57,360 bases of DNA from a virus (Duplodnaviria; Caudoviricetes): positions 1 to 57,360 of IMG/VR virus record IMGVR_UViG_3300032260_000004, one strand, 5' to 3'. The position numbers were made by a program, and so were the translations under genes. The notes under the pieces were generated by a model. The model did not search any database and had not been told where the DNA came from. It was given only the letters and a program-made list of their open reading frames with translations. Below are positions 1 through 57,360 of the stretch, piece after piece. The stretch's first letter is position 1, and every line of letters begins with the position of its first letter.

Positions 1-493
1 TGCCGCTGCGTGCCGAACCCACCGAGCCCGCCGCACCAGTCGCCCGGAGCCCGCGTGTGACTTCGAGGACTGCCGCACCCGCCGACTGGGCTGAACCCGC
101 AGCCGCAATCCCACCTGTGACCTGAAGGGCTGCCGCACCTGACGAAATACCGGCTCCGGTGGCTCTGACCCCTCTGGCGGCGTCGAGCGTCGCTCGGCCT
201 GCCGACAGGGCCGCCCCTCGGGCCTGAAGCTCCTGTGCGGCCGTGAGTCGAGCACGACCGAAGGACTGAGCGGCACCCGTGGCCGCGAGGGCCTGCACCG
301 CCTCGGCTGAAGCCCTACCTGCCGACCGAGCTACGCCTGTGGCCGCGAGGGCACGTCGGATGCCGCTGCGTGCCGAACCCACCGAGCCCGCCGCACCAGT
401 CGCCCGGAGCCCGCGTGTGACTTCGAGGACTGCCGCACCCGCCGACTGGGCTGAACCCGCAGCCGAGATCCCACCCGAGACCTGAAGGGCTGC
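1..493. repeat. 360-bp-period tandem repeat built of 60-bp units inside the giant gene
   Basis: 1-133 is nearly identical to 361-493; 241-316 matches the last 76 nt of the window; another partial copy lies near 1243-1310. Confidence 0.95.
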
Positions 494-2761
494 GGAGCCC
501 GCACTCCCGGCTGCCCCCTTCGCGGCGACCAAGCACGCGAGATCGACGATCCGGATATAATCGGCCTGCGGGGTGTTCGCCGTACTGCCTTGCTGCCGCA
601 GAACGATGAACCCAGTGGCCGAGATGGTCGGCGTGCCGTCGTATACCGTGCTATCCTCATCGCCGATGTCGTCTTTCCATAGACGGACCCGACTACCTTC
701 GACCTTCAGACGTAGCGTGCGGGACAGCGGGGTAGCCGGGTTGGCGCTTTCGTTATACAAAACGCCGTCCGACTCACCGTCCACCTTGTTCAATAGGTAC
801 AGCTCATTGCCGGTGCCCCAACCGGCCCACAGCCCGGTAAACTCTGACTCACTGGGACAACGCACCATCACCGCACACGAGCCGCTTGACGGATCGTTCG
901 TGTACATTTCGAGCGTGATGTCGAGATCGGTCCAGACGCCGGGGATGCGGTAGCTTGAAGTCGTGAACGACGTTCCCATCCGCACCCGATCGACGCTCGC
1001 CTGAACGATCAACTCATGGCTCGGAAACCCGCCGAACGGTGAGCCTATGCCGGACCACGGCCCGCCGATCTCAGGATCATGGAGGTCGAGGTCGGTGTCC
1101 GTGGCTTCGGTGAACGAGTCTAGGAGAATGACCTCGTAGGCGTTGAGCTTTGCGCGGCCCGCCGATGAGCCGGCACCGACCGCGACTAGCGGCACGGGGA
1201 CCACTTCGCCCGAAACGGCGCTGCCCGCCGACCCGCCAACTCCAGTCGCCCGGAGCCCGCGTGTGACTTCGAGGACTGCCGCACCCGCCGACTGGGCGGA
1301 GCCGGCAGCCGAGATGTCTCGTGTGACTGTAAGCTGGGCGGATCCGGCCGAGCCGCCCGTCCCGGTTGCGTGGACGCCCTTGTGGACGTGCGAGACGCTC
1401 GCGCCCACGGAGAGCGCGGTACCGACCGCCGCGAGGCGCACTAGCTTGGCCAGCTTCGAGACGCCGGACGATGAACTGGATCCGGTCGCCGTCAGCCCCC
1501 GCCTGACTCCCAGCGCCGCCGTGCCCGCCGATTGCGATGTACCTGTCGCGTGTCCCGCGACTCGGGTATGAAAGTGGGCCGCACCCGACGAGATCCCGAC
1601 TCCGGCCGCCGCACATTCGATCGGTGGTGCGGCGAGCGAGATCTCCCGATACTCCAGCGTCCCGCCGACCGACGCGATGTACCCGATCACGTTGCGACCG
1701 CCGACCGTGTAGTCCGTCTCGCTGAACGAGAGCATGGTGGCGACGGTCACACCGTCCAACTCTTCTACATCCGTCCCATCGTTCTTGTCGTAGTAGAGAT
1801 CGGCATCCGCGTTCGCGTACAGCCGGTAGAGGTCCGGCGTGGCCCCCGCCTTGCAGACGTTGCCGCCCGCGAGGATGACGGAAGTCGGAGCGTTATCGAA
1901 GACGGTGTTCAGCGTGAGCGTCGCGCCCGTATCCGCACTATCAAACTCGACAGTCGGACAGGCCGCCGCCGTGGTTCCGGCTGCGATACCTATTCGCACG
2001 CGGTAGGTGCCACCGTCGTTGTAACTGGTCCCGCCGCCGCCCACGTCTGCGGTGCCGGTGAAGGTGAAGCTGGCCGCCGTGCCTGTCCAAGCGTTCAGCG
2101 TCCCGAACACCGTGGACTCTCGCGTGCTGACATTGATCTCGTTGTCGGTGTCGTTCCCGACGATCCCATGCGCCCGACCATTCGCTTCCGCGATCCCGAA
2201 GGTCACATAGTGTTTCGTTATCGCGCTGGCGCTATTGTCCCACACCAGATTGACGAGCCAACTGCCGGTCCCGGTGTGTGTTGCGGCGCACGCCCGCTCG
2301 TATTGCGTCCCCTTATCTTTGACTGTATCGCCGTTGTACTGGATCAGGACTGCCGTGCCGTTGCTCCAGACCCCGGCGTGATGCACTCCAGCCGACAGCT
2401 CCGCCTCGACCGTGCCGGTGGCGTCGTTCGATAGATAGGCATCGGTAGACGTGGAGAATCGGTGATAAGTGAGGTTCTGGTCCCAGTTCCCCGAAGCGCA
2501 GACGATGTGGATGTCGGTGCCGACCAGAATCGCATCGATCATCCCCGCCGCTGTTTCGCTGCTCTCTATTTCCGGTCCGGTGCCTGCTTCCGCGAAGGCC
2601 GCAGAGTCGGGGTCGCTCGACTTGTAGACCCGGAGATACGTCGCCCCTCCGGTAAGCTCCAGTCCCACGAAGTAGACGGCGCTACTGGCATAGAACGGCC
2701 CGAGCCGCGACGGCCGTGTCGGGGCTGAATACCCGGTCGGGAGCGTGCGGGGCAGCGCCAT
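1..2761 (-). CDS. Giant virion/tail-fibre-like protein, N-terminal 920 codons (runs off the left end; absent from the ORF track)
   Basis: ATG at 2761 overlaps the TAA of the upstream gene (TAATG). My manual translation (MALPRTLPTGYSAPTRP...) shows no stop down to position 1. Beta-rich globular segments alternate with 20-aa A/G/S/T repeats (xxLxATGxxxSAGxAxL). Confidence 0.85.
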   Translation of the reverse strand, partial: MALPRTLPTGYSAPTRPSRLGPFYASSAVYFVGLELTGGATYLRVYKSSDPDSAAFAEAGTGPEIESSETAAGMIDAILVGTDIHIVCASGNWDQNLTYHRFSTSTDAYLSNDATGTVEAELSAGVHHAGVWSNGTAVLIQYNGDTVKDKGTQYERACAATHTGTGSWLVNLVWDNSASAITKHYVTFGIAEANGRAHGIVGNDTDNEINVSTRESTVFGTLNAWTGTAASFTFTGTADVGGGGTSYNDGGTYRVRIGIAAGTTAAACPTVEFDSADTGATLTLNTVFDNAPTSVILAGGNVCKAGATPDLYRLYANADADLYYDKNDGTDVEELDGVTVATMLSFSETDYTVGGRNVIGYIASVGGTLEYREISLAAPPIECAAAGVGISSGAAHFHTRVAGHATGTSQSAGTAALGVRRGLTATGSSSSSGVSKLAKLVRLAAVGTALSVGASVSHVHKGVHATGTGGSAGSAQLTVTRDISAAGSAQSAGAAVLEVTRGLRATGVGGSAGSAVSGEVVPVPLVAVGAGSSAGRAKLNAYEVILLDSFTEATDTDLDLHDPEIGGPWSGIGSPFGGFPSHELIVQASVDRVRMGTSFTTSSYRIPGVWTDLDITLEMYTNDPSSGSCAVMVRCPSESEFTGLWAGWGTGNELYLLNKVDGESDGVLYNESANPATPLSRTLRLKVEGSRVRLWKDDIGDEDSTVYDGTPTISATGFIVLRQQGSTANTPQADYIRIVDLACLVAAKGAAGSAGSAALQVSGGISAAGSAQSAGAAVLEVTRGLRATGAAGSVGSARSGIRRALAATGVARSAGRASAEAVQALAATGAAQSFGRARLTAAQELQARGAALSAGRATLDAARGVRATGAGISSGAAALQVTGGIAAAGSAQSAGAAVLEVTRGLRATGAAGSVGSARSG

Positions 2762-3504
2762 TATTCGAGCACTTCGCCGGTCACAGCGTCAATCCATATC
2801 GCGGACGGGATCAGGGCCTTCCACTGAGCGAGTGTCTTCCAGTTGTACGCCGCGTCCTGCGCCCTGCCGGGCGCGAGTGTCGTGACGAGATGGACCACCG
2901 TCTGTTGACCGCCCCACGCCTGACAGTCGCCATCCAGCGCGATCGCCTCTGCATCGCTCAGGCCCGCCATCACATCTTCCGTGACGACGATTTGCGGGTT
3001 ACCGCCCACGGCGGTCTTTGCCGCACTTCGGCCTTGCGGTGTGGAGATATCGGCGTCAATGATCGGTACGTCTTCCGCCGCGCCCTTCCGCCTTCGACGC
3101 GGCACACCGGGCCGCGCCCACAGTGCGACCAGTTCGTCTGCTCGCGCGCCGTTCGGGTCGAGACCAGCAACGGAACAGGCGTCCCGGACTTCCTGTTCGT
3201 CGGAGTTGTCCATCTCTGCGAGGATGTAGTCGCTCGTCTCCGTGACCACGATGTTCGTGAACCCACGATCGAGCAGCGCCCCAGCGATCCAGCCGAACCC
3301 GCCGCCCACGATCACGAAGCTGTTATTGTATGCGGCAGGCCCGAGGTAGCTGTCGAAGTAGGCGGCGATCCGGTCAACGGAATTGCCTAGAACGCCGAGA
3401 TGATAGTGGATCAGGACGCCCGGCCGCGTGTTCGGATGCCCGTGCTCCCTATCCACGTAGCTTGCGTCGAACGTCGCCTTCAGGTTCCAGTCCTGTAGTG
3501 GCAT
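2761..3504 (-). CDS. Class I SAM-dependent methyltransferase-like protein
   Basis: FVIVGGGFGW (motif I-like), an acidic residue after the second strand (IVVTETSDY), and DADI and VVTEDV segments. Confidence 0.55.
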   Translation of the reverse strand: MPLQDWNLKATFDASYVDREHGHPNTRPGVLIHYHLGVLGNSVDRIAAYFDSYLGPAAYNNSFVIVGGGFGWIAGALLDRGFTNIVVTETSDYILAEMDNSDEQEVRDACSVAGLDPNGARADELVALWARPGVPRRRRKGAAEDVPIIDADISTPQGRSAAKTAVGGNPQIVVTEDVMAGLSDAEAIALDGDCQAWGGQQTVVHLVTTLAPGRAQDAAYNWKTLAQWKALIPSAIWIDAVTGEVLE

Positions 3505-3523
3505 CCCATCGTCCCCCTCGGCC

Positions 3524-4825
3524 TTACGGGAGCACGTCTTCCAGCGGCGGGAAGATCCCTCTCGCCTGCTGGAGCGGTCGGTAGAGCGGCCAGTCGTGAT
3601 ATTCGAGCTTCACGAGGTCGGGATACAGCAGGCAGTCGCCCGAGCAGGCGACCACCTCGCCGTCCTGCCACGCGAGCGCGGTGAGTTGGAGCCCGTCATG
3701 CTCGGCTGCGGGCTGCACCACAAGGTCTTCGAGGACGCCGCCGTCTACGGGGTACGCCGAGTAGTGCCACGTTGTATCGCCCGTCTCGGAATTGATCTCG
3801 TAACGGACCACGATAGCGCTGTCGGCCCCCGAGATCTGACGGTGCGCGCCCGAGGCATCCGTGACGTGGATCGTGAGGCTGTCGATGTCGCCTGCGATCT
3901 GCACGTCCACACCGAGATCGCTCGGCGGGTCGATCGGCGGCACAGGCGGTGCAGCCCAGCGGTCGGTGAAGTCGTAGTCGCCATCATAGAACTCGGCGAC
4001 GTTCAGCGTACCCCTCAGCGGGTCCGTCCACGGGTCCACGCCCTGCGACATGGCTCCGTGCACGATCGCGTTCTGGTTGCCCACGAGCCCGCCAGTGAAG
4101 GCGTCGTCGAACATCGGTTGAGCGTTCAGCCAACCACGGAACCCGTCCGCGCCGAACTTCACGCCGACCTGATTCCGCTGGCCGGGCACGACGCTCGTTG
4201 CCCAGTGCTCATAGCTCACCGTGTCGCTCTGGATCCTGAAGTACACGGTGTCTCCCGCCAGCCAGACCGACAGGTGCCCGCCGGTCTCGAAGCCGTTGAA
4301 GTCCTTGGCCCAGAGGCCCTGAAGGCCGACCACATCGTTCGGTGTGAACTCCAGCCAGATAGTGCCGTCCGTCACCTCGAAGCGAGCCTCGTGTGGCACC
4401 GAGTCCGGTGCCGTCAGGTCCGACCGCACGACCAGCGGGACGAACAGCGGCCTCGCGGGGATGGTGAACTGGGCGCAGGCATCGGCGTAGTCCGGGCTTG
4501 GGCTCAGTCTCACATTCGCTCCGCAGGCCCGATACTCCACGTCCATCGCCAGCCGGTCGATTGTGTGAGAGCCGACCGGCGTGACGGCCGTGTCGATTGC
4601 GAGAACCGCGCCGTCGAGTTGCTCGAACCGCGACTCGTACACCACCTCCCAGTCTGGGGGCGGGGTATAGTTCCATGAGAGCGTCACGTAGGCCGTGTGC
4701 TCCTGAAGCGTCACCCGGAGCCATAGGTCGTTCGCTTGCGCGTCACCCCCACAGCCGTATGAGGCGATACTCGTCGCGGCGAGGACGACGGCGAACAGTA
4801 GGCTTCTCCATCTCAACGTCTTCAT
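3524..4825 (-). CDS. Exported protein/lipoprotein with FN3-like and LamG/ConA-like domains
   Basis: Signal peptide MKTLRWRSLLFAVVLAATSIASYG-C; GGGAGAG RBS; LamG-like segments GTIWLEFTP, RNQVGVKFG..GFRGWLN and LRGTLNVAEFY. Confidence 0.7.
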   Translation of the reverse strand: MKTLRWRSLLFAVVLAATSIASYGCGGDAQANDLWLRVTLQEHTAYVTLSWNYTPPPDWEVVYESRFEQLDGAVLAIDTAVTPVGSHTIDRLAMDVEYRACGANVRLSPSPDYADACAQFTIPARPLFVPLVVRSDLTAPDSVPHEARFEVTDGTIWLEFTPNDVVGLQGLWAKDFNGFETGGHLSVWLAGDTVYFRIQSDTVSYEHWATSVVPGQRNQVGVKFGADGFRGWLNAQPMFDDAFTGGLVGNQNAIVHGAMSQGVDPWTDPLRGTLNVAEFYDGDYDFTDRWAAPPVPPIDPPSDLGVDVQIAGDIDSLTIHVTDASGAHRQISGADSAIVVRYEINSETGDTTWHYSAYPVDGGVLEDLVVQPAAEHDGLQLTALAWQDGEVVACSGDCLLYPDLVKLEYHDWPLYRPLQQARGIFPPLEDVLP

Positions 4826-5081
4826 GTCTTCTCTCCCGTACTGGTACACGCCTCGCACGACAGGCGTCGTTGTCCTCATGGCACGCTTGGTTGGGCAGGT
4901 GCACAGCGTGCTTCCGAACTAGGTCCTCGGCTACATCTGGCGCGAGATAGAGAATCGAGCGCGGCTCCGGGCAGAACTCGTGATAGCGGAACGGGTCCGC
5001 ATCCGCGCAGGCGTCCCGTTCGGCCCACGTCGGGATCCCGAGCACGTAGTCATACGTCACCACTCGGACCCACTTCTGCAT
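4743..5081 (-). CDS. Hypothetical protein
   Basis: GGAGG RBS before the ATG; the 3' end overlaps the next gene by about 80 nt. Confidence 0.4.
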   Translation of the reverse strand: MQKWVRVVTYDYVLGIPTWAERDACADADPFRYHEFCPEPRSILYLAPDVAEDLVRKHAVHLPNQACHEDNDACRARRVPVRERRHEDVEMEKPTVRRRPRRDEYRLIRLWG

Positions 5082-5228
5082 TTACCCTCCAGTCGAATCC
5101 GACTGCCCGCGCTTTTGCGCGTCCCGGCGTCCAAGCGATCTCGGCCAGTTCCGCACGGTGTCTCAAGGCAAAACGGGCACCGCAGGTCGCTATCTCCCTC
5201 GCCACGGGGGCGGGCTCGTCGGTCTCCG

Positions 5229-5732
5229 CTAAGTCGCCCTCTGGAACGGGTCCACGAAGGCGTACAGGTCGTCTCGGGATACGAACGGACGGACCTTCGT
5301 GTAGGCGTTGTGTCTCGTCGCTGAATCGCCCGACAGCCAGAGCAGCCGGTCGAGCTTGAAGTTGATCCGGTCCATCTCGGTCGGGTTCGGGGGCAGCCGG
5401 GGCTGAACGCCCGTCTGTGACCCGCCGCCCGACGCACCCATCGAGATCTGCGAGTCGAGGCAGAACTCGACGTGGTGGATCGCGTGCGCGTAGGTCTTCT
5501 TGAAGAAGACGAGGCACCCGAGCCCCGGCACGTTCACGCGCTGAGGCTCGAAGTGGCTGAACAGCCCTTGTGCCGTCCAGTCACCGGATCGCGGCAGAAT
5601 GCCCACCGACTTCAGGATCTCGATGCACAGACCCGAGCAGTCGAAGCCCGAGACGGGATCGTCCCCGCCCCAGATGTAGGGAAGGCCGTGCAACGACCAC
5701 GCGACCTTCTCCGCGAGCTTCCGCTTATCCAC
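5229..5732 (-). CDS. NlpC/P60 family peptidoglycan endopeptidase (endolysin)
   Basis: PYIWGG...GFDCSGL catalytic Cys motif and HHVEF His; adjacent to a holin-like gene. Confidence 0.9.
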   Translation of the reverse strand: MDKRKLAEKVAWSLHGLPYIWGGDDPVSGFDCSGLCIEILKSVGILPRSGDWTAQGLFSHFEPQRVNVPGLGCLVFFKKTYAHAIHHVEFCLDSQISMGASGGGSQTGVQPRLPPNPTEMDRINFKLDRLLWLSGDSATRHNAYTKVRPFVSRDDLYAFVDPFQRAT

Positions 5733-6021
5733 CAGCGCGGTCCTTGTTGATCGCCTTCCCGATCGCGTGCGAGCCCATACCGACGAGCGCGACGAGAATC
5801 GAGTTGATGAGGTTCGCGTCCCATGTGCCCGGATCGACAGGCAGGTTGACTCCGATGAGGCTGCCGAGCCACGTCACGATCGCGGCGATCACCAGCATCA
5901 CCACCGATCGGATCGTGGACGGCAACTCGTTGAGCTTCGGCATGACCTTGCGGAGAAGATCCATGATGAGGCTCGCCACGATGCCGAGCACCATGACCAG
6001 CAGTTCGCTGAAGGCTTCCAT
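5725..6021 (-). CDS. Holin-like membrane protein
   Basis: 98 aa with three hydrophobic segments and a basic C-terminus, directly upstream of the endolysin. Confidence 0.75.
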   Translation of the reverse strand: MEAFSELLVMVLGIVASLIMDLLRKVMPKLNELPSTIRSVVMLVIAAIVTWLGSLIGVNLPVDPGTWDANLINSILVALVGMGSHAIGKAINKDRAGG

Positions 6022-6024
6022 TCT

Positions 6025-6516
6025 CTACTCTCCTGCTAAGGTGATGAGGCGGTCCAGCTTGTCGTCAAGCCGATTGAAGCGGTTGTCCATCCGCTCGACT
6101 GCTTCCGCCAACTCGTCACGATCGACTTTCGTGTCGAGTTCCCTCCATACTTCGAGTCCTTGCTGTGAGGTGAAGCGGTTGCCCTCCGTGGCCGTGAGGC
6201 GGCTTTCCAGATTATCGACCCGTGCTTCATCGACGGTCGCAGACTCCACCACCTCTTCGATCACGCTGAGTCGCGTGTCGATATTGTGCAGCGATTCCGC
6301 GTTAGCCTCGGCGGTGGTCCTTGCAGCTTTCACCGAGCCCCACGCCAGCCCGGCGAATGAGGTGCCGAAGATGATCGCGAGACGTAAGCCCCAGTCCAGC
6401 AGCCACCGGCCCGATACTCCCTTTGAGCCCTCGGTGTTCACGCCGCGCTCCTTCTTTCGCCGTTCAAGATCTTGCGTCGTTGCGGGCTCGCACACAGCGT
6501 CCCCCCGATCATTCAT
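6025..6516 (-). CDS. Single-TM coiled-coil protein in the lysis cassette
   Basis: One TM segment (WGLRLAIIFGTSFAGLAWG) and a C-terminal coiled coil ending RLDDKLDRL; ATGA overlap with the upstream stop. Confidence 0.65.
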   Translation of the reverse strand: MNDRGDAVCEPATTQDLERRKKERGVNTEGSKGVSGRWLLDWGLRLAIIFGTSFAGLAWGSVKAARTTAEANAESLHNIDTRLSVIEEVVESATVDEARVDNLESRLTATEGNRFTSQQGLEVWRELDTKVDRDELAEAVERMDNRFNRLDDKLDRLITLAGE

Positions 6517-6866
6517 CTGACCTTCATGATCCATATAACGGACATGCTGCCGAGAGGGGCGAGAGACGCTCGGCCAGATGATCCCGCCGATCCCGTAGCA
6601 TGAACGTGGTACTTCCCGCCCAGTCTCGCAGCACCAGCCGATCCCGCATGACCCGTGGCCGCGAGACGGCTCCGGTCCACTCGCCCAACTGACCCTGCCA
6701 CGCCAACTGCCTGCAAGTCACGTATGACCCCCAGTCGTGCGACGCCAGCCGACCCACTCAGCCCGCTCGCCAGCACGTACCGTGTCGGCGGGGACTCGAC
6801 GTACCACAGATCGGCTACTCCGTGGCCTCTGCTGCTCCCTGTGGCCCTGCACGGGATCGTTGCCAC
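6513..6866 (-). CDS. C-terminal half of a tail-collar-type fibre protein
   Basis: Carries the same 20-aa A/G/S repeats as the giant protein and ends SVIWIMKVR, typical of tail-collar protein C-termini. Confidence 0.6.
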   Translation of the reverse strand: MATIPCRATGSSRGHGVADLWYVESPPTRYVLASGLSGSAGVARLGVIRDLQAVGVAGSVGRVDRSRLAATGHAGSAGAARLGGKYHVHATGSAGSSGRASLAPLGSMSVIWIMKVR

Positions 6867-7120
6867 TACATACCCTCAATGCCCGACGTGGGGCCGCCAC
6901 GCAGCGTCAGGCGGCGTCCGTTCAGGTCGGGGAGCGCCTGTCGGTGTAGCGGTGAACGCGGATCCTCGACCGTCTGCCCGTTGCACTCCAGCCAGCCGTC
7001 CGGCAACTCGCCGCCCATGTGGCTCAGCCACGCGACCACGGTGCCCACCGGGAGCGCCGTGTCGGGCTGAACGAGATCAGGGTGTGGCATCGTCAGCGAC
7101 GGATAGAGTCCCCGGTTCAC
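6866..7120 (-). CDS. Phage tail collar domain protein (N-terminal half)
   Basis: LPVGTVVAW...LPDGWLECNGQ...LPDLNGR collar signature. Confidence 0.85.
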   Translation of the reverse strand: MNRGLYPSLTMPHPDLVQPDTALPVGTVVAWLSHMGGELPDGWLECNGQTVEDPRSPLHRQALPDLNGRRLTLRGGPTSGIEGM

Positions 7121-7121
7121 G

Positions 7122-7505
7122 TCAGAACCCTCCACCGATCGCGAAGACGTTGAAGCCCTCGGCCTTGTGCGTGCTCACCTTCAGTTCGTGGGTCGGCTCG
7201 ACGATCAGCGGCACGGTCGGGATCCACTCGACGACGAAGACTTCCTCCGCCGTGCCCGGCGTCACCGCCTCCACGAGAAGCTCCTTCAGCAAGAAGACGG
7301 TGCTGCCGTCGTCGTAGAACACGCGGACGACGCCGGCCGTGGTCGTCCCCGAGGCGACGACGCGAATCAGGTCGATCCTGCTGCCGCCTTCTCCCGCCGT
7401 GTGCAGGTCGCCGAGCGTGCCCGTGCCGTCACGGTTCGTGTTCGCCGTCGAGATCGAGACCGCACCCGCGATCGGTGTACTGGCGAAGCTCGGATTCGCT
7501 GACAT
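7122..7505 (-). CDS. Small beta-rich tail-associated protein
   Basis: GGGAG RBS; position after the tail-tip gene; beta-strand-like composition. Confidence 0.65.
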   Translation of the reverse strand: MSANPSFASTPIAGAVSISTANTNRDGTGTLGDLHTAGEGGSRIDLIRVVASGTTTAGVVRVFYDDGSTVFLLKELLVEAVTPGTAEEVFVVEWIPTVPLIVEPTHELKVSTHKAEGFNVFAIGGGF

Positions 7506-7512
7506 GGCTCCC

Positions 7513-10500
7513 TCAGATCAGGTTGTTGATGCCGAAGAGTTGAGCGAACGGATCTGCTCCGCCGCAGTCGCCCTGTGCCGCTGCATTCGCCGCGCCTGCA
7601 CCGACGATGTTGTCGTAGATCTGGTCGCACGCCTGCGTGTGCGGCTGGCTCCCACAGCCCAGCATGAACAGCCCGTAGGCTTCGCCGTCTGACAGCACGC
7701 GCTCGTACATCCTGAACTCGTCGAACACCCCCATCGAGGGATCCCACCAATATTCGCAGTGATCGAGCATCTGGTTGTTCGCCTGCGCCCCGGCGAAGGT
7801 GAAGTGCACGTTGTTGTTCGGGTTCGAGCCCCGGTTACTGAAGCCTTCTACGGCAGGCATCCCCTTCGAGGTGGTGCGCGGCCCGGTAGCGAAAGCGTAG
7901 TCGTACACGTCTGCGTCCGTGAGCTTCTTGAAGAACCCCGTCAGGCTGTTCCCGTAGTAGGCGGTCACGTCCATGAGATCGCCCGTGTACGGCTGCCACG
8001 CGCCCCCGCTCCAGATGCCCTCGGGAGTGCTGCCGGAATACTTCGGGCTGACCTTGATGCAGCAGAAGGCGAACTGGTCGCACAGGTCGCCCACGTCGCG
8101 AGCTTTGCCCGGTGGCACGCTGTCCGTGTCGATGCTCCCGAACGCCGGGTCAGCGTTCCAGCGGACGGACTGCTCTATGGTGTCGCCCGTCGCCCAATTC
8201 CCACTCGGATCCGGTGATCGCCAGCGGAAGCGCAGGTGCCCCAGTCGGTCCCAGCCGTAGTCCCACCAGATCTGCCAGCCGCCCTGCTCGCGCGGGTAGT
8301 TGAGGCCCTGATAGTTCGTGATCCCGTTGAAGTCGTCGTAGAGGCCGCAGATCGCGTTGCCCGCCCACGAGTTGATGAACGGCTTCAGCCAAAAACTGAC
8401 CGTGAACCCCTCCCACACGTCCAGCGCGCTCGGCTCGTTCGCTCGGTCGAGTTCGCTCGCGAAGTAGATCGCAGGCCACGAGATGCCGTACTCGAACCAG
8501 TCGGGGATCACCCGGCCCCATCCGCTCACCCCCTTCTCGGGCATCCAGCCGTTCCGGTATCCGTCCCGGTAGGCTCCGGAGCCCGTGTCCACCGCCCCCA
8601 CCTGATGCCGCCGCGTCGAGAGCGCGAAGTGGTTCCGGTTCACGCTCGCGTCGAACTCCGTGCGAGAGAGCGCGATCGAGCCATCGGGATCTGCAACGCA
8701 CTGGAAGTACCCGAAGCTGCCGGTGGAGTGGTCGCCCTTCGGATACTTGAAGTCGTCGAACGGCAGATGCACGAGCAGACCCTCGTCGGTGGGGATCCGG
8801 GCCTCGCCTACGAAACCGCCCGTCTCCAGAAACTTCAGGTCGCATGGCTTCCAGCTTGGGATCTTCGTGCCCACGGTGATGATGAGTCGCCGGACACATG
8901 CGATCGCCTGAGCCCCGCCCTCACGCCTCATCACCGGCCGGATCATCATCGTCCCAGCAGGGATTGTGGTCTGCCCGATGATGCTCTGCGCGCTGTACTC
9001 GCTGTTCCGGGTCGGCTCGCCATGCGCGACGGAGATCAGGGTCCACGCCGGATAATTCGAGTAGTCGATCGTGTAGAACTCCAGATCGACCACCACCTGC
9101 GAATCGAAGTCGCTCTCTCCGGTCAGGGTGCCGGCCGGGTCGTAGATGAACGTGTCGCCGTCGTGCACACCCGAGGCCGGCGAGATCTCCGCCTGCACTA
9201 CGTTCGAGCCGTCGAGCACTTCGAGCAGGCCGCCACCGCCATGCAGGACGTTGCCGGGGTCGCGTAGAATCTCCGCTCTGCCCGACCCGTCCTCTGTAGC
9301 GATCTGGCCGCCCCACTGGATCTTGTAGCCCGCCGAGAGCCCCGTCATGACGAGCGGCTCGCCGTCCGTCACGTAGAGGTCCCTGTACCACGAGGCCTTC
9401 AGCGACAGGGTGTTGAGGTTCCTGAAGGCGACCGTACCGACCTGTCCGTTGTAGAACGTGTCCGCTGCCGCGTAGCTCGGGTTCCCGCTATGGCCCGCCC
9501 ACTGGTCGGACGGTTCGACGCCAACTGACAGGTAGTTCTTGATGAAGCTCCCGGACCCACCGTCTGCCGATCCGGTCTGGAGCGGGATGTCGCTGGCACC
9601 GCCGACCACCCGGAACAGACCGGCGTCGTCGCTCCGCTTCCGCATCGAATAGCCGGCAATCGTGGAGTACGTCGCCGCACCGTGCGCGAGTGCGATCAGT
9701 TCGGTGCTGCCGGCCGGATAGGCCGCGCGCCTGTGGTAGACCTGCGCCCGCATCTTCGAGCGCGGCGACATGACGCTCGTCTTGAGCTTCACCGTCGAAG
9801 CCGGACCGACCATCATCCACGGCAGGCCGTCGATCGTCTCGATCGCGACCGTGCCCTCGATGTCGAAGTTCGAGAGGCTGCTCAGAGGATCGCGGAGCAG
9901 GAGCCCGGTGCCGGTCTTCTTGATCGTGCCCTCGGCGTTCACCTCACCGAAGTCTTCGGCATCGGGGTCGGTCACTGTGACGTAGCCCTCGGCGCTCCAC
10001 GCGAGGTCAAGCCCGTCCCACTCCGTCTCGGTCGGACCGTCGTCCGCGACCGGCTCCACAAGAACGATGTCTTCCCACGGCTCCAGTTGAACGTCGCCGG
10101 CCGTATCCTCGGTGCAATACTCTTCCTCAGCGGCCCGGCAATCCTCTTCGTTGTTCGTGTTGATCGAGTCGTCGTCTTCGCCACCTGTGTCGTCCTCTTC
10201 CTGATCGAGATCGACGCCCGTCGTGGTCCCTTCCTCGCCATACGGCCCCGTCAGCCTGCGCCGGATCCTGCGCTCCGTCTCCCCGAGGATCCGGGCCAGA
10301 TCATGTGTCTTGCCCTCGACCGTGATCTGCGTGTCGCCCTCGACCAGCCAGTTCTTTCGGTAGGTCAGGATCCGGGTGGAGAAGTTGAGATCGAGATCCG
10401 CATCCAGCAGTGTGATCGGGCCACCGAGCACCACCTCACTCGCCGAGTACGTCACCGGATCGAGCCGGTTGAAGTCCACGAGTTCCACGTCATACTCGGC

Positions 10501-12153
10501 GCTCGGCGTCCGCATGTACTCCAGCGCCTCGCGGGCCAGCAGCCACAGGTCGTTCGAGGCCCGCCCGCCGTACATGACCTGCCGGAAGGTGGGGGTCTGA
10601 GTGACCTGCCCCATGTCGAGGTACCACTCGGCCGCTTCCTCGCCGATCTGCGTGACGCGGATCTTGAACTGCTGAGTCGTCACCTTCCCTTCGACGGTGG
10701 ACTCGAAGAAGTTGTCGTCCGGCGTGCCGCCCGGAGCCACACCGAAGCTGTTGATCCAGACGCCGGTCGCGACCGTGGCAGCATCCTTCCCGACCGGGGG
10801 GAAGACTTCGCCGTTCGTCACGTCCTCCAGTTCGAGCCTCACATGGCCGGAGACGACATAGATCTGGATCTGCGCCACGAAGAACGGCTGCTCTTCGGTC
10901 GGCTTCACGTAGAACGGGATCGTCTCCACGCCTTCGCCGGGGAAGCCGGCCCGAACGTAGAGACTCGCGTCGCCGTGCCGCGTGTAGAGCGGATCCACGT
11001 TGCGGCGCGTGACCGGCGAGCCGACCGTCTGCCAGTACCGGGGGATCCCGCCACTCCACTCGTTGAGCATCGGGTCCGGCAGGAGGTTGTCGATCAGCGG
11101 AATGTCGCTTCGATCGAGCAGTGCCGGCTTCGTCTTGTACTGGTCGATCGCTGAGGGGCTCGGCAGGAACGTCAGAGCGCCGTATGTCACGCCACTCACC
11201 GGGTCCGTGAACTGCCGCTTGAACCGGAGCCGCCGCTCACCCGTGACACTGGGGCTGGAGGCCAGTACGATCGTCCGGGGCGCGATCGTGTCAGTGATCT
11301 GGATGATCGAGCCTGACGAGTCCTCGACGTACAGGCCGTTCAGTTGATCGTCCTCGGAGAAGAGTTCGTTCACGAACTCGACCGTCGTGCCGCTCACCGA
11401 CCCGACGAGGTGGGCGTGGTTCGCCATGCTGCCCTCGTCGCCGTACTGCTGGCCGCCCCTCGGGTAGATCTGCGTGCCCATGTCGTCGCTGCGCTGCGTG
11501 CGCGACTGGCTGATGAGGTTCTGGGCGTGCTCGATCGTGATCGGCGTGGCAGTGCCGCCTCGCTGTTTGACGAGCCGGACGAGGTAGTCCGTCGCCCCGT
11601 TCCTGACGACCTCCAGTTCGAGGCCGGTCACGCTGGCAAGCTCTTCGAGCGCGGAGAGCGGGTTGTCCTGATGGTAGATCATGTCCACCCGCTCGTTGTC
11701 CGCAATCGACCCGAGCGTGAAGTAGCCGGGCGCTTCGGAGAGGCTCGTCGTCGCATGAGCGGTGGGGCTCTTGCCGTAATACTCGAAGTGGTTCCAGACC
11801 GAGCCGTCCTTCTCCACACGCTCCAGCAGGCCCGAGTTGTGGATCAGATCGTACTTGATGTGATCGGCCGCCACGATCGCGAGGCGGGCGTTGTCAGAGC
11901 CGCGTGCTTGCTCGATCTCCCGGATCCGCCACTCGGACACCTCCCCATCGGCGAACGTGGCCCTTAGCACGTCCTCGAAGTCCACGAACGCCCACGAGGC
12001 ATCCGTCCGGTCGAGCGCCATGACGACCCGGTGATCGGCGTTGATGTCGGCGTCCTCGACGACCGAGAACGGCAGCGGCAGGTCGGCCAGCTTGGAGCCG
12101 CTGTTGCACTCCAGTTCGTCCCAGATCTCCAGACCGACGAGTCGGTCAGCCAC
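7513..12153 (-). CDS. Tail-tip (Tal-like) protein with carbohydrate-binding and C-terminal LamG-like domains
   Basis: Follows tape measure and Dit. N-terminal tail-spike-like region (TQIYPRGG); FTVSFWLKP and FDEFRMYERVLS LamG motifs. Confidence 0.8.
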   Translation of the reverse strand: MADRLVGLEIWDELECNSGSKLADLPLPFSVVEDADINADHRVVMALDRTDASWAFVDFEDVLRATFADGEVSEWRIREIEQARGSDNARLAIVAADHIKYDLIHNSGLLERVEKDGSVWNHFEYYGKSPTAHATTSLSEAPGYFTLGSIADNERVDMIYHQDNPLSALEELASVTGLELEVVRNGATDYLVRLVKQRGGTATPITIEHAQNLISQSRTQRSDDMGTQIYPRGGQQYGDEGSMANHAHLVGSVSGTTVEFVNELFSEDDQLNGLYVEDSSGSIIQITDTIAPRTIVLASSPSVTGERRLRFKRQFTDPVSGVTYGALTFLPSPSAIDQYKTKPALLDRSDIPLIDNLLPDPMLNEWSGGIPRYWQTVGSPVTRRNVDPLYTRHGDASLYVRAGFPGEGVETIPFYVKPTEEQPFFVAQIQIYVVSGHVRLELEDVTNGEVFPPVGKDAATVATGVWINSFGVAPGGTPDDNFFESTVEGKVTTQQFKIRVTQIGEEAAEWYLDMGQVTQTPTFRQVMYGGRASNDLWLLAREALEYMRTPSAEYDVELVDFNRLDPVTYSASEVVLGGPITLLDADLDLNFSTRILTYRKNWLVEGDTQITVEGKTHDLARILGETERRIRRRLTGPYGEEGTTTGVDLDQEEDDTGGEDDDSINTNNEEDCRAAEEEYCTEDTAGDVQLEPWEDIVLVEPVADDGPTETEWDGLDLAWSAEGYVTVTDPDAEDFGEVNAEGTIKKTGTGLLLRDPLSSLSNFDIEGTVAIETIDGLPWMMVGPASTVKLKTSVMSPRSKMRAQVYHRRAAYPAGSTELIALAHGAATYSTIAGYSMRKRSDDAGLFRVVGGASDIPLQTGSADGGSGSFIKNYLSVGVEPSDQWAGHSGNPSYAAADTFYNGQVGTVAFRNLNTLSLKASWYRDLYVTDGEPLVMTGLSAGYKIQWGGQIATEDGSGRAEILRDPGNVLHGGGGLLEVLDGSNVVQAEISPASGVHDGDTFIYDPAGTLTGESDFDSQVVVDLEFYTIDYSNYPAWTLISVAHGEPTRNSEYSAQSIIGQTTIPAGTMMIRPVMRREGGAQAIACVRRLIITVGTKIPSWKPCDLKFLETGGFVGEARIPTDEGLLVHLPFDDFKYPKGDHSTGSFGYFQCVADPDGSIALSRTEFDASVNRNHFALSTRRHQVGAVDTGSGAYRDGYRNGWMPEKGVSGWGRVIPDWFEYGISWPAIYFASELDRANEPSALDVWEGFTVSFWLKPFINSWAGNAICGLYDDFNGITNYQGLNYPREQGGWQIWWDYGWDRLGHLRFRWRSPDPSGNWATGDTIEQSVRWNADPAFGSIDTDSVPPGKARDVGDLCDQFAFCCIKVSPKYSGSTPEGIWSGGAWQPYTGDLMDVTAYYGNSLTGFFKKLTDADVYDYAFATGPRTTSKGMPAVEGFSNRGSNPNNNVHFTFAGAQANNQMLDHCEYWWDPSMGVFDEFRMYERVLSDGEAYGLFMLGCGSQPHTQACDQIYDNIVGAGAANAAAQGDCGGADPFAQLFGINNLI

Positions 12154-12569
12154 TAGACAGCCACATAGCGCGGATCATTCGCGATCAGGGTGATCTTCAC
12201 TCGGAAGCCGGGCTGAATGAACCCGGCCGGGAGGTCCCACACCTCGAAACCCTCACACTCACAGACGAGCTTCTGCGTCAGGTTGTCGATGAAGCTCACG
12301 TCCACCGTGTCCGGCGTGTGGATCGCCGTCTCCAGCGAGTCGCGGTTCGTCATGGCGTCCGCGTGATCGGTCCCGATGATGGTTCCGTAGACCTCGACCT
12401 TGCGGGGCTCCCACATGGGCTCGTTGGCGATCGTCACGGTGTCCACGCGGCCCGGTACCGTCTTCCGGGGCCAACGCTTCTTCGGAGCGCTCCGGTGCCC
12501 GACGACGCGCTCGACTGTGAGCCCGTTCGTCTCCATGTCCACTGTATCGACTCTCAGGATTCCAGCCAT
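12153..12569 (-). CDS. Distal tail (Dit-like) protein
   Basis: Directly after the tape measure gene; TVPGR and terminal LIANDPRY motifs. Confidence 0.75.
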   Translation of the reverse strand: MAGILRVDTVDMETNGLTVERVVGHRSAPKKRWPRKTVPGRVDTVTIANEPMWEPRKVEVYGTIIGTDHADAMTNRDSLETAIHTPDTVDVSFIDNLTQKLVCECEGFEVWDLPAGFIQPGFRVKITLIANDPRYVAV

Positions 12570-15500
12570 TATCGCACCGTCCTCGTGAGCATTCCGCCGC
12601 CCGATCTCTGCTGACGCACAAGCTCGTTGCCGAGGTTCTGGGATACGTGCCGCGTGACTGCGCCCGCGAGTTCCGCAGCGTCCATGTTCTGCGCCTCGGT
12701 GACGTTGACTTCGAGCGTGGAGATCTTCACGTCGTACACCAGCACGTCGCCCTTGTCGCGAGGTAGGTCACGCGGTGGCCGCAGGTCGGGTGGCAGGTTC
12801 GGCACCAGATCGTCCGCACCGGCCGGACCGATCGGCGTGCCCCCGAGCAGCCGCACCATCTCGCGTGCGTTCAGGGCCGTCATCTCGTTCCAGTACACGT
12901 CGGTCGTGAGCAGCCCGGCGAGACGGTTTGCAGTGACCTCGGTGATCCCCCTGAACTCTTGGAAGCTCTGGGAGTCCGGCCCCTCGTCCAGCGTGTCCGT
13001 CAGCCCCTCCATCGTCTCGATCAGTTGGAGGATCTGCTCTGGTGTCATGGCCCCGAGTTGCTCCGGATCGAGGCTGGTGAAGCCGTCGAACAGCGCTCGA
13101 ATCCACTCGTCCAGTGCTGCCCGGCCCTCCACGGTGTCGAGGTCGAACTGCGGCACGTCGAGCTTCGTGTTGTCACGCAGGAACTCGTAGTACCGCTTCA
13201 ACTGGTCGATCGGCTCGTCGATGTCGAACAGGGCCATCTCGATCTGTAGCCTGTCGAGCGCACCCTCGATCCCACCGAAGATGTCTTCGAGGTCGATCTC
13301 GTCGAGCGCCTCCATCGCCCGCTCCAGTTCGGACACGAGTAGCTCGCCCTCGTCGGTCAGGAAGGTGATGTCAACCCCCATCTCCTTGACCCACCGCTGG
13401 AGATCCTCGAACGTGAGCCCGAGATCGTTGAGGATCGTACCCGCACGGGTCAGCGCCGCGAACAGTCCGAACGTGCCGCGCGCCTCGGTGATCGGTCGGA
13501 ACACGTCTTCGAGGATCGCCATGCGCTCCCGGTCCTGCTCGCTGAGCCCGAGCGCCAGTTCGCGCTGACGGTCGATCGACTCCTTCAGCGAGCGGAGCGC
13601 GTTCGTGTTCTGCTTCAGGATCTCCTTCCGCCTGCGGTCCTCTTCGCTCTCACCGAACAGGCCAGCGATTCCAGAGATGAGTCCGATCGCACCACCGATC
13701 GACTGGGAGAGCCCGCCGATCGAGAGGCCCTGCCCGGCCGCGAGCGAGTCGGAGATCCCTTTGATCCCGGCCGCGAGGTCGATCACACCCTGAAGCGATC
13801 GCCGTGCGTCCTCGCCGATGTCACCGATCGCGTCTGCGACGGAGAGCAGACCACGCGCGACGCCCTCGATCGTCTCCGCGTTGCCGAACAGGAAGCCGAT
13901 GAGCCCGCCACGCTGCTCACCACCGCCACCGCCCGGCAGACCGGCAAGCACGCCGGAGAGAGTCTGGAGACCCTTCCTCAGTTCATCGGTGGCAAGGCCC
14001 AGTCCATCGAACACGCCGATCAGGACGAGCAGGACCTTCCGCGCCCCTTCGGCCGCCTTCGTCAGAACGGCCTGAGCGTCCTTCGCCTGCTCTGAGTCCT
14101 CGCCCCACTCTTCCACCGCGAGGTTGTAGGCGATCTGCGCGTCCGTCACGGTGTCGAGGATCGTGGCCGTGTCCATCGCGAGGCTGAGGAACTCGCCTTG
14201 CTCGTCGAGCGGCAGGTCCCTCACGTAGTCCACGATCTCGGTTCCGAACTTCTCGATCACGGGCAGCAGGTCGCCATACGCAGCGCCCATCTCTTCGAGT
14301 TCCCGGCGATGCTCCCGCAGCGCTCCGAGTCGAGCGAGCGCCCCGTTGAACTCGTCCGTCCCGGCCGTTGCTTCTTCCAGCGTCTTCGCGATGGAGAGGA
14401 TCTCGCCGTCCACCTTGTTGATCGCTGAGATCACGGGCCGGAGCGCCTCGGGGGCTTCCTCGAAGCCGACCGCGCCGAACTGCTCAGCCACTTCCTGCAT
14501 GGCGAGCATTCGGCCGAGCGCGTCCGTGGCTGCCTTTGCTCTGGCCTCAGCGGCCTTCTGCGCCTCGAAGTCGGCCATCTGATAGGCGTCGAGAAGCTGG
14601 TTCGCCACCTTGACCTCGACACCCGCAGCGATCAGGCGATTGCGCTCCGCCAGCAGCAGCGCGTTGACTCGTTCGCGCACACCCTCGATCGCCTCGTTGT
14701 ACGCCTCCACGTCACCCGTATCGAAGAACTCGAAGAGGGCTGCGGCCTTCAGCGTGCGTGTGAAGTCGGCGATCTTCTTCTGCGCGAACTCGACCGACGT
14801 GGGCTCGGCCGGCTTGAAGATCTCGTCGTAGACACGGCTCTGCGACCGCCAGATCTGGACGCTCTCGTCGAGCACCTGCGTCATGGCCAGCGCGATGTCG
14901 CCCTTCGCGTCGATGATCATCTGAGCGAAGGCCGTGGCGTCTGCCTGCTGCACGCCAACCTCGATCGCATCGGCGATAGCGATCTGGAAGCCGGTCAGTT
15001 GCCGCGCCGGATTCCGGAGCAGCGCCCGCTCGAACCTCTCGAACAGGGAACCGCCAGTCGGCAGCGTGCCTTCCTCGGCCATCTTCTGCGTCTCGTCGAA
15101 GGCCTGCCGGTTCGACTCGATGATCTGTCCCATGCCACCGAGAATCTCGTTGATCGCCCGCATCCCCTTCACCTTCCAGCGATCGAAGTCCAGCCCCATC
15201 GAAGCGAGCAGCGCGCTGAAGCGAGATTTCATGATCTCGCCCTGTCGCTCGACGGTGTTGTTCATGATGCTGAGATTCTCTTCCAGCGTGCCCGTCGTGT
15301 TCTTGACGATCTCCAGCTTCTCGTTCAGCGTCTCCATGTTCTGAGCGAGGTTGACGACCAACTGGACCGCCTCACGACGACCGAACAGCTTGGCGATCAC
15401 TTCGGGGTCGCCCTCGGTCAGTTCGGCTACTTCACGCAAGAACGGGATCAGACCCTTCGCCTTCAGGGCCGCAGCACTGAAGTCGAGCCCGAGGCGCTCT

Positions 15501-16648
15501 GCCTCTGCGCGTGCCGGTGCCCCCTGCTCCAGCACTCCGGACAGGGCGCTTGCGATGCCGGTGATCGTCTCGCTCGTGGAGATGAAGGGGGTGTTCGTCG
15601 CGACGATCGCCAGCAGGTCGCGCCAGTCGCCGCCGAGCGCTGCCGTGAGTCCGCTGACCTCACCGATTGACTGGGCCATCTCGCCGAAGGTCGTCACGCC
15701 CTGATCCTGAGCGGCGAACAGGGCATCGGCGATCGGGATCGCGCTGTCAGCTTCGAGCTTCCAAGCGTTCATGATCCCGGTGACGGCGCGCACGGCGACT
15801 TCGGCCTCGGCGAACCCCGTCGCCGCCACCTTTCCGGCAACCTCGACGATCTCCATCGCCTTCTTGGTCTCGTTAGCCAGTTGCGGTAGCGCGGAGAGCG
15901 TCTGATACAGCGTATCGTTGATCTCACGAGACGAGATCCCGATCTCGTTGCTCATGCGCCGCGCTGACGTGCCGAGGATCCGGAGATCGTTCTCGGAGAC
16001 GCCCTTCAGGAGCGTCCGGACGCGGGCGAAGCGGTTCTCGAACTCGCTGGCGGCCTTCGTCGTCAGGGCAACGAAGATGCCTACACCGAGCACGGTGCCG
16101 AGCTTGAACTGCGTCCAGATGTTCGCTACCCAGCCGAGGATCCGGCCGAACTTCTCCAGTGCGTGGCCCACGGCGGTCACAGCGTGACCGAAGCCGTTCA
16201 GGATCACGCCCTCGTGCTTCAGGCGGTTCCCGAACGCCTTCAGCGCTGCTCCCGCCCCCCGGATTCCGATCTCGGCCCAGTCGAGCATCGAGGTGTAGAG
16301 CTTGCCCACTCCACGGGTTACGGCCCCGATGGCCCTGCGGACCTTCGAGTTCATGAGGATCCCGAGCTTGGAGAAGCGACCGAGGGCCGTCAACATGACG
16401 GGGTTCAGCTTGTCCCGGAAGGCGAAGGCGAGGCTGCCGACGAGAGCGAGCGCGTTCGCGCCGAGCCACACCTTCAGCAGCTTCATCCGCTTCGATGTCT
16501 GCTGTTCGACTTCCGCGCCGGCCGCGTCCCCCGCCTTCATCGCCTTCTTCGGGAGTTCGTCCATCGCCTTGTCGAAGTCGTCGGTGTCAGCGGCGACTTC
16601 CACTTCGAGGCGACCAGCCTGCCGAGACGCACCGAATCCGAGTGGCAT
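12569..16648 (-). CDS. Tail tape measure protein (TP901-like core)
   Basis: 1359 aa, alpha-helical and Ala-rich; core with DALFAAQDQGVTTFGE and KLFGRREA; conserved synteny. Confidence 0.92.
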   Translation of the reverse strand: MPLGFGASRQAGRLEVEVAADTDDFDKAMDELPKKAMKAGDAAGAEVEQQTSKRMKLLKVWLGANALALVGSLAFAFRDKLNPVMLTALGRFSKLGILMNSKVRRAIGAVTRGVGKLYTSMLDWAEIGIRGAGAALKAFGNRLKHEGVILNGFGHAVTAVGHALEKFGRILGWVANIWTQFKLGTVLGVGIFVALTTKAASEFENRFARVRTLLKGVSENDLRILGTSARRMSNEIGISSREINDTLYQTLSALPQLANETKKAMEIVEVAGKVAATGFAEAEVAVRAVTGIMNAWKLEADSAIPIADALFAAQDQGVTTFGEMAQSIGEVSGLTAALGGDWRDLLAIVATNTPFISTSETITGIASALSGVLEQGAPARAEAERLGLDFSAAALKAKGLIPFLREVAELTEGDPEVIAKLFGRREAVQLVVNLAQNMETLNEKLEIVKNTTGTLEENLSIMNNTVERQGEIMKSRFSALLASMGLDFDRWKVKGMRAINEILGGMGQIIESNRQAFDETQKMAEEGTLPTGGSLFERFERALLRNPARQLTGFQIAIADAIEVGVQQADATAFAQMIIDAKGDIALAMTQVLDESVQIWRSQSRVYDEIFKPAEPTSVEFAQKKIADFTRTLKAAALFEFFDTGDVEAYNEAIEGVRERVNALLLAERNRLIAAGVEVKVANQLLDAYQMADFEAQKAAEARAKAATDALGRMLAMQEVAEQFGAVGFEEAPEALRPVISAINKVDGEILSIAKTLEEATAGTDEFNGALARLGALREHRRELEEMGAAYGDLLPVIEKFGTEIVDYVRDLPLDEQGEFLSLAMDTATILDTVTDAQIAYNLAVEEWGEDSEQAKDAQAVLTKAAEGARKVLLVLIGVFDGLGLATDELRKGLQTLSGVLAGLPGGGGGEQRGGLIGFLFGNAETIEGVARGLLSVADAIGDIGEDARRSLQGVIDLAAGIKGISDSLAAGQGLSIGGLSQSIGGAIGLISGIAGLFGESEEDRRRKEILKQNTNALRSLKESIDRQRELALGLSEQDRERMAILEDVFRPITEARGTFGLFAALTRAGTILNDLGLTFEDLQRWVKEMGVDITFLTDEGELLVSELERAMEALDEIDLEDIFGGIEGALDRLQIEMALFDIDEPIDQLKRYYEFLRDNTKLDVPQFDLDTVEGRAALDEWIRALFDGFTSLDPEQLGAMTPEQILQLIETMEGLTDTLDEGPDSQSFQEFRGITEVTANRLAGLLTTDVYWNEMTALNAREMVRLLGGTPIGPAGADDLVPNLPPDLRPPRDLPRDKGDVLVYDVKISTLEVNVTEAQNMDAAELAGAVTRHVSQNLGNELVRQQRSGGGMLTRTVR

Positions 16649-16791
16649 CAGGGTCTCCTACGGGACAGGAACCCGAAGACCCGCTGCCTCATGCGAGCGG
16701 GCAGTGTTCGCCACGGGAGACGGGACTTCCAGCGATCGTAGCGAACGGCGATCGCGAGGCGCTGCTCGATCTCTACGAACAAGTCACTCAT
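16648..16791 (-). CDS. 47-aa basic protein (not in the ORF track)
   Basis: MSDLFVEIEQRLAIAVRYDRW...RRRP exactly fills the gap, overlapping the upstream stop and the TMP start (TGATG). Confidence 0.55.
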   Translation of the reverse strand: MSDLFVEIEQRLAIAVRYDRWKSRLPWRTLPARMRQRVFGFLSRRRP

Positions 16792-17716
16792 CGAGTTCGA
16801 CCGGGTTGCTGGTTCGCGACCACGCCATGAGTTGAAATAGGTCGCGGTCGTAGTACGCTGCCGGCTCCACCTTCGCCAGCCGCTCCAGTGTGGTGAGTAG
16901 GCCGTGCCATCCCCAGTCTTCCGCCTCCTTCGAGTCGTCGTCCGGCTCGGGACGTTCCGGGATCTGTGCGGCTCGGCCGTGGCCTACGGCGAACATCGTT
17001 TGCAGGAGCACGAGATCGTCGGCTGGCGTCACCTCGTCCCACCACGCCGGGGCGTCCCCGAGATGCCGGGCCGGCGCACCTGTCGGCGTGAACGCATGCG
17101 CGTAGATCGCCTGTCGGTGTAGCCGCGACTCCAGCAGCAGCTTGCGGTGGATCTGATAGAGCCACTTGATCCGCTTCCTGCGCCGGATCTGGCGCGACGA
17201 GTCCTTCCCCGTTCGCACCATCTGCTCGACGACCTGCTTCTCCATCTCGGAGAGCCGACGCATGTCTACGTCGATCTCCTGAAGCCGTAGCGAGTGCCGC
17301 GCGATCTCCAGCATCGCGTTGTAGCTCCGGGCTGTGACGTGAACGGTCTTGCTCGGGAGTTCCACGAGGATCGGCGTCCGCTGGAGCAGCTTCCGCACGG
17401 TGTCCTGAGCATCCTCGGCTGAGGCACGGGAGAGCTTCCCGGAGCGGACCCGCCACATGTGCAGCAGGTAGGCCCACCGAGACAACGCTCCGTGCATCGA
17501 GGTCGTCTGCCGACCACGATGCCGGAGCCCCGCCTCCCACTCGTCGGGGAGTGTGCCGGGGTCGTCTGGTGACGTTCGGTACTGGAGCCGCAGGATGCGC
17601 TCTTCCTTAGCGCACCACTGCTGCACGAGGTCGAGAGTTATGACATCGGGCTTCTCTTCGCCTGAAACGTGGACTCCAGCCCCGGCCAGTGCCGTTTCCG
17701 GAGTCTCAGCTTTCAA
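16784..17716 (-). CDS. Probable tail assembly chaperone
   Basis: Lies between the major tail and tape measure genes; TTG start with GAGG upstream. Confidence 0.55.
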   Translation of the reverse strand: MKAETPETALAGAGVHVSGEEKPDVITLDLVQQWCAKEERILRLQYRTSPDDPGTLPDEWEAGLRHRGRQTTSMHGALSRWAYLLHMWRVRSGKLSRASAEDAQDTVRKLLQRTPILVELPSKTVHVTARSYNAMLEIARHSLRLQEIDVDMRRLSEMEKQVVEQMVRTGKDSSRQIRRRKRIKWLYQIHRKLLLESRLHRQAIYAHAFTPTGAPARHLGDAPAWWDEVTPADDLVLLQTMFAVGHGRAAQIPERPEPDDDSKEAEDWGWHGLLTTLERLAKVEPAAYYDRDLFQLMAWSRTSNPVELDE

Positions 17717-17999
17717 GCCATGCCCTCACGTCGGCCTTCGTGACCTTGCCTTCAGCCCCACCCCGATAGTCCTCGCGAGTGAGTCCGTTCTCTTCGAGCA
17801 GAGCCACCGCCCCAGACGTGAAGTCCGGGACGGCGGGAGCCGTGAGAGCTTCGATCTCTGCCTCGTCGATCACGACACCGAACGGCGGCCTCGCGGCCAG
17901 CATTCGGGCTGCGGTCCCATCAGGAACCTCGATCTCAGAGCCGATCGGGTACGTCACCCCTCGAAACGGGAACGCGCGACTGACCTTGACGAATGGCAT
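17706..17999 (-). CDS. Small protein with C-terminal E3-binding (peripheral subunit-binding)-like domain
   Basis: AVALLEENGL...RGGAEGKVTKADVRAWL matches the PSBD pattern. Confidence 0.7.
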   Translation of the reverse strand: MPFVKVSRAFPFRGVTYPIGSEIEVPDGTAARMLAARPPFGVVIDEAEIEALTAPAVPDFTSGAVALLEENGLTREDYRGGAEGKVTKADVRAWLES

Positions 18000-18002
18000 C
18001 GG

Positions 18003-18545
18003 TCAAGTCGCCGCGTCCGTGATCTGCATCTCGGAGTACACGCCGCCGTCGAGCACAGTCCAGCTACTCTCCAGCATCACGTAGTTGTTCGATCCGAGTT
18101 CGAGAGTCATCCCCGCCCGCTGCTTGCAGTTGATCGCCTCGTACCGCCGCGTCGAGACGGGGCCGGGCGTCAGGGCGTAGATGTACTTGGACTCCGAGCC
18201 CATGTTCGTGCCGACAATCGCAAGCACTTCGTCGGTGGGCGTCCCGAGCCCGAGGTCGCCCGTCAGGGCGCTCGTCGGCATCCCGAGCGCGTCTCTGAGG
18301 TTCATCAGGCCGGAATACTGGAGCCTGCCGGTGATCTCGATCGTCCGGGCTGATGCGAAGGACGCTTCGAGCACGAGGTTCTGGCCGCTCTGCACGTCCA
18401 CGTCCTCGCCTGAGATCGCGATGGTCACGCCGTTCCGCTCGGTCGCGCCCCACGGAACGTCGCTGCCTCCCGAGTAGCCGGTGCCGCCCGTGACTTCACC
18501 GAACTCGGTGATCCCGCTGAGGACCGGAGTTCTTACGTTCGCCAT
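18003..18545 (-). CDS. Major tail tube protein
   Basis: Synteny; GATERNGVTI and DVDVQSGQ segments; GGGAG RBS. Confidence 0.75.
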   Translation of the reverse strand: MANVRTPVLSGITEFGEVTGGTGYSGGSDVPWGATERNGVTIAISGEDVDVQSGQNLVLEASFASARTIEITGRLQYSGLMNLRDALGMPTSALTGDLGLGTPTDEVLAIVGTNMGSESKYIYALTPGPVSTRRYEAINCKQRAGMTLELGSNNYVMLESSWTVLDGGVYSEMQITDAAT

Positions 18546-18566
18546 GTCTGTACTCCCGTTGAGGGG

Positions 18567-18992
18567 TTAGCTCGCCCTGAGAGCGAACTGTCTCATCCAG
18601 TGCCACGGATCACGGTCTGAGGTGGGTCGCTGCGAGCCGCCAGTCTCCACACAGAACATGCGCTTGCCGGAGGCCGCGTCGTTCCACCACACCCCGCCCT
18701 CACCATCGAGCAGGGCCATGATCTGCTTGTCGATCGCTCCGATCGTCGCGAGCCCATCGACGCTCTTACGGTAGAAGGTGTCCACCTGAACGGTCGTCTC
18801 GTCCGTGCCGCGATTCTGTACCGCGACCGGCAGGGTGATCGCCAGCCGGCACACCTCAGTCTCCCAGTCCGTCTTCTCGTCAGGCCACTCGGGGAAGGCA
18901 AGGATCTCTCCGTCCTCGTCCACTCCCACGAGCCCGCGTAGTGTCGCGTCAGAGTTGAAGCGCTGATAGATCGCATCGCTCGCGTCGATCAT
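18567..18992 (-). CDS. Tail terminator/completion protein
   Basis: AIYQRFNSDATLRGLV and VQVD motifs; synteny. Confidence 0.75.
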   Translation of the reverse strand: MIDASDAIYQRFNSDATLRGLVGVDEDGEILAFPEWPDEKTDWETEVCRLAITLPVAVQNRGTDETTVQVDTFYRKSVDGLATIGAIDKQIMALLDGEGGVWWNDAASGKRMFCVETGGSQRPTSDRDPWHWMRQFALRAS

Positions 18993-19405
18993 TCGAGCAG
19001 CCTCTCCATCTCCTGTGCGGCCCTCTCGATTCCCGGCTCGACGTGCGGCCTCGGTCCCATGCGGGACGTGCCGTAGTTGAGCAGTTCACCGAGCACATAC
19101 GGGCCGACCATCAGGTCGGTGAATGCGAAGGCGCTCCAGCCGAACTCCGTCCGGACGGCCGGCGTGTACTGCCAACTGTCGCGGTACGCACCCTCCCTGA
19201 TCGCGGGAGGCTCACCGTCAGCGCTCGCGCGGTACTTCGTGCGCGTGCCCGGAACGGTGTAGAGTTCGCCAGAGCGAGGGCCGTAGCTCTCCATCTCCAG
19301 CACGATCGAGTCACGCACGAGAATCGCTCCCGCCTCAGCGAAGCGCTGGGCGTCTTCGTGGACTGCCCTGCGGGCGTTCCGCGTGTTGTCGATCCAGCGT
19401 GTCAT
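18989..19405 (-). CDS. HK97 gp10-like neck protein
   Basis: RASADGEPPAIREG and LNYGTSRMGPRP motifs. Confidence 0.8.
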   Translation of the reverse strand: MTRWIDNTRNARRAVHEDAQRFAEAGAILVRDSIVLEMESYGPRSGELYTVPGTRTKYRASADGEPPAIREGAYRDSWQYTPAVRTEFGWSAFAFTDLMVGPYVLGELLNYGTSRMGPRPHVEPGIERAAQEMERLLE

Positions 19406-19743
19406 GACAGCTTCGTCGTGCTCTCTGAGAGGTCGCAGGCGATGTCCCACCTCGGCCCGTGGTGCCCCGGAAACTGCACCTTGAACTGAGTCGGGCTGTA
19501 GTCGCCCTTCGTGACCGTGATCTCGTCGTCCACCTGAATGTCCGTCTCAGGCGGAAAGTACCCGTTGTGAGCGGAATCAACCTCGCGGCCATGTGCCATC
19601 TGCCGGAGTCCTCCACTCTTCGGTTGAAGGTTACAGGCCACGCACCTCGCGACAGCAGCGTAGGCCCGGTTCCGGGCTCCACCGCGTCCCGTCGCCGTGC
19701 CGCTCTTCCGCCAGATCGTGACCTCGTGAGTCCGCTCGATCAT
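19402..19743 (-). CDS. Head-closure/head-tail joining protein
   Basis: VTIWR, CNLQP and DIQVDDEI motifs; synteny. Confidence 0.7.
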   Translation of the reverse strand: MIERTHEVTIWRKSGTATGRGGARNRAYAAVARCVACNLQPKSGGLRQMAHGREVDSAHNGYFPPETDIQVDDEITVTKGDYSPTQFKVQFPGHHGPRWDIACDLSESTTKLS

Positions 19744-20099
19744 CGAAGACTCCGTAGGGTGGCCCAGTTCCCACCTCCCAGCAGGCCGGCAACGATCTTC
19801 TCCGCTGTCGGGTCGATGGGAGCCATCGACGCTCCCTCGGGACCTCGGTACTTCACCCGCTGGTCGCCCTTCTGTTCTTCGATGATGAGCCCGAAGTCGG
19901 TGGGCATCCTCACCTGAAGGTTGACCTGCTGAACGATCGCGAGCCTCGCAGCTTCCGTGTCGTCCTCGTTGAGAGACACGCCACGTAGGCCGAGAAGCTC
20001 TTCGGCGAGTTCTCCGTGCGCCACGAGACTCGTGACGGGGAGGTCCTGAGCCTTCTCACTCAGGAGCGGGTGGCCGGTCGGATCGTAAGTCAGCGCCAT
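19740..20099 (-). CDS. Head-tail connector protein
   Basis: EQKGDQRVKY motif; position after the capsid genes. Confidence 0.65.
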   Translation of the reverse strand: MALTYDPTGHPLLSEKAQDLPVTSLVAHGELAEELLGLRGVSLNEDDTEAARLAIVQQVNLQVRMPTDFGLIIEEQKGDQRVKYRGPEGASMAPIDPTAEKIVAGLLGGGNWATLRSLR

Positions 20100-20101
20100 G
20101 A

Positions 20102-20428
20102 CTACTTCCTACGCCGTGGCTTCGCTGGTGCCTTCGGAGCTTCCTCAGCGGGAGCTTCCTCAGCGGGAGCTTCGGCCGGAGCCTCAGCTTCCTCAGCGGG
20201 AGCTTCCTCAGCGGGAGCTTCGGCCGGAGCCTCAGCTTCCTCAGCGGGAGCTTCCTCAGCGGGCGGAGCTTCCGCCTCGGGTGCCGCTGGTCCCTCGACC
20301 AGCACACCGCGCGACTTCAGGTAGGCGATCTCCGTCTCCGTCGCCGCCTTCTCCAGCGCCTCTTCGTCGCCGGGCTTGAACATACCGCGCCCGTGTAGCT
20401 GGACGCAGCGCAGGATTCCGAGTCCCAT
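20102..20428 (-). CDS. Small protein with Glu/Ala/Pro repeat tail
   Basis: Strong RBS (AGGAGAG); FKPGD N-terminal domain followed by APAEE repeats. Confidence 0.75.
   Translation of the reverse strand: MGLGILRCVQLHGRGMFKPGDEEALEKAATETEIAYLKSRGVLVEGPAAPEAEAPPAEEAPAEEAEAPAEAPAEEAPAEEAEAPAEAPAEEAPAEEAPKAPAKPRRRK
20137..20275. repeat. Tandem repeat of 15-bp units within a 48-bp period, encoding APAEEAPAEEAEAPAE
   Basis: ggagcttcctcagcg repeated several times. Confidence 0.9.
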
Positions 20429-20455
20429 CTCTCTCTCCTATGGTCTGGTGCCGGT

Positions 20456-20490
20456 GATGCTGGGCTGGCCCCGAGAGGCCAGCCCGCACC
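20456..20490 (-). terminator. GC-rich hairpin after the major capsid gene (pause, partial terminator or stabiliser)
   Basis: GGGCTGGCC...GGCCAGCCC stem; no U-tract. Confidence 0.5.
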
Positions 20491-20519
20491 GCTTTCAGGA
20501 GCGTGAATCCGTCGAGGCG

Positions 20520-21587
20520 TCAGACGCCTGCGTCGATCACGAAGACCTTCTGCTCGTTGGGCACCGTCATCGCGTTGATCTGAGCCTCGACCGTCAACTC
20601 GCGGCCGTTGCCGGCCTGCTCGTGATAGACCGTGACTCCACGAATGTCGATTCCAGCGCCCGGCACCTGACGCGCCAATTCCATCGCGCGCGCCACAGGA
20701 GCGAACTTCGTCGTCCCGACCCGCTCGCCGTTCGGAATGATCGCAACGTGCTGAGCCGGCCACACCTTCGCCGCCGAGGTGGCGATCCCGCCGTCCGTGA
20801 ACGGCTCGACCGTCTTCTCGTTGATGTAGAAGGTGAACTCCTGCCCGAGATCGCCCTGAATCAGTTCCGTCAACTGACGGCGCGTGACGCTGAGCCCCAG
20901 CGCGGAGTCCGGGATGAACTTGTTCGGCGCATCAGCGAGGATCTCCTGATACGTCGCCAAGCGCAGCATCACGCCAGCGAAGGAGCCCACGTAGGGAATC
21001 GAAGATTCCAGCCACGCGATCAGCGCCTCGTAGGCGTTGATGCTCGTGTCGTCCCACGCAGTCCCCGCCGTGGCGTACCGAGCAGTGTCGTAGCCGAAGC
21101 TCACGACCTGCGTGCTGCCGCTCTGCGGGTTGTACGCCGTGATCGTTCCTTGCGACCACGCCTCGAACGCCTCGATCTCGATGCGTCGATAGTCGGCCTG
21201 AACCAGACTATCGGTGCGTCGCGGGATCTGCATCCCGACGATCTGCTGGAACGCGGCCTCGTTGCCGAGGGTCCGCTCTTCGAGGTGCTGCATTTCCCGC
21301 TCCGCGATCGTGAAGTACGCCTCGATCGGCGTCATCTCGAACTCGCGAGTCGGGGGGGTCTTCAGCGGGATCAGTCGTCCGCGCTGGTTCCACTCACGCC
21401 GGTCTGCGACCGGGCGGAAGTCGATGTCCGTCATCTCGGAGAACTTCACCGAGTCCACGTCCTGTCGGGGGAAGAAAGCGTCCCACAGCAGTTGTCCGTC
21501 GTCCGTTGGATCGACGGTCTGGGCTCGCACCGTCAGAGCCGCTGCTGTGAGATCCTCCTGTTCCCCGATCCAGTTGAAGTCGGCCAT
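20520..21587 (-). CDS. Major capsid protein (lambda gpE-like family)
   Basis: 355 aa; LWDAFFP and RRIEIEAFEAWSQGTI segments; follows scaffold and decoration genes; AAAGGAG RBS. Confidence 0.88.
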   Translation of the reverse strand: MADFNWIGEQEDLTAAALTVRAQTVDPTDDGQLLWDAFFPRQDVDSVKFSEMTDIDFRPVADRREWNQRGRLIPLKTPPTREFEMTPIEAYFTIAEREMQHLEERTLGNEAAFQQIVGMQIPRRTDSLVQADYRRIEIEAFEAWSQGTITAYNPQSGSTQVVSFGYDTARYATAGTAWDDTSINAYEALIAWLESSIPYVGSFAGVMLRLATYQEILADAPNKFIPDSALGLSVTRRQLTELIQGDLGQEFTFYINEKTVEPFTDGGIATSAAKVWPAQHVAIIPNGERVGTTKFAPVARAMELARQVPGAGIDIRGVTVYHEQAGNGRELTVEAQINAMTVPNEQKVFVIDAGV

Positions 21588-21632
21588 TTGGCTTTCTCCC
21601 TTTCGGTTCGGATAGGTGACGACTCAGGCCGA

Positions 21633-22040
21633 TCAGGTCGGCAGGAGTCGCATGGAAGATCCGGCAGCGGCGAACGCTGCGATCTCATCTGCTGAAAGGA
21701 CGCGGCCGAGATTGTCTTCCACGATGTCGCGGTTGACCACCCCGATGAGCGCGAGGGCCACGTCCTGATCGACGCCGGCAGCGATGTCGCCCGCTGCGTT
21801 GCCCTCTGCGACCTTGATAGCCTCGATCACCACGCCGTAGATGACCTCGCCTGTCCCACTCACGAGTGTCCCGTCAACCTTCAGGGGCACTCCGGGAACG
21901 AGGTACCCGTTCTCGTCGATCTCGTCGCTCGTGAGAGCCGAGACATCTACTCGAACGGTTCCGGTGTGATTGATCGGGCCGACGAATGGATAGCCGTACA
22001 CGTCCCCACCGGACGCGAGCGACTTGGCCCGTAGTGGCAT
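21633..22040 (-). CDS. Head decoration protein
   Basis: Between scaffold and MCP; GYLVPGVPL motif. Confidence 0.75.
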   Translation of the reverse strand: MPLRAKSLASGGDVYGYPFVGPINHTGTVRVDVSALTSDEIDENGYLVPGVPLKVDGTLVSGTGEVIYGVVIEAIKVAEGNAAGDIAAGVDQDVALALIGVVNRDIVEDNLGRVLSADEIAAFAAAGSSMRLLPT

Positions 22041-22060
22041 AGTTCACGCTCCATTTGGAG

Positions 22061-22819
22061 TCAGTGAGAGACTATGCCCAGCCTTTCCTTCGCAGGCTTC
22101 GTGTTAGCTGGCTGAGCGGCCTCTCGTTCCTTCTTGACGCTCTCGCGCAGCTTGTCGAAGTATTGGCCTCCACTGGATCCGGTGCCGCCGCCACTCCCCT
22201 GCGTCCCACTCCCACGATCTGCCCCCGAGTTGACGAACTTCGCAGGTGCGTCCTTTGCGAGTTCACCAGCGAGCAGACCGATCGCCGTGTGGCCGTCACC
22301 GGGCTGGAAAGGAATGTCCTTCCCGGCCTGCATGATCTGAATCCCAGTCGCCGGATCGTACTTGATCCGTCCTGCGACCTCTGGCTTCTGCGCCAGCACC
22401 TCCGCGTAGTCCGGGTCCAGTCCATGTGCTGAGATCAGGGCCGTCCGGAGGTCCCCGAGTGTTCGGCTCTGCTCGGAGCCAGCCCGAGCATCGCGCTCAG
22501 TCTGAAGCTCCTGCTTGTGCTTCTCATTCAGGTCTTCGATCTGGGCGGCGTAGTCCGCGTGCACCTTCGCCACGTCCGGCTGCTCGCCCTTCAGCTTCTC
22601 CAGAGCGGAATCGGCCTTTTCTCTGGCCCCCTGCTCTCTCTTCAGGTCAGCTTCCAGCTTTTCCTTTTCGGTGCGTTCCGCAGCGGTCGCTGTCTTGTGA
22701 CCGGCGTTGAAGATCTCCTGATAGACGCCCTGAGCGGTCGTCTGGATAATCTTCGCAACATCACCTACAGGCTCTCCGACGAGCTTCGCAACGAGTGCGA
22801 CAAGCTCTTCTCTCGTCAT
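22061..22819 (-). CDS. Capsid scaffolding protein
   Basis: Coiled coil followed by a Gly/Ser-rich C-terminal linker; synteny. Confidence 0.8.
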   Translation of the reverse strand: MTREELVALVAKLVGEPVGDVAKIIQTTAQGVYQEIFNAGHKTATAAERTEKEKLEADLKREQGAREKADSALEKLKGEQPDVAKVHADYAAQIEDLNEKHKQELQTERDARAGSEQSRTLGDLRTALISAHGLDPDYAEVLAQKPEVAGRIKYDPATGIQIMQAGKDIPFQPGDGHTAIGLLAGELAKDAPAKFVNSGADRGSGTQGSGGGTGSSGGQYFDKLRESVKKEREAAQPANTKPAKERLGIVSH

Positions 22820-22843
22820 GTCATCCTCTTCTCGGCTGGATGT

Positions 22844-22898
22844 ATTCCGACCCGGAGTCTTTGCGGCGATCCGATTCCGATCCGAGCCCTTTACGGCG
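22844..22898 (-). promoter_or_regulatory. Tandem 25-nt motif in the scaffold-gene leader
   Basis: CGCCG(T/C)AAAG-N4-CGG(A/G)TCGGAAT twice with a 30-nt period (19/25 identical). Confidence 0.45.
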
Positions 22899-22967
22899 GC
22901 CCGCTCTCCGAACCGTGCCTTCTGTGCCTGAAGACGGGAAGTCTGGTTGGAAGGGAATCTTGGAGGG

Positions 22968-23201
22968 CTACGTCTCGTCTGTCAACTGCCCGAGCGAGAG
23001 TCGGCCTCGATCGTCCTCCGTCACGCGCTCGGCGAACTTCACGGCTTCCTCTACCCGGCGACGTTCCATCGCGATGTCACGCAGCGCATCCGTGTCCCCG
23101 GCATACTGCTCTTCGAGCCGATCGAGACTCGCCAGATGCGCGTCGATCTCTTCGGGTGTGCTCCACGACTGGATCCGCTTGGAGAAGCTGAGGTGCGTCA
23201 T
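22968..23201 (-). CDS. Hypothetical helical protein
   Basis: ATGA overlap with the upstream gene; 77 aa. Confidence 0.6.
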   Translation of the reverse strand: MTHLSFSKRIQSWSTPEEIDAHLASLDRLEEQYAGDTDALRDIAMERRRVEEAVKFAERVTEDDRGRLSLGQLTDET

Positions 23202-23416
23202 GACTGGAACCTGTGGACCTTGTATGTGCCTTCTCGCTCGACGAACGCCAGATCTGTGCGAGCGTCTTCGAGTGCGTCGTCGATGAGCCGGGCGTTGCTC
23301 GGATCGCCTGCGTACTGCCGGCGCAGCTTCGTCAGGTGCCTGATCCACTCGCGGTGCACCTCGGGCGGGTCGTGGTAGCTGGGGCCACCGTCGAGGATCA
23401 TAGCGCCCTCAGCCAC
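23198..23416 (-). CDS. Hypothetical protein
   Basis: 72-aa ORF in a tightly overlapping trio. Confidence 0.6.
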   Translation of the reverse strand: MAEGAMILDGGPSYHDPPEVHREWIRHLTKLRRQYAGDPSNARLIDDALEDARTDLAFVEREGTYKVHRFQS

Positions 23417-23712
23417 TCGAAGCCGGGCCGGTCCACGTTCGCCCGGTAGACGGATAGCTGCTTGAAGTCGTCCAGTGAGAGGTCCACCCGAGCAAGGTAC
23501 TGCGTGAGCATCTCCGCGTCACTGACCGGCTCCAGCCCGAGGTAGAGATCCCAGCCGTGCTGATCGTCGCCGAAGATCACACCTGTCTCGTCGTCCCAGC
23601 CGTAGGCGCTCTCGTCGTGATCCTCGATCGACTCGAATGGTCGCGCCTCGTCGATCGCTTCGGCGGCTTCGGGTGTGAGTCCCTCGGGTACCTCGTTCTT
23701 CCTGATCGTCAT
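23398..23712 (-). CDS. Hypothetical acidic protein
   Basis: 104 aa, coding-like composition. Confidence 0.65.
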   Translation of the reverse strand: MTIRKNEVPEGLTPEAAEAIDEARPFESIEDHDESAYGWDDETGVIFGDDQHGWDLYLGLEPVSDAEMLTQYLARVDLSLDDFKQLSVYRANVDRPGFEWLRAL

Positions 23713-23729
23713 CGTCGTCTCGTTGTCGC

Positions 23730-23800
23730 GAGTCGCGTGCCGGTCAGGGGCTCGTGCCTAGAGGCTCGCTCGCCCTCGTGGGAGCTTGTACCACCGACCC
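23730..23800 (-). ncRNA. Putative structured RNA stem-loop
   Basis: CGCGTGC-G-GGTCGG pairs with CTGACC-G-GCACGCG and encloses an inner hairpin; intergenic. Confidence 0.4.
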
Positions 23801-23866
23801 GCACGCGCTCGCTCGCTTCGCTTCGCTCTCGAACTGCATCGAATCTACGCTTCTACGGCTCGTTCG

Positions 23867-23890
23867 CTACAGCATAGGCTCACCTCCCTT
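23867..23890 (-). other. Extended Shine-Dalgarno followed by a Met-Leu-stop minigene
   Basis: AAGGGAGGTGA-GCCT-ATG CTG TAG. Confidence 0.55.
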
Positions 23891-23892
23891 CC

Positions 23893-23999
23893 TGACAGGC
23901 GGGTGCGGGACTCGAACCCGCTCGGGGACCGTCACAGCCCCGTTCCGTGCTCTGGCGCGCTATCTGTGTGGATAGGTGGGTTGCGCCCGAGCCCCGCCT
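23893..23999 (-). ncRNA. tRNA-like RNA (non-canonical or degenerate tRNA)
   Basis: Acceptor-like stem AGGCGGG/CCCGCCT, perfect T-arm GCGGG-TTCGAGT-CCCGC, 3' GTCA; the internal hairpins do not form a canonical D/anticodon arm. Confidence 0.55.
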
Positions 24000-24005
24000 C
24001 AGCCC

Positions 24006-24287
24006 CTAGCCGGGCTGGTCCTCGTCGTACCACAGCACGCCGCCGCACGTCTCGCAGTAGCAGTCGGGCGGGTGCTGCCAGTCAGGATCGCCGTCTCGTC
24101 GTGCGATCATGCGATACAGGTCCACCAGTTGCGCCATTCGCTTCGCCGTGGCCTCGTCCGGCACGTAGGCGACCGTCGATCCGTCCGGGGCCACGAGCCG
24201 GCACCACGTCGTCATGAACTCACGAGCCTCGGTCGGCGTCATGCGCTTCGTCGTTCGCTCGGCCGGTGTCTCCACTTTGCAGGTCAT
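24006..24287 (-). CDS. Hypothetical protein with C-terminal Cys/His cluster
   Basis: ATGA overlap; HPPDCYCETC. Confidence 0.6.
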   Translation of the reverse strand: MTCKVETPAERTTKRMTPTEAREFMTTWCRLVAPDGSTVAYVPDEATAKRMAQLVDLYRMIARRDGDPDWQHPPDCYCETCGGVLWYDEDQPG

Positions 24288-24487
24288 GCGGCACTGCCTT
24301 TCTTCCGTTTGCACTGCTTGCAGGTGTACGTCTCAGAGCCCGCCTGAGCCTTCGGCACCCCTCGCTCGACTGATCGCCCGCACCGGCAGACGTAGAGCCG
24401 CCTGTGAGGGCTCCAGACGTAGCTGGAGCGATTGTGAGGCGTGCTCCGCCTGCGCTTCGCGGTTTCGGGCTTCTGGACCTTCTTCAC
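24284..24487 (-). CDS. Small basic zinc-finger-like protein
   Basis: CRC...CKQC; GTGA and ATGA overlaps at both ends. Confidence 0.6.
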   Translation of the reverse strand: MKKVQKPETAKRRRSTPHNRSSYVWSPHRRLYVCRCGRSVERGVPKAQAGSETYTCKQCKRKKGSAA

Positions 24488-25032
24488 GAGGCCGTCCTTT
24501 CCGCTGCGACCTTGTTCATGCGCCGATCGATGTTCTGGTCGCGCTTCCAGTCGCCAGAGTGGGCCACCACGCGGGCGGTCCCATCGTAGCTGCTGACGCG
24601 CACCGAGTAGCAGGTCGAGTCGAAGTAGTTCTCGTCGCCCTCGCGGAAGCTCAGGCCCTCAGCCTCGGCGATCGCCGCGCACTCGGACATGAACGCCTCA
24701 GAGTAACTGCGGTAGGTGCTGACCCACGACGAGGCGCGGTAATGCTCACCCTCGTACTCGAAGTCGCCGAGGTACTCCTTCAGGTCGATCATGCCGTCGA
24801 AGCTCACCCGCTGTAACGGCTTGACCACGAGGTCAACGTCGCCCTGAGTTGGGCCGTCCGTCCAGCGAATGTCGATCGAGGATCCGCCTGCGTAGTTGCT
24901 GCTGCGGACGGAGAACTTCTGTCCGGGGAAGTTGGCCTTCAGTTCCTTCCGAATGATCTTCGCGAGTTCCGCTGCGCTGAGCCAGCGAGCCGCCTTCTTC
25001 TCCGGTGCGATGTGGCCTGCGACCTGTGTCAT
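24484..25032 (-). CDS. LPD29-like (large polyvalent protein domain) protein
   Basis: AKIIRKELKANFPGQKFSVRS..YAGGSSIDIRWTDGP signature; first gene after promoter P4. Confidence 0.75.
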   Translation of the reverse strand: MTQVAGHIAPEKKAARWLSAAELAKIIRKELKANFPGQKFSVRSSNYAGGSSIDIRWTDGPTQGDVDLVVKPLQRVSFDGMIDLKEYLGDFEYEGEHYRASSWVSTYRSYSEAFMSECAAIAEAEGLSFREGDENYFDSTCYSVRVSSYDGTARVVAHSGDWKRDQNIDRRMNKVAAERTAS

Positions 25033-25038
25033 GATTCT

Positions 25039-25104
25039 CTCCGTGCTAGGGTCTGGTTGCTGTCCACATCTTGAGTATACATGGACACGCTCGACGTGTC
25101 AACC
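25039..25104 (-). promoter_or_regulatory. Promoter cassette P4 (sigma70 -35/-10, palindromic operator, conserved leader)
   Basis: TTGACA (25102-25097), 17-nt spacer, TATACT (25079-25074); leader GATGTGGACAGCAACCAGACCCTAGCACGGAG. Confidence 0.9.
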
Positions 25105-25638
25105 TCCCGCGTCGAAGTCGTATTGGCGTCGCCTGATTCGCTCGAAGTGTGCAGGGTTCCTGTGCTCGTCCACGGCGATCGCGCACTGAAGCTCTGGCGT
25201 CATGGGAAGCACCTCGTTGACGATCCCCGCGTCGATCCCGTGCTCCAGCGTGGCGAGGTGCTCGGCCTTCGTCCACTGCGCCACAGGCTCGTATGAGAGC
25301 CGTATGAGCAGGAGCGGATACTCGTCCCGCAGTTGCCTCGCGAGCAGGACCAGCGTGCCGTCTACCACCTTCCCTGCGTGCTCCAGCCAGCCATGCGCCA
25401 TAGGGTCCGGGCGGGCGAGGTCGTAGATCAGCCAGCCCTCGACGTAGACCGTCTCGCCGGTCGCCCACGGTGCGGAGTGGAGTGCCTTCAGGGCGTTGCG
25501 CCAGCACGAATGAGGCCGTCGCTCCCCGAGGAACATCGAGGCGCTGCGGCCGTAGTCGATCGGGTTGGGGCAGACGATCCGGCCAGCCATCTCGGCCTTC
25601 AGCATCCGCCCCATCGTCCGACGTATCTGCCGGGTCAT
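25099..25638 (-). CDS. Transglutaminase/papain-like Cys-His-Asp protein
   Basis: SCWRNA...YVEGW...AHGWLEHAGKVVDGT. Confidence 0.6.
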   Translation of the reverse strand: MTRQIRRTMGRMLKAEMAGRIVCPNPIDYGRSASMFLGERRPHSCWRNALKALHSAPWATGETVYVEGWLIYDLARPDPMAHGWLEHAGKVVDGTLVLLARQLRDEYPLLLIRLSYEPVAQWTKAEHLATLEHGIDAGIVNEVLPMTPELQCAIAVDEHRNPAHFERIRRRQYDFDAGG

Positions 25639-26114
25639 GCCAAGACCCACGCCTTCTGTACGCGGTAGCGAGCCGTCGCTCCGTACACTCTGCGCTCGTC
25701 GATGAAGGCAGCGTGGCCTCGGGTGTGGATCACGGCCCGCTCGATCTCCGGGTGATCTCTGAGGAACTGGGCCACGGTCGGGTAGGTGGTGTCGCTCCCA
25801 GCGGTAGGCCCGCTCCATCTCATCGGCACGATCATCTCGATGACCGTCAGGCCGACTTCGGCGATCGAGGTGTACATCCCACCCTTGTTCGTGAAGCTCT
25901 CGTTCAGACCTCTACGGCCGCGTGTGCACCTGTTGAGATTCCGAAGCTGCTCGACTACCACGGGGAGCCACTGAGCGGCCTCTCCGTGCTCGTCAGGGGC
26001 TCCCAGCGCCCTCGCAAGCGTGAAAGCCGCACAGCCGTTCGTGGTGATCCCAGCCTCACGGGCCGCGAGGCCCATGAGGAATCCGTGGTCGCGCTGATAG
26101 GTTCGCTTTGCCAT
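25635..26114 (-). CDS. Papain-like (C39-like) cysteine peptidase-fold protein
   Basis: NGCAAFTLARAL helix-start Cys and TRGHAAFID His/Asp. Confidence 0.5.
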   Translation of the reverse strand: MAKRTYQRDHGFLMGLAAREAGITTNGCAAFTLARALGAPDEHGEAAQWLPVVVEQLRNLNRCTRGRRGLNESFTNKGGMYTSIAEVGLTVIEMIVPMRWSGPTAGSDTTYPTVAQFLRDHPEIERAVIHTRGHAAFIDERRVYGATARYRVQKAWVLA

Positions 26115-26115
26115 G

Positions 26116-26970
26116 TCAGACCCCCAGCGCCTTCAGCGCGGCCTCGCACTGCTTCTCGTACTCGGTGGGGACGTGCTCAGTCGGCTCCACCTTCTCGTGC
26201 TTGATCGCCTTGCGGACCGGAACCTTCCGAGGCTCGTCGATCTCGACGTTCGTGATCTGGCTCACAGGGAACCAGTATTCGTTCGACTTCCGCTTCGGGT
26301 GCGTGATCCTGACGACATCGCCCTCGACCTTCAGCTTGTCGTCGGTGCGAGCTTCCTCGGTCCAGAACTCGATCTGATCGAGATCGTCGCCGAGCACGAG
26401 CCACGAGTATTGAACCAGCAGGCAGATCGCCTTCGGGGTGGCTTTCTTGATCTTGCCCCGGTAGCGGTAGTTCTCCGGCCGGTCCTTCGTGGACGGTGGT
26501 GCGAGGAAGCCCTTCTGCTCAGCGATCCACGGAGTAATCTCGATCGTCGCCATGCGGCCCTCGGCCTGCTCCAGCGAGCCGACGCCTTCGGGCTTCTCGC
26601 GCTCAGTCTGAGCCTTCCGGGGAGCCTGATCGAGATCGTCCTCGGCCTCGATCTGGGAGATCGGCAGCCACGTCTCGAACTCGGTGTCAGTGACGAGTCG
26701 AGCCTTCAGTGCGGCGATCGCCTCGGGGGAGGTGTCGGCGTTCCAGTCGATCCCGAGGTGGTCACAGCAGATCGGGCCGATACCGAGTTGCTGAGAGATC
26801 GCATGGGTGAGTTCGCGGTTGCAGTTCCAGCAGAAGACCGAGCCCTCGACCGCAGCGGATCCCTTCACGTGGATCGCCTTCTGCGTGCGCTCGATCACTT
26901 CCACGTCAACGATTCGCGGCAGGTTGTTCTTCGCCGCGAGCCACTTCCGGATCGTGATTCGTGTCGTCAT
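26116..26970 (-). CDS. DUF6011-like zinc-finger protein
   Basis: CWNCNRELTHAISQQLGIGPIC; first gene after promoter P3. Confidence 0.75.
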   Translation of the reverse strand: MTTRITIRKWLAAKNNLPRIVDVEVIERTQKAIHVKGSAAVEGSVFCWNCNRELTHAISQQLGIGPICCDHLGIDWNADTSPEAIAALKARLVTDTEFETWLPISQIEAEDDLDQAPRKAQTEREKPEGVGSLEQAEGRMATIEITPWIAEQKGFLAPPSTKDRPENYRYRGKIKKATPKAICLLVQYSWLVLGDDLDQIEFWTEEARTDDKLKVEGDVVRITHPKRKSNEYWFPVSQITNVEIDEPRKVPVRKAIKHEKVEPTEHVPTEYEKQCEAALKALGV

Positions 26971-26976
26971 CGGGTG

Positions 26977-27044
26977 CTCCGTGCTAGGGTCTGGTTGCTG
27001 CCCACACCACTAGTTTACACGGATACGTTCGACGTGTCAACCCC
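26977..27044 (-). promoter_or_regulatory. Promoter cassette P3
   Basis: TTGACA (27040-27035), 17-nt spacer, TAAACT (27017-27012); same leader ...CAGCAACCAGACCCTAGCACGGAG. Confidence 0.88.
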
Positions 27045-27051
27045 CCCCCGG

Positions 27052-30000
27052 CTATTGCCCGAAGGTTGGCGGGTCCGGCACTAGGTCGTCGGGATCGAAC
27101 CACGGCGCATCGTCTGACTGTTGCCAGAACTCGCGGACCTCGCGGATCAGGGCAGCCGCTTCGGCCGTGTGAATCGACTCCACGGAGACGGCGTAGTTGA
27201 GAGCGCTCTCCATCTCGTCAGGGCTGACGAGTCCGAGCGCTTCGAGGCGCTGGAGGAACTCCCACCAGTCGGCGTACCGGAACCTGCTTGGCTGCGGCTG
27301 GAGAAGGTTGAGCGTGGTCATGGGGCCACCGAGCACAACGACCTCGCCTTCGGTCATGGCACCGAACCCGGTCCACGGCGTAGCGAGGATCCGCTCCTTC
27401 GGCACGACGGCGATCGAGAGGAAGCCCCGCCTGAACTCGTCGAGCGACCGGGCGTAGCTGGTCGCCGTCTGCGGGTCGAAGCTGAAGCTGTTGGCGGGCT
27501 GCCACTGGACGGATCGTGCCCGCCCGAGGAAGCTCGCCACGCGCTCCGCCTCTTCGGGCGGTGGCTTCATGCCGCGCATGACGACGACGTACTCGCCGGG
27601 GATCCGCTGCTGCGTGGCTTCGTACATGCCGTCGAGCATGGCGTCGAGCAGGTCCTTCGAGTCCCGGTAGATCTTCTCCCCGAGGTTTATGTTCTCTCTG
27701 GCCTGCTCCCGCGCCTCGGCGATCGCTGCGGCGTAGCGCACGTCATCGACCACCGTGAACGTCTTCAGGAACTCGGCGAAAGCACCCTCTTCCTGCATGA
27801 GCGCGAGCGCGTACTGCGGCTTCTCGATCACGTAGTCGATAAGCTCCTGAGCAACCGCCGTCTGCGTGTGCTTGATCCTGCCGTAGACGACGCGGGCGTC
27901 CGCAGCGAACGCCGTCTCGGCTCGCCGGCCCAGTTCCCTGTAGCGCCGCAGCCGCTTCAGCACCTCGGGCGAGAGAGCCTGACCGTACTGCGCCTCGATC
28001 TCACGGAGCGCCTTCCGGGCCGCTCGGTCGCCGGGTGACGTGTTCACGGCCGCGAGGCGCTCGTTGTAGACCTTCGTGAGCGGCCTCCGGTACTCGGTCA
28101 GGTCCGGCAGGCCACGGAAGCCCATGTGCGACATCGCCGGCCGCTTCACGTCGAAGTGTGACCGGATGGCGAACTGCGTGGCGATCGCATGCGGCGTGCC
28201 GGACGAGGATCCAGACCAGCCGTCCACGATGCGGGTCACGGCACGTTCGACCTCGATGCGCGTGCTGACACGCCGGAGCACGGAGAACCGCTGAGCGCCG
28301 GAGAGATTCTGAAGCCAGATGTAGGGCGCGTGCTCGTGCGTCTCCGCCAGCCGGGCGAAGAGCCGGTTCTCGTCGATCCGGCTGAGCGGCTGACCGCCGA
28401 ACGCGGTCGCCCGCAGGTACTCTTCAGCGAGCAGGCGATCACGGACACTCTCCCAGTCGATCTCGTAGCTACCGCCCGCAGGGTAGATCCGGGCTGCGGA
28501 ACGGGGCTGCCCCTCGACAGCCAGCAGCTTCACTACGTCGTCGATCTCACCCGCGTCGAGCCGCCTCTGAATCGCCTCGCGCATCGCGATCTGAGCAGCG
28601 ACCTGAGCGTCTGTCAGGTGTGTGGTGATCGCGCTCGGGATGAAGGCATCACGGCGTCCCTCCCGAAGCGCGTCCAGCAGGTCGCGTGCCCATGCCTCGT
28701 AGTCGTTCTCACTGATCCCGAACAGGACGGAAGCCACGCCGCCCTGAGACGCATCGTATAGCTCGGGCTGGCGTGCGCTCGGTACGCCGCCTCGGATGTC
28801 CTGAATCTTGCTCGGTGGCCGGAGCGCTGGCCCGCCCTCGACCCACAGGATCCCCTCGCCCACGAAGTCCTCGATCTTCGGGACCTCGACGAGCCTGCGG
28901 TTCCGTTCCTTCAGGAAGTCGCGAGCGCCCTCGCGATCGAAGAACCGGCCACGGCTCGACACGAACCCGGCCGTCCAGTCGCCAGCCCGCCCCGGCAGCT
29001 TCTTGGCAAGCTCGACGTGGATAGCACCATATTCCCAGATGATCTCCCCCGTCTTCCGGTTCCGGAACGCCACCGCGTCGATGAACTCACCGACGAGCCT
29101 CGGGTCCGGATCGACGGCCGCCGTGAAAGCCGGCGTGACGCTCACCCCTACCAACTCCGGCAACTCGCCCCGCTTGACGACGATCGGCACGGTGGTCAGG
29201 TCGAGTTGTACGGCAGCAGCCAGCCGGTGAGCGCCGTCGTCCACGACCATGACGCCGGTATCGAGATCGACCGTGATCTGGATCGGCTGCTTGATCCCAT
29301 CCTTCTTGATACTGGCGAGCAGGGCAGCGCTCGGCCGGGTGGATGGCTCCAGTAGTGGCAGCAAGTCGTCCACACGCGCGACCTGTGCCGCGTCCGCTGC
29401 GCTCGTGCCGATCGCATAGCGCTGAGGGAACGCCGCCTCGGCCACCTCGTCCCAGATCGCGCCTACACCGTCCGTATCGAGAGCGCGCAGCACGTCGAGC
29501 GACCGCTGCCGCTGGATCCGGTGCTTCGCCATGATCCGGAGCGAGCCCGGTACGCTGGCCGCACGGCCGCCCATGCCCCGGATGTACTCCTGCGCCCGGC
29601 CTCGCGTGAACCACTCATTCAACTGGTCGGCGAGTACCGTCTCGACCCACCGATCGCCTGCCGTAGCGTCCACGAAGCCGACGACGTTGAGGATCTCCTT
29701 CTCGAAGGCCCGTGCGTAGGTGAGCGCCTGCGCCTCCGTCATCTCGCCGAGCGCGATCGACTCGCCGAGGTCGCGGGCCGTCTCCAGCGGTAGGATCGGA
29801 TTGTCGCGATCTAGCGGCCCGCCCATGCGCCTCAGCTTCGGCAACGTCTCGGCTCGGAACTCAGCGACCTCAGCAGCCAGCCAGTCGCGGATCTCGTCGA
29901 GGCCCTCGGCCGCTTCGTCGAGGTAGCGGTTCGCCTGTGCTGCCCACTGCTGCTTGTCCATCTTCGAGAACAGGACCGCGAGGGCGTTCGCCCGCTTCGC

Positions 30001-33000
30001 GTTCTCGATCGCCTCTTCCATCGACTCACGGAAGAACCGAGGGCTCATCCACTTTTCGAGGGGCTCCCAGCGCGCGTCTCGCTGTACGGCCCGGTCGATC
30101 CGCTGGAACCACCGCCTCAGTTCTTCCAGTCGGCGGCCCACGTCCGCGCCCTCGTTCGTGAAGGCATCGGCCAGCACGTCCGCTTCGGCGACAAGCTGCG
30201 CTCGGATCTCCTGTAGGATCGCCGGCTGCCCAGCATCGAGTTGAATCGCGTTCGTATACTCGATGATCTCGTCGATGTCGTTCACATCAACGTGCGGACC
30301 AGTCTTCGGGACGACGCGCGGCACCCGCTTGTAGTCGTAGCCGCGACTGGCGGCGAACCGAACGCTCTGCTCGTGTGAGATCAACTCGAACGCCTCAAAC
30401 CTCGTGATCGCATCGAGGCGTTCCTCCACGGGAAGCAGGTGCCGGCGCGACTCATCGAAGATCACGATGTTCTCGCGATAGACCCGCTCGGCGATCTCCT
30501 GCTGAAGCCGGTACCACTCCTGCTCCGCCTTCGACGGAAAGAGCGTTGTCGTCTGGTCGAAGTCGGCCTCGCCCACCGCCTCGCCGAACTTCCGCTTGCG
30601 CGACACCTCAAAGGTGTACTTCCGACTGAAGACGATCGCCGTTGCCGGCTCCCAGCGGTGGATCTGCTCCCAGTCCGAGATTGACAGCGCCACGCTGGCG
30701 ACATGTGACGGGTGATTGTGAACGACGACGCCGCCCCTCATGAGCGCCGAGTCGGCTTCGGTCAGCGTGACGGTTCCACCGATACCCGCGCGGTAGACCA
30801 CCGGCTTGCCGTCGGGTCGGAAGACGAAGGCGTGTTCGATCGGCTGCTTGATGAGAAAGCCCTCGGCGATCGAGATATTGATAGCGAGTTGCGCTGGCCC
30901 CGGATCGCCGAAACGAGGAAGACGACGAGGCGGAAGGAACGGCCCGGACCGGATCTCCGTCAGCCACTCGTTCATGTCCTCCATCGCGATGTAGAAGGCG
31001 TCCGTATCGAACTCCAGCCGCTCCGGGACCTCGATTCCCGCCAGACGCGCGGCCTGCACGGTGGCAGCCCAGTCGATCGGCATCGACCAGCGCTCGGTCA
31101 GTGCAGCGATGTCGTCCGGCGCGAGGCCCAGCCCCTCGCGGTACGTGTCGATCAGGAGCTTCACGTCGTCGGCCTTCACGCGAGCGCCGGCCACTACGTC
31201 ACTCCCTAGCTTCTTGAACCGTTCCTTCAGGGACGTGCTAAGCGCTGCCGGTGCGGCGACTCGCTGCCACCACTGGCCGGTCGTCCGCTTCAGGTCGTAG
31301 ATCCACGAGTCGTCGATCCCGACGCCCACACCGATCGCGCCCCACGGAGTGCCCTCGCCACCGATCGCGTTGTACGCCTCATCCCAGCTTTCGATGAAGC
31401 CGCTGGAGGTGGCCCGGCCTGTGGTGAGGCCCAGTGCATCGCCAGTCGCTCGCAACTCAAGGGACGATGGCGGCCTCTGGTGGTAGAGGCTCCAGTCGAA
31501 GTCGGGGTCGATCTCCACGCTGTAGTCAAAGTCGTAGAGTTCGGCCCACTCCTCCCACGTCTGATCTCGGACCCACGCATCGTACTGCTTGTCCAGCAGG
31601 GCTCTAGTCTCGCCTGCGAGCCGAGCTTCCTTCCATGCGTCGTAGTCGCGGAAAACGATCCAGCGCGTGTCGTCCGGACCGGGCCATGTCGGGCTTGACG
31701 GTCGGTACTCGTCAAGCGTGCCGGTCGGCCACTTGTTCTCCAGCGCGATCTTCTGGTGGATGTCGTCCCAGACCCGCTTACCGGGTCGGCCGTCGCGGAC
31801 GTGACTCACGCCGTCCTTCCAGAGCTTCGACCGGAAGTCTGGGCCGTCAGGCTTCGGCTTCAGCCAGAAGGTTGCCGGTCCGCAGGTGACGACTTCCTCG
31901 AACGGCGTCCACTTCGTAAAGGCTGTGTTGATGTCCCGCTTCGAGAACGACCAGAGCGCGAGCGTTTCGGGGTCCTCGTAGCGCACCGCGAAGACGGGGT
32001 GATTGTGGTGGATCCTCTTCCCATTGAAGAAGCGCCGGCCCACCGTGGGGGTTATGCTGGTCATGTCGCCTTCGCTGTAGTAGACGACCCTCCCAGTCTG
32101 CCGGTCGATCGAGGTCAGGTGCTCGTTGTACTGTCGAGCGCTCCACACCTTCAGCGCATCGGTCAGCTTATCGAGGTTGCCGTTCGCGGCGACCGGATAG
32201 GGCTCCGGATCCGCGTACTTGGTCAGGCCGAAGCCTTCGCGATCGCCGTGTCGCATATGCCAGCCGACCCCGAACGTCGGCAGTGAGACGCCAGCCGTAG
32301 CGCCGGCACGGTTGACGCCGAATAGCTTCTGTGAGATCCGGAGCGCTGCGCCCATCTCCACCAGCTTCAGGATTCGGGACAGGTAGGCGTCCGCCGATTC
32401 GCCGGCTCCGGCGATCCCGGTGAGCACACGGCCGATCACAGGTACGTCCACACCGATCGCGGAGAGCGCTCTGTCCACCAGCCGGCTCTGAACCGCACGG
32501 TCCACGCCTGTCGCCCGGCCGGCCACCGTAGCTGCGGTGCGGCCGACACCCGGTCCGCGTCGTGGAGTCTTCGCGATCCTTCGGCTCTCACCGATCCCGA
32601 TCGCCTGCCGGAGCGACTCGCCCTCGGATCGCGAGAGCTTCTCCCTGCGGATCACCTTCTTCAGTGAGATCTGGAGTTCGGGACCCGGCTTCTTCGGCTT
32701 GTCCCAGTCCTCGACGGGCCGTAGCTGGTGCGTGAGGAAGCACAGGCAGCGCGGGTGTGGCCGGGCCGGGATCGCATCGGTCGGGTAGACGCCCGCGCCG
32801 AGTCCGTACAGGTCGGCCTCAGCGAGCACGTCACACGAGTCTCGCTTGGAGTGCCGGTGGCTGCGGTTCCACTTCACCGTCTCGACGACAGGTGACTCGT
32901 CCGCTGCGATCGAGTTCGCCTCGTGCTCAGCGTTCGACGCCTCGGTACGTGCGATCAGGCGCGCCCTCCGTGAGACGAGCCCGGCCTGCTTCCTGACGGC

Positions 33001-33615
33001 GGCCACCTCGGTTGTCGTGGGATCCTCGATCCCGAGGTACTTCTCCAGCGTTTGCTTCCCGATCAGCCGGCGATCGAGCAGAAGCTCGGGCGGGATGTCC
33101 TCTGACCCACGCACCAGCAGCCGGAGTTGCTTCTCGACGCTCCGGTTGTCCGTACCACGAAGCGCAGCGGTAGCGAGGATCTGCTCTGCTGCCCTGTCAG
33201 CGTCCCTGCGGAGTGTGGCGAAGGTGGAGGCGTACCCGTCGCGTGCGAGGACGGCCTGCGTCGCGCGAGTCCCTACACCGCCCAGTTGCGCGGCGACGGC
33301 ATCCGGGTCGAACCCAGCCTCGGCGATCACTTCGGCCGTGGCCTCGGCCTGCATCTGGGCCATCGTGCGAGCTTGCAGGTCGGACGAGCGGATCGTGGAG
33401 CGGGCGAGTTCCTCGTTCAGCCGGTGCAGGATCGCCTTCACTTCGCGCTGAGTCGCTGCCTGTGACGACGTGGCCCGCCCCGACTGCATGAGTTTGCTCA
33501 GGTCGTCGGCGTACTGCTCCAGTAGGTTCGCCAACTCACGCTGCTGCTTCCGAGAGAGCGCGAGCGAGGTGCGGCGTGCGGCCCCGACGCGCTTCTGATA
33601 CGCGGATCTTGGCAT
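27052..33615 (-). CDS. MuF (SPP1 gp7-like head morphogenesis) polyvalent protein, 2187 aa, with two JAB-like, one ParB-like and one ADP-ribosyltransferase-like domain
   Basis: Follows the portal gene. MuF motifs LIARTE and HPRCLC; two E..HNHP..S..D motifs; DGIKQPI..DDGAHRL; VMRG..NSFS..EGEVVV. Confidence 0.85.
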   Translation of the reverse strand: MPRSAYQKRVGAARRTSLALSRKQQRELANLLEQYADDLSKLMQSGRATSSQAATQREVKAILHRLNEELARSTIRSSDLQARTMAQMQAEATAEVIAEAGFDPDAVAAQLGGVGTRATQAVLARDGYASTFATLRRDADRAAEQILATAALRGTDNRSVEKQLRLLVRGSEDIPPELLLDRRLIGKQTLEKYLGIEDPTTTEVAAVRKQAGLVSRRARLIARTEASNAEHEANSIAADESPVVETVKWNRSHRHSKRDSCDVLAEADLYGLGAGVYPTDAIPARPHPRCLCFLTHQLRPVEDWDKPKKPGPELQISLKKVIRREKLSRSEGESLRQAIGIGESRRIAKTPRRGPGVGRTAATVAGRATGVDRAVQSRLVDRALSAIGVDVPVIGRVLTGIAGAGESADAYLSRILKLVEMGAALRISQKLFGVNRAGATAGVSLPTFGVGWHMRHGDREGFGLTKYADPEPYPVAANGNLDKLTDALKVWSARQYNEHLTSIDRQTGRVVYYSEGDMTSITPTVGRRFFNGKRIHHNHPVFAVRYEDPETLALWSFSKRDINTAFTKWTPFEEVVTCGPATFWLKPKPDGPDFRSKLWKDGVSHVRDGRPGKRVWDDIHQKIALENKWPTGTLDEYRPSSPTWPGPDDTRWIVFRDYDAWKEARLAGETRALLDKQYDAWVRDQTWEEWAELYDFDYSVEIDPDFDWSLYHQRPPSSLELRATGDALGLTTGRATSSGFIESWDEAYNAIGGEGTPWGAIGVGVGIDDSWIYDLKRTTGQWWQRVAAPAALSTSLKERFKKLGSDVVAGARVKADDVKLLIDTYREGLGLAPDDIAALTERWSMPIDWAATVQAARLAGIEVPERLEFDTDAFYIAMEDMNEWLTEIRSGPFLPPRRLPRFGDPGPAQLAINISIAEGFLIKQPIEHAFVFRPDGKPVVYRAGIGGTVTLTEADSALMRGGVVVHNHPSHVASVALSISDWEQIHRWEPATAIVFSRKYTFEVSRKRKFGEAVGEADFDQTTTLFPSKAEQEWYRLQQEIAERVYRENIVIFDESRRHLLPVEERLDAITRFEAFELISHEQSVRFAASRGYDYKRVPRVVPKTGPHVDVNDIDEIIEYTNAIQLDAGQPAILQEIRAQLVAEADVLADAFTNEGADVGRRLEELRRWFQRIDRAVQRDARWEPLEKWMSPRFFRESMEEAIENAKRANALAVLFSKMDKQQWAAQANRYLDEAAEGLDEIRDWLAAEVAEFRAETLPKLRRMGGPLDRDNPILPLETARDLGESIALGEMTEAQALTYARAFEKEILNVVGFVDATAGDRWVETVLADQLNEWFTRGRAQEYIRGMGGRAASVPGSLRIMAKHRIQRQRSLDVLRALDTDGVGAIWDEVAEAAFPQRYAIGTSAADAAQVARVDDLLPLLEPSTRPSAALLASIKKDGIKQPIQITVDLDTGVMVVDDGAHRLAAAVQLDLTTVPIVVKRGELPELVGVSVTPAFTAAVDPDPRLVGEFIDAVAFRNRKTGEIIWEYGAIHVELAKKLPGRAGDWTAGFVSSRGRFFDREGARDFLKERNRRLVEVPKIEDFVGEGILWVEGGPALRPPSKIQDIRGGVPSARQPELYDASQGGVASVLFGISENDYEAWARDLLDALREGRRDAFIPSAITTHLTDAQVAAQIAMREAIQRRLDAGEIDDVVKLLAVEGQPRSAARIYPAGGSYEIDWESVRDRLLAEEYLRATAFGGQPLSRIDENRLFARLAETHEHAPYIWLQNLSGAQRFSVLRRVSTRIEVERAVTRIVDGWSGSSSGTPHAIATQFAIRSHFDVKRPAMSHMGFRGLPDLTEYRRPLTKVYNERLAAVNTSPGDRAARKALREIEAQYGQALSPEVLKRLRRYRELGRRAETAFAADARVVYGRIKHTQTAVAQELIDYVIEKPQYALALMQEEGAFAEFLKTFTVVDDVRYAAAIAEAREQARENINLGEKIYRDSKDLLDAMLDGMYEATQQRIPGEYVVVMRGMKPPPEEAERVASFLGRARSVQWQPANSFSFDPQTATSYARSLDEFRRGFLSIAVVPKERILATPWTGFGAMTEGEVVVLGGPMTTLNLLQPQPSRFRYADWWEFLQRLEALGLVSPDEMESALNYAVSVESIHTAEAAALIREVREFWQQSDDAPWFDPDDLVPDPPTFGQ

Positions 33616-33622
33616 CTACCGC

Positions 33623-35368
33623 TCACGGCACCTCTATGGCGAGACTGGGCGCACCGCCCGCCTCTTCGGCTGCGATCGCTCCGGAGATGATGTCCTCGAC
33701 TTCGCGTTCCTCGGCACTCTGTGCGCTGGCCTGCGTCTTCGCGGTCTGGTTGACCTCGGCGCTCTGCCTGAGTTCGGCCTCGATCGCTTCCTCGACCACA
33801 TCGTCTGTCGCGAGCCCCTTGTTCCTGACGGCGGCCATCACGGCGCGCGTCGTCAGGGTCGGGCTCTCCACACCGGCCAGCACGAGAAGCTCGAACAGTT
33901 CCCGGATCGAGTCGATCAGCGGGGTGAGTTCGTACTCGCGCGGCCACTCGACGGAACCGCTCGGCTTCGCGTTCCCGAACCTCATCTCGATGAAGTGGAT
34001 CGCCGTGTTCTGGGCCTGCTCCAGTTCGCTCGCCATGAGGGCCAGTCGTGGGGCTCTGACATCGGCGAATCCGGCCTGCTTGGAAGCGCCGGACGACTCG
34101 GGCGTACTGGTCGCTTCGAGTGCCGCCAGTTGACGCGCCTCTTCGAGCTTGCGGCCGAGCCGCGTCTCGAAGGTCTGAGCGACCACCGCCCCGGTCGATC
34201 CGTCGTAGATCGACGGCACGTTCCCGGTCTTCTTGTTGACCGGCACGGGCACCGTCTTCGACCCGCCCTTCATCTTCTCGACGGCGAGGTTGTAGCCCTC
34301 GGTGTCCACGCCGAGAAGGAACTGCATCGACTGAGCGGCGTCCCACACGTCGAAGTCGGCGGCACTGGACAGGTTCATGTAGGCGATCGCCGCCTGCGAG
34401 ATCTCCACGGTACCGGATCGGCTCATGGCTGCGTGCTCGGGGGTGCTCTTCGCTCGCTCGTAGAACAGCGGCCACAGCGGGATCTCGCCCTTCGTACCCC
34501 CCCAGTCGCCTCGTGCGTCGTCCGGCTCGATCTCTTCGGCTTCGTCGCGAGTCGAAGATTCCTCCCACATCGGCTTCTGGTCGGCATCGAACCGGAACCA
34601 GCCACCGCCAGCGAACTCGTCGCCTAGCCCGGCGAAGCCCTTCGTCGTCATGAGCAGGTAGCGCATCTCGGGGTCGTTGCCCTCCAGCCGGCCCTTCTCG
34701 ATGCGCGGGTTCCGCTCGTGGTAGACGATCACGGCAAACTGAAGCCGGCCGTTGGCGATGAACCAGTTGGTCACGTCGAGCGGCGAATACTCCACGAGGT
34801 AGGGCCGCTTGCCCTCGATCTCGTCGGCCCGTGTCTCCGGTGCGTCCACAGGCGACTCGGCCATGATCCAGCGGTGCCCGGTCGCCATCGCGTGCTGCAT
34901 GGCGGTGGCCCAGAAGTTGTCCCACTGGGAGCCGTCGTTCCCTACACCGTCAGCGTTGTAGTAGATCAGTTCGGCCTGCGACGGCTCGCCGTCGTCTTCG
35001 GTGGAGATCTCACCGAGCGTACCGAAGTCGAGCCCTTCCTCGGGTGTGGGCCGCTTCCGCATGAGGTGCCCGACGATCGTGGTGGCGAACAGGTCGCCGA
35101 AGTTGATGTAGACCGCCTGCCGCTGCCTCATCGAGTAGTGGTCCTGCTCGTTCCTCCGGAACAGGCCGACCTCGCGCATGGCTTGGATCTGTTGCTCTTC
35201 CAGCCCTGCTTCAGCCACACTCGCCGCTGCACCGACCTCCCAGTCGAACTCGCGTAGCTCGTTGAGCACCGGCTCCCCGCCGTAGAAGCGCGTCTCCATC
35301 CGCCGCCACATGTTCTCGTTCGCGGTATAGATCGGATGCTTCATCCCCAGCCACTCGTAGCGTGCCAT
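33623..35368 (-). CDS. Portal protein
   Basis: 581 aa directly after terL; RPYLVEYSPLDVTNW and ESSGAS motifs. Confidence 0.85.
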   Translation of the reverse strand: MARYEWLGMKHPIYTANENMWRRMETRFYGGEPVLNELREFDWEVGAAASVAEAGLEEQQIQAMREVGLFRRNEQDHYSMRQRQAVYINFGDLFATTIVGHLMRKRPTPEEGLDFGTLGEISTEDDGEPSQAELIYYNADGVGNDGSQWDNFWATAMQHAMATGHRWIMAESPVDAPETRADEIEGKRPYLVEYSPLDVTNWFIANGRLQFAVIVYHERNPRIEKGRLEGNDPEMRYLLMTTKGFAGLGDEFAGGGWFRFDADQKPMWEESSTRDEAEEIEPDDARGDWGGTKGEIPLWPLFYERAKSTPEHAAMSRSGTVEISQAAIAYMNLSSAADFDVWDAAQSMQFLLGVDTEGYNLAVEKMKGGSKTVPVPVNKKTGNVPSIYDGSTGAVVAQTFETRLGRKLEEARQLAALEATSTPESSGASKQAGFADVRAPRLALMASELEQAQNTAIHFIEMRFGNAKPSGSVEWPREYELTPLIDSIRELFELLVLAGVESPTLTTRAVMAAVRNKGLATDDVVEEAIEAELRQSAEVNQTAKTQASAQSAEEREVEDIISGAIAAEEAGGAPSLAIEVP

Positions 35369-35378
35369 CGGTCAGTCC

Positions 35379-36869
35379 TCAGCGTTGAAGCGATGCCCAC
35401 TCGCGCGGGTCATATGGCTTGGCTCCGAACTCCTTCGCCCACCACGCGAGAGCGCCGGCAGCCATCGTGTCCGGCAGGTGCCCGCTGGGCATATAGAGAT
35501 CCTCGTTGGTCGCGTACAGGTGCTCCAGATAGGCATAGTCGATGCGCGGGTAGACGAACTCCGTCCCCTTCTCGATCGCGGCGACGTAGTTCCACAGCAT
35601 GTCCGTCCGCTCCTTCCGGTTCCGGAAGTCGAACGGCATGCTCTCCACTTCGAGAAAGTCGTCACAGACAGATCCTACTCCTGTCGCGTCGTGCGCGCTG
35701 GGACCACCGTACTCTTCCACGCGCTCGTTGTAGGCCCGGATCATGAGGGGCCACGGCTTCCGCCCGTGTCGTGCCCACGCTGCGAGGCGATCCGGCTGGC
35801 TGCCTGAAGTCTCTTCCATCGTGTGAATGATCGTCCAGTCCACGTCACGCGCCCAGTCGGTGCCGTGGTAGAACGATCGCAGGTGGAGAGGCTCGACCAG
35901 CCGGACCACCTCTGAGGCACGCCCTTGAAACTGACCGAGACTCCTATCGAATAGCGCCTCGACCGCTTCGGAGTCAATGGCTCGCGTCTTCGGGCTCGGC
36001 TTCTGAAGCTCGTACTCGATGTCCCACATCGAGAGCGGCACCTCGCCCTTCTTCCGATCGACCTCGGAGTGGGCCAGCCAGCCGTGCGGTTCGAGGTTCT
36101 CGCGGTAGCACCACTCGAAGACCGGCCAACCGCGATCGGTGGCCCGCTTCAGGATCTCCGTCATGGTGCCGTCCGGCTTGTGGTGCGTGCTGGAGCAGAC
36201 CGTCTGCGGGGTCACGCCACGCGCGGCCATCGTCTGACCCATCGCCGCGTCGAAGATGTCGAGATCCATCTCGTCGCACTCGTCGAGTCGGAGCCGCTGC
36301 GGGTGCGGCCCACGTACCGACGAGCCCGAGGCCATGAGCGCCTTGACGAAGGCCCCGTTCGAGAGCCGCATCTCACGCTTCGTCGGGTCCGAGACGAGCA
36401 TGTGCTTCGGAGCGCGCGGGCTGTCCCAGAACTTCCCGTAGGCGTTCGGGTCCGTGCCGGCGATGTAGGAGTGGACGCGCTGCGACTGCTCACCGGATCC
36501 GCCCAGCAGGTTGACGGCAGCGCCTAGTGTGATCGCCTCCGTCAGCGTGAGCAGGGCGAGCAGGAAGCTCTTACCGCCGAAGCCACGAGAGGCGAGCCAC
36601 ACGCAGAGCGGCGTCTCAGCGAAGTAGGCATGCGTGAAGGCGTCGAACGGCGAGACGTGGTGTGGACAGCAGCGCTCCCGAGGGATCCAGACGTTCAGCG
36701 TATCGTAGACCCACTCGTGCAGAGCGTCTGGCGTGGTCGGCGCGTCCGGTGAGGCATGCTGCGGGGTGTCATACGACTGGAGTCGGTCGGCGATCCCCCG
36801 GACGAAGTTCGCCTCGGCGTTGCCCGACTCGGGGACCGCAAGGCCGCTGCCTCGCGTCCTCCAGTTCAC
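35379..36869 (-). CDS. terL: Terminase large subunit
   Basis: Walker A SRGFGGKS, Walker B LRLDECDE, nuclease motifs GTDWA, HDATGVG and HLPD. Confidence 0.92.
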   Translation of the reverse strand: MNWRTRGSGLAVPESGNAEANFVRGIADRLQSYDTPQHASPDAPTTPDALHEWVYDTLNVWIPRERCCPHHVSPFDAFTHAYFAETPLCVWLASRGFGGKSFLLALLTLTEAITLGAAVNLLGGSGEQSQRVHSYIAGTDPNAYGKFWDSPRAPKHMLVSDPTKREMRLSNGAFVKALMASGSSVRGPHPQRLRLDECDEMDLDIFDAAMGQTMAARGVTPQTVCSSTHHKPDGTMTEILKRATDRGWPVFEWCYRENLEPHGWLAHSEVDRKKGEVPLSMWDIEYELQKPSPKTRAIDSEAVEALFDRSLGQFQGRASEVVRLVEPLHLRSFYHGTDWARDVDWTIIHTMEETSGSQPDRLAAWARHGRKPWPLMIRAYNERVEEYGGPSAHDATGVGSVCDDFLEVESMPFDFRNRKERTDMLWNYVAAIEKGTEFVYPRIDYAYLEHLYATNEDLYMPSGHLPDTMAAGALAWWAKEFGAKPYDPREWASLQR

Positions 36870-36943
36870 ACGCGCTTAGCGAGCCAGAGTAGAAGCCAGC
36901 AAACGAACGCCAGCGCAGCGAGCCCAACCAGACCCTCCGTCAC
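36866..36943 (-). CDS. Tiny membrane peptide
   Basis: VTEGLVGLAALAFVCWLLLWLAKRV fills the gap with overlaps at both ends. Confidence 0.4.
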   Translation of the reverse strand: MTEGLVGLAALAFVCWLLLWLAKRV

Positions 36944-37191
36944 TACGCCTCCCACTCCGTGCGGCACTTCGCGGAGCAGAACTGCTTTCGCTTCGTGTCC
37001 GGGTTCCGACGCAGGTGTGCGAAGCTCTGCCGGATGATCGCGCCACACCCCCGGCAGGCTGTTTCGAGAAATTGTGGCCGCTGCTCTCGCTCTCGTTCCG
37101 GCATGGCTCGCTCCCGCGCTCGTACAGTGATCTCCGCGCCCGCTCGGGCGATTCGCTCCACGTCCTTCTTTCCGCAGCCTCTACACGCCAC
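36943..37191 (-). CDS. Zinc-finger protein
   Basis: CRGC twice and FCSAKC. Confidence 0.55.
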   Translation of the reverse strand: MACRGCGKKDVERIARAGAEITVRARERAMPEREREQRPQFLETACRGCGAIIRQSFAHLRRNPDTKRKQFCSAKCRTEWEA

Positions 37192-37465
37192 GAGGTAGCC
37201 GCAGCCGTCGCGCCATCCGCAACGCTGCCCTCGCTCGCATCGCCGTACACTTCCCGCAGAAGTCCTTCTCTCCGTCGAACGACCAGCCGATCTTCGCTGC
37301 CTGCTTCCGGAGCGACTTCGCTTGATGCGGCTTCGACGTGTGGATCCTGACCGTCTCGCCGTCGCGCACATCGACGAGGGCGTGCTTGCCGATCCAGTCG
37401 CCACCGATCCAGTTCTGGCAGCCCTTGAAGTCGCAGTGTAAGGTCGGGTGAAGCTCGTGCGTCAT
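37181..37465 (-). CDS. Zinc-binding hypothetical protein
   Basis: CDFKGC...GW....DFCGKC; ATGA overlap. Confidence 0.65.
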   Translation of the reverse strand: MTHELHPTLHCDFKGCQNWIGGDWIGKHALVDVRDGETVRIHTSKPHQAKSLRKQAAKIGWSFDGEKDFCGKCTAMRARAALRMARRLRLPRGV

Positions 37466-37860
37466 TCGGGGTCCTGTCGAATCCGGGCGATCTCCGCTTC
37501 GAGTTCGAGATTCGCTACGGAGTCCTGAACGTGCCACGCGCCCCGAAGCGAGTCCTGCTGGATCTCGCACTCGACGAGAGGCCGCTCCAGATCGAAGCAC
37601 CGTTCGAGGTACTGCGAGGCGATCAGGTCCCGCATCATGTTCGTCTGCGTCTTCTCTTCGGCCGCCTGCCGCGCGAAGTATTCGGCCTGCACCTTCTCGA
37701 CGCTCTGGATCTCCTGCTGCATTTCGGCGCGTTCCTGAGCCCACACCTCGGGGAACGCCCACATCGTGCGGCCCCAGAGGAACCACGCGCCGCCGAGCGC
37801 AAAGACCGTCGCGAACAGAGCGATCGCCTGCTTCAGTGTGATGAACTTATCCATCGCCAT
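37462..37860 (-). CDS. Single-TM membrane protein with coiled-coil ectodomain
   Basis: N-terminal TM segment; one Cys pair. Confidence 0.65.
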   Translation of the reverse strand: MAMDKFITLKQAIALFATVFALGGAWFLWGRTMWAFPEVWAQERAEMQQEIQSVEKVQAEYFARQAAEEKTQTNMMRDLIASQYLERCFDLERPLVECEIQQDSLRGAWHVQDSVANLELEAEIARIRQDPE

Positions 37861-38143
37861 TCATCCTCTTCGATCCGCGAGACGGGTGCCGAGAGACGGG
37901 GCGCTTCTTCCGCCAGCGCTCCGCGTCCGGACAGTTCGCATGGTGAGCAAGGTACTTCGTGAGGTCGTCTCGTGCGGGTACCGCCACGAGTCCGGTCTCC
38001 GAAGCTGCGAGTGAGAGGTTCCCGTTCATGTTCTCTTCGAGACACATGGTGTTGCCGGTCCGGTAGTGCTTCACGAAGAGCACCGGCTTGTGGCAACTGC
38101 GGCATTCCCTGTACCGGATCTGCGCGTCCGCTGAGTCAGGCAT
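37847..38143 (-). CDS. Zinc-finger protein
   Basis: CRSC...HHANC pattern common in phages. Confidence 0.7.
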   Translation of the reverse strand: MPDSADAQIRYRECRSCHKPVLFVKHYRTGNTMCLEENMNGNLSLAASETGLVAVPARDDLTKYLAHHANCPDAERWRKKRPVSRHPSRGSKRMNGDG

Positions 38144-38372
38144 CGGTCGGGTCCTCCGGGTCACGGCCCCACACAGCCTCGACGCGAAGTTCTCGGCACA
38201 GCACTGGCAGCCGGACGATCGGCAAGTTGTCACGCGCCACCTCCATCTCCAGCGCCTCGGCCCCGGACAGCAGCAGCGGGTTCTTCTTCCCGTTGACGTA
38301 GAACGTGTAGCCGCACCCGCCGTCCACGCGCTGCGTAACGACGATCTCAGGTAGGTCGTCGGCGATCCCCAT
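38136..38372 (-). CDS. Hypothetical protein
   Basis: GGAG RBS; overlaps its neighbours. Confidence 0.55.
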   Translation of the reverse strand: MGIADDLPEIVVTQRVDGGCGYTFYVNGKKNPLLLSGAEALEMEVARDNLPIVRLPVLCRELRVEAVWGRDPEDPTDA

Positions 38373-38541
38373 CGAATAGCTCCGTTTGCTGTCCGGCGAA
38401 GAGGGCAGGGTCCGGACAGTCGGCCGCCTCCCAGCGCCAGTATTGGTCATCACTCCAGCAGTTCGGGTTGCCGCAGCCGTCGCAGCCGCACCGCTCGGCT
38501 CGGTTGCTGGCGCAGCACTTCTTTCCGCAGGCGTAGCACAT
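38347..38541 (-). CDS. Cys-rich small protein
   Basis: MCYACGKKCC...CGCDGCGNPNC. Confidence 0.55.
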   Translation of the reverse strand: MCYACGKKCCASNRAERCGCDGCGNPNCWSDDQYWRWEAADCPDPALFAGQQTELFDGDRRRPT

Positions 38542-38543
38542 GG

Positions 38544-39068
38544 TCAGAACTCGTAGCCGTACTGCTCGATCTCTTCGGCGAACCACTCCGCCACGAACTC
38601 AGCGAGCCCCGGATGCCGCTCGTAGTAGCGCAGGTAGGGGTACCGGGTGGCGGTCACGTTCATGCGAGGCAGCGTCACATCCTCGCCGACCAGAGCGCTC
38701 ATCTCCGCGTCCAGCGCCTCGTAGCGTAGCACCTCGTCGGAGACAGGCTGATAGTTCCAGTACAGCCGGTGTGGCCGCAAGTAGGTCTGCTCGTTGACCC
38801 ACCAGCGAACGAAGCTCTCGAAGTCGGCGGCGCTGCGCCGAGCCCTGTGCATGTACCACCACGAGACGAGCGCGTCCCAGTGATTCCGGACGACCGAGAA
38901 GCTGCGCCAGCCGTCCTGCCTGAGCGCCGCGAGCTTCGCTCGATCGAACTCGTGGTGCTTGCCGACCATCATCGCTCCGCGCCCGCAGAGCCACTCCGCG
39001 ACGGCATGCGAGCCGGTACGTGGTTGCGCGAGGAAGATGAGCTTCTGCTCAGCCCAATGGTAGCTCAT
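38544..39068 (-). CDS. Sulfotransferase family protein (paralog 1)
   Basis: 5'-PSB-like LIFLAQPRTGS, 3'-PB-like VRNHWDALVSW, RYE.L and terminal EIEQYGYEF; ATGA-coupled to terS. Confidence 0.8.
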   Translation of the reverse strand: MSYHWAEQKLIFLAQPRTGSHAVAEWLCGRGAMMVGKHHEFDRAKLAALRQDGWRSFSVVRNHWDALVSWWYMHRARRSAADFESFVRWWVNEQTYLRPHRLYWNYQPVSDEVLRYEALDAEMSALVGEDVTLPRMNVTATRYPYLRYYERHPGLAEFVAEWFAEEIEQYGYEF

Positions 39069-39838
39069 GCGCTCGCTCTCTCCAGTCTGTCTGCTTCGAG
39101 CAGCATCTTTCGGGCGACGTGGTTGAGCAGCTTCTTCGCCACCACCTCGTCGTCCACGAACATCAGCACGGCTTCCTTCAGGTCGTCGGCCATCTCCTCC
39201 CGGACGCCCTGAATCTTGTCCACCCGGATCCAACGCCCGATCGCGATCCGACGATCCATCTCTGCGGCCTGTACGCGGACGATCCGATCGGTCAGCGGGT
39301 AGATCTCGTCCCAGACGTGCTCCGCGCGTGCGCCTGTGAGTGCGTGCTCCAGCCCCTTGGCGATCGTCATGGTCAGGCCGGAGAGGTCGTTGGCGAGGAT
39401 CTGCTGCTCCGCCTTCGTCCAGAGCTTCAGGTTCCGGCCCACGTCGAGCGCTCCCGTCTCGGCTCGATCGTTCAGGTCGATCAGTCGGCGGATCAGGTTG
39501 GCGACGAGCGGGCTCATGTTGAGAAGCTCGGGGTCGTCGCAGAGCGCCATGAGCTTCGCGCGGAGTTCCGGTACGGTGGTCCGCTGGACGAACTCGCTGT
39601 ACTTGCCGTGAATGAAGAGGTTGTGGCCCGGCCCTCGGTAGTCGCTGACGCCCGTGCCTATGTGGCGCTTACAGCGCATGATCCGCCGCTCCGAAGCTGC
39701 GTGCGTCTTTGCGAATCCGTGGCCGGCAGGCTTCCCGCAGTAACCGGGTCCACCGAACGGGCCGGGGTCGAGCTTCGGGAGGGTGTCGCCGTGACCGGCC
39801 TTCCGGGAGTTGCACTTCGGCCACGCCTGCTTCTTCAT
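39065..39838 (-). CDS. terS: Terminase small subunit (probable)
   Basis: N-terminal Cys cluster with RCKRHIG and N..IHGKYS, then a helical region; upstream of terL. Confidence 0.65.
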   Translation of the reverse strand: MKKQAWPKCNSRKAGHGDTLPKLDPGPFGGPGYCGKPAGHGFAKTHAASERRIMRCKRHIGTGVSDYRGPGHNLFIHGKYSEFVQRTTVPELRAKLMALCDDPELLNMSPLVANLIRRLIDLNDRAETGALDVGRNLKLWTKAEQQILANDLSGLTMTIAKGLEHALTGARAEHVWDEIYPLTDRIVRVQAAEMDRRIAIGRWIRVDKIQGVREEMADDLKEAVLMFVDDEVVAKKLLNHVARKMLLEADRLERASA

Positions 39839-39866
39839 GAGAGCCCCGCCCTCCATGAGAGCTTCT

Positions 39867-40088
39867 TCACTCGCCCAGCCCCAAGAACTCGACCGAGCAG
39901 ACGTGGAAGGCGAGGCAGGCGATGAACCAGCAGAGGATTCCCGCAGCGACGATCAGGGTCGATACGCCGGGCGCGAGCGACAGGCGGATCACAAGCAGTC
40001 CGAACCCGAAGAGGCAGACCAGCATGACGAAGCGGATCACGCGAGCGTGTTCGCGCTTCGTCCAACCGTCCGGTCGATACTGGCTCAT
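39867..40088 (-). CDS. Two-TM membrane protein
   Basis: Two hydrophobic segments. Confidence 0.6.
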   Translation of the reverse strand: MSQYRPDGWTKREHARVIRFVMLVCLFGFGLLVIRLSLAPGVSTLIVAAGILCWFIACLAFHVCSVEFLGLGE

Positions 40089-40170
40089 CGTGAGTTGACG
40101 GTCGCGTGGACCGCTGCCTGCGGTTCGTCGATCTCGATCGCGACGGCGTACTCGGTGTCACTCAGCCGTC

Positions 40171-40359
40171 TCATCTCTCTCTCCTTGTGATGTCGATTCC
40201 GTGCTCCCTGCACATGCGGTAGACGGTGGTACGATGAACCCCGAGGCGTCGAGCGACCGCCGACATGTTCACGCCCCCCTTGCGGGCCGGGGCGCTTCGT
40301 AGCGCCTTCACGATCTGGGCGCGTTCCCACGTCCGGTGCTTCTCGGCAAGAGTCTTCAT
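40171..40359 (-). CDS. Fis-type HTH protein
   Basis: ERAQIVKAL...NMSAVARRLGVHRTTVYR. Confidence 0.85.
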   Translation of the reverse strand: MKTLAEKHRTWERAQIVKALRSAPARKGGVNMSAVARRLGVHRTTVYRMCREHGIDITRRER

Positions 40360-40820
40360 GGCTGCACAATCCCGTCCTCGTTCACGGTCACGATCGCGGT
40401 TCGGTCCGTGCCGGGCTGAGCCGGGTCGAGGCCGTAGTAGACATCCTCCCACGTCTGGCCGGGCTCGTACTCGCGCCAGTTCGACGGGTCGTTGTCGTCG
40501 CCGGGGAGGCCGGCGTAGTAGGCCCCGTACTTCTCGGCGAGGTTGTTCCGGTTCACGTTCAGCCAGAGGACTTCCTGCCGAAGCTGTTCGAGCATGTCCT
40601 CTTCCCACTCGCGATTCGAGGCCGCTGCGTAGATCGCACCGGAGATCACGATCAGGGCGCACACGCCCAGCGGGATCCACCACGAGAAGCGAAACCCGAG
40701 CCAGAAGGCGATGCCGATCGCGCCGAGGAACATGCGAGTATCCCCCCGGTTCCACGGCGTAGTGAGCGGGCTCGCAAGCAGCCTGAGAATGAAGAACTGG
40801 TTCTCGATCACCTTACGCAT
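40356..40820 (-). CDS. Membrane protein
   Basis: Two TM segments followed by an acidic domain. Confidence 0.65.
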   Translation of the reverse strand: MRKVIENQFFILRLLASPLTTPWNRGDTRMFLGAIGIAFWLGFRFSWWIPLGVCALIVISGAIYAAASNREWEEDMLEQLRQEVLWLNVNRNNLAEKYGAYYAGLPGDDNDPSNWREYEPGQTWEDVYYGLDPAQPGTDRTAIVTVNEDGIVQP

Positions 40821-41037
40821 GAGGAATCCCCAGTCGGTCCCAGATCTCGCGACGATGCTCTGGGGGCAGGTCGTCCACGGCGATCCGCTTCAGGCAGCCA
40901 CGGCACGACTCACACAGGAAGTCTACGACGCCCGTTCCGGGACGCCACGCCCACTTCCCGCCGATCATCGGCTCGTCGCACACACACCTAGAGGCCAAGC
41001 TCCCTCCTGACCTTTGTTCGAGACCGCTCGCAATCAC
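40813..41037 (-). CDS. Small Cys-containing hypothetical protein
   Basis: CVC...CESC. Confidence 0.5.
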   Translation of the reverse strand: MIASGLEQRSGGSLASRCVCDEPMIGGKWAWRPGTGVVDFLCESCRGCLKRIAVDDLPPEHRREIWDRLGIPHA

Positions 41038-41371
41038 GCCCCGCCACAGAGGCGATCTGCTTGCGGTCCCGGCGCACGGCGCGGTTCCTTTCGCTTAGGG
41101 TCTTCCCGAACTTCAGGCCGTGATAATACATCGCATTCATCGCTTGTTCCAACTTCTCCGGGTCGAGCTTGGCCGGCATCGGCTCCGGATCGGGCAGCGG
41201 GGTGGCGTGGTGGACGACCCGCTGCGGCGCGCCCAGCGGGTCTTCTTTCTTCGACCTGCCGCCGAACTGAGCGTACAGGATCCAGAGCCCGGCGAGCGTA
41301 CCGACGACGAGTCCGATTGTGAACATCGTCTGTGAGTCCATTATTCGTTGACTCTCCCGGCCGTCAGTCAT
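40988..41371 (-). CDS. Single-TM membrane protein
   Basis: N-terminal TM segment. Confidence 0.6.
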   Translation of the reverse strand: MTDGRESQRIMDSQTMFTIGLVVGTLAGLWILYAQFGGRSKKEDPLGAPQRVVHHATPLPDPEPMPAKLDPEKLEQAMNAMYYHGLKFGKTLSERNRAVRRDRKQIASVAGRDCERSRTKVRRELGL

Positions 41372-41413
41372 GGCGCGGCTACAGGTTTCGAGAGTTGTAG
41401 CGGAATACGCTGG

Positions 41414-41487
41414 CCTACATGGTCCGATATTTGCCCCGCGCCGAGTGACCGCGCACGTTCGGTGTCCGCGTCGGAATCCCCAGCCTC
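41414..41487. repeat. 74-bp direct repeat, copy 1
   Basis: Matches 42196-42269 with 4 mismatches. Confidence 0.95.
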
Positions 41488-41533
41488 AGCACAGCGTACC
41501 CACCCTCGGCTCGTCGCCCCACGTTGAGCGTCG

Positions 41534-42151
41534 TCACGCCGTCCCCCTCGGTGTTGACGGTTCATCGCTCGGTTGCCGGGTGTATCCGGCACCCGCACGG
41601 CAGGTTCTGTTCAGGGCGCGAACCTCGTCCATCAACTTGTCGAGCGGTACATCGGCCAAACTCACGGCGAATAACTCGTTGGCGAGGTATTCCAGTGCTT
41701 CCCAGTGCACCACATTCGCGGCCCGCAGGCGTTGTTTCACCTTCATCGCATCGTGCCGCTTCGCCCGTAGACGCTCGACCTCGCAGTAGACACACTTGAA
41801 ATCGTCGTGGGCTACTCGCCCGTGATTCACGCAATAGGCGGATCTCTCGCTCGGCTCTTTCCTGCGTTCCCGTTCCTGTTCCAGCGTGGCGTACAGGTCG
41901 GCACGGACGTACTCAACCTCTCCCGGCAAATCGTGTTGGCTGAAATTGACCACCAGCTTCAGGCGTGCATTTCTCGCCACCCAGATCCGTTCCGGCGCGT
42001 CCAGCGCGACGAGCTTCTTAACCGTATCCTGAAAGATGGCCCGTTCCTGTTCCAGCGCGGCGATGCGGGCGTCCTTCCTTTGACAGTCGGCGCAAAACCC
42101 GATGTCCTGCCCGCAGGCTTCGCACGTTGCCCATTCCCATTGTTCATCCAT
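41534..42151 (-). CDS. Mosaic hypothetical protein (zinc-knuckle and coiled-coil modules)
   Basis: CEAC..CADC, APERIW and repeated LEQE segments. Confidence 0.65.
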   Translation of the reverse strand: MDEQWEWATCEACGQDIGFCADCQRKDARIAALEQERAIFQDTVKKLVALDAPERIWVARNARLKLVVNFSQHDLPGEVEYVRADLYATLEQERERRKEPSERSAYCVNHGRVAHDDFKCVYCEVERLRAKRHDAMKVKQRLRAANVVHWEALEYLANELFAVSLADVPLDKLMDEVRALNRTCRAGAGYTRQPSDEPSTPRGTA

Positions 42152-42461
42152 CGCTGCCCCCTTCCGGCCCGTTCTCCCCCTCGATGAGCCGCCCACCTAC
42201 ACGATCCGATATTTGCCCCGCGCCGAGTGACCGCGATCGTTCGGTGTCCGCGTCGGAATCCCCAGCCTCGGTGGACGGCCTCTGTTCTGTATCGTTCTCC
42301 CCCTCGGTGTCGCGGCGCAGGTGAAAGTCGGTTAGTAGCCTCTCGCCCACGAACGCCGCGAAGTCGCGCCCGTACCTGTGATCGCGACCTTTCCAGTGCT
42401 TGTCCCACACACACTCGACCTCGCGAAACCATGCTTCAATCTTCTCGGATGCGTAGATCAT
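42144..42461 (-). CDS. Hypothetical protein
   Basis: GGGGGAG RBS and ATGA overlap. Confidence 0.55.
   Translation of the reverse strand: MIYASEKIEAWFREVECVWDKHWKGRDHRYGRDFAAFVGERLLTDFHLRRDTEGENDTEQRPSTEAGDSDADTERSRSLGAGQISDRVGGRLIEGENGPEGGSDG
42196..42269. repeat. 74-bp direct repeat, copy 2
   Basis: Matches 41414-41487. Confidence 0.95.
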
Positions 42462-42667
42462 TTCGGCTCCCCCTCGGTGCGTTGGGCGCGGTACAACTCG
42501 TACAATGAATCATAGGCGGCGAATGACGTGTGCAACGCCGACTCGTAGTGGGCTTCGATGATCTTCGTCTGCGCCGTGGCCCCGATCGTCAGCAACAACA
42601 TCGTTGCGAACACGCCGATCGAAAGACCCGCAAGGAACGCCGCAACCGTACTTGGTTTTCGGGTCAT
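42458..42667 (-). CDS. Small single-TM protein
   Basis: Hydrophobic N-terminus; ATGA overlaps. Confidence 0.6.
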   Translation of the reverse strand: MTRKPSTVAAFLAGLSIGVFATMLLLTIGATAQTKIIEAHYESALHTSFAAYDSLYELYRAQRTEGEPK

Positions 42668-42843
42668 CGGTTGAACCTCTTATTCGGGTGGTCGCCCGCA
42701 ATCAACAACGCGAGTAGCGCGAACAACCCGAAGAAGAACGTCCACGCCATCCACGCGCCCGGAGACCGCTCGCGAACTACCGCCATCGAGTGCGCGATCC
42801 ACAGGAACAACGCCACGAGTCCAAACCATATCAGAACTTCCAT
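42664..42843 (-). CDS. 59-aa two-TM protein (not in the ORF track)
   Basis: MEVLIWFGLVALFLWIAHSMAVVRERSPGAWMAWTFFFGLFALLALLIAG...; GGGGGAG RBS. Confidence 0.65.
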   Translation of the reverse strand: MEVLIWFGLVALFLWIAHSMAVVRERSPGAWMAWTFFFGLFALLALLIAGDHPNKRFNR

Positions 42844-42844
42844 T

Positions 42845-43234
42845 TCACTTCTCCCCCTTTGTGTCGCGCAGGGCGCGGCCTTTGACTACCAACAGAACGT
42901 GGCGAATGGACGGACAGCCCATCTCGTCGCAGTTGTGTTCGGGCTTCGGTGTCCCGTAGATGACCACCGTTCCGTCCGGTTCGCGCTCCAGCGTGTGTCC
43001 GTCCCGCACCGCGTCCCGTAGGTCGCGGATGGTGTCCTCGCGTTCTATCTGCAAGCCGTGTCGTCGCTCCGCTTCGGTTGCCGCAAGCGTCACCTCCTGT
43101 TCCAGCGTGGCGACCTCGGCGGCCATTTGATACAGCTTCGTGGAGAGGGGGTGTAGCGAATGTGACCCGCGCTCGTTTGCACGCTTCGCCATTTTCCGTA
43201 TCCGCTCACTTAGCGGCGTCTGTTCGTCAGTCAT
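42845..43234 (-). CDS. Hypothetical protein
   Basis: Coiled coil plus HNCDEMGC. Confidence 0.65.
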   Translation of the reverse strand: MTDEQTPLSERIRKMAKRANERGSHSLHPLSTKLYQMAAEVATLEQEVTLAATEAERRHGLQIEREDTIRDLRDAVRDGHTLEREPDGTVVIYGTPKPEHNCDEMGCPSIRHVLLVVKGRALRDTKGEK

Positions 43235-43349
43235 GGCGTACCTCGGTGTCGAGTGTCCGGCTCATTGGTGGCCGGGACAGGTGGAGCAGCACCGGGAACA
43301 CGGACCCGCCCCGAGCGTTGCCGCACCGGGGACTCCACCTGCCCGGCTT

Positions 43350-43751
43350 TCATGCCGGTGTGATCGTCAGCGTGACGCCCTGCCGTTGCTTCACTCGACA
43401 GATCTCCTGCGAGCAGATCAGGATCAGGTTCTTCGGACCGTCGTCCACGAAGTAGTGACCCTTCAGCCCGTCGAGGATCCACTCCAGCGAGGCCGGCAGC
43501 TTGTCCTCGTCCCGCAGACTGTGCATCCGGAAGTGGGCGTGGATGTGGACGTGCTCGGGCACCGGGTCGGGCGGGTTCAACTGCTCCCGCGCTCGCCAGT
43601 ACGCGGCGTCCTTCGCCTCGTTCTTCCGCTTCGTGTAGTTGCCGCTGCTTCGCCATACGAGTGCGTTCTTCGCGTTCTGGCTCAGGGGGACGGGGAACCT
43701 GAGCGTGTAACTGTTACCCGCGCTCCAGTACTTCTCAGTTGGGCGATCCAC
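43350..43751 (-). CDS. rusA: RusA-like Holliday junction resolvase
   Basis: P.SQN, RDEDK...ILDGL....VDD acidic pattern. Confidence 0.75.
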   Translation of the reverse strand: MDRPTEKYWSAGNSYTLRFPVPLSQNAKNALVWRSSGNYTKRKNEAKDAAYWRAREQLNPPDPVPEHVHIHAHFRMHSLRDEDKLPASLEWILDGLKGHYFVDDGPKNLILICSQEICRVKQRQGVTLTITPA

Positions 43752-44092
43752 TCGTCGAACTCCCGCTCGTTCAGGTCTTCAATGTCCTTCAGGGTCAGGC
43801 CGTCCTGCTGGCTGATCTCGTGCACCGGGATCCAGCCGGCATCCTGAGCAATCTTCAGGGCAAGAACCCTGCCGGCGAGCCGCTCGTCCCAGCAGTTCAT
43901 CGTCGCGAACCGAGCGATCTCGCCCTGCACGACTTCGAGGATCTCTTCCTGCGTCTTCGAGAACTGGTCGGTCATGAGCCGGAACATGGGCAGCGGGAAG
44001 ATGCCCTTCCGCTCCAACTCGATCACCACGTCGAGGACGCGCCCGTTCAACTTCTCCGTTGACCAGATCGAGGACAGGCTATGCTCCCCCAT
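43682..44092 (-). CDS. Hypothetical protein
   Basis: 136-aa ORF in the operon. Confidence 0.55.
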   Translation of the reverse strand: MGEHSLSSIWSTEKLNGRVLDVVIELERKGIFPLPMFRLMTDQFSKTQEEILEVVQGEIARFATMNCWDERLAGRVLALKIAQDAGWIPVHEISQQDGLTLKDIEDLNEREFDEWIAQLRSTGARVTVTRSGSPSP

Positions 44093-44390
44093 GATCGTCT
44101 CCGTTCGCTCTGCGATCCTTCATGACCTCCATGACGGCCGGCGCGGACATCGCGCTCGCCATAGCGTAGGTCGCGACGGCCGCCACCGCTGCGAGGTTGC
44201 CGCCGATCGACGGCTGCTGCGGATCGAGGAACTGCCGCCAGAGCATGCGGTGCAACGACTCCATGCAGCCCATCGTCTCGTTGCGTCCCGCATGCGGCAC
44301 GGCTTCGATCTGCTGTCGGTAGCGGAGCGCCTCGGCCCGCACGATCGCGAGCGCAGCGTCGAGGTGCTCCGCGTCGATTCGTTGGCTCAT
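44079..44390 (-). CDS. Hypothetical protein
   Basis: ATGA overlap; 103 aa. Confidence 0.6.
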   Translation of the reverse strand: MSQRIDAEHLDAALAIVRAEALRYRQQIEAVPHAGRNETMGCMESLHRMLWRQFLDPQQPSIGGNLAAVAAVATYAMASAMSAPAVMEVMKDRRANGDDHGGA

Positions 44391-45148
44391 CGAATGATCG
44401 CGATCGGCGGCGACTCGCCAGCCAGTTCGAGTGCGAACCAGTCGCGGATGCGCTCGATCGCCTGATTCTTCCACTCGGCACCGTCGCACATGAAGAGCGC
44501 GACTTCCGGAAGGCCGGTTGACTGACGCAGGCGGAGCACGAACGGTACCGGGGGCTGCTCGATCACAGGGAAGCTCGCGTGCGGCGCGAGAATGACCGGG
44601 TTCGGCACCTTGACGTTATCGACGTTCGCGATTCCGGCGCGTGCCGTGACGGTCTGCGTGGTCCCGTCGTCTGCGGCCGTCTTCACCTGCTCGTCCTTCA
44701 CGTTGCCGAGCAGCTTCAGTACGTCGGCCCGATCGTGTGACGCGACGAAGAGCGCCTGTAGCGCGATCACCATCTCTTCAAGCTCGCACCAGTCGCCGAT
44801 CTGGAAGTGGAGATCCTGAAAGCGGTCATAGACCTTCGCGACGACGTAGCACTCGCGCTGCGCGAAGTCGCCGAACGTGGGGCCGATCAGTCGCACCTCG
44901 CGCGGCCCGACGACGTGGAGCATGAGCGCCTCGCGGGTGAGATTGTCCCGGTTCTCGACGAGGTAGTCCCTGATTCCCGCGAGCGAGTGTACCACCAGCG
45001 GCTCGACCAGCGGCTCCTTCTTGCGCGGATCGAAGAGCGGAACGGTCGAGTATGCCTTCCCGTCGATCTCGATCGCGACGAGCGCTGCCGCCGCGCGCGC
45101 CAGCCTAGCGACCTCGGTGACTGCGGAGCAGTCCAGTATGTCAGCCAT
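44387..45148 (-). CDS. Conserved phage protein (YfdQ/DUF2303-like fold, tentative)
   Basis: HSLAGIRDYL, DDGTTQTVTARAG, PNPVILAP..F..IEQP and LFMCDG.EW motifs. Confidence 0.65.
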   Translation of the reverse strand: MADILDCSAVTEVARLARAAAALVAIEIDGKAYSTVPLFDPRKKEPLVEPLVVHSLAGIRDYLVENRDNLTREALMLHVVGPREVRLIGPTFGDFAQRECYVVAKVYDRFQDLHFQIGDWCELEEMVIALQALFVASHDRADVLKLLGNVKDEQVKTAADDGTTQTVTARAGIANVDNVKVPNPVILAPHASFPVIEQPPVPFVLRLRQSTGLPEVALFMCDGAEWKNQAIERIRDWFALELAGESPPIAIIR

Positions 45149-45497
45149 CCTGTGCCTCTCTCTCTCCTATCGGGTGAACGTCGGGATCACGGTCCTCGAA
45201 CATGTCCTCTTGCTTCAGGTCGTAGGTCACGGCCACCAACTCGCCGTCGCGCTGGCCCATGTAGACGAGCCGCTTGCTGCCCTCGTGCGGTGCCAGCTTC
45301 GAGGTGCAGTCGATCAGAAGCTCCGCCTCGTGGCGGTCCTCTGTGGGGATGACCGTCAGGGTCAGCGTCACGGACCGCTTCGCCTTCGCCTTCGTGTTCG
45401 GGTTCTGGACGTTCGCGAGTACCCTCTGAAACTCGCGAGCGAAGTGGGCCGCCGCTTCGGGCAGCGTGTCCAGCGCTACGTCTTGCAGGTCAGGCAT
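45141..45497 (-). CDS. Conserved phage protein, partner of the downstream gene
   Basis: RVLANVQNPNTKAKAKRSVTLTL...SKLAP. Confidence 0.7.
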   Translation of the reverse strand: MPDLQDVALDTLPEAAAHFAREFQRVLANVQNPNTKAKAKRSVTLTLTVIPTEDRHEAELLIDCTSKLAPHEGSKRLVYMGQRDGELVAVTYDLKQEDMFEDRDPDVHPIGEREAQDG

Positions 45498-45879
45498 CGT
45501 TCTCTCCTGTTCGTGTCAACTGCCACTTCCGGATCAGGTTGCCGTGTGAGCCCTTCGTCTGTGAGTGCGAGAAGCCCACGGCACGCCAGCCCTTCTTCTT
45601 GAAGACCGCGCCGAGGAAGTTCCGGCTCAGGGCCTCGGGCGGTGGGGGGCTCAGGCTCTCGAAGTAGGCGCGAGCGTCGTCAGCCGTGACGAACGCCTCG
45701 GCCCCCCATGCCGTGCGCCTGCGTTCGTACAGTCTCGCCATCTCGGCCCGGATCTCGTCGAGCCAGCCGGAGCGTGTGTCGCCGAGCGCCGCGAGGATCC
45801 GATCGCGTTCCTCGATCTCCATCACGATCTGCTCGTTCCGGACGTTGAAGAGATCGGACTGCCTCGACTTCTTCACCAT
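45490..45879 (-). CDS. Winged-helix-like hypothetical protein
   Basis: VTADD...NFLGAVF...SHGNLIRKW. Confidence 0.65.
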   Translation of the reverse strand: MVKKSRQSDLFNVRNEQIVMEIEERDRILAALGDTRSGWLDEIRAEMARLYERRRTAWGAEAFVTADDARAYFESLSPPPPEALSRNFLGAVFKKKGWRAVGFSHSQTKGSHGNLIRKWQLTRTGENDA

Positions 45880-45881
45880 GC

Positions 45882-46094
45882 TCACCCCCGCCTCGACGCG
45901 ATCCAGTACGCGCCGTCGTGGAAGACGTTGCACTGGCTGTCTGGCAGCTTCTTCGGCCTGTCGCTCTCTGGCTTCTTCATGCACTTCTCGCACGAACAGC
46001 CCCGGCCCTGCTGGATGTCAGCGATCGCCGAATCACGCAGCCTCTTCGAGTCGAACGGGCCGTGCACGTAGTCCATGCCGAACCCGCGCCTCAT
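45882..46094 (-). CDS. Small hypothetical protein
   Basis: ATGA overlap; CSCEKC. Confidence 0.55.
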   Translation of the reverse strand: MRRGFGMDYVHGPFDSKRLRDSAIADIQQGRGCSCEKCMKKPESDRPKKLPDSQCNVFHDGAYWIASRRG

Positions 46095-46306
46095 GACTCA
46101 CCTACCTCTGCGAGCGAGGCTGCCGTCAGGTCCGGCACCTTCGCGTACTCGGGCTTCCCGTACCGGCCATCTGTGACGCCCAGTTTCCACGCTACCCAGT
46201 CCATGATCTCAGGCCACGACTTGCCGGGGAAGTGCTTCCTTATCGTTGGCGGTGTCGGCAAGAGCCACGACAGTTGCAGCTTCTCCATCTGACGCAAGCT
46301 CGGCAA
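46091..46306 (-). CDS. Small hypothetical protein
   Basis: 71-aa ORF in the operon. Confidence 0.5.
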   Translation of the reverse strand: MPSLRQMEKLQLSWLLPTPPTIRKHFPGKSWPEIMDWVAWKLGVTDGRYGKPEYAKVPDLTAASLAEVGES

Positions 46307-46358
46307 GATTCCCGTCAGTCAACCACGAGGTCCTCATACTCGAATCGTCCGTGCCTCA

Positions 46359-47267
46359 TCACATTCTCCCGGTGAGGTTCTCAATCAGGGCCGAGGTATC
46401 TACCTCGACGGTGGGCTTGTCGGCGCAGGTCGGGCAAAGCTGCTCCCAGCCGTGCTCCAGTTCCTCGGTGGTCTTCGTCGCGAGGAACGTCTCCAGACAC
46501 GAGACGCACTCGTAGTGGGCGGTCAGGGTCACGCCACTGTCGCCGTTTCTGCGAGGCGCTTCGGCGACGAAGCGAGCGACGTGACCCTGAGAGCGAAAGA
46601 TGAGTTCGGGGGTGACGTAGACCCACCGCGAGTCGATGTGGTGCTTCGATGCGAACGCTCCGTCGATCGCACGGACCCCTTCCTCTTCGGTCAGCCCCTC
46701 GGCAAGCCGAGCGCTCATCTTTCTGCGGAACTGGTCCGTCATCTTCAGGCCACGCGATCCCGTCAGGCGCTTCGAGCGCACCTCGTTGAAGTGCTCGAAC
46801 CACACCCGCATCACATCTCTCTTCGTTGTTCGTTGGTCTTCTTCCTTCTTCTTTGACTCCGTTCGCGACTCCGTTCGCGACTCCGTTCGCGACTCCGCTG
46901 GCGATTCGGTTGTGACTCCGCTGCCAGTTGGCGTGTACTGGTAACGGTCGTAATTGCATATGGTTATGATCTGCGGTTTGCGACCCGCTTGTGACTCCGT
47001 GCTGATTCGACCCTCGGAGCGCAGGTAGTGCATGAACCTGAGAGCCCGATTGAAGCTCCAGTTCCAGCGTGCAGCGAGGAAACGAACGGAGGCGCGGAAC
47101 TGGCCGCGCTGGAGGCCGGCACCGTCTCGCCAGCGAGCCATCGCGATCATGTCCAGCCACGCCGCCATGCGGCAGGCGGGCTCGTCCGTGCTCTGCGGGT
47201 GCAGGTCGTGTGAGGCGCTCAGGAGCGAACGCGATACCCGGATCCAGCCCTCGTCGAAGTGGCTCAA
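46359..47267 (-). CDS. Replication initiator (lambda O/replisome organizer-like) with C-terminal zinc ribbon
   Basis: GWIRVSRSL, S.RFLAARWNWS and ITICNYDRYQ motifs; internal iterons. Confidence 0.85.
   Translation of the reverse strand: MSHFDEGWIRVSRSLLSASHDLHPQSTDEPACRMAAWLDMIAMARWRDGAGLQRGQFRASVRFLAARWNWSFNRALRFMHYLRSEGRISTESQAGRKPQIITICNYDRYQYTPTGSGVTTESPAESRTESRTESRTESKKKEEDQRTTKRDVMRVWFEHFNEVRSKRLTGSRGLKMTDQFRRKMSARLAEGLTEEEGVRAIDGAFASKHHIDSRWVYVTPELIFRSQGHVARFVAEAPRRNGDSGVTLTAHYECVSCLETFLATKTTEELEHGWEQLCPTCADKPTVEVDTSALIENLTGRM
46855..46925. repeat. Iterons; probable replication origin
   Basis: GACTCCGTTCGC x3 plus degenerate copies, next to an A-rich tract inside the initiator gene. 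Confidence 0.8.
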
Positions 47268-47308
47268 GTTCCCGGTCCTTCATGCGTGCCGACTGTCCAC
47301 GAGTCTCG

Positions 47309-47338
47309 ATCATAGGACGGGCACCACGGGAAGCGCAA
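47309..47338 (-). promoter_or_regulatory. Possible sigma70 promoter for the replication gene
   Basis: TTGCGC-N18-TATGAT. Confidence 0.45.
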
Positions 47339-47446
47339 CTTCGAGGACGAGAGAAACCGCAGCGGGTGTGGACAGCGTTCCCCAGCACGGTCGCTCCGGG
47401 TGGGAGCAGTCGGAAGGTCTACTGAACCGCTGCGGCTCTCTCGAAG
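47339..47446 (-). other. Long intergenic hairpin
   Basis: CGAGAGAGCCGCAGCGG pairs with CCGCTGCGGTTTCTCTCG. Confidence 0.65.
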
Positions 47447-47454
47447 CATGAACG

Positions 47455-47532
47455 CTACTCCGCGAACAGGACGACAGCAAGAGCGAGCAGCAGGCCCACC
47501 ACGAGCATGACATCTTCCCTCACCCTTCTCAC
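47455..47532 (-). CDS. Tiny hydrophobic peptide
   Basis: (VRRVREDV)MLVVGLLLALAVVLFAE; GTGA overlap. Confidence 0.4.
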   Translation of the reverse strand: MRRVREDVMLVVGLLLALAVVLFAE

Positions 47533-47813
47533 AGGTATCTCCCGCCACGGAACGCCGCCGCGAGGTCCAGCGGTACGCAGGCCAGTTCCCCGTCCCGCAC
47601 CCCCTGCTTCCACTTCGCCCACGCCAGCCAGTCCGAAGGCCACCAGATCTGCCGGAACTTGCCGATCGAGGCGGAGCGGGTCCGAGCCACGCTTGGGATC
47701 ACCGCTATCCAGTAGCCGCGCTTCAAGTGCCGGATCACGATCCACAGGCGATCGTCATAGAGCCGAAGCTCCCGGCCGCTCCCGATGTCTTCTCTGATGA
47801 CTTTCTTGGTCAT
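47529..47813 (-). CDS. Trp-rich hypothetical protein
   Basis: GGAGGT RBS. Confidence 0.6.
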   Translation of the reverse strand: MTKKVIREDIGSGRELRLYDDRLWIVIRHLKRGYWIAVIPSVARTRSASIGKFRQIWWPSDWLAWAKWKQGVRDGELACVPLDLAAAFRGGRYL

Positions 47814-47871
47814 CCCGCACCTCCCCCGGTCACGCCGTGCAGCACCTCGCCCTTCGTCTTGTGGCTCATGG

Positions 47872-48636
47872 TCATCTGCTCCTGATCGTGGTCTTGACCT
47901 CTTCGTAGAACTCGATCCCCGGCACTGCGCCCCGACCCGCCGTAGCCTCAGCGAGCTTCTCCAGAGCCTCCCAGTTCGGCTCGATCAGGTTCGTGGTCAC
48001 ATGGGGGTGGTTCGGCGAGATGATCGCGTTCAGGAGCGCGTGAGCGCACTCCACGATCTCGCCGGGGTGGTCCGAGAGCCAGCGAGCCCGCCACTTCTTC
48101 TTCTCGACCATCCCCTTCGCCTTCGGGGCACGCTGCTCCATCACTGTCCGCGCTACGGGCGGGGCAGGCACCGGGGCCGTCTCCATCTGCGTGAGTGCGT
48201 CGAACTTCGCTTCGTCGCCGCGATCTGCGGCAGCCAACGCCTCAGCCTCACGGACAGCCGCAGCCTCGGCCGCGAGCCTCTGCCGCTCCTGCTCAGCAAG
48301 TTCCCGCGCCTTCCGCTGCTCTTCCGCCCGGTAGGCCCCGATCTTCTTCTCGTAGATCCCGATCGCCTCTTCCGCAGGCCTGAGGATCTCGGCCCTGCGG
48401 CCCGTGATCGCCTTGTGCGTGGCGTTCGCCGCGTCAGCCATCGGAGCGAACCACTCGCGGACGCTCTTCATGAACTGGCGAAGGCTCCGCGTCTCGTCGA
48501 TCGCAAGCTCGTAGGCAGGTGGCCCGTCGATCACGAAGTTCTCAGCCGCGTCCTTCAGCGCGGTCGCTGCTGCGCTCCGCTGCTCGACCTCTTCCTTCCG
48601 CTCGTCGAGCGGGTTCGGAATCAGAATCTCAGTCAT
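47872..48636 (-). CDS. Coiled-coil protein of the recombination module (Gp157/Gam-like, tentative)
   Basis: Long coiled coil ending VPGIEFYEE. Confidence 0.65.
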   Translation of the reverse strand: MTEILIPNPLDERKEEVEQRSAAATALKDAAENFVIDGPPAYELAIDETRSLRQFMKSVREWFAPMADAANATHKAITGRRAEILRPAEEAIGIYEKKIGAYRAEEQRKARELAEQERQRLAAEAAAVREAEALAAADRGDEAKFDALTQMETAPVPAPPVARTVMEQRAPKAKGMVEKKKWRARWLSDHPGEIVECAHALLNAIISPNHPHVTTNLIEPNWEALEKLAEATAGRGAVPGIEFYEEVKTTIRSR

Positions 48637-48717
48637 GGCTTCTCTCCATCCTCATGTGCCCAGTTCTCGAACTTCCTCAGCGCCTCGTCCGGTGTTGCCG
48701 CTCTCTGGAACTTCCCC

Positions 48718-49392
48718 TCAGAACTCATAGACGTATGCTCCTGTCGCTGCCCATTCTGCCGGGTCCACTCCGCCGATCTGCCCGAGCGCCCAGAGAAAGG
48801 TCGATTCGTCTGCCTCGTGCTCCGGCCCGTCGAGCATGACGAGCTTCGGTGTGCCGTCCTTCCTCAGCCACAGCACGCCCCGGTCTTCGATCGGCTCGTC
48901 GGGAAACTGCCCGGTGTGTCCGATTGCGTAGCCTGCCGTCTGGAAGCCCGCCGCCTCTTCGTCCAGCACACTCGTCGTCTTCCATTCGAGCAGGGTCCGG
49001 CGTCCGTTCATGAAGCCGCGCCAGTCGTAGGTGCCGGCGAAGCCCCAGACGCCCGAGTAGACGGACTGCTCGAATGCGACAGTCTGGATCCGGCCCGTCA
49101 TGGCATTCATGAACCCGCAGAACCCGATCACGGCGGCCCGGACGCGCGGGTGCGGGTGCCGGAAGTCGAGCGCGACCTGAAGCCAGTTCGCCACGTCTCC
49201 GTGCTGCCGGAGCAGCGCAGCGATGATCTGGTGGATCTCGGTCCCGAGCTTCGCCGCGTTCGCGAGGTGCGGCCACGGCACACCCGAGTAGTCCGTCGCG
49301 AGGCCTGCCCGCGACATGACCTGCGTGACCGAGGGCACGGGCGCACCGTTCCAACTGTAGAGGTGCGGACCGGGATCGAAGGCGAGGCTCAT
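48718..49392 (-). CDS. PD-(D/E)XK exonuclease
   Basis: PSVTQV, GTEIH, FAGTYD, LLEWKT and Q.AGY motifs. Confidence 0.88.
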   Translation of the reverse strand: MSLAFDPGPHLYSWNGAPVPSVTQVMSRAGLATDYSGVPWPHLANAAKLGTEIHQIIAALLRQHGDVANWLQVALDFRHPHPRVRAAVIGFCGFMNAMTGRIQTVAFEQSVYSGVWGFAGTYDWRGFMNGRRTLLEWKTTSVLDEEAAGFQTAGYAIGHTGQFPDEPIEDRGVLWLRKDGTPKLVMLDGPEHEADESTFLWALGQIGGVDPAEWAATGAYVYEF

Positions 49393-49745
49393 GAGTCCGC
49401 GACCTCTTCCTCGCGTTCCTCGAAGCTGGGAGGACGCACGCTGAGCCGCGCCCGCCCGATGACCCGCCTGCGGCGAGGCTCTGCCACCACCACCTCGGCC
49501 GGTCCGAAGTCGCCAGTCGGCGGCTCGAACGTCACCTCGCCAACCTCCGCCAGCGGCACCTCGACCAATCCGTACCCTTCGATTGACTGAGCGAACGCCC
49601 GCTCGACGTGAAGCTCGACGGTCAGGTCCATCTCGCTTTCCCGGCAGATCCTGTTGAGGACGGCCATGAACTCGGCCAGTACCGCGCCGGTCAGGCTGAA
49701 CGGGGCCACCACCTGCACGATCTTCTTCAGTTGGATATGCGACAT
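49389..49745 (-). CDS. Hypothetical protein
   Basis: GGGAG RBS; ATGA overlap. Confidence 0.6.
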   Translation of the reverse strand: MSHIQLKKIVQVVAPFSLTGAVLAEFMAVLNRICRESEMDLTVELHVERAFAQSIEGYGLVEVPLAEVGEVTFEPPTGDFGPAEVVVAEPRRRRVIGRARLSVRPPSFEEREEEVADS

Positions 49746-49758
49746 TCGTCTCTCCCGG

Positions 49759-50625
49759 TCAGAAGGGTAGGTCGTCTTCGCCGCCGAGCGCCATCTGCGG
49801 CTCACCTTCAGCGGGCGGATCCTGCGAGGGCGAGTCGTCGGCTGGCTGGTCGGCAAGCTCCTGCTTCAGCCTGCCCAGATAGTCGGCCGCCTTGCAGACG
49901 GCTCCGTAGGTGATCCTCGGGGCCTTTGCGAGCAGACCTTCGAGTGCCGTTCGTTCCTTCGACGGCACTTCGAGCACCACGTCACCGAACAGGATTCGCA
50001 GGGCGTTGATCTCGTCGCCGGTCGCCTGCCGCCCACTCTGGTCGCCGGTCGCGAGCGGAACCCACACCCCGGCGTTCCGGTGGATGTGCTCCTGCGAGAT
50101 CGTCATGCTGACGGCGAGCCGCTGAGCGAGATCGTCCCCCGAACCGACGAGTCGCTGGGCCACTGCCAGCGCCTCGCTGAAGCGCTCTTCCTGTGAGACG
50201 TAGGGGAAGCCGTTCGACTGCCCGTTCGACGCCTGAGCGGGCGCTGAGGCGCTGCCCTGCGCCTTCTGAGCCTGCGGTGTCGGAGTGTCTCCGATGTTGT
50301 CCGCGAGGATCACGCCGTCGAGGGTCGTGAAGACGACCGTCGCCGCGCCTTCCTTCGCCATGCCCGCACACTCGATCGTGACCCACTGCTCGCGGTGGTC
50401 GTGGCAGACCTTCTTCCACGCCTCTTCGTAGCCGGGCAAGTCGGGCTCCATCTTCACGCCGTACTCGCCCTCGGCGTCGCCCTGCACCTTGAAGAAGAAC
50501 GTCAACGGCTCCTTCCCCGGATGGAAGTCTTTGTAGCCTCGGACCTGCCCGACGAACGGGGAGATCTTACAAAGCTGCCCGTGGTAGACGTACTTCTTGT
50601 CCCACGTCGTACCTGCCTGCGCCAT
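49759..50625 (-). CDS. Putative ssDNA-binding/annealing protein
   Basis: SSB-type C-terminal tail EDDLPF; beta-rich N-terminal domain; next to the exonuclease. Confidence 0.55.
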   Translation of the reverse strand: MAQAGTTWDKKYVYHGQLCKISPFVGQVRGYKDFHPGKEPLTFFFKVQGDAEGEYGVKMEPDLPGYEEAWKKVCHDHREQWVTIECAGMAKEGAATVVFTTLDGVILADNIGDTPTPQAQKAQGSASAPAQASNGQSNGFPYVSQEERFSEALAVAQRLVGSGDDLAQRLAVSMTISQEHIHRNAGVWVPLATGDQSGRQATGDEINALRILFGDVVLEVPSKERTALEGLLAKAPRITYGAVCKAADYLGRLKQELADQPADDSPSQDPPAEGEPQMALGGEDDLPF

Positions 50626-50627
50626 GC

Positions 50628-50966
50628 TTACCGTCCCTTCCGGATGAGGGTCTGTCGCTTCCCGCGAGGCTTGTGAGCCCAGTACCGCTGCCACCGCCTC
50701 GTCGCCTCGGGGATCTCTGCGCTGTACTCGTCCTCCAGCGCAGCCAGCAGCTTCATCGCACGCCGGCCCTTCTCGGCCCCGTACTGGTTCGGCGAGTCGA
50801 AGTTCGCCGGCTGGCGCGTCCCGATCGCCCAGCGCCGGACGGTGCTCGGCTGCAAGTCAGCCAGCCGCGCGAACCACGAGTAAGCGCCGCGCGGGTGATC
50901 GCTGCCGGTTGCGGCCAGCCAGACCACCTGAATCCGCTTCGCCAGCTTCTCGTGAGGCTTCGTCAT
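50628..50966 (-). CDS. XRE/Cro-like HTH protein
   Basis: SWFARLADLQPSTVRRWAIG. Confidence 0.7.
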   Translation of the reverse strand: MTKPHEKLAKRIQVVWLAATGSDHPRGAYSWFARLADLQPSTVRRWAIGTRQPANFDSPNQYGAEKGRRAMKLLAALEDEYSAEIPEATRRWQRYWAHKPRGKRQTLIRKGR

Positions 50967-50975
50967 CTGTGTCTC

Positions 50976-51359
50976 CTACGGGTTGAGTCCCATGCCCTGC
51001 GCGAACTCCGTCGTGGTCACAAGCAGACCCTTCGCCACCTCGTAGCAGCCCGGACAGAGCTTCTTCGAGCTTGCGCTGCCAGCCGCTTCGAGCGCCTCGC
51101 GCTTCGTGGCGAATGGCCCCTTCAGGATCTCGGGCCGGGGACGCGCCAGCCGGCGAACCGCGAGCGCACCGCCGACCAGCCACCAGTCTCGCGGCCCCAC
51201 GATGATCCAGTGCTTGATCTGCCCGTTGCCGTTCACGACCGGACGGATCGCACGCTCGCGGATCAGCCGGTCGGCATATGAGAGGCAGTTCGTCACGCGG
51301 GTCTTGTGAGCCCCCGCATGTGCCATCGCCGCTTGATGTGCCGTGTCGAAAGTCTTCAT
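50976..51359 (-). CDS. Hypothetical early protein
   Basis: GPFATKREA motif; GGAGG RBS. Confidence 0.65.
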   Translation of the reverse strand: MKTFDTAHQAAMAHAGAHKTRVTNCLSYADRLIRERAIRPVVNGNGQIKHWIIVGPRDWWLVGGALAVRRLARPRPEILKGPFATKREALEAAGSASSKKLCPGCYEVAKGLLVTTTEFAQGMGLNP

Positions 51360-51577
51360 GATCCCGCCCCCTCCAGCTTCCCGTAGAGGCCGGGGATCGA
51401 GCGCTTGCACTCATAGCAGCGCGGCACGCTCACCCACTCTTCACCCTCGTAGATCGGGTACTGGGCAACTTCCATCTCGGGTAGCTCCGATGCGGCACCG
51501 TAGGCCATCTCCATCTCGTAGCAGGGGACGCAGTAGCACAGCCCCTCTACGACGTGTCCTGTGATCTCGGTCTGCAT
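51356..51577 (-). CDS. Small zinc-finger protein
   Basis: CVPC...CYEC. Confidence 0.65.
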   Translation of the reverse strand: MQTEITGHVVEGLCYCVPCYEMEMAYGAASELPEMEVAQYPIYEGEEWVSVPRCYECKRSIPGLYGKLEGAGS

Positions 51578-51580
51578 GGC

Positions 51581-51838
51581 TCAGTCCCTCCCGAAGCCGA
51601 GCGGAAGGTCCGCGCCCTCGGCCTCTTGGAGCGCGCTGCTCAGTTCGCCGATCGCGTCGATCACCATCTCCGCAGCCTCGATCGTTGCGTCCAGCTTCTC
51701 AGCCACGGGGCTGTCGTCGAGGTTCTCCGGCAGGTTGTCGCGCCACTCTTGGTACTCGTCCTTCAGGGACTCGAACTCGCCCGGATCCACCGCCTGCAAG
51801 GCGGCGATCGCTGCGGCCCATCGCTTCGGTCGTGACAT
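51581..51838 (-). CDS. Small acidic helical early protein
   Basis: First gene after P2; EYQEWRDNLPENL...LPLGFGRD. Confidence 0.75.
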   Translation of the reverse strand: MSRPKRWAAAIAALQAVDPGEFESLKDEYQEWRDNLPENLDDSPVAEKLDATIEAAEMVIDAIGELSSALQEAEGADLPLGFGRD

Positions 51839-51844
51839 GGTTCT

Positions 51845-51914
51845 CTCCGTGCTAGGGGTCTGATTGCTGCCCACATCTTGAGTATACATGGATACGTTCG
51901 ACGTGTCAACCCCC
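51845..51914 (-). promoter_or_regulatory. Promoter cassette P2
   Basis: TTGACA (51909-51904), 17-nt spacer, TATACT (51886-51881); conserved leader. Confidence 0.9.
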
Positions 51915-51959
51915 AAGAAAGAAATGAGGCGAGAGCCGGTCCTGCGCTCCCGCCCCATC
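51915..51959 (-). terminator. Rho-independent terminator
   Basis: ATGGGGCGGGAGC...GCTCTCGCCTCAT followed by TTCTTTCTT. Confidence 0.75.
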
Positions 51960-51968
51960 CCCCGGTCC

Positions 51969-53066
51969 TCAGTTCAGGTTGATGGTGCCGTCGTCGATCG
52001 CGTCACGGAACCGCTCGTCGCGGCCGTAGCGGGTGAGTGCCTGAAAGACCCGGCGCTTGCTCGCCATCCGGCTTCCGTCGATCTGGCTCGCGAGTCCTAC
52101 CTCGCGCCGATTGAAGAGCGGGTTGTGGTCCTGCGCCTCGATCAGTCCGTTCATGGCCTCCCACGCTGAGCGATCGCCCGAGTGTCCGGCCCCGGCCGTC
52201 CACATCTCACGGACGACGACGCGGCGCTCGATCTGCCGCTGGCGGGCGGCAACCTGTCGCCCTGACTCGTCCGGCTTCTGCGGGGTGATCGGCAGAGCGA
52301 TCTCCTGCACGAGCCGGTGGAAGGCGTGCTCGGTGAGGGTCTGCAACCGGAGCAGCCCCACGAGATCCGCGAGCTTCGCGTAGCGGTGAGCCATGCCGTT
52401 GAAGAGCCGTCCAGCCTCTCGCTCGAACTTGGTCGCCGCGTCCCCGGTGTGACGGATCTTCGCCGCGCCTTCACCGTTCCGCATGAGTCCCGGCAGCGCG
52501 TTCAGGCACGCGATCCGGTAGGGAAGCTGGAGCAGTAGGTCGGAGCGCATCCCGGTGTGATCCAGCAGGACGATCCCGTAGGGCTGGAGGCTCTCCTTCT
52601 CCCAGAGGTAGTCTGGCATGCCGTCTGTGGCCTCTGAGAGCTTCTCTCGATCGAACCCGAGGATCATCCATGCCGTACCACCGTCGCGGAACGTGCCGCC
52701 CGCCTCGGGCCATGCCAGCCCCGCGTCGAACATGGGCTCGATCCGGCTCAGCGCCTTCCGGTTCTGGACGAGCGAATAGCGCGGTCCGACGTGTCCGAGC
52801 GCCGCCCCCGTGTCCGTTCTGCGGACGACGAAGCAGCCCTTCGCGGGACCGTAGATCGGCTCGTCGTCATACGTCTCAGTCTGGACGAAGGCCGGCACCT
52901 TCTCGACCTCGTAGTCCCAGCCGGCCAACCCGAGCGCCGCGTCCAGTGACGGTGCCTCGGTGAGCACCGTGCCCTTCTGGCCGAACATCGTCCGGCCGAT
53001 CGTGAAGCCGTCCGACGAGCCCGTTCTCGGGTCGTCGCCGCGCCTCTCTGCGTAACTGTTGTGCAT
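51969..53066 (-). CDS. DUF932-like phage/plasmid protein
   Basis: AGWDYEVEK, VRRTDTGAALGHVG.RYSLVQN, RIACLN.L, IRHT and SAWEAMNG motifs. Confidence 0.85.
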   Translation of the reverse strand: MHNSYAERRGDDPRTGSSDGFTIGRTMFGQKGTVLTEAPSLDAALGLAGWDYEVEKVPAFVQTETYDDEPIYGPAKGCFVVRRTDTGAALGHVGPRYSLVQNRKALSRIEPMFDAGLAWPEAGGTFRDGGTAWMILGFDREKLSEATDGMPDYLWEKESLQPYGIVLLDHTGMRSDLLLQLPYRIACLNALPGLMRNGEGAAKIRHTGDAATKFEREAGRLFNGMAHRYAKLADLVGLLRLQTLTEHAFHRLVQEIALPITPQKPDESGRQVAARQRQIERRVVVREMWTAGAGHSGDRSAWEAMNGLIEAQDHNPLFNRREVGLASQIDGSRMASKRRVFQALTRYGRDERFRDAIDDGTINLN

Positions 53067-53092
53067 GTCTATCTCCCGGTGAATGAGGCCGC

Positions 53093-53317
53093 TCAGTCGA
53101 GCGGCGTGACTGGTGTGTCGAGCATCTGGTGCAGCACGCGGCCCGCTTCCGTCATGGGCTCCGCGCCGTCGAGGTTGAGGTCATGGAGCCGAAGGCCCAG
53201 CAGCGGGCCGTCGTCTCCGTTGCAATCCCGCCTCCAGATCGTGCCACCATCGACAAGCTGGAAGAGGTGGTCGTGCTTCACGGCCGAGAGCCGCACGTCG
53301 AGCCGCTTAGCGCACAT
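53093..53317 (-). CDS. Hypothetical early protein
   Basis: Overlaps the upstream gene; GAGG RBS. Confidence 0.5.
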   Translation of the reverse strand: MCAKRLDVRLSAVKHDHLFQLVDGGTIWRRDCNGDDGPLLGLRLHDLNLDGAEPMTEAGRVLHQMLDTPVTPLD

Positions 53318-53510
53318 GATAGCCCTCGTCCATCAGGCCGCCCGCGAGGGCCGGCGCGTAGCGGGGCTCGACCACGAGACTGCGGCCCCACCACGTCCCT
53401 TCGGTGTGCTCTTCGAGCCACTGTGCTGCCGCGTCGCTCTCCGGCGTGAAGAGCAGGATCGTCCCGTGGTTCTCGATCGCCACGTCTGCCGACTTGTCCG
53501 TGTTACTCAT
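53307..53510 (-). CDS. Small early protein
   Basis: First gene after P1; NHGTILL...WL......WWG..LVVEPRY. Confidence 0.75.
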   Translation of the reverse strand: MSNTDKSADVAIENHGTILLFTPESDAAAQWLEEHTEGTWWGRSLVVEPRYAPALAGGLMDEGYHVR

Positions 53511-53517
53511 TGTTCTG

Positions 53518-53584
53518 CTCCGTGCTAGGGTTTGGTTGCTGTCCACATCTTGAGTATACATGGACACGTTCGACGTGTCAACCC
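53518..53584 (-). promoter_or_regulatory. Promoter cassette P1
   Basis: TTGACA (53581-53576), 17-nt spacer, TATACT (53558-53553); perfect GACACGT-N3-ACGTGTC palindrome; conserved leader. Confidence 0.92.
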
Positions 53585-53600
53585 CCCCCCCTACACGCAA

Positions 53601-53654
53601 CGAGCCCCGCAGCGGGTGACAGGCACAGGATGGGCCTATCCGCTACGGGGCTCG
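53601..53654 (-). terminator. Long hairpin at the late/early boundary
   Basis: CGAGCCCCGTAGCGG pairs with CCGCTGCGGGGCTCG (one G-U on the minus-strand RNA); weak U-tract. Confidence 0.6.
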
Positions 53655-53678
53655 ACTGCCCACCGGGAGGTGGTCTGA

Positions 53679-54257
53679 CTATCTTATGGCGGCACAGGTC
53701 AGAGCGCCAGCGGGGAACCCGATCGCCGCGCCGATGCCCACCTTGCCCATCTGGCACCAGAAGTCGCAGCCCTTCGGTGGGACCGGGGGGTCCCAGAACG
53801 AGAGGATCGGAATCGAGTCGGTGCGGATCGCACGGAGCGGCCCGAGGTGCGGGTAGGTCAGGAGCCGCTGCTCTCTCGTGAAGATGCCACCCTCCAGCCC
53901 GAGCCCCTCGGCTGCGATCGCCGTGCGGGCTTCCGGATCCTCGAAGTAGAACGTCTCCGGAGCGTCGAGCGAGACGACGTGCCAGCGGTACGGATAGGTC
54001 GTCTCGCCGCAGGGCAGGAGGACGGGCGGTCCGGCGACGTACTCGGTGTCCGGTGGAAGCTCGATCACCTCTGGCGGTAGCTGCTCGAACCGGCGCTCGA
54101 TCACCTGCACGAGCGAGGGCACCTCGATCGTGACTGTCTCGCCCGGCAGCGGGACGTATTCTACGTCACGCCGAGGGAACCACTTCCGGATGATGAAGCC
54201 CCCCAAGATCGTGCCGAGGATTAGTGCAAGCAGGACCACAATCATGCTCTGTTTCAT
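53679..54257 (-). CDS. Membrane protein with N- and C-terminal hydrophobic segments (possible spanin-like)
   Basis: Hydrophobic N-terminus, Pro-rich stalk, hydrophobic C-terminus; last late gene. Confidence 0.6.
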   Translation of the reverse strand: MKQSMIVVLLALILGTILGGFIIRKWFPRRDVEYVPLPGETVTIEVPSLVQVIERRFEQLPPEVIELPPDTEYVAGPPVLLPCGETTYPYRWHVVSLDAPETFYFEDPEARTAIAAEGLGLEGGIFTREQRLLTYPHLGPLRAIRTDSIPILSFWDPPVPPKGCDFWCQMGKVGIGAAIGFPAGALTCAAIR

Positions 54258-54789
54258 AGGCGTAGCCGTACCTCTCGATCTCGTCTCGACACCACTCGCC
54301 GACCTGCTGGGCAAGCTCCGGCGTGTAGTAATGCGAGTAGTGGCCCCTCGGGCTCGCGCCCATGATCGGGAGGTTGACCTGCTTCCCCGTGACCATCATG
54401 AGGTCCGACCTGAGCGTCTCGTACCGCATGATCGTGTCGGCCATCGGTTGCAGGTAGTGGTAGAAGCGATGGGGGATCGCCCACCTGTTGTTCGGGCCGT
54501 TCAACCAATACTGCACGAACTCGGGCCATGCTGGCTGTCGGGCATTACAGAACCACCACGAGACGAGCAGATCCCAGTGATTCCGAACTGCCGTGACTAC
54601 CCGGTAGCCTCTCTCCTGATACTCCGCGCACTTCTCCGGGTCGGCGCTGTGGTGCCCCGGCCCATACGGCGAGCCGGGGCACTTCACCAGCGTAGCTCCA
54701 AACCGCGACTGAAGGAGACGCGCGACTGCCCGGCTGGCCGTCCTCGGTTGCGCGAGGTAGACCAACCGAAGCTCATCGCTGACGTACAC
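54166..54789 (-). CDS. Sulfotransferase family protein (paralog 2)
   Basis: LVYLAQPRTAS, VRNHWDLLVSW, RYETL, HYSHYY and DEIERYGY motifs. Confidence 0.8.
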   Translation of the reverse strand: MYVSDELRLVYLAQPRTASRAVARLLQSRFGATLVKCPGSPYGPGHHSADPEKCAEYQERGYRVVTAVRNHWDLLVSWWFCNARQPAWPEFVQYWLNGPNNRWAIPHRFYHYLQPMADTIMRYETLRSDLMMVTGKQVNLPIMGASPRGHYSHYYTPELAQQVGEWCRDEIERYGYAYETEHDCGPACTNPRHDLGGLHHPEVVPSA

Positions 54790-54792
54790 CGA

Positions 54793-55452
54793 TCAGTCGA
54801 GCCCGACTTCGATCGACCCGGACGCGAACTCGGGCGTGTCGTCCTGAGTCACATCCTTCGGGCTCAGCGGCAGGATCATCCCGGCACCGTCGCCGGTCAG
54901 CGTGATCGCCGTTCCGCCCTGCGTGGCAGAAAGCTGGAACGTGATCCCCGACGTGCTGATGACCCAGTACGTCGTGTCGGTGGCGAGGCCCGTGGGCAGC
55001 GTGGCCCCCGCGATGTCCGCGAGCCGCACCCGATCGTCGTCCGCGAGCCCGTGGCCCGGAGCGGTGATGAGGTCGCCCGTGTTCTCTCCGGTGAACGGCA
55101 CCGGATCGCCACCGTCGAGCATGATGACGGCCATGAGGTTGCCGCCCGTGAGGGCGTCGTAGATCCCCAGAGCGATCATCGTGTCCGTGCCGGCATCGGT
55201 CTTCTGACCGAAGGTCACGGCCGCGTTCGTGGTCAGGCTTCGGCCGTTCAGGCCCGCAGCCGGAGCCGCCCACTTGCCGGTCAGCGCCACGCGGGCGTAG
55301 CCGGTGTAGGTCGTCTCGCCGACCGTACCCGCCTGCTTGTCCGTCACCGTCTCCAGCAGAGCAGCGTAGCAGTTGGCAGGGTCGCTCGGCGTGCCGCCGT
55401 CGAAGTAGGCATCGAGGATGTCGTCCTCGATCCACGTCGTCAGAATACTCAT
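54793..55452 (-). CDS. Tail-fibre-associated protein with an inserted small beta (FCCH-like) domain
   Basis: YTGYARVAL, TNAAVTF and GIYDALTGGNL; insert HGLADDDRV...TYWV...FQLS. Confidence 0.75.
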   Translation of the reverse strand: MSILTTWIEDDILDAYFDGGTPSDPANCYAALLETVTDKQAGTVGETTYTGYARVALTGKWAAPAAGLNGRSLTTNAAVTFGQKTDAGTDTMIALGIYDALTGGNLMAVIMLDGGDPVPFTGENTGDLITAPGHGLADDDRVRLADIAGATLPTGLATDTTYWVISTSGITFQLSATQGGTAITLTGDGAGMILPLSPKDVTQDDTPEFASGSIEVGLD

Positions 55453-55471
55453 GTCCTAGTCTCCTTCGTGG

Positions 55472-55870
55472 TTATGAAACGTGCTGAAGGTTCAGGACCT
55501 TCAGCCTGACCGGCTGCTTCCCGTCCTTGTTGCCGGCTGAGTATGTCCACTCGAAGAGGGCGATGTGGTACTCTTCCTCCTTCGAGGCAGTACGGACGAT
55601 CTGGTTGTCTTCCGGGTCCATCGTCCACCCGCCCAAACCATCCTCTCCGTTGCGGTCGAGTTCGCCGCCGTTCGTGTTCTTGATGTCTACGTGGTCCCGG
55701 CTGTTGATGAACGCTTCGTCTCGTTCCTCGAACAGCGTCACGGTGATCGTGTCGATACTCGCGGCCGGGATTCCCACGCCGTCCTCGTCCAGTACCTTGA
55801 AGTTGATCCTGCGGGTCGTCCGCTCATTGATCGGCGTGTCCGTCAGGTCGATCATCGGCAAGCAACTCAT
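55472..55870 (-). CDS. BppU N-terminal-like Ig-fold virion protein (tentative)
   Basis: INFKVLDEDG, beta-rich, between fibre genes. Confidence 0.5.
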   Translation of the reverse strand: MSCLPMIDLTDTPINERTTRRINFKVLDEDGVGIPAASIDTITVTLFEERDEAFINSRDHVDIKNTNGGELDRNGEDGLGGWTMDPEDNQIVRTASKEEEYHIALFEWTYSAGNKDGKQPVRLKVLNLQHVS

Positions 55871-57360
55871 GGCGTCTCATCCTCTAGTGCAACGTCAATC
55901 ATGCACGACCCGTCGATCGTGACCAGTGTAAGCGCTGGGCCGTCGATAGTCACCAGTTCGAGTGCCGGCCCATCTATCGAGATCTCGACCAAGAACGCCC
56001 AGTCCACGGTCGTATTGAGGTCGTAGAACTGCGTCAGCCGGCCCGCCGAGACGCTCACACCTGTCGCCCTGAGCCCTCGGGTGTGCTGACTGTTGGCCCG
56101 ACCCGCCGAGGACGCTGTACCGACTGCCGAGAACGATCGTGTGCGCTGGATCGCTGCTGAGCCGGCTGAGCCTGCCACGCCGGCTGCGTGAATCGCGCGG
56201 ATCCGACCTGCCACCGCTCGGCCTGCGGACGTAGCCGCACCCGTAGCGCTGAGCGGAACTCGTACTCCGAGCGCTGCGTGTCCGCTCGACTGTGACGAGC
56301 CAGTCGCGGCGAGCAGGAAGGTCGCGCCGGCACGAGCCCGACCTGCCGACAGCGCTGAGCCGGTAGAACGGAGTCCTAGCGTCGCCTGTACGCTGGCCGA
56401 CCCGGCACCCCCAGCCGCGCCCGTGGCTCTCAGCCCGCGTCTGACATCGAGGACCGCCGCGCCGGCCGACTGGACCACACCGGCTGCCGCAAGCGCCTGA
56501 GTGGACAGCAGGGCCGCTCGACCGGCACTCTGAGCCCCGCCCACGGCTGCGAACGGTACCGTACCCGCCAGCCTCGCCGACCCTGCACTGATCGCCGCTC
56601 CGCTGGCGCTGAGTGATCGCCGGACCCCGAGCGCTGCTACGCCTGCGCTCTGGCCACCACCGACCGCAGCGAGAGTGAGCCCGACCGTAGGCGCAGCCGA
56701 GCCAGCCGAGAGCCCGGATCCGACCGCTCTCAGCCCGCGCGTGATCTGGAGGGTAGACCGACCGACAGAAAGCGATCCTCCGGTGGCCCTGTGCCCGCGC
56801 GTGACACGAACGAGGGCCGACCCGGCCGAGTACCCGACTCCGGCACCCGCGAGGCTCTGACGCGCGCTGAGAGCGGCACGGCCGGCCGACAGCCCCACCC
56901 CTCGGGCCTGAAGCTCCTGTGCGGCCGTGAGTCGAGCACGACCAGCCGAGAGGGCGGTGTCCGTGGCAAGCAGCGCCCGGCGCACGCCGAGTTGCGTGGT
57001 CCCCACCGAGACGCTGCTGCCACGACCGGCGATCCCTCGTGTGACGGAGAGCCGAGCGGTACCTGCTGACTGAGCGGAACCCGCAGCCGCGATCCCGCCT
57101 GTGATCTGAAGCTCAGCAGAGCCCGCACTACTAGCCGCTCCCGCAGAACGGAGAGAGTGTTTCACGGAGAGCCGTGCGGACCCTGCCGATAGCGCTACGC
57201 CGGTCGCCGTCGCTGCCTGAACGGCTTCGAGTCGGGCACGTCCGGCCGACAGCCCCACCCCTCGGGCCTGAAGCTCCTGCGTGGCCGTGAGTCGAGCACG
57301 ACCGAAGGACTGAGCGGCACCCGTGGCCGCGAGGGCCTGCACCGCCTCGGCTGAAGCCCT
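55867..57360 (-). CDS. C-terminal ~498 codons of the giant repeat protein (continues from 1-2761)
   Basis: Open from the right end; same 20-aa repeats; 56882-56943 recurs at 57242-57303. Confidence 0.85.
   Translation of the reverse strand, partial: RASAEAVQALAATGAAQSFGRARLTATQELQARGVGLSAGRARLEAVQAATATGVALSAGSARLSVKHSLRSAGAASSAGSAELQITGGIAAAGSAQSAGTARLSVTRGIAGRGSSVSVGTTQLGVRRALLATDTALSAGRARLTAAQELQARGVGLSAGRAALSARQSLAGAGVGYSAGSALVRVTRGHRATGGSLSVGRSTLQITRGLRAVGSGLSAGSAAPTVGLTLAAVGGGQSAGVAALGVRRSLSASGAAISAGSARLAGTVPFAAVGGAQSAGRAALLSTQALAAAGVVQSAGAAVLDVRRGLRATGAAGGAGSASVQATLGLRSTGSALSAGRARAGATFLLAATGSSQSSGHAALGVRVPLSATGAATSAGRAVAGRIRAIHAAGVAGSAGSAAIQRTRSFSAVGTASSAGRANSQHTRGLRATGVSVSAGRLTQFYDLNTTVDWAFLVEISIDGPALELVTIDGPALTLVTIDGSCMIDVALEDETP

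Follow-up and report, generated by a model that had tools for sequence, protein, structure and literature searches.

The locus and its gene

The window analysed here is the whole of IMG/VR record IMGVR_UViG_3300032260_000004, a stretch of 57,360 nucleotides from a virus of the Caudoviricetes. Its minus strand encodes, in this order, TerL (35379–36869), the portal protein (33623–35368; assigned to phrog_145 at E 2.3e-27) and a MuF protein of 2187 residues, P0001, whose reading frame contains no stops and is a genuine gene (Table 1). The order TerL-portal-MuF is identical in a related contig, L002. Downstream of the P0001 gene lies a gene for a 284-residue DUF6011 protein, which has a promoter-like site of its own. 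A preliminary description of this DNA gave the P0001 gene 11% of the genome; it takes up 11.4% of the record, whose completeness CheckV puts at 80%, and the percentage therefore refers to the record and not to the full genome.

Table 1. Features of the P0001 gene, with positions in the window
Feature	Residues	Nucleotides	Strand	Motifs and remarks	Basis
Whole gene, MuF-anchored, probably polyvalent protein P0001	2187 aa	27052–33615	−	starts 7 nt past the end of the portal gene	
MuF / head-morphogenesis domain	1–345	32581–33615	−	RPHPRCLC	phrog_1657
Gly/Ala-rich linker	346–469	32209–32580	−		sequence
JAB-like domain 1	470–640	31696–32208	−	E498, H537-N-H539, S558-K-R-D561	hhalign to JAB-like domain 2
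Middle region between JAB-like domains	641–904	30904–31695	−	low model confidence	conserved in P0003, P0004
JAB-like domain 2	905–1105	30301–30903	−	E927, H966-N-H968, S978-I-S-D981; C-terminal helix with conserved H1081	predicted fold and motif
Conserved, probably helical region	1106–1394	29434–30300	−	one MGGRAAS at 1348–1354	collinear with P0003, P0004
ParB/Srx-like N-domain	1395–1500	29116–29433	−	DGAHRLAAA	phrog_6218, sub-threshold Pfam ParB_N
Small region	1501–1602	28810–29115	−	GFVSSRGRFFDR at 1550–1561	second half of insertion
Conserved region	1603–1837	28105–28809	−	ends in W-x-x-S-S helix motif (GWSGSSSGTP, about 1799–1808)	relatives
Variable helical spacer	1838–1984	27664–28104	−	from W-x-x-S-S motif to ADP-ribosyltransferase (ART) core	relatives
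Putative ART core	1985–2135	27211–27663	−	YEATQ helix, R2014-G, S2043-F-S, E2089-G-E2091	triad and relatives
C-terminal tail	2136–2187	27055–27210	−	far longer tails in P0003, P0004	

A MuF domain at the N-terminus

The MuF N-terminus proposed in the preliminary description is borne out by profile comparison: residues 3–303 match phrog_1657 at E 8.2e-25, and seven more head-protein PHROGs match as well. The Pfam model Phage_Mu_F (PF04233) scores 13.2 bits on P0001, under its cut-off of 29.6, and the closest MuF relative, the MuF part of P0002, is 42% identical. Together these matches support the assignment of the N-terminal domain as a homologue of the MuF / SPP1 gp7-type head morphogenesis proteins. 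Within the protein, hydrophobicity peaks in the linker that follows (residues 383–402; Kyte-Doolittle mean 1.54). At about 240 kDa, P0001 must unfold or be cut to traverse the tail, and neither a processing enzyme nor a cleavage site was identified.

Two JAB-like domains of a RadC-like clade

Both of the E..HNHP..S..D motifs read in the preliminary description are present, the first at nucleotides 31933–32124 and the second at 30673–30837. The Glu, two Gly, His-Asn-His, Ser and Asp positions are invariant in seven of seven aligned JAB-like domains; in domain 2 of P0004, Asp occupies the Ser column of the JAMM motif and a Ser stands two residues earlier. In domain 1 the stretch from HxH to SxxD is nine residues longer. 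The two domains of P0001 align to each other in hhalign with their motifs in register (probability 97.2%, E 3e-11) and are paralogues.

What is the structural basis for calling these domains JAB? The predicted model is more confident for domain 2 (pLDDT 70–87) than for domain 1 (about 50–75). In VIA, domain 2 matches JAMM1 (5ld9) with a Z of 8.5 (rmsd 3.3, 105 residues aligned), RadC (2qlc) with 7.7, and 1r5x and 9ild with 7.3 each. A Z near 8 is middling when taken alone, and the JAB fold of domain 2 is argued instead from the ranking, because ranks 1–9 and 11 are all JAB/MPN proteins by title; the JAB/MPN matches listed all fall within model residues 437–639, and the comparison covers residues 438–629 almost exclusively. 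Likewise, the top PDB match of domain 2 in Foldseek is RadC 2qlc (E 0.016, probability 0.92), which is tied for first in VIA. In BFVD, domain 2 has 26 matches at E≤0.001, and among the 50 matches listed eight are named 'Minor capsid protein' and seven RadC or MPN. A JAB/MPN fold is thus supported for the modelled domain 2. Domain 1 shows the same order of secondary-structure elements in the model, but no structural match covers it. The JAB identity therefore stands for domain 2 by predicted fold and motif and for domain 1 by profile-profile homology to domain 2.

The Pfam models RadC (PF04002), Prok-JAB (PF14464) and DUF4329/Tox-JAB-2 (PF14220) fail to match anywhere in the window at E≤10, and we therefore file the JAB-like domains as a separate RadC-like clade outside those families. 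The clade is marked by a conserved C-terminal helical extension (H1081 in P0001) and occurs as solo phage genes (P0008; Javan394) or as MuF fusions; in Dorea phage DO134P1, a gene behind that of an SPP1-type portal joins this domain to a MuF domain that is significant in Pfam. The RadC and Tox-JAB clades, as they are described in PMC5512222 and PMC3482391, share with domain 2 of P0001 the deaminase-like JAB fold, and with both of its JAB-like domains the E/HxH/S/D residues and the HNHP-type motif; they differ in that their curated Pfam models miss P0001 and in that the P0001 clade adds the helical extension.

A role of the JAB-like domains against CBASS or Bil conjugates, which the preliminary description had raised, finds no specific support, as RadC, an archaeal JAMM protein, Cap3 and the Bil deubiquitinase all match about equally (VIA Z tied within about 1–2). 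Could the JAB-like domains, rather than being effectors aimed at the host, process P0001 itself, replacing the zincin peptidase (MPTase) and cutting the chain into separate units at head maturation or after ejection? The HExxH motif occurs nowhere in the scanned P0001 translation and an MPTase is absent from the protein, the very enzyme that PMC5512222 names as the usual processing solution; characterised JAB/MPN enzymes are peptidases, and both JAB-like domains are retained in 3/3 full-length homologues. However, the domain is RadC-like in its HNHP motif and in having RadC among its top matches, and PMC5512222 and PMC3482391 predict that members of the RadC and Tox-JAB clades act on nucleic acids. 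Moreover, a domain that occurs alone or, as in the Dorea phage, as the sole MuF cargo has little to process, and no cleavage sites were identified. We consider self-processing unlikely.

A ParB-like insertion

The ParB-like motif is found where the preliminary description had placed it, with a sub-threshold profile match in P0001 itself and relatives above threshold. The Pfam and PHROG matches cover residues 1431–1483 (nucleotides about 29167–29325): phrog_6218 matches at E 2.7e-8 and TIGR00180 at E 7.9e-4, while Pfam ParB_N (PF02195; cut-off 26.3) scores 17.1 bits on the whole protein and 21.5 on a 100-residue piece. Of eight relatives scanned, three pass the ParB_N cut-off, and P0005 is 54% identical to the domain. 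The sequence DGAHRLAAA (residues 1460–1468), which reads EGHHRLAA in P0002, contains the DGxHR / GxxRxxA box, which we take to be the active-site arginine motif of ParB/Srx proteins. The ddrB-ParB model of phage polyvalent proteins (PF18763) has no match at E≤10.

The small domain with GFVSSRGRFFDR, noted previously at about 28950, was also located, and no relatives of its region (residues 1501–1602) were found. Together with the ParB-like domain it forms an insertion, residues 1395–1602, that is missing from P0003 and P0004, both of which carry other inserts.

A putative ADP-ribosyltransferase at the C-terminus

The terminal R-S-E motif of the preliminary description is present as R2014, S2043-F-S2045 and E2089-G-E2091 (nucleotides 27343–27576). 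These R, S and ExE positions are invariant in six of six aligned relatives and are also found in P0004. A profile built from P0001 and P0003 retrieves P0017–P0020 at E 2e-9 to 9e-7, including P0019 at E 2.1e-8, and P0019 in turn matches Pfam DRAT (PF07357) with 36.7 bits against a cut-off of 25. Two of the six aligned members match DRAT, and P0002 does so at E 0.0016; P0001 itself has no DRAT match at E≤10. Every relative has the W-x-x-S-S motif upstream of the ART core, and the DRAT match in P0019 begins at this motif. The spacer between motif and core measures a few dozen residues in P0019 (by eye) and about 585 in P0003 (residues 1627–2212). ART-PolyVal (PF18760), of the H-Y-D clade, has no match at E≤10; P0001 has R-S-E instead.

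The triad stands, and so does the transitive link to a Pfam DRAT member, but the ART fold was not obtained. The model of this region has a mean pLDDT of 37.9, so that placing the Arg, Ser and ExE of the triad on strands 1, 2 and 5 depends on a low-confidence model; a structure search with it returned long helices only, and sequence and profile searches of solved structures gave no match to the region. What supports the assignment as an R-S-ExE ART of DRAT-like type is thus the triad together with a single transitive step through relatives. By analogy with ExE enzymes, the module is predicted to be arginine-specific. DraT, the dinitrogenase reductase ADP-ribosyltransferase, differs from the P0001 module in that it serves nitrogenase regulation rather than belonging to a phage head protein; P0001 misses its model, and no ADP-ribosylglycohydrolase or other DraG-like partner was found.

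The characterised EFV toxin, from a prophage of Enterococcus faecalis (PMC5576092), likewise joins a MuF N-terminus to a C-terminal ART; its delivery with the DNA has been proposed, and putative ARTs make up 14% of the 191 MuF toxins treated in that work. Might P0001 be a MuF polymorphic toxin as Jamet et al. (2017) describe them, with the ART directed by a temperate phage or its lysogen against competitors or steering the choice between lysis and lysogeny, and with an immunity protein to neutralise it? The toxins described in PMC5576092 have one toxin domain and belong to temperate phages, and a small ORF usually comes next. In contrast, no tyrosine or serine recombinase, integrase or resolvase matches in the record (80% complete), the next gene is the DUF6011 gene with its own promoter-like site and not a small coupled ORF, and a glycohydrolase is lacking. 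In addition, several extra enzyme modules are ill-suited to a single toxin head. We find this reading quite improbable.

Conservation and module exchange

Among 1.84 billion representatives, only two full-length homologues of P0001 were found, P0003 and P0004. Identity is 28%, and the enzyme motifs are kept. In a related phage that carries one homologue, TerL is 67%, the major capsid protein 66% and the portal 58% identical, in comparison to 28% for the P0001 homologue. Because the motifs persist at 28% identity in both full-length homologues, the JAMM residues in 7/7 domains and the ART triad in 6/6, we conclude that they exceed chance. To judge from the same relatives, evolution of the gene is rapid and involves module swapping: residues 1395–1602 of P0001, for instance, are missing from P0003 and P0004, two proteins with inserts of their own.

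A mainly structural internal head or ejection protein, in which the enzyme-like parts are inactive relics, would accommodate the roughly one half of the chain (the linker and residues 641–904, 1106–1394 and 1501–1984) to which no domain can be assigned and for which a largely helical structure is predicted at low confidence, as well as the failure of curated Pfam enzyme-family models to match P0001. Relics would not be expected, however, to keep every catalytic residue of three enzyme types at 28% overall identity, and we judge this explanation highly improbable.

A proposed head-packaged carrier of several enzymes

We propose, with a probability of roughly 0.7, that P0001 is a phage-type polyvalent protein, a carrier of several enzymes with predicted packaging in the head, delivery, activities and targets. 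It combines at least two domains of disparate predicted activity and is encoded with virion genes; polyvalent proteins are defined by such a combination in one chain, encoded among virion or late genes. With the polyvalent proteins as described by Iyer, Burroughs, Anand, de Souza and Aravind (2017; PMC5512222) it shares very large size, location among head and packaging genes, the MuF anchor, a string of unrelated enzymatic domains and module swapping. It differs from them in its pair of JAB-like domains and its R-S-ExE ART, in lacking the usual MPTase, and in a ParB part that resembles ParB_N-type profiles and not ddrB-ParB.

We propose the following course of events. First, the MuF domain would position a few copies of P0001 at the portal within the procapsid, as with SPP1 gp7. 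The approximately 1840 residues past it appear to carry at least four enzyme-like modules. Since the E / HxH / SxxD metal site is complete in each JAB-like domain, the two paralogous RadC-like JAB/MPN modules are probably zinc hydrolases; the third module, of ParB/Srx type with the DGxHR arginine, is probably nucleotide-binding or DNA-nicking; and the fourth would be the C-terminal R-S-ExE ART of the DRAT-like clade, with predicted arginine specificity. Because the protein has a MuF anchor and its gene is placed after the portal gene, we infer that this payload is delivered with the DNA. P0001, or fragments cut from it, would exit the capsid along with the DNA and, during the first minutes of infection, act on proteins and nucleic acids of the host, in the manner of T4 Alt. 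As P0001 contains no zincin peptidase, the JAB-like domains would, speculatively, be the only ones that might cleave the chain in cis.

T4 Alt, as presented in PMC5512222 and PMC9503650, is a head-packaged R-S-E ART, co-injected with the DNA, that modifies RNA polymerase and other host proteins, and it offers a functional model for the C-terminal module of P0001. However, Alt has no detectable sequence similarity to P0001, is not fused to MuF and stands outside any multi-enzyme chain.

Finally, one may imagine that the RadC-like JAB domain represents an undescribed and widespread class of MuF-carried cargo, found solo, as MuF-fused 'minor capsid protein' and here in tandem. As infection begins, it would take off modifications attached through peptide links. 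These would be either conjugates of host defence (ubiquitin-like Bil tags, Cap2-primed CD-NTases) or the joints of the phage's own polyprotein, where it would stand in for the zincin MPTase. An arginine-specific, DRAT-like ART would be delivered with it and reprogram a host protein. We hold this extension to be improbable.

MuF-fused, head-packaged multi-enzyme effectors have been described in PMC5512222 and PMC9503650, and the general design is already known from the polyvalent proteins as set out in the former. The suggestion that the combination in P0001 may be new holds within that design: what P0001 adds to the known polyvalent proteins is its versions of the domains and the way in which they are combined.

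The MuF domain of P0001

What kind of protein is P0001, the product of a single unbroken reading frame that starts 7 nt beyond the portal gene? Over aa 3-303 it has a match to the head-morphogenesis family phrog_1657 (E 8.2e-25), with weaker matches to seven other head-protein PHROGs; the Pfam Phage_Mu_F model scores 13.2 bits, under its cut-off of 29.6. Comparison of the whole protein with 50,697 GenBank phage records by tblastn returned 154 records, all restricted to aa 6-315, the MuF part; the annotation of the matching features is head morphogenesis, minor capsid or MuF-protease fusion protein. The genes for a scaffold-like protein, the major capsid protein and a tape-measure protein come further downstream of the P0001 gene. 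In the accessible portions of the literature, MuF is described as part of the head in phages of the portal-terminase type, where it is fused to effector domains that are packaged in the head and injected; polyvalent proteins are described as effectors with several enzymes, injected and often cleaved by a zincin peptidase, the MPTase (PMC5512222, PMC9503650, PMC5576092). By position and N-terminal domain P0001 fits this design, and it would be packaged in the head and delivered with the DNA.

The preliminary description had given the gene as 11% of the genome. The gene is 11.4% of the source record (57,360 bases; class linear), and not necessarily of the genome, because the record is rated 80% complete. 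Each of the five motifs named in that description was found in its place.

Coordinates of the features discussed, in the window unless another sequence is named; (-), minus strand
Feature	Coordinates	Details
Large terminase gene	35379-36869	followed next by the portal gene
Portal gene	33623-35368	phrog_145, E 2.3e-27
P0001 (MuF) gene	27052-33615 (-)	2187 codons
Tag-like MGGRAAS in P0001	~29554-29574	aa 1348-1354
Candidate sigma-70-like promoter	27012-27040 (-)	TTGACA-17 nt-TAAACT
MuF gene to scaffold-like gene	22820-27051	~4.2 kb, several ORFs
DUF6011 protein	26116-26970	284 aa, E 7.8e-8
Stand-alone LPD29 ORF	24484-25032 (-)	182 aa; Pfam E 1.4e-24, phrog_15549 E 3.2e-20
Corresponding interval in contig L002	12798-14025	~1.2 kb, one 154-aa ORF
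MuF-JAB gene, Dorea phage DO134P1 (L003)	3948-5456	502 aa, "hypothetical protein"
JAB-like gene, Streptococcus phage Javan394 (L004)	4677-5492	271 aa

Relatives and module exchange

A HMMER search with aa 440-1639 against 1.84 billion representative proteins gave 15 sequences at E<=0.001, the query counted. Full-length homologues number only two, P0003 (2553 aa) and P0004 (2687 aa), and each shares 28% identity with P0001; the others are P0008, a 207-aa protein with the second JAB-like domain on its own, and eleven proteins that match in the ParB part only. A word-indexed protein search with full-length P0001 found a sole match, P0002 (1495 aa), whose MuF domain is 42% identical to that of P0001 and whose cargo differs, with a ParB-like nuclease match and a weak DRAT match. 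The same search with the C-terminal 548 aa found none among proteins of near length, megablast of the gene against GenBank phages gave no match, and IMG/VR scans with P0001, P0003 and our alignment A1 gave none either.

The P0003 gene lies on a 16.4-kb metagenome contig of a related phage (L002), in which the order terminase, portal, P0003, scaffold-like and capsid is that of the window. Between the two phages the large terminase subunit is 67% identical, the capsid protein 66%, the portal 58% and the scaffold-like protein 45%, while the MuF protein is only 28% identical; its evolution is much faster than that of its structural neighbours. Local alignment shows P0001 and P0003 to be collinear over aa 6-1394, 1603-1837 and 2006-2173. 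Residues 1395-1602, which hold the ParB-like part and the GFVSS region, lie outside these stretches and are therefore an insertion specific to P0001. Ahead of the ART core there are ~585 aa in P0003 and P0004 versus ~170 aa in P0001. The C-terminal tails of both homologues are long as well, and an additional insert of ~105 aa is present in P0004. The differences among the three proteins amount to module swapping on a conserved frame.

Several stretches of P0001, namely the linker at aa 346-469 and aa 641-904, 1106-1394, 1501-1602 and 1603-1984, gave no relatives beyond the two homologues in HMMER and Pfam searches, and were of low confidence where modelled. Pfam searches of nine sub-segments at E<=5 returned only ParB_N and a weak DUF5751 match, and P0001 contains neither an HExxH nor a Walker A motif. 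A membrane-spanning linker was considered and dropped, the hydropathy maximum of 1.54 being borderline.

The interval between the MuF and scaffold-like genes is an insertion in the head module, as judged by comparison with its counterpart in L002. It includes a DUF6011 protein. LPD29 ("large polyvalent protein associated domain 29"), a typical module of polyvalent proteins, here has a gene of its own, 2 kb downstream of that for the MuF protein, and a candidate promoter for the downstream genes immediately follows the stop codon of the MuF gene. The record encodes no ADP-ribosylglycohydrolase, and no DUF4417 gene was found in the window.

The JAB-like domains

Neither JAB-like domain (aa 470-640 and 905-1105) has a Pfam match, and the RadC, Prok-JAB and DUF4329 models were empty across the window even at E<=10. 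We modelled aa 470-1110 with AlphaFold2 from a four-row alignment; the mean pLDDT was 54.5, and the second domain (model residues 435-633, protein residues 904-1102) reached 70-87. When the model was compared with 48,161 representative chains using VIA-align, ranks 1-9 and 11 were JAB/MPN proteins by title. The ranking was headed by Pyrococcus JAMM1 (5ld9; Z 8.5, rmsd 3.3, 105 residues aligned), RadC (2qlc; 7.7), AfJAMM (1r5x; 7.3) and Cap3 (9ild; 7.3). Z values near 8 are middling by the tool's own note; the weight comes from the uniform top-ranked family. BRCC36, a bacterial Ubl-deubiquitinase, Rpn11 and Sst2 came next, and deaminases appeared later at Z 5-6. All of the JAB/MPN matches listed fall inside model residues 437-639, mostly 438-629, and barely cover the first domain.

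Foldseek placed RadC at the top of its PDB matches (E 0.016, probability 0.92), with zero matches at E<=0.001. Against predicted viral structures it returned 26 matches at E<=0.001, led by phage proteins that are 182-291 aa long and uncharacterised (E 2e-11 to 2.5e-9). Of the 50 matches listed, eight (485-633 aa) bear the name "Minor capsid protein" and seven are named RadC or MPN. As leads only, the nearest ESM Atlas clusters to the second domain are unnamed families of ~170-200 aa from bacteria and phages (Uroviricota) at 0.94-0.95, and the named clusters Prok-JAB and RadC score 0.83 and 0.81.

The first domain is tied to the second by profile-profile comparison (probability 97.2%, E 3e-11, 116 columns), in which the Glu, HNH and SxxD motifs fall in register and the first domain carries a nine-residue insertion. 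When seven such domains are aligned, only E, two G, H-N-H, S and D are invariant, which is to say the JAMM metal site. Prediction of the two domains as an intramolecular MPN-MPN pair scored 0.01, which gives no verdict either way.

Is this cargo peculiar to one phage? Among cultured phages, tblastn with P0008 found five records at E<=0.01, weak but consistent matches. In Dorea phage DO134P1 it is the final third of the MuF-JAB protein that matches (motif THNHPSGG...SFTD); this protein has a Pfam-significant MuF domain (E 2e-14) and comes after an SPP1-type portal (Pfam E 3e-126). In Streptococcus phage Javan394 the matching gene is two genes upstream of the large terminase gene, and in Aphanizomenon phage CL131 the match lies inside the structural module. 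We file both P0001 domains under the JAB/MPN superfamily, as members of a RadC-like clade that is outside Pfam coverage and recurs as MuF cargo. Of the two such domains in the preliminary description, the second is upheld by predicted fold and motif, and the first by way of its match to the second.

A glycine tag of the GGRG/GGRS type occurs upstream of the JAB-like domain in P0008 (aa 23-27) and in the Javan394 protein (aa 67-71). P0001 has one tag-like sequence, which is not kept in P0003 or P0004. The ~105-aa insert of P0004 (aa ~960-1065), which precedes the second JAB-like domain and is missing from P0001 and P0003, looks like a GNAT acetyltransferase by eye, but it had no Pfam match and is left unassigned.

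What might the JAB-like domains do? Two papers predict the RadC and Tox-JAB clades to be nucleases (PMC5512222, PMC3482391), whereas characterised JAB enzymes are peptidases. P0001 differs from the polyvalent proteins described in the accessible portion of the 2017 survey (PMC5512222) in that MPTase is missing; for this reason, processing in cis by its own JAB-like domains is a live option, alongside a nuclease role or another peptidase role.

The ParB-like part and the probable ART module

The ParB-like part had also been proposed from motifs. P0001 itself falls under the Pfam ParB_N cut-off of 26.3 (17.1 bits for the whole protein, 21.5 for a 100-aa piece). ParB_N matches occur in all of its nearest relatives, three of the eight scanned exceed the cut-off, and five ParB-type PHROGs match P0001 (best E 2.7e-8). 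The only NCBIfam match is a weak one, TIGR00180 (E 7.9e-4). Of the nearest relatives, P0005 is 54% identical over 83 aa, and several are large proteins with LPD38, SLT or DUF7178 domains. The stretch DGAHRLAAA matches the arginine box of the ParB superfamily. The ddrB-ParB model of the polyvalent-protein survey had no match in the window.

For the C-terminal ART module, the curated ART-PolyVal and DRAT models both failed to match P0001. A profile built from its C-terminal 203 aa and the P0003 counterpart found four matches among longer proteins (P0017-P0020, E 2e-9 to 9e-7). P0017 combines a portal domain, a 2H phosphoesterase and the ART module; P0018 has the module and no other assigned domain; P0019 (438 aa) matches Pfam DRAT at 36.7 bits, above the cut-off of 25; and P0020 has a HEWGH zincin-like motif. 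The alignment of six sequences has only 13 invariant columns, which include R2014-G2015, S2043-F2044 and E2089-x-E2091, with the order and spacing that R-S-E ARTs usually show. The DRAT model matches two of the six. A W-x-x-S-S helix motif upstream of the ART is common to all relatives, P0002 too; the DRAT match of P0019 starts at this motif, and in P0001 ~185 aa separate it from the core.

An AlphaFold2 model of aa 1603-2187 from a three-row alignment had a mean pLDDT of 37.9 and was judged unusable; a VIA search with it returned coiled coils and single helices only and is silent on the ART fold. Sequence and profile searches of solved structures with the C-terminus and our alignments A4, A2 and A6 gave chance matches only. 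In the ESM Atlas, taken as leads only, the nearest named clusters to the C-terminus are DUF4765 and DRAT (0.90). The three phage records found by tblastn with P0019 are all annotated "hypothetical". On the strength of the R-S-ExE triad and one transitive step to DRAT, we consider it likely, at roughly four chances in five, that P0001 ends in an ART as first described; the triad is invariant among the aligned sequences, but the link to DRAT runs only through relatives. The ExE form of the triad suggests that the acceptor would be arginine. In the accessible portions of the literature the prototype of an injected R-S-E ART is T4 Alt (PMC5512222, PMC9503650, PMC5576092).

Short repeats were also observed in two of these relatives: a ~22-aa peptide (SFGGDRSAAGRYAAEQRWKGH) occurs three times in P0020 and a Gly/Cys-rich peptide of ~24 aa twice in P0017, each copy preceding a different module. 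These repeats may serve as tags that head the modules, or as sites at which polyvalent proteins are cleaved.

Significance

Polyvalent head proteins are a kind already known. Set against the accessible portion of the 2017 survey (PMC5512222), P0001 is distinguished as a phage MuF protein with two JAB-like domains, and the probable DRAT-like R-S-ExE ART terminates at least five multi-domain proteins here. Full-text literature searches turned up no description of a MuF-JAB fusion; architectures of this kind may appear in the additional files of PMC5576092 or in the architecture collection that PMC5512222 cites.

P0001 and its relatives illustrate clearly the rate and mode of evolution: the effector is 28% identical between phages that share 58-67% identity in their structural proteins, and a whole ParB module has been gained. 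The MuF-JAB protein of DO134P1 would be a tractable cultured-phage model of this type of cargo. Many phages are believed to prevail in the first minutes of infection by means of polyvalent head proteins, yet laboratory studies exist for hardly any of these proteins. P0001 exposes two domain clades missed by curated libraries: a putative RadC-like JAB clade that recurs on MuF proteins, cultured phages included, and a probable DRAT-like ART clade with which several unrelated polyvalent proteins terminate.
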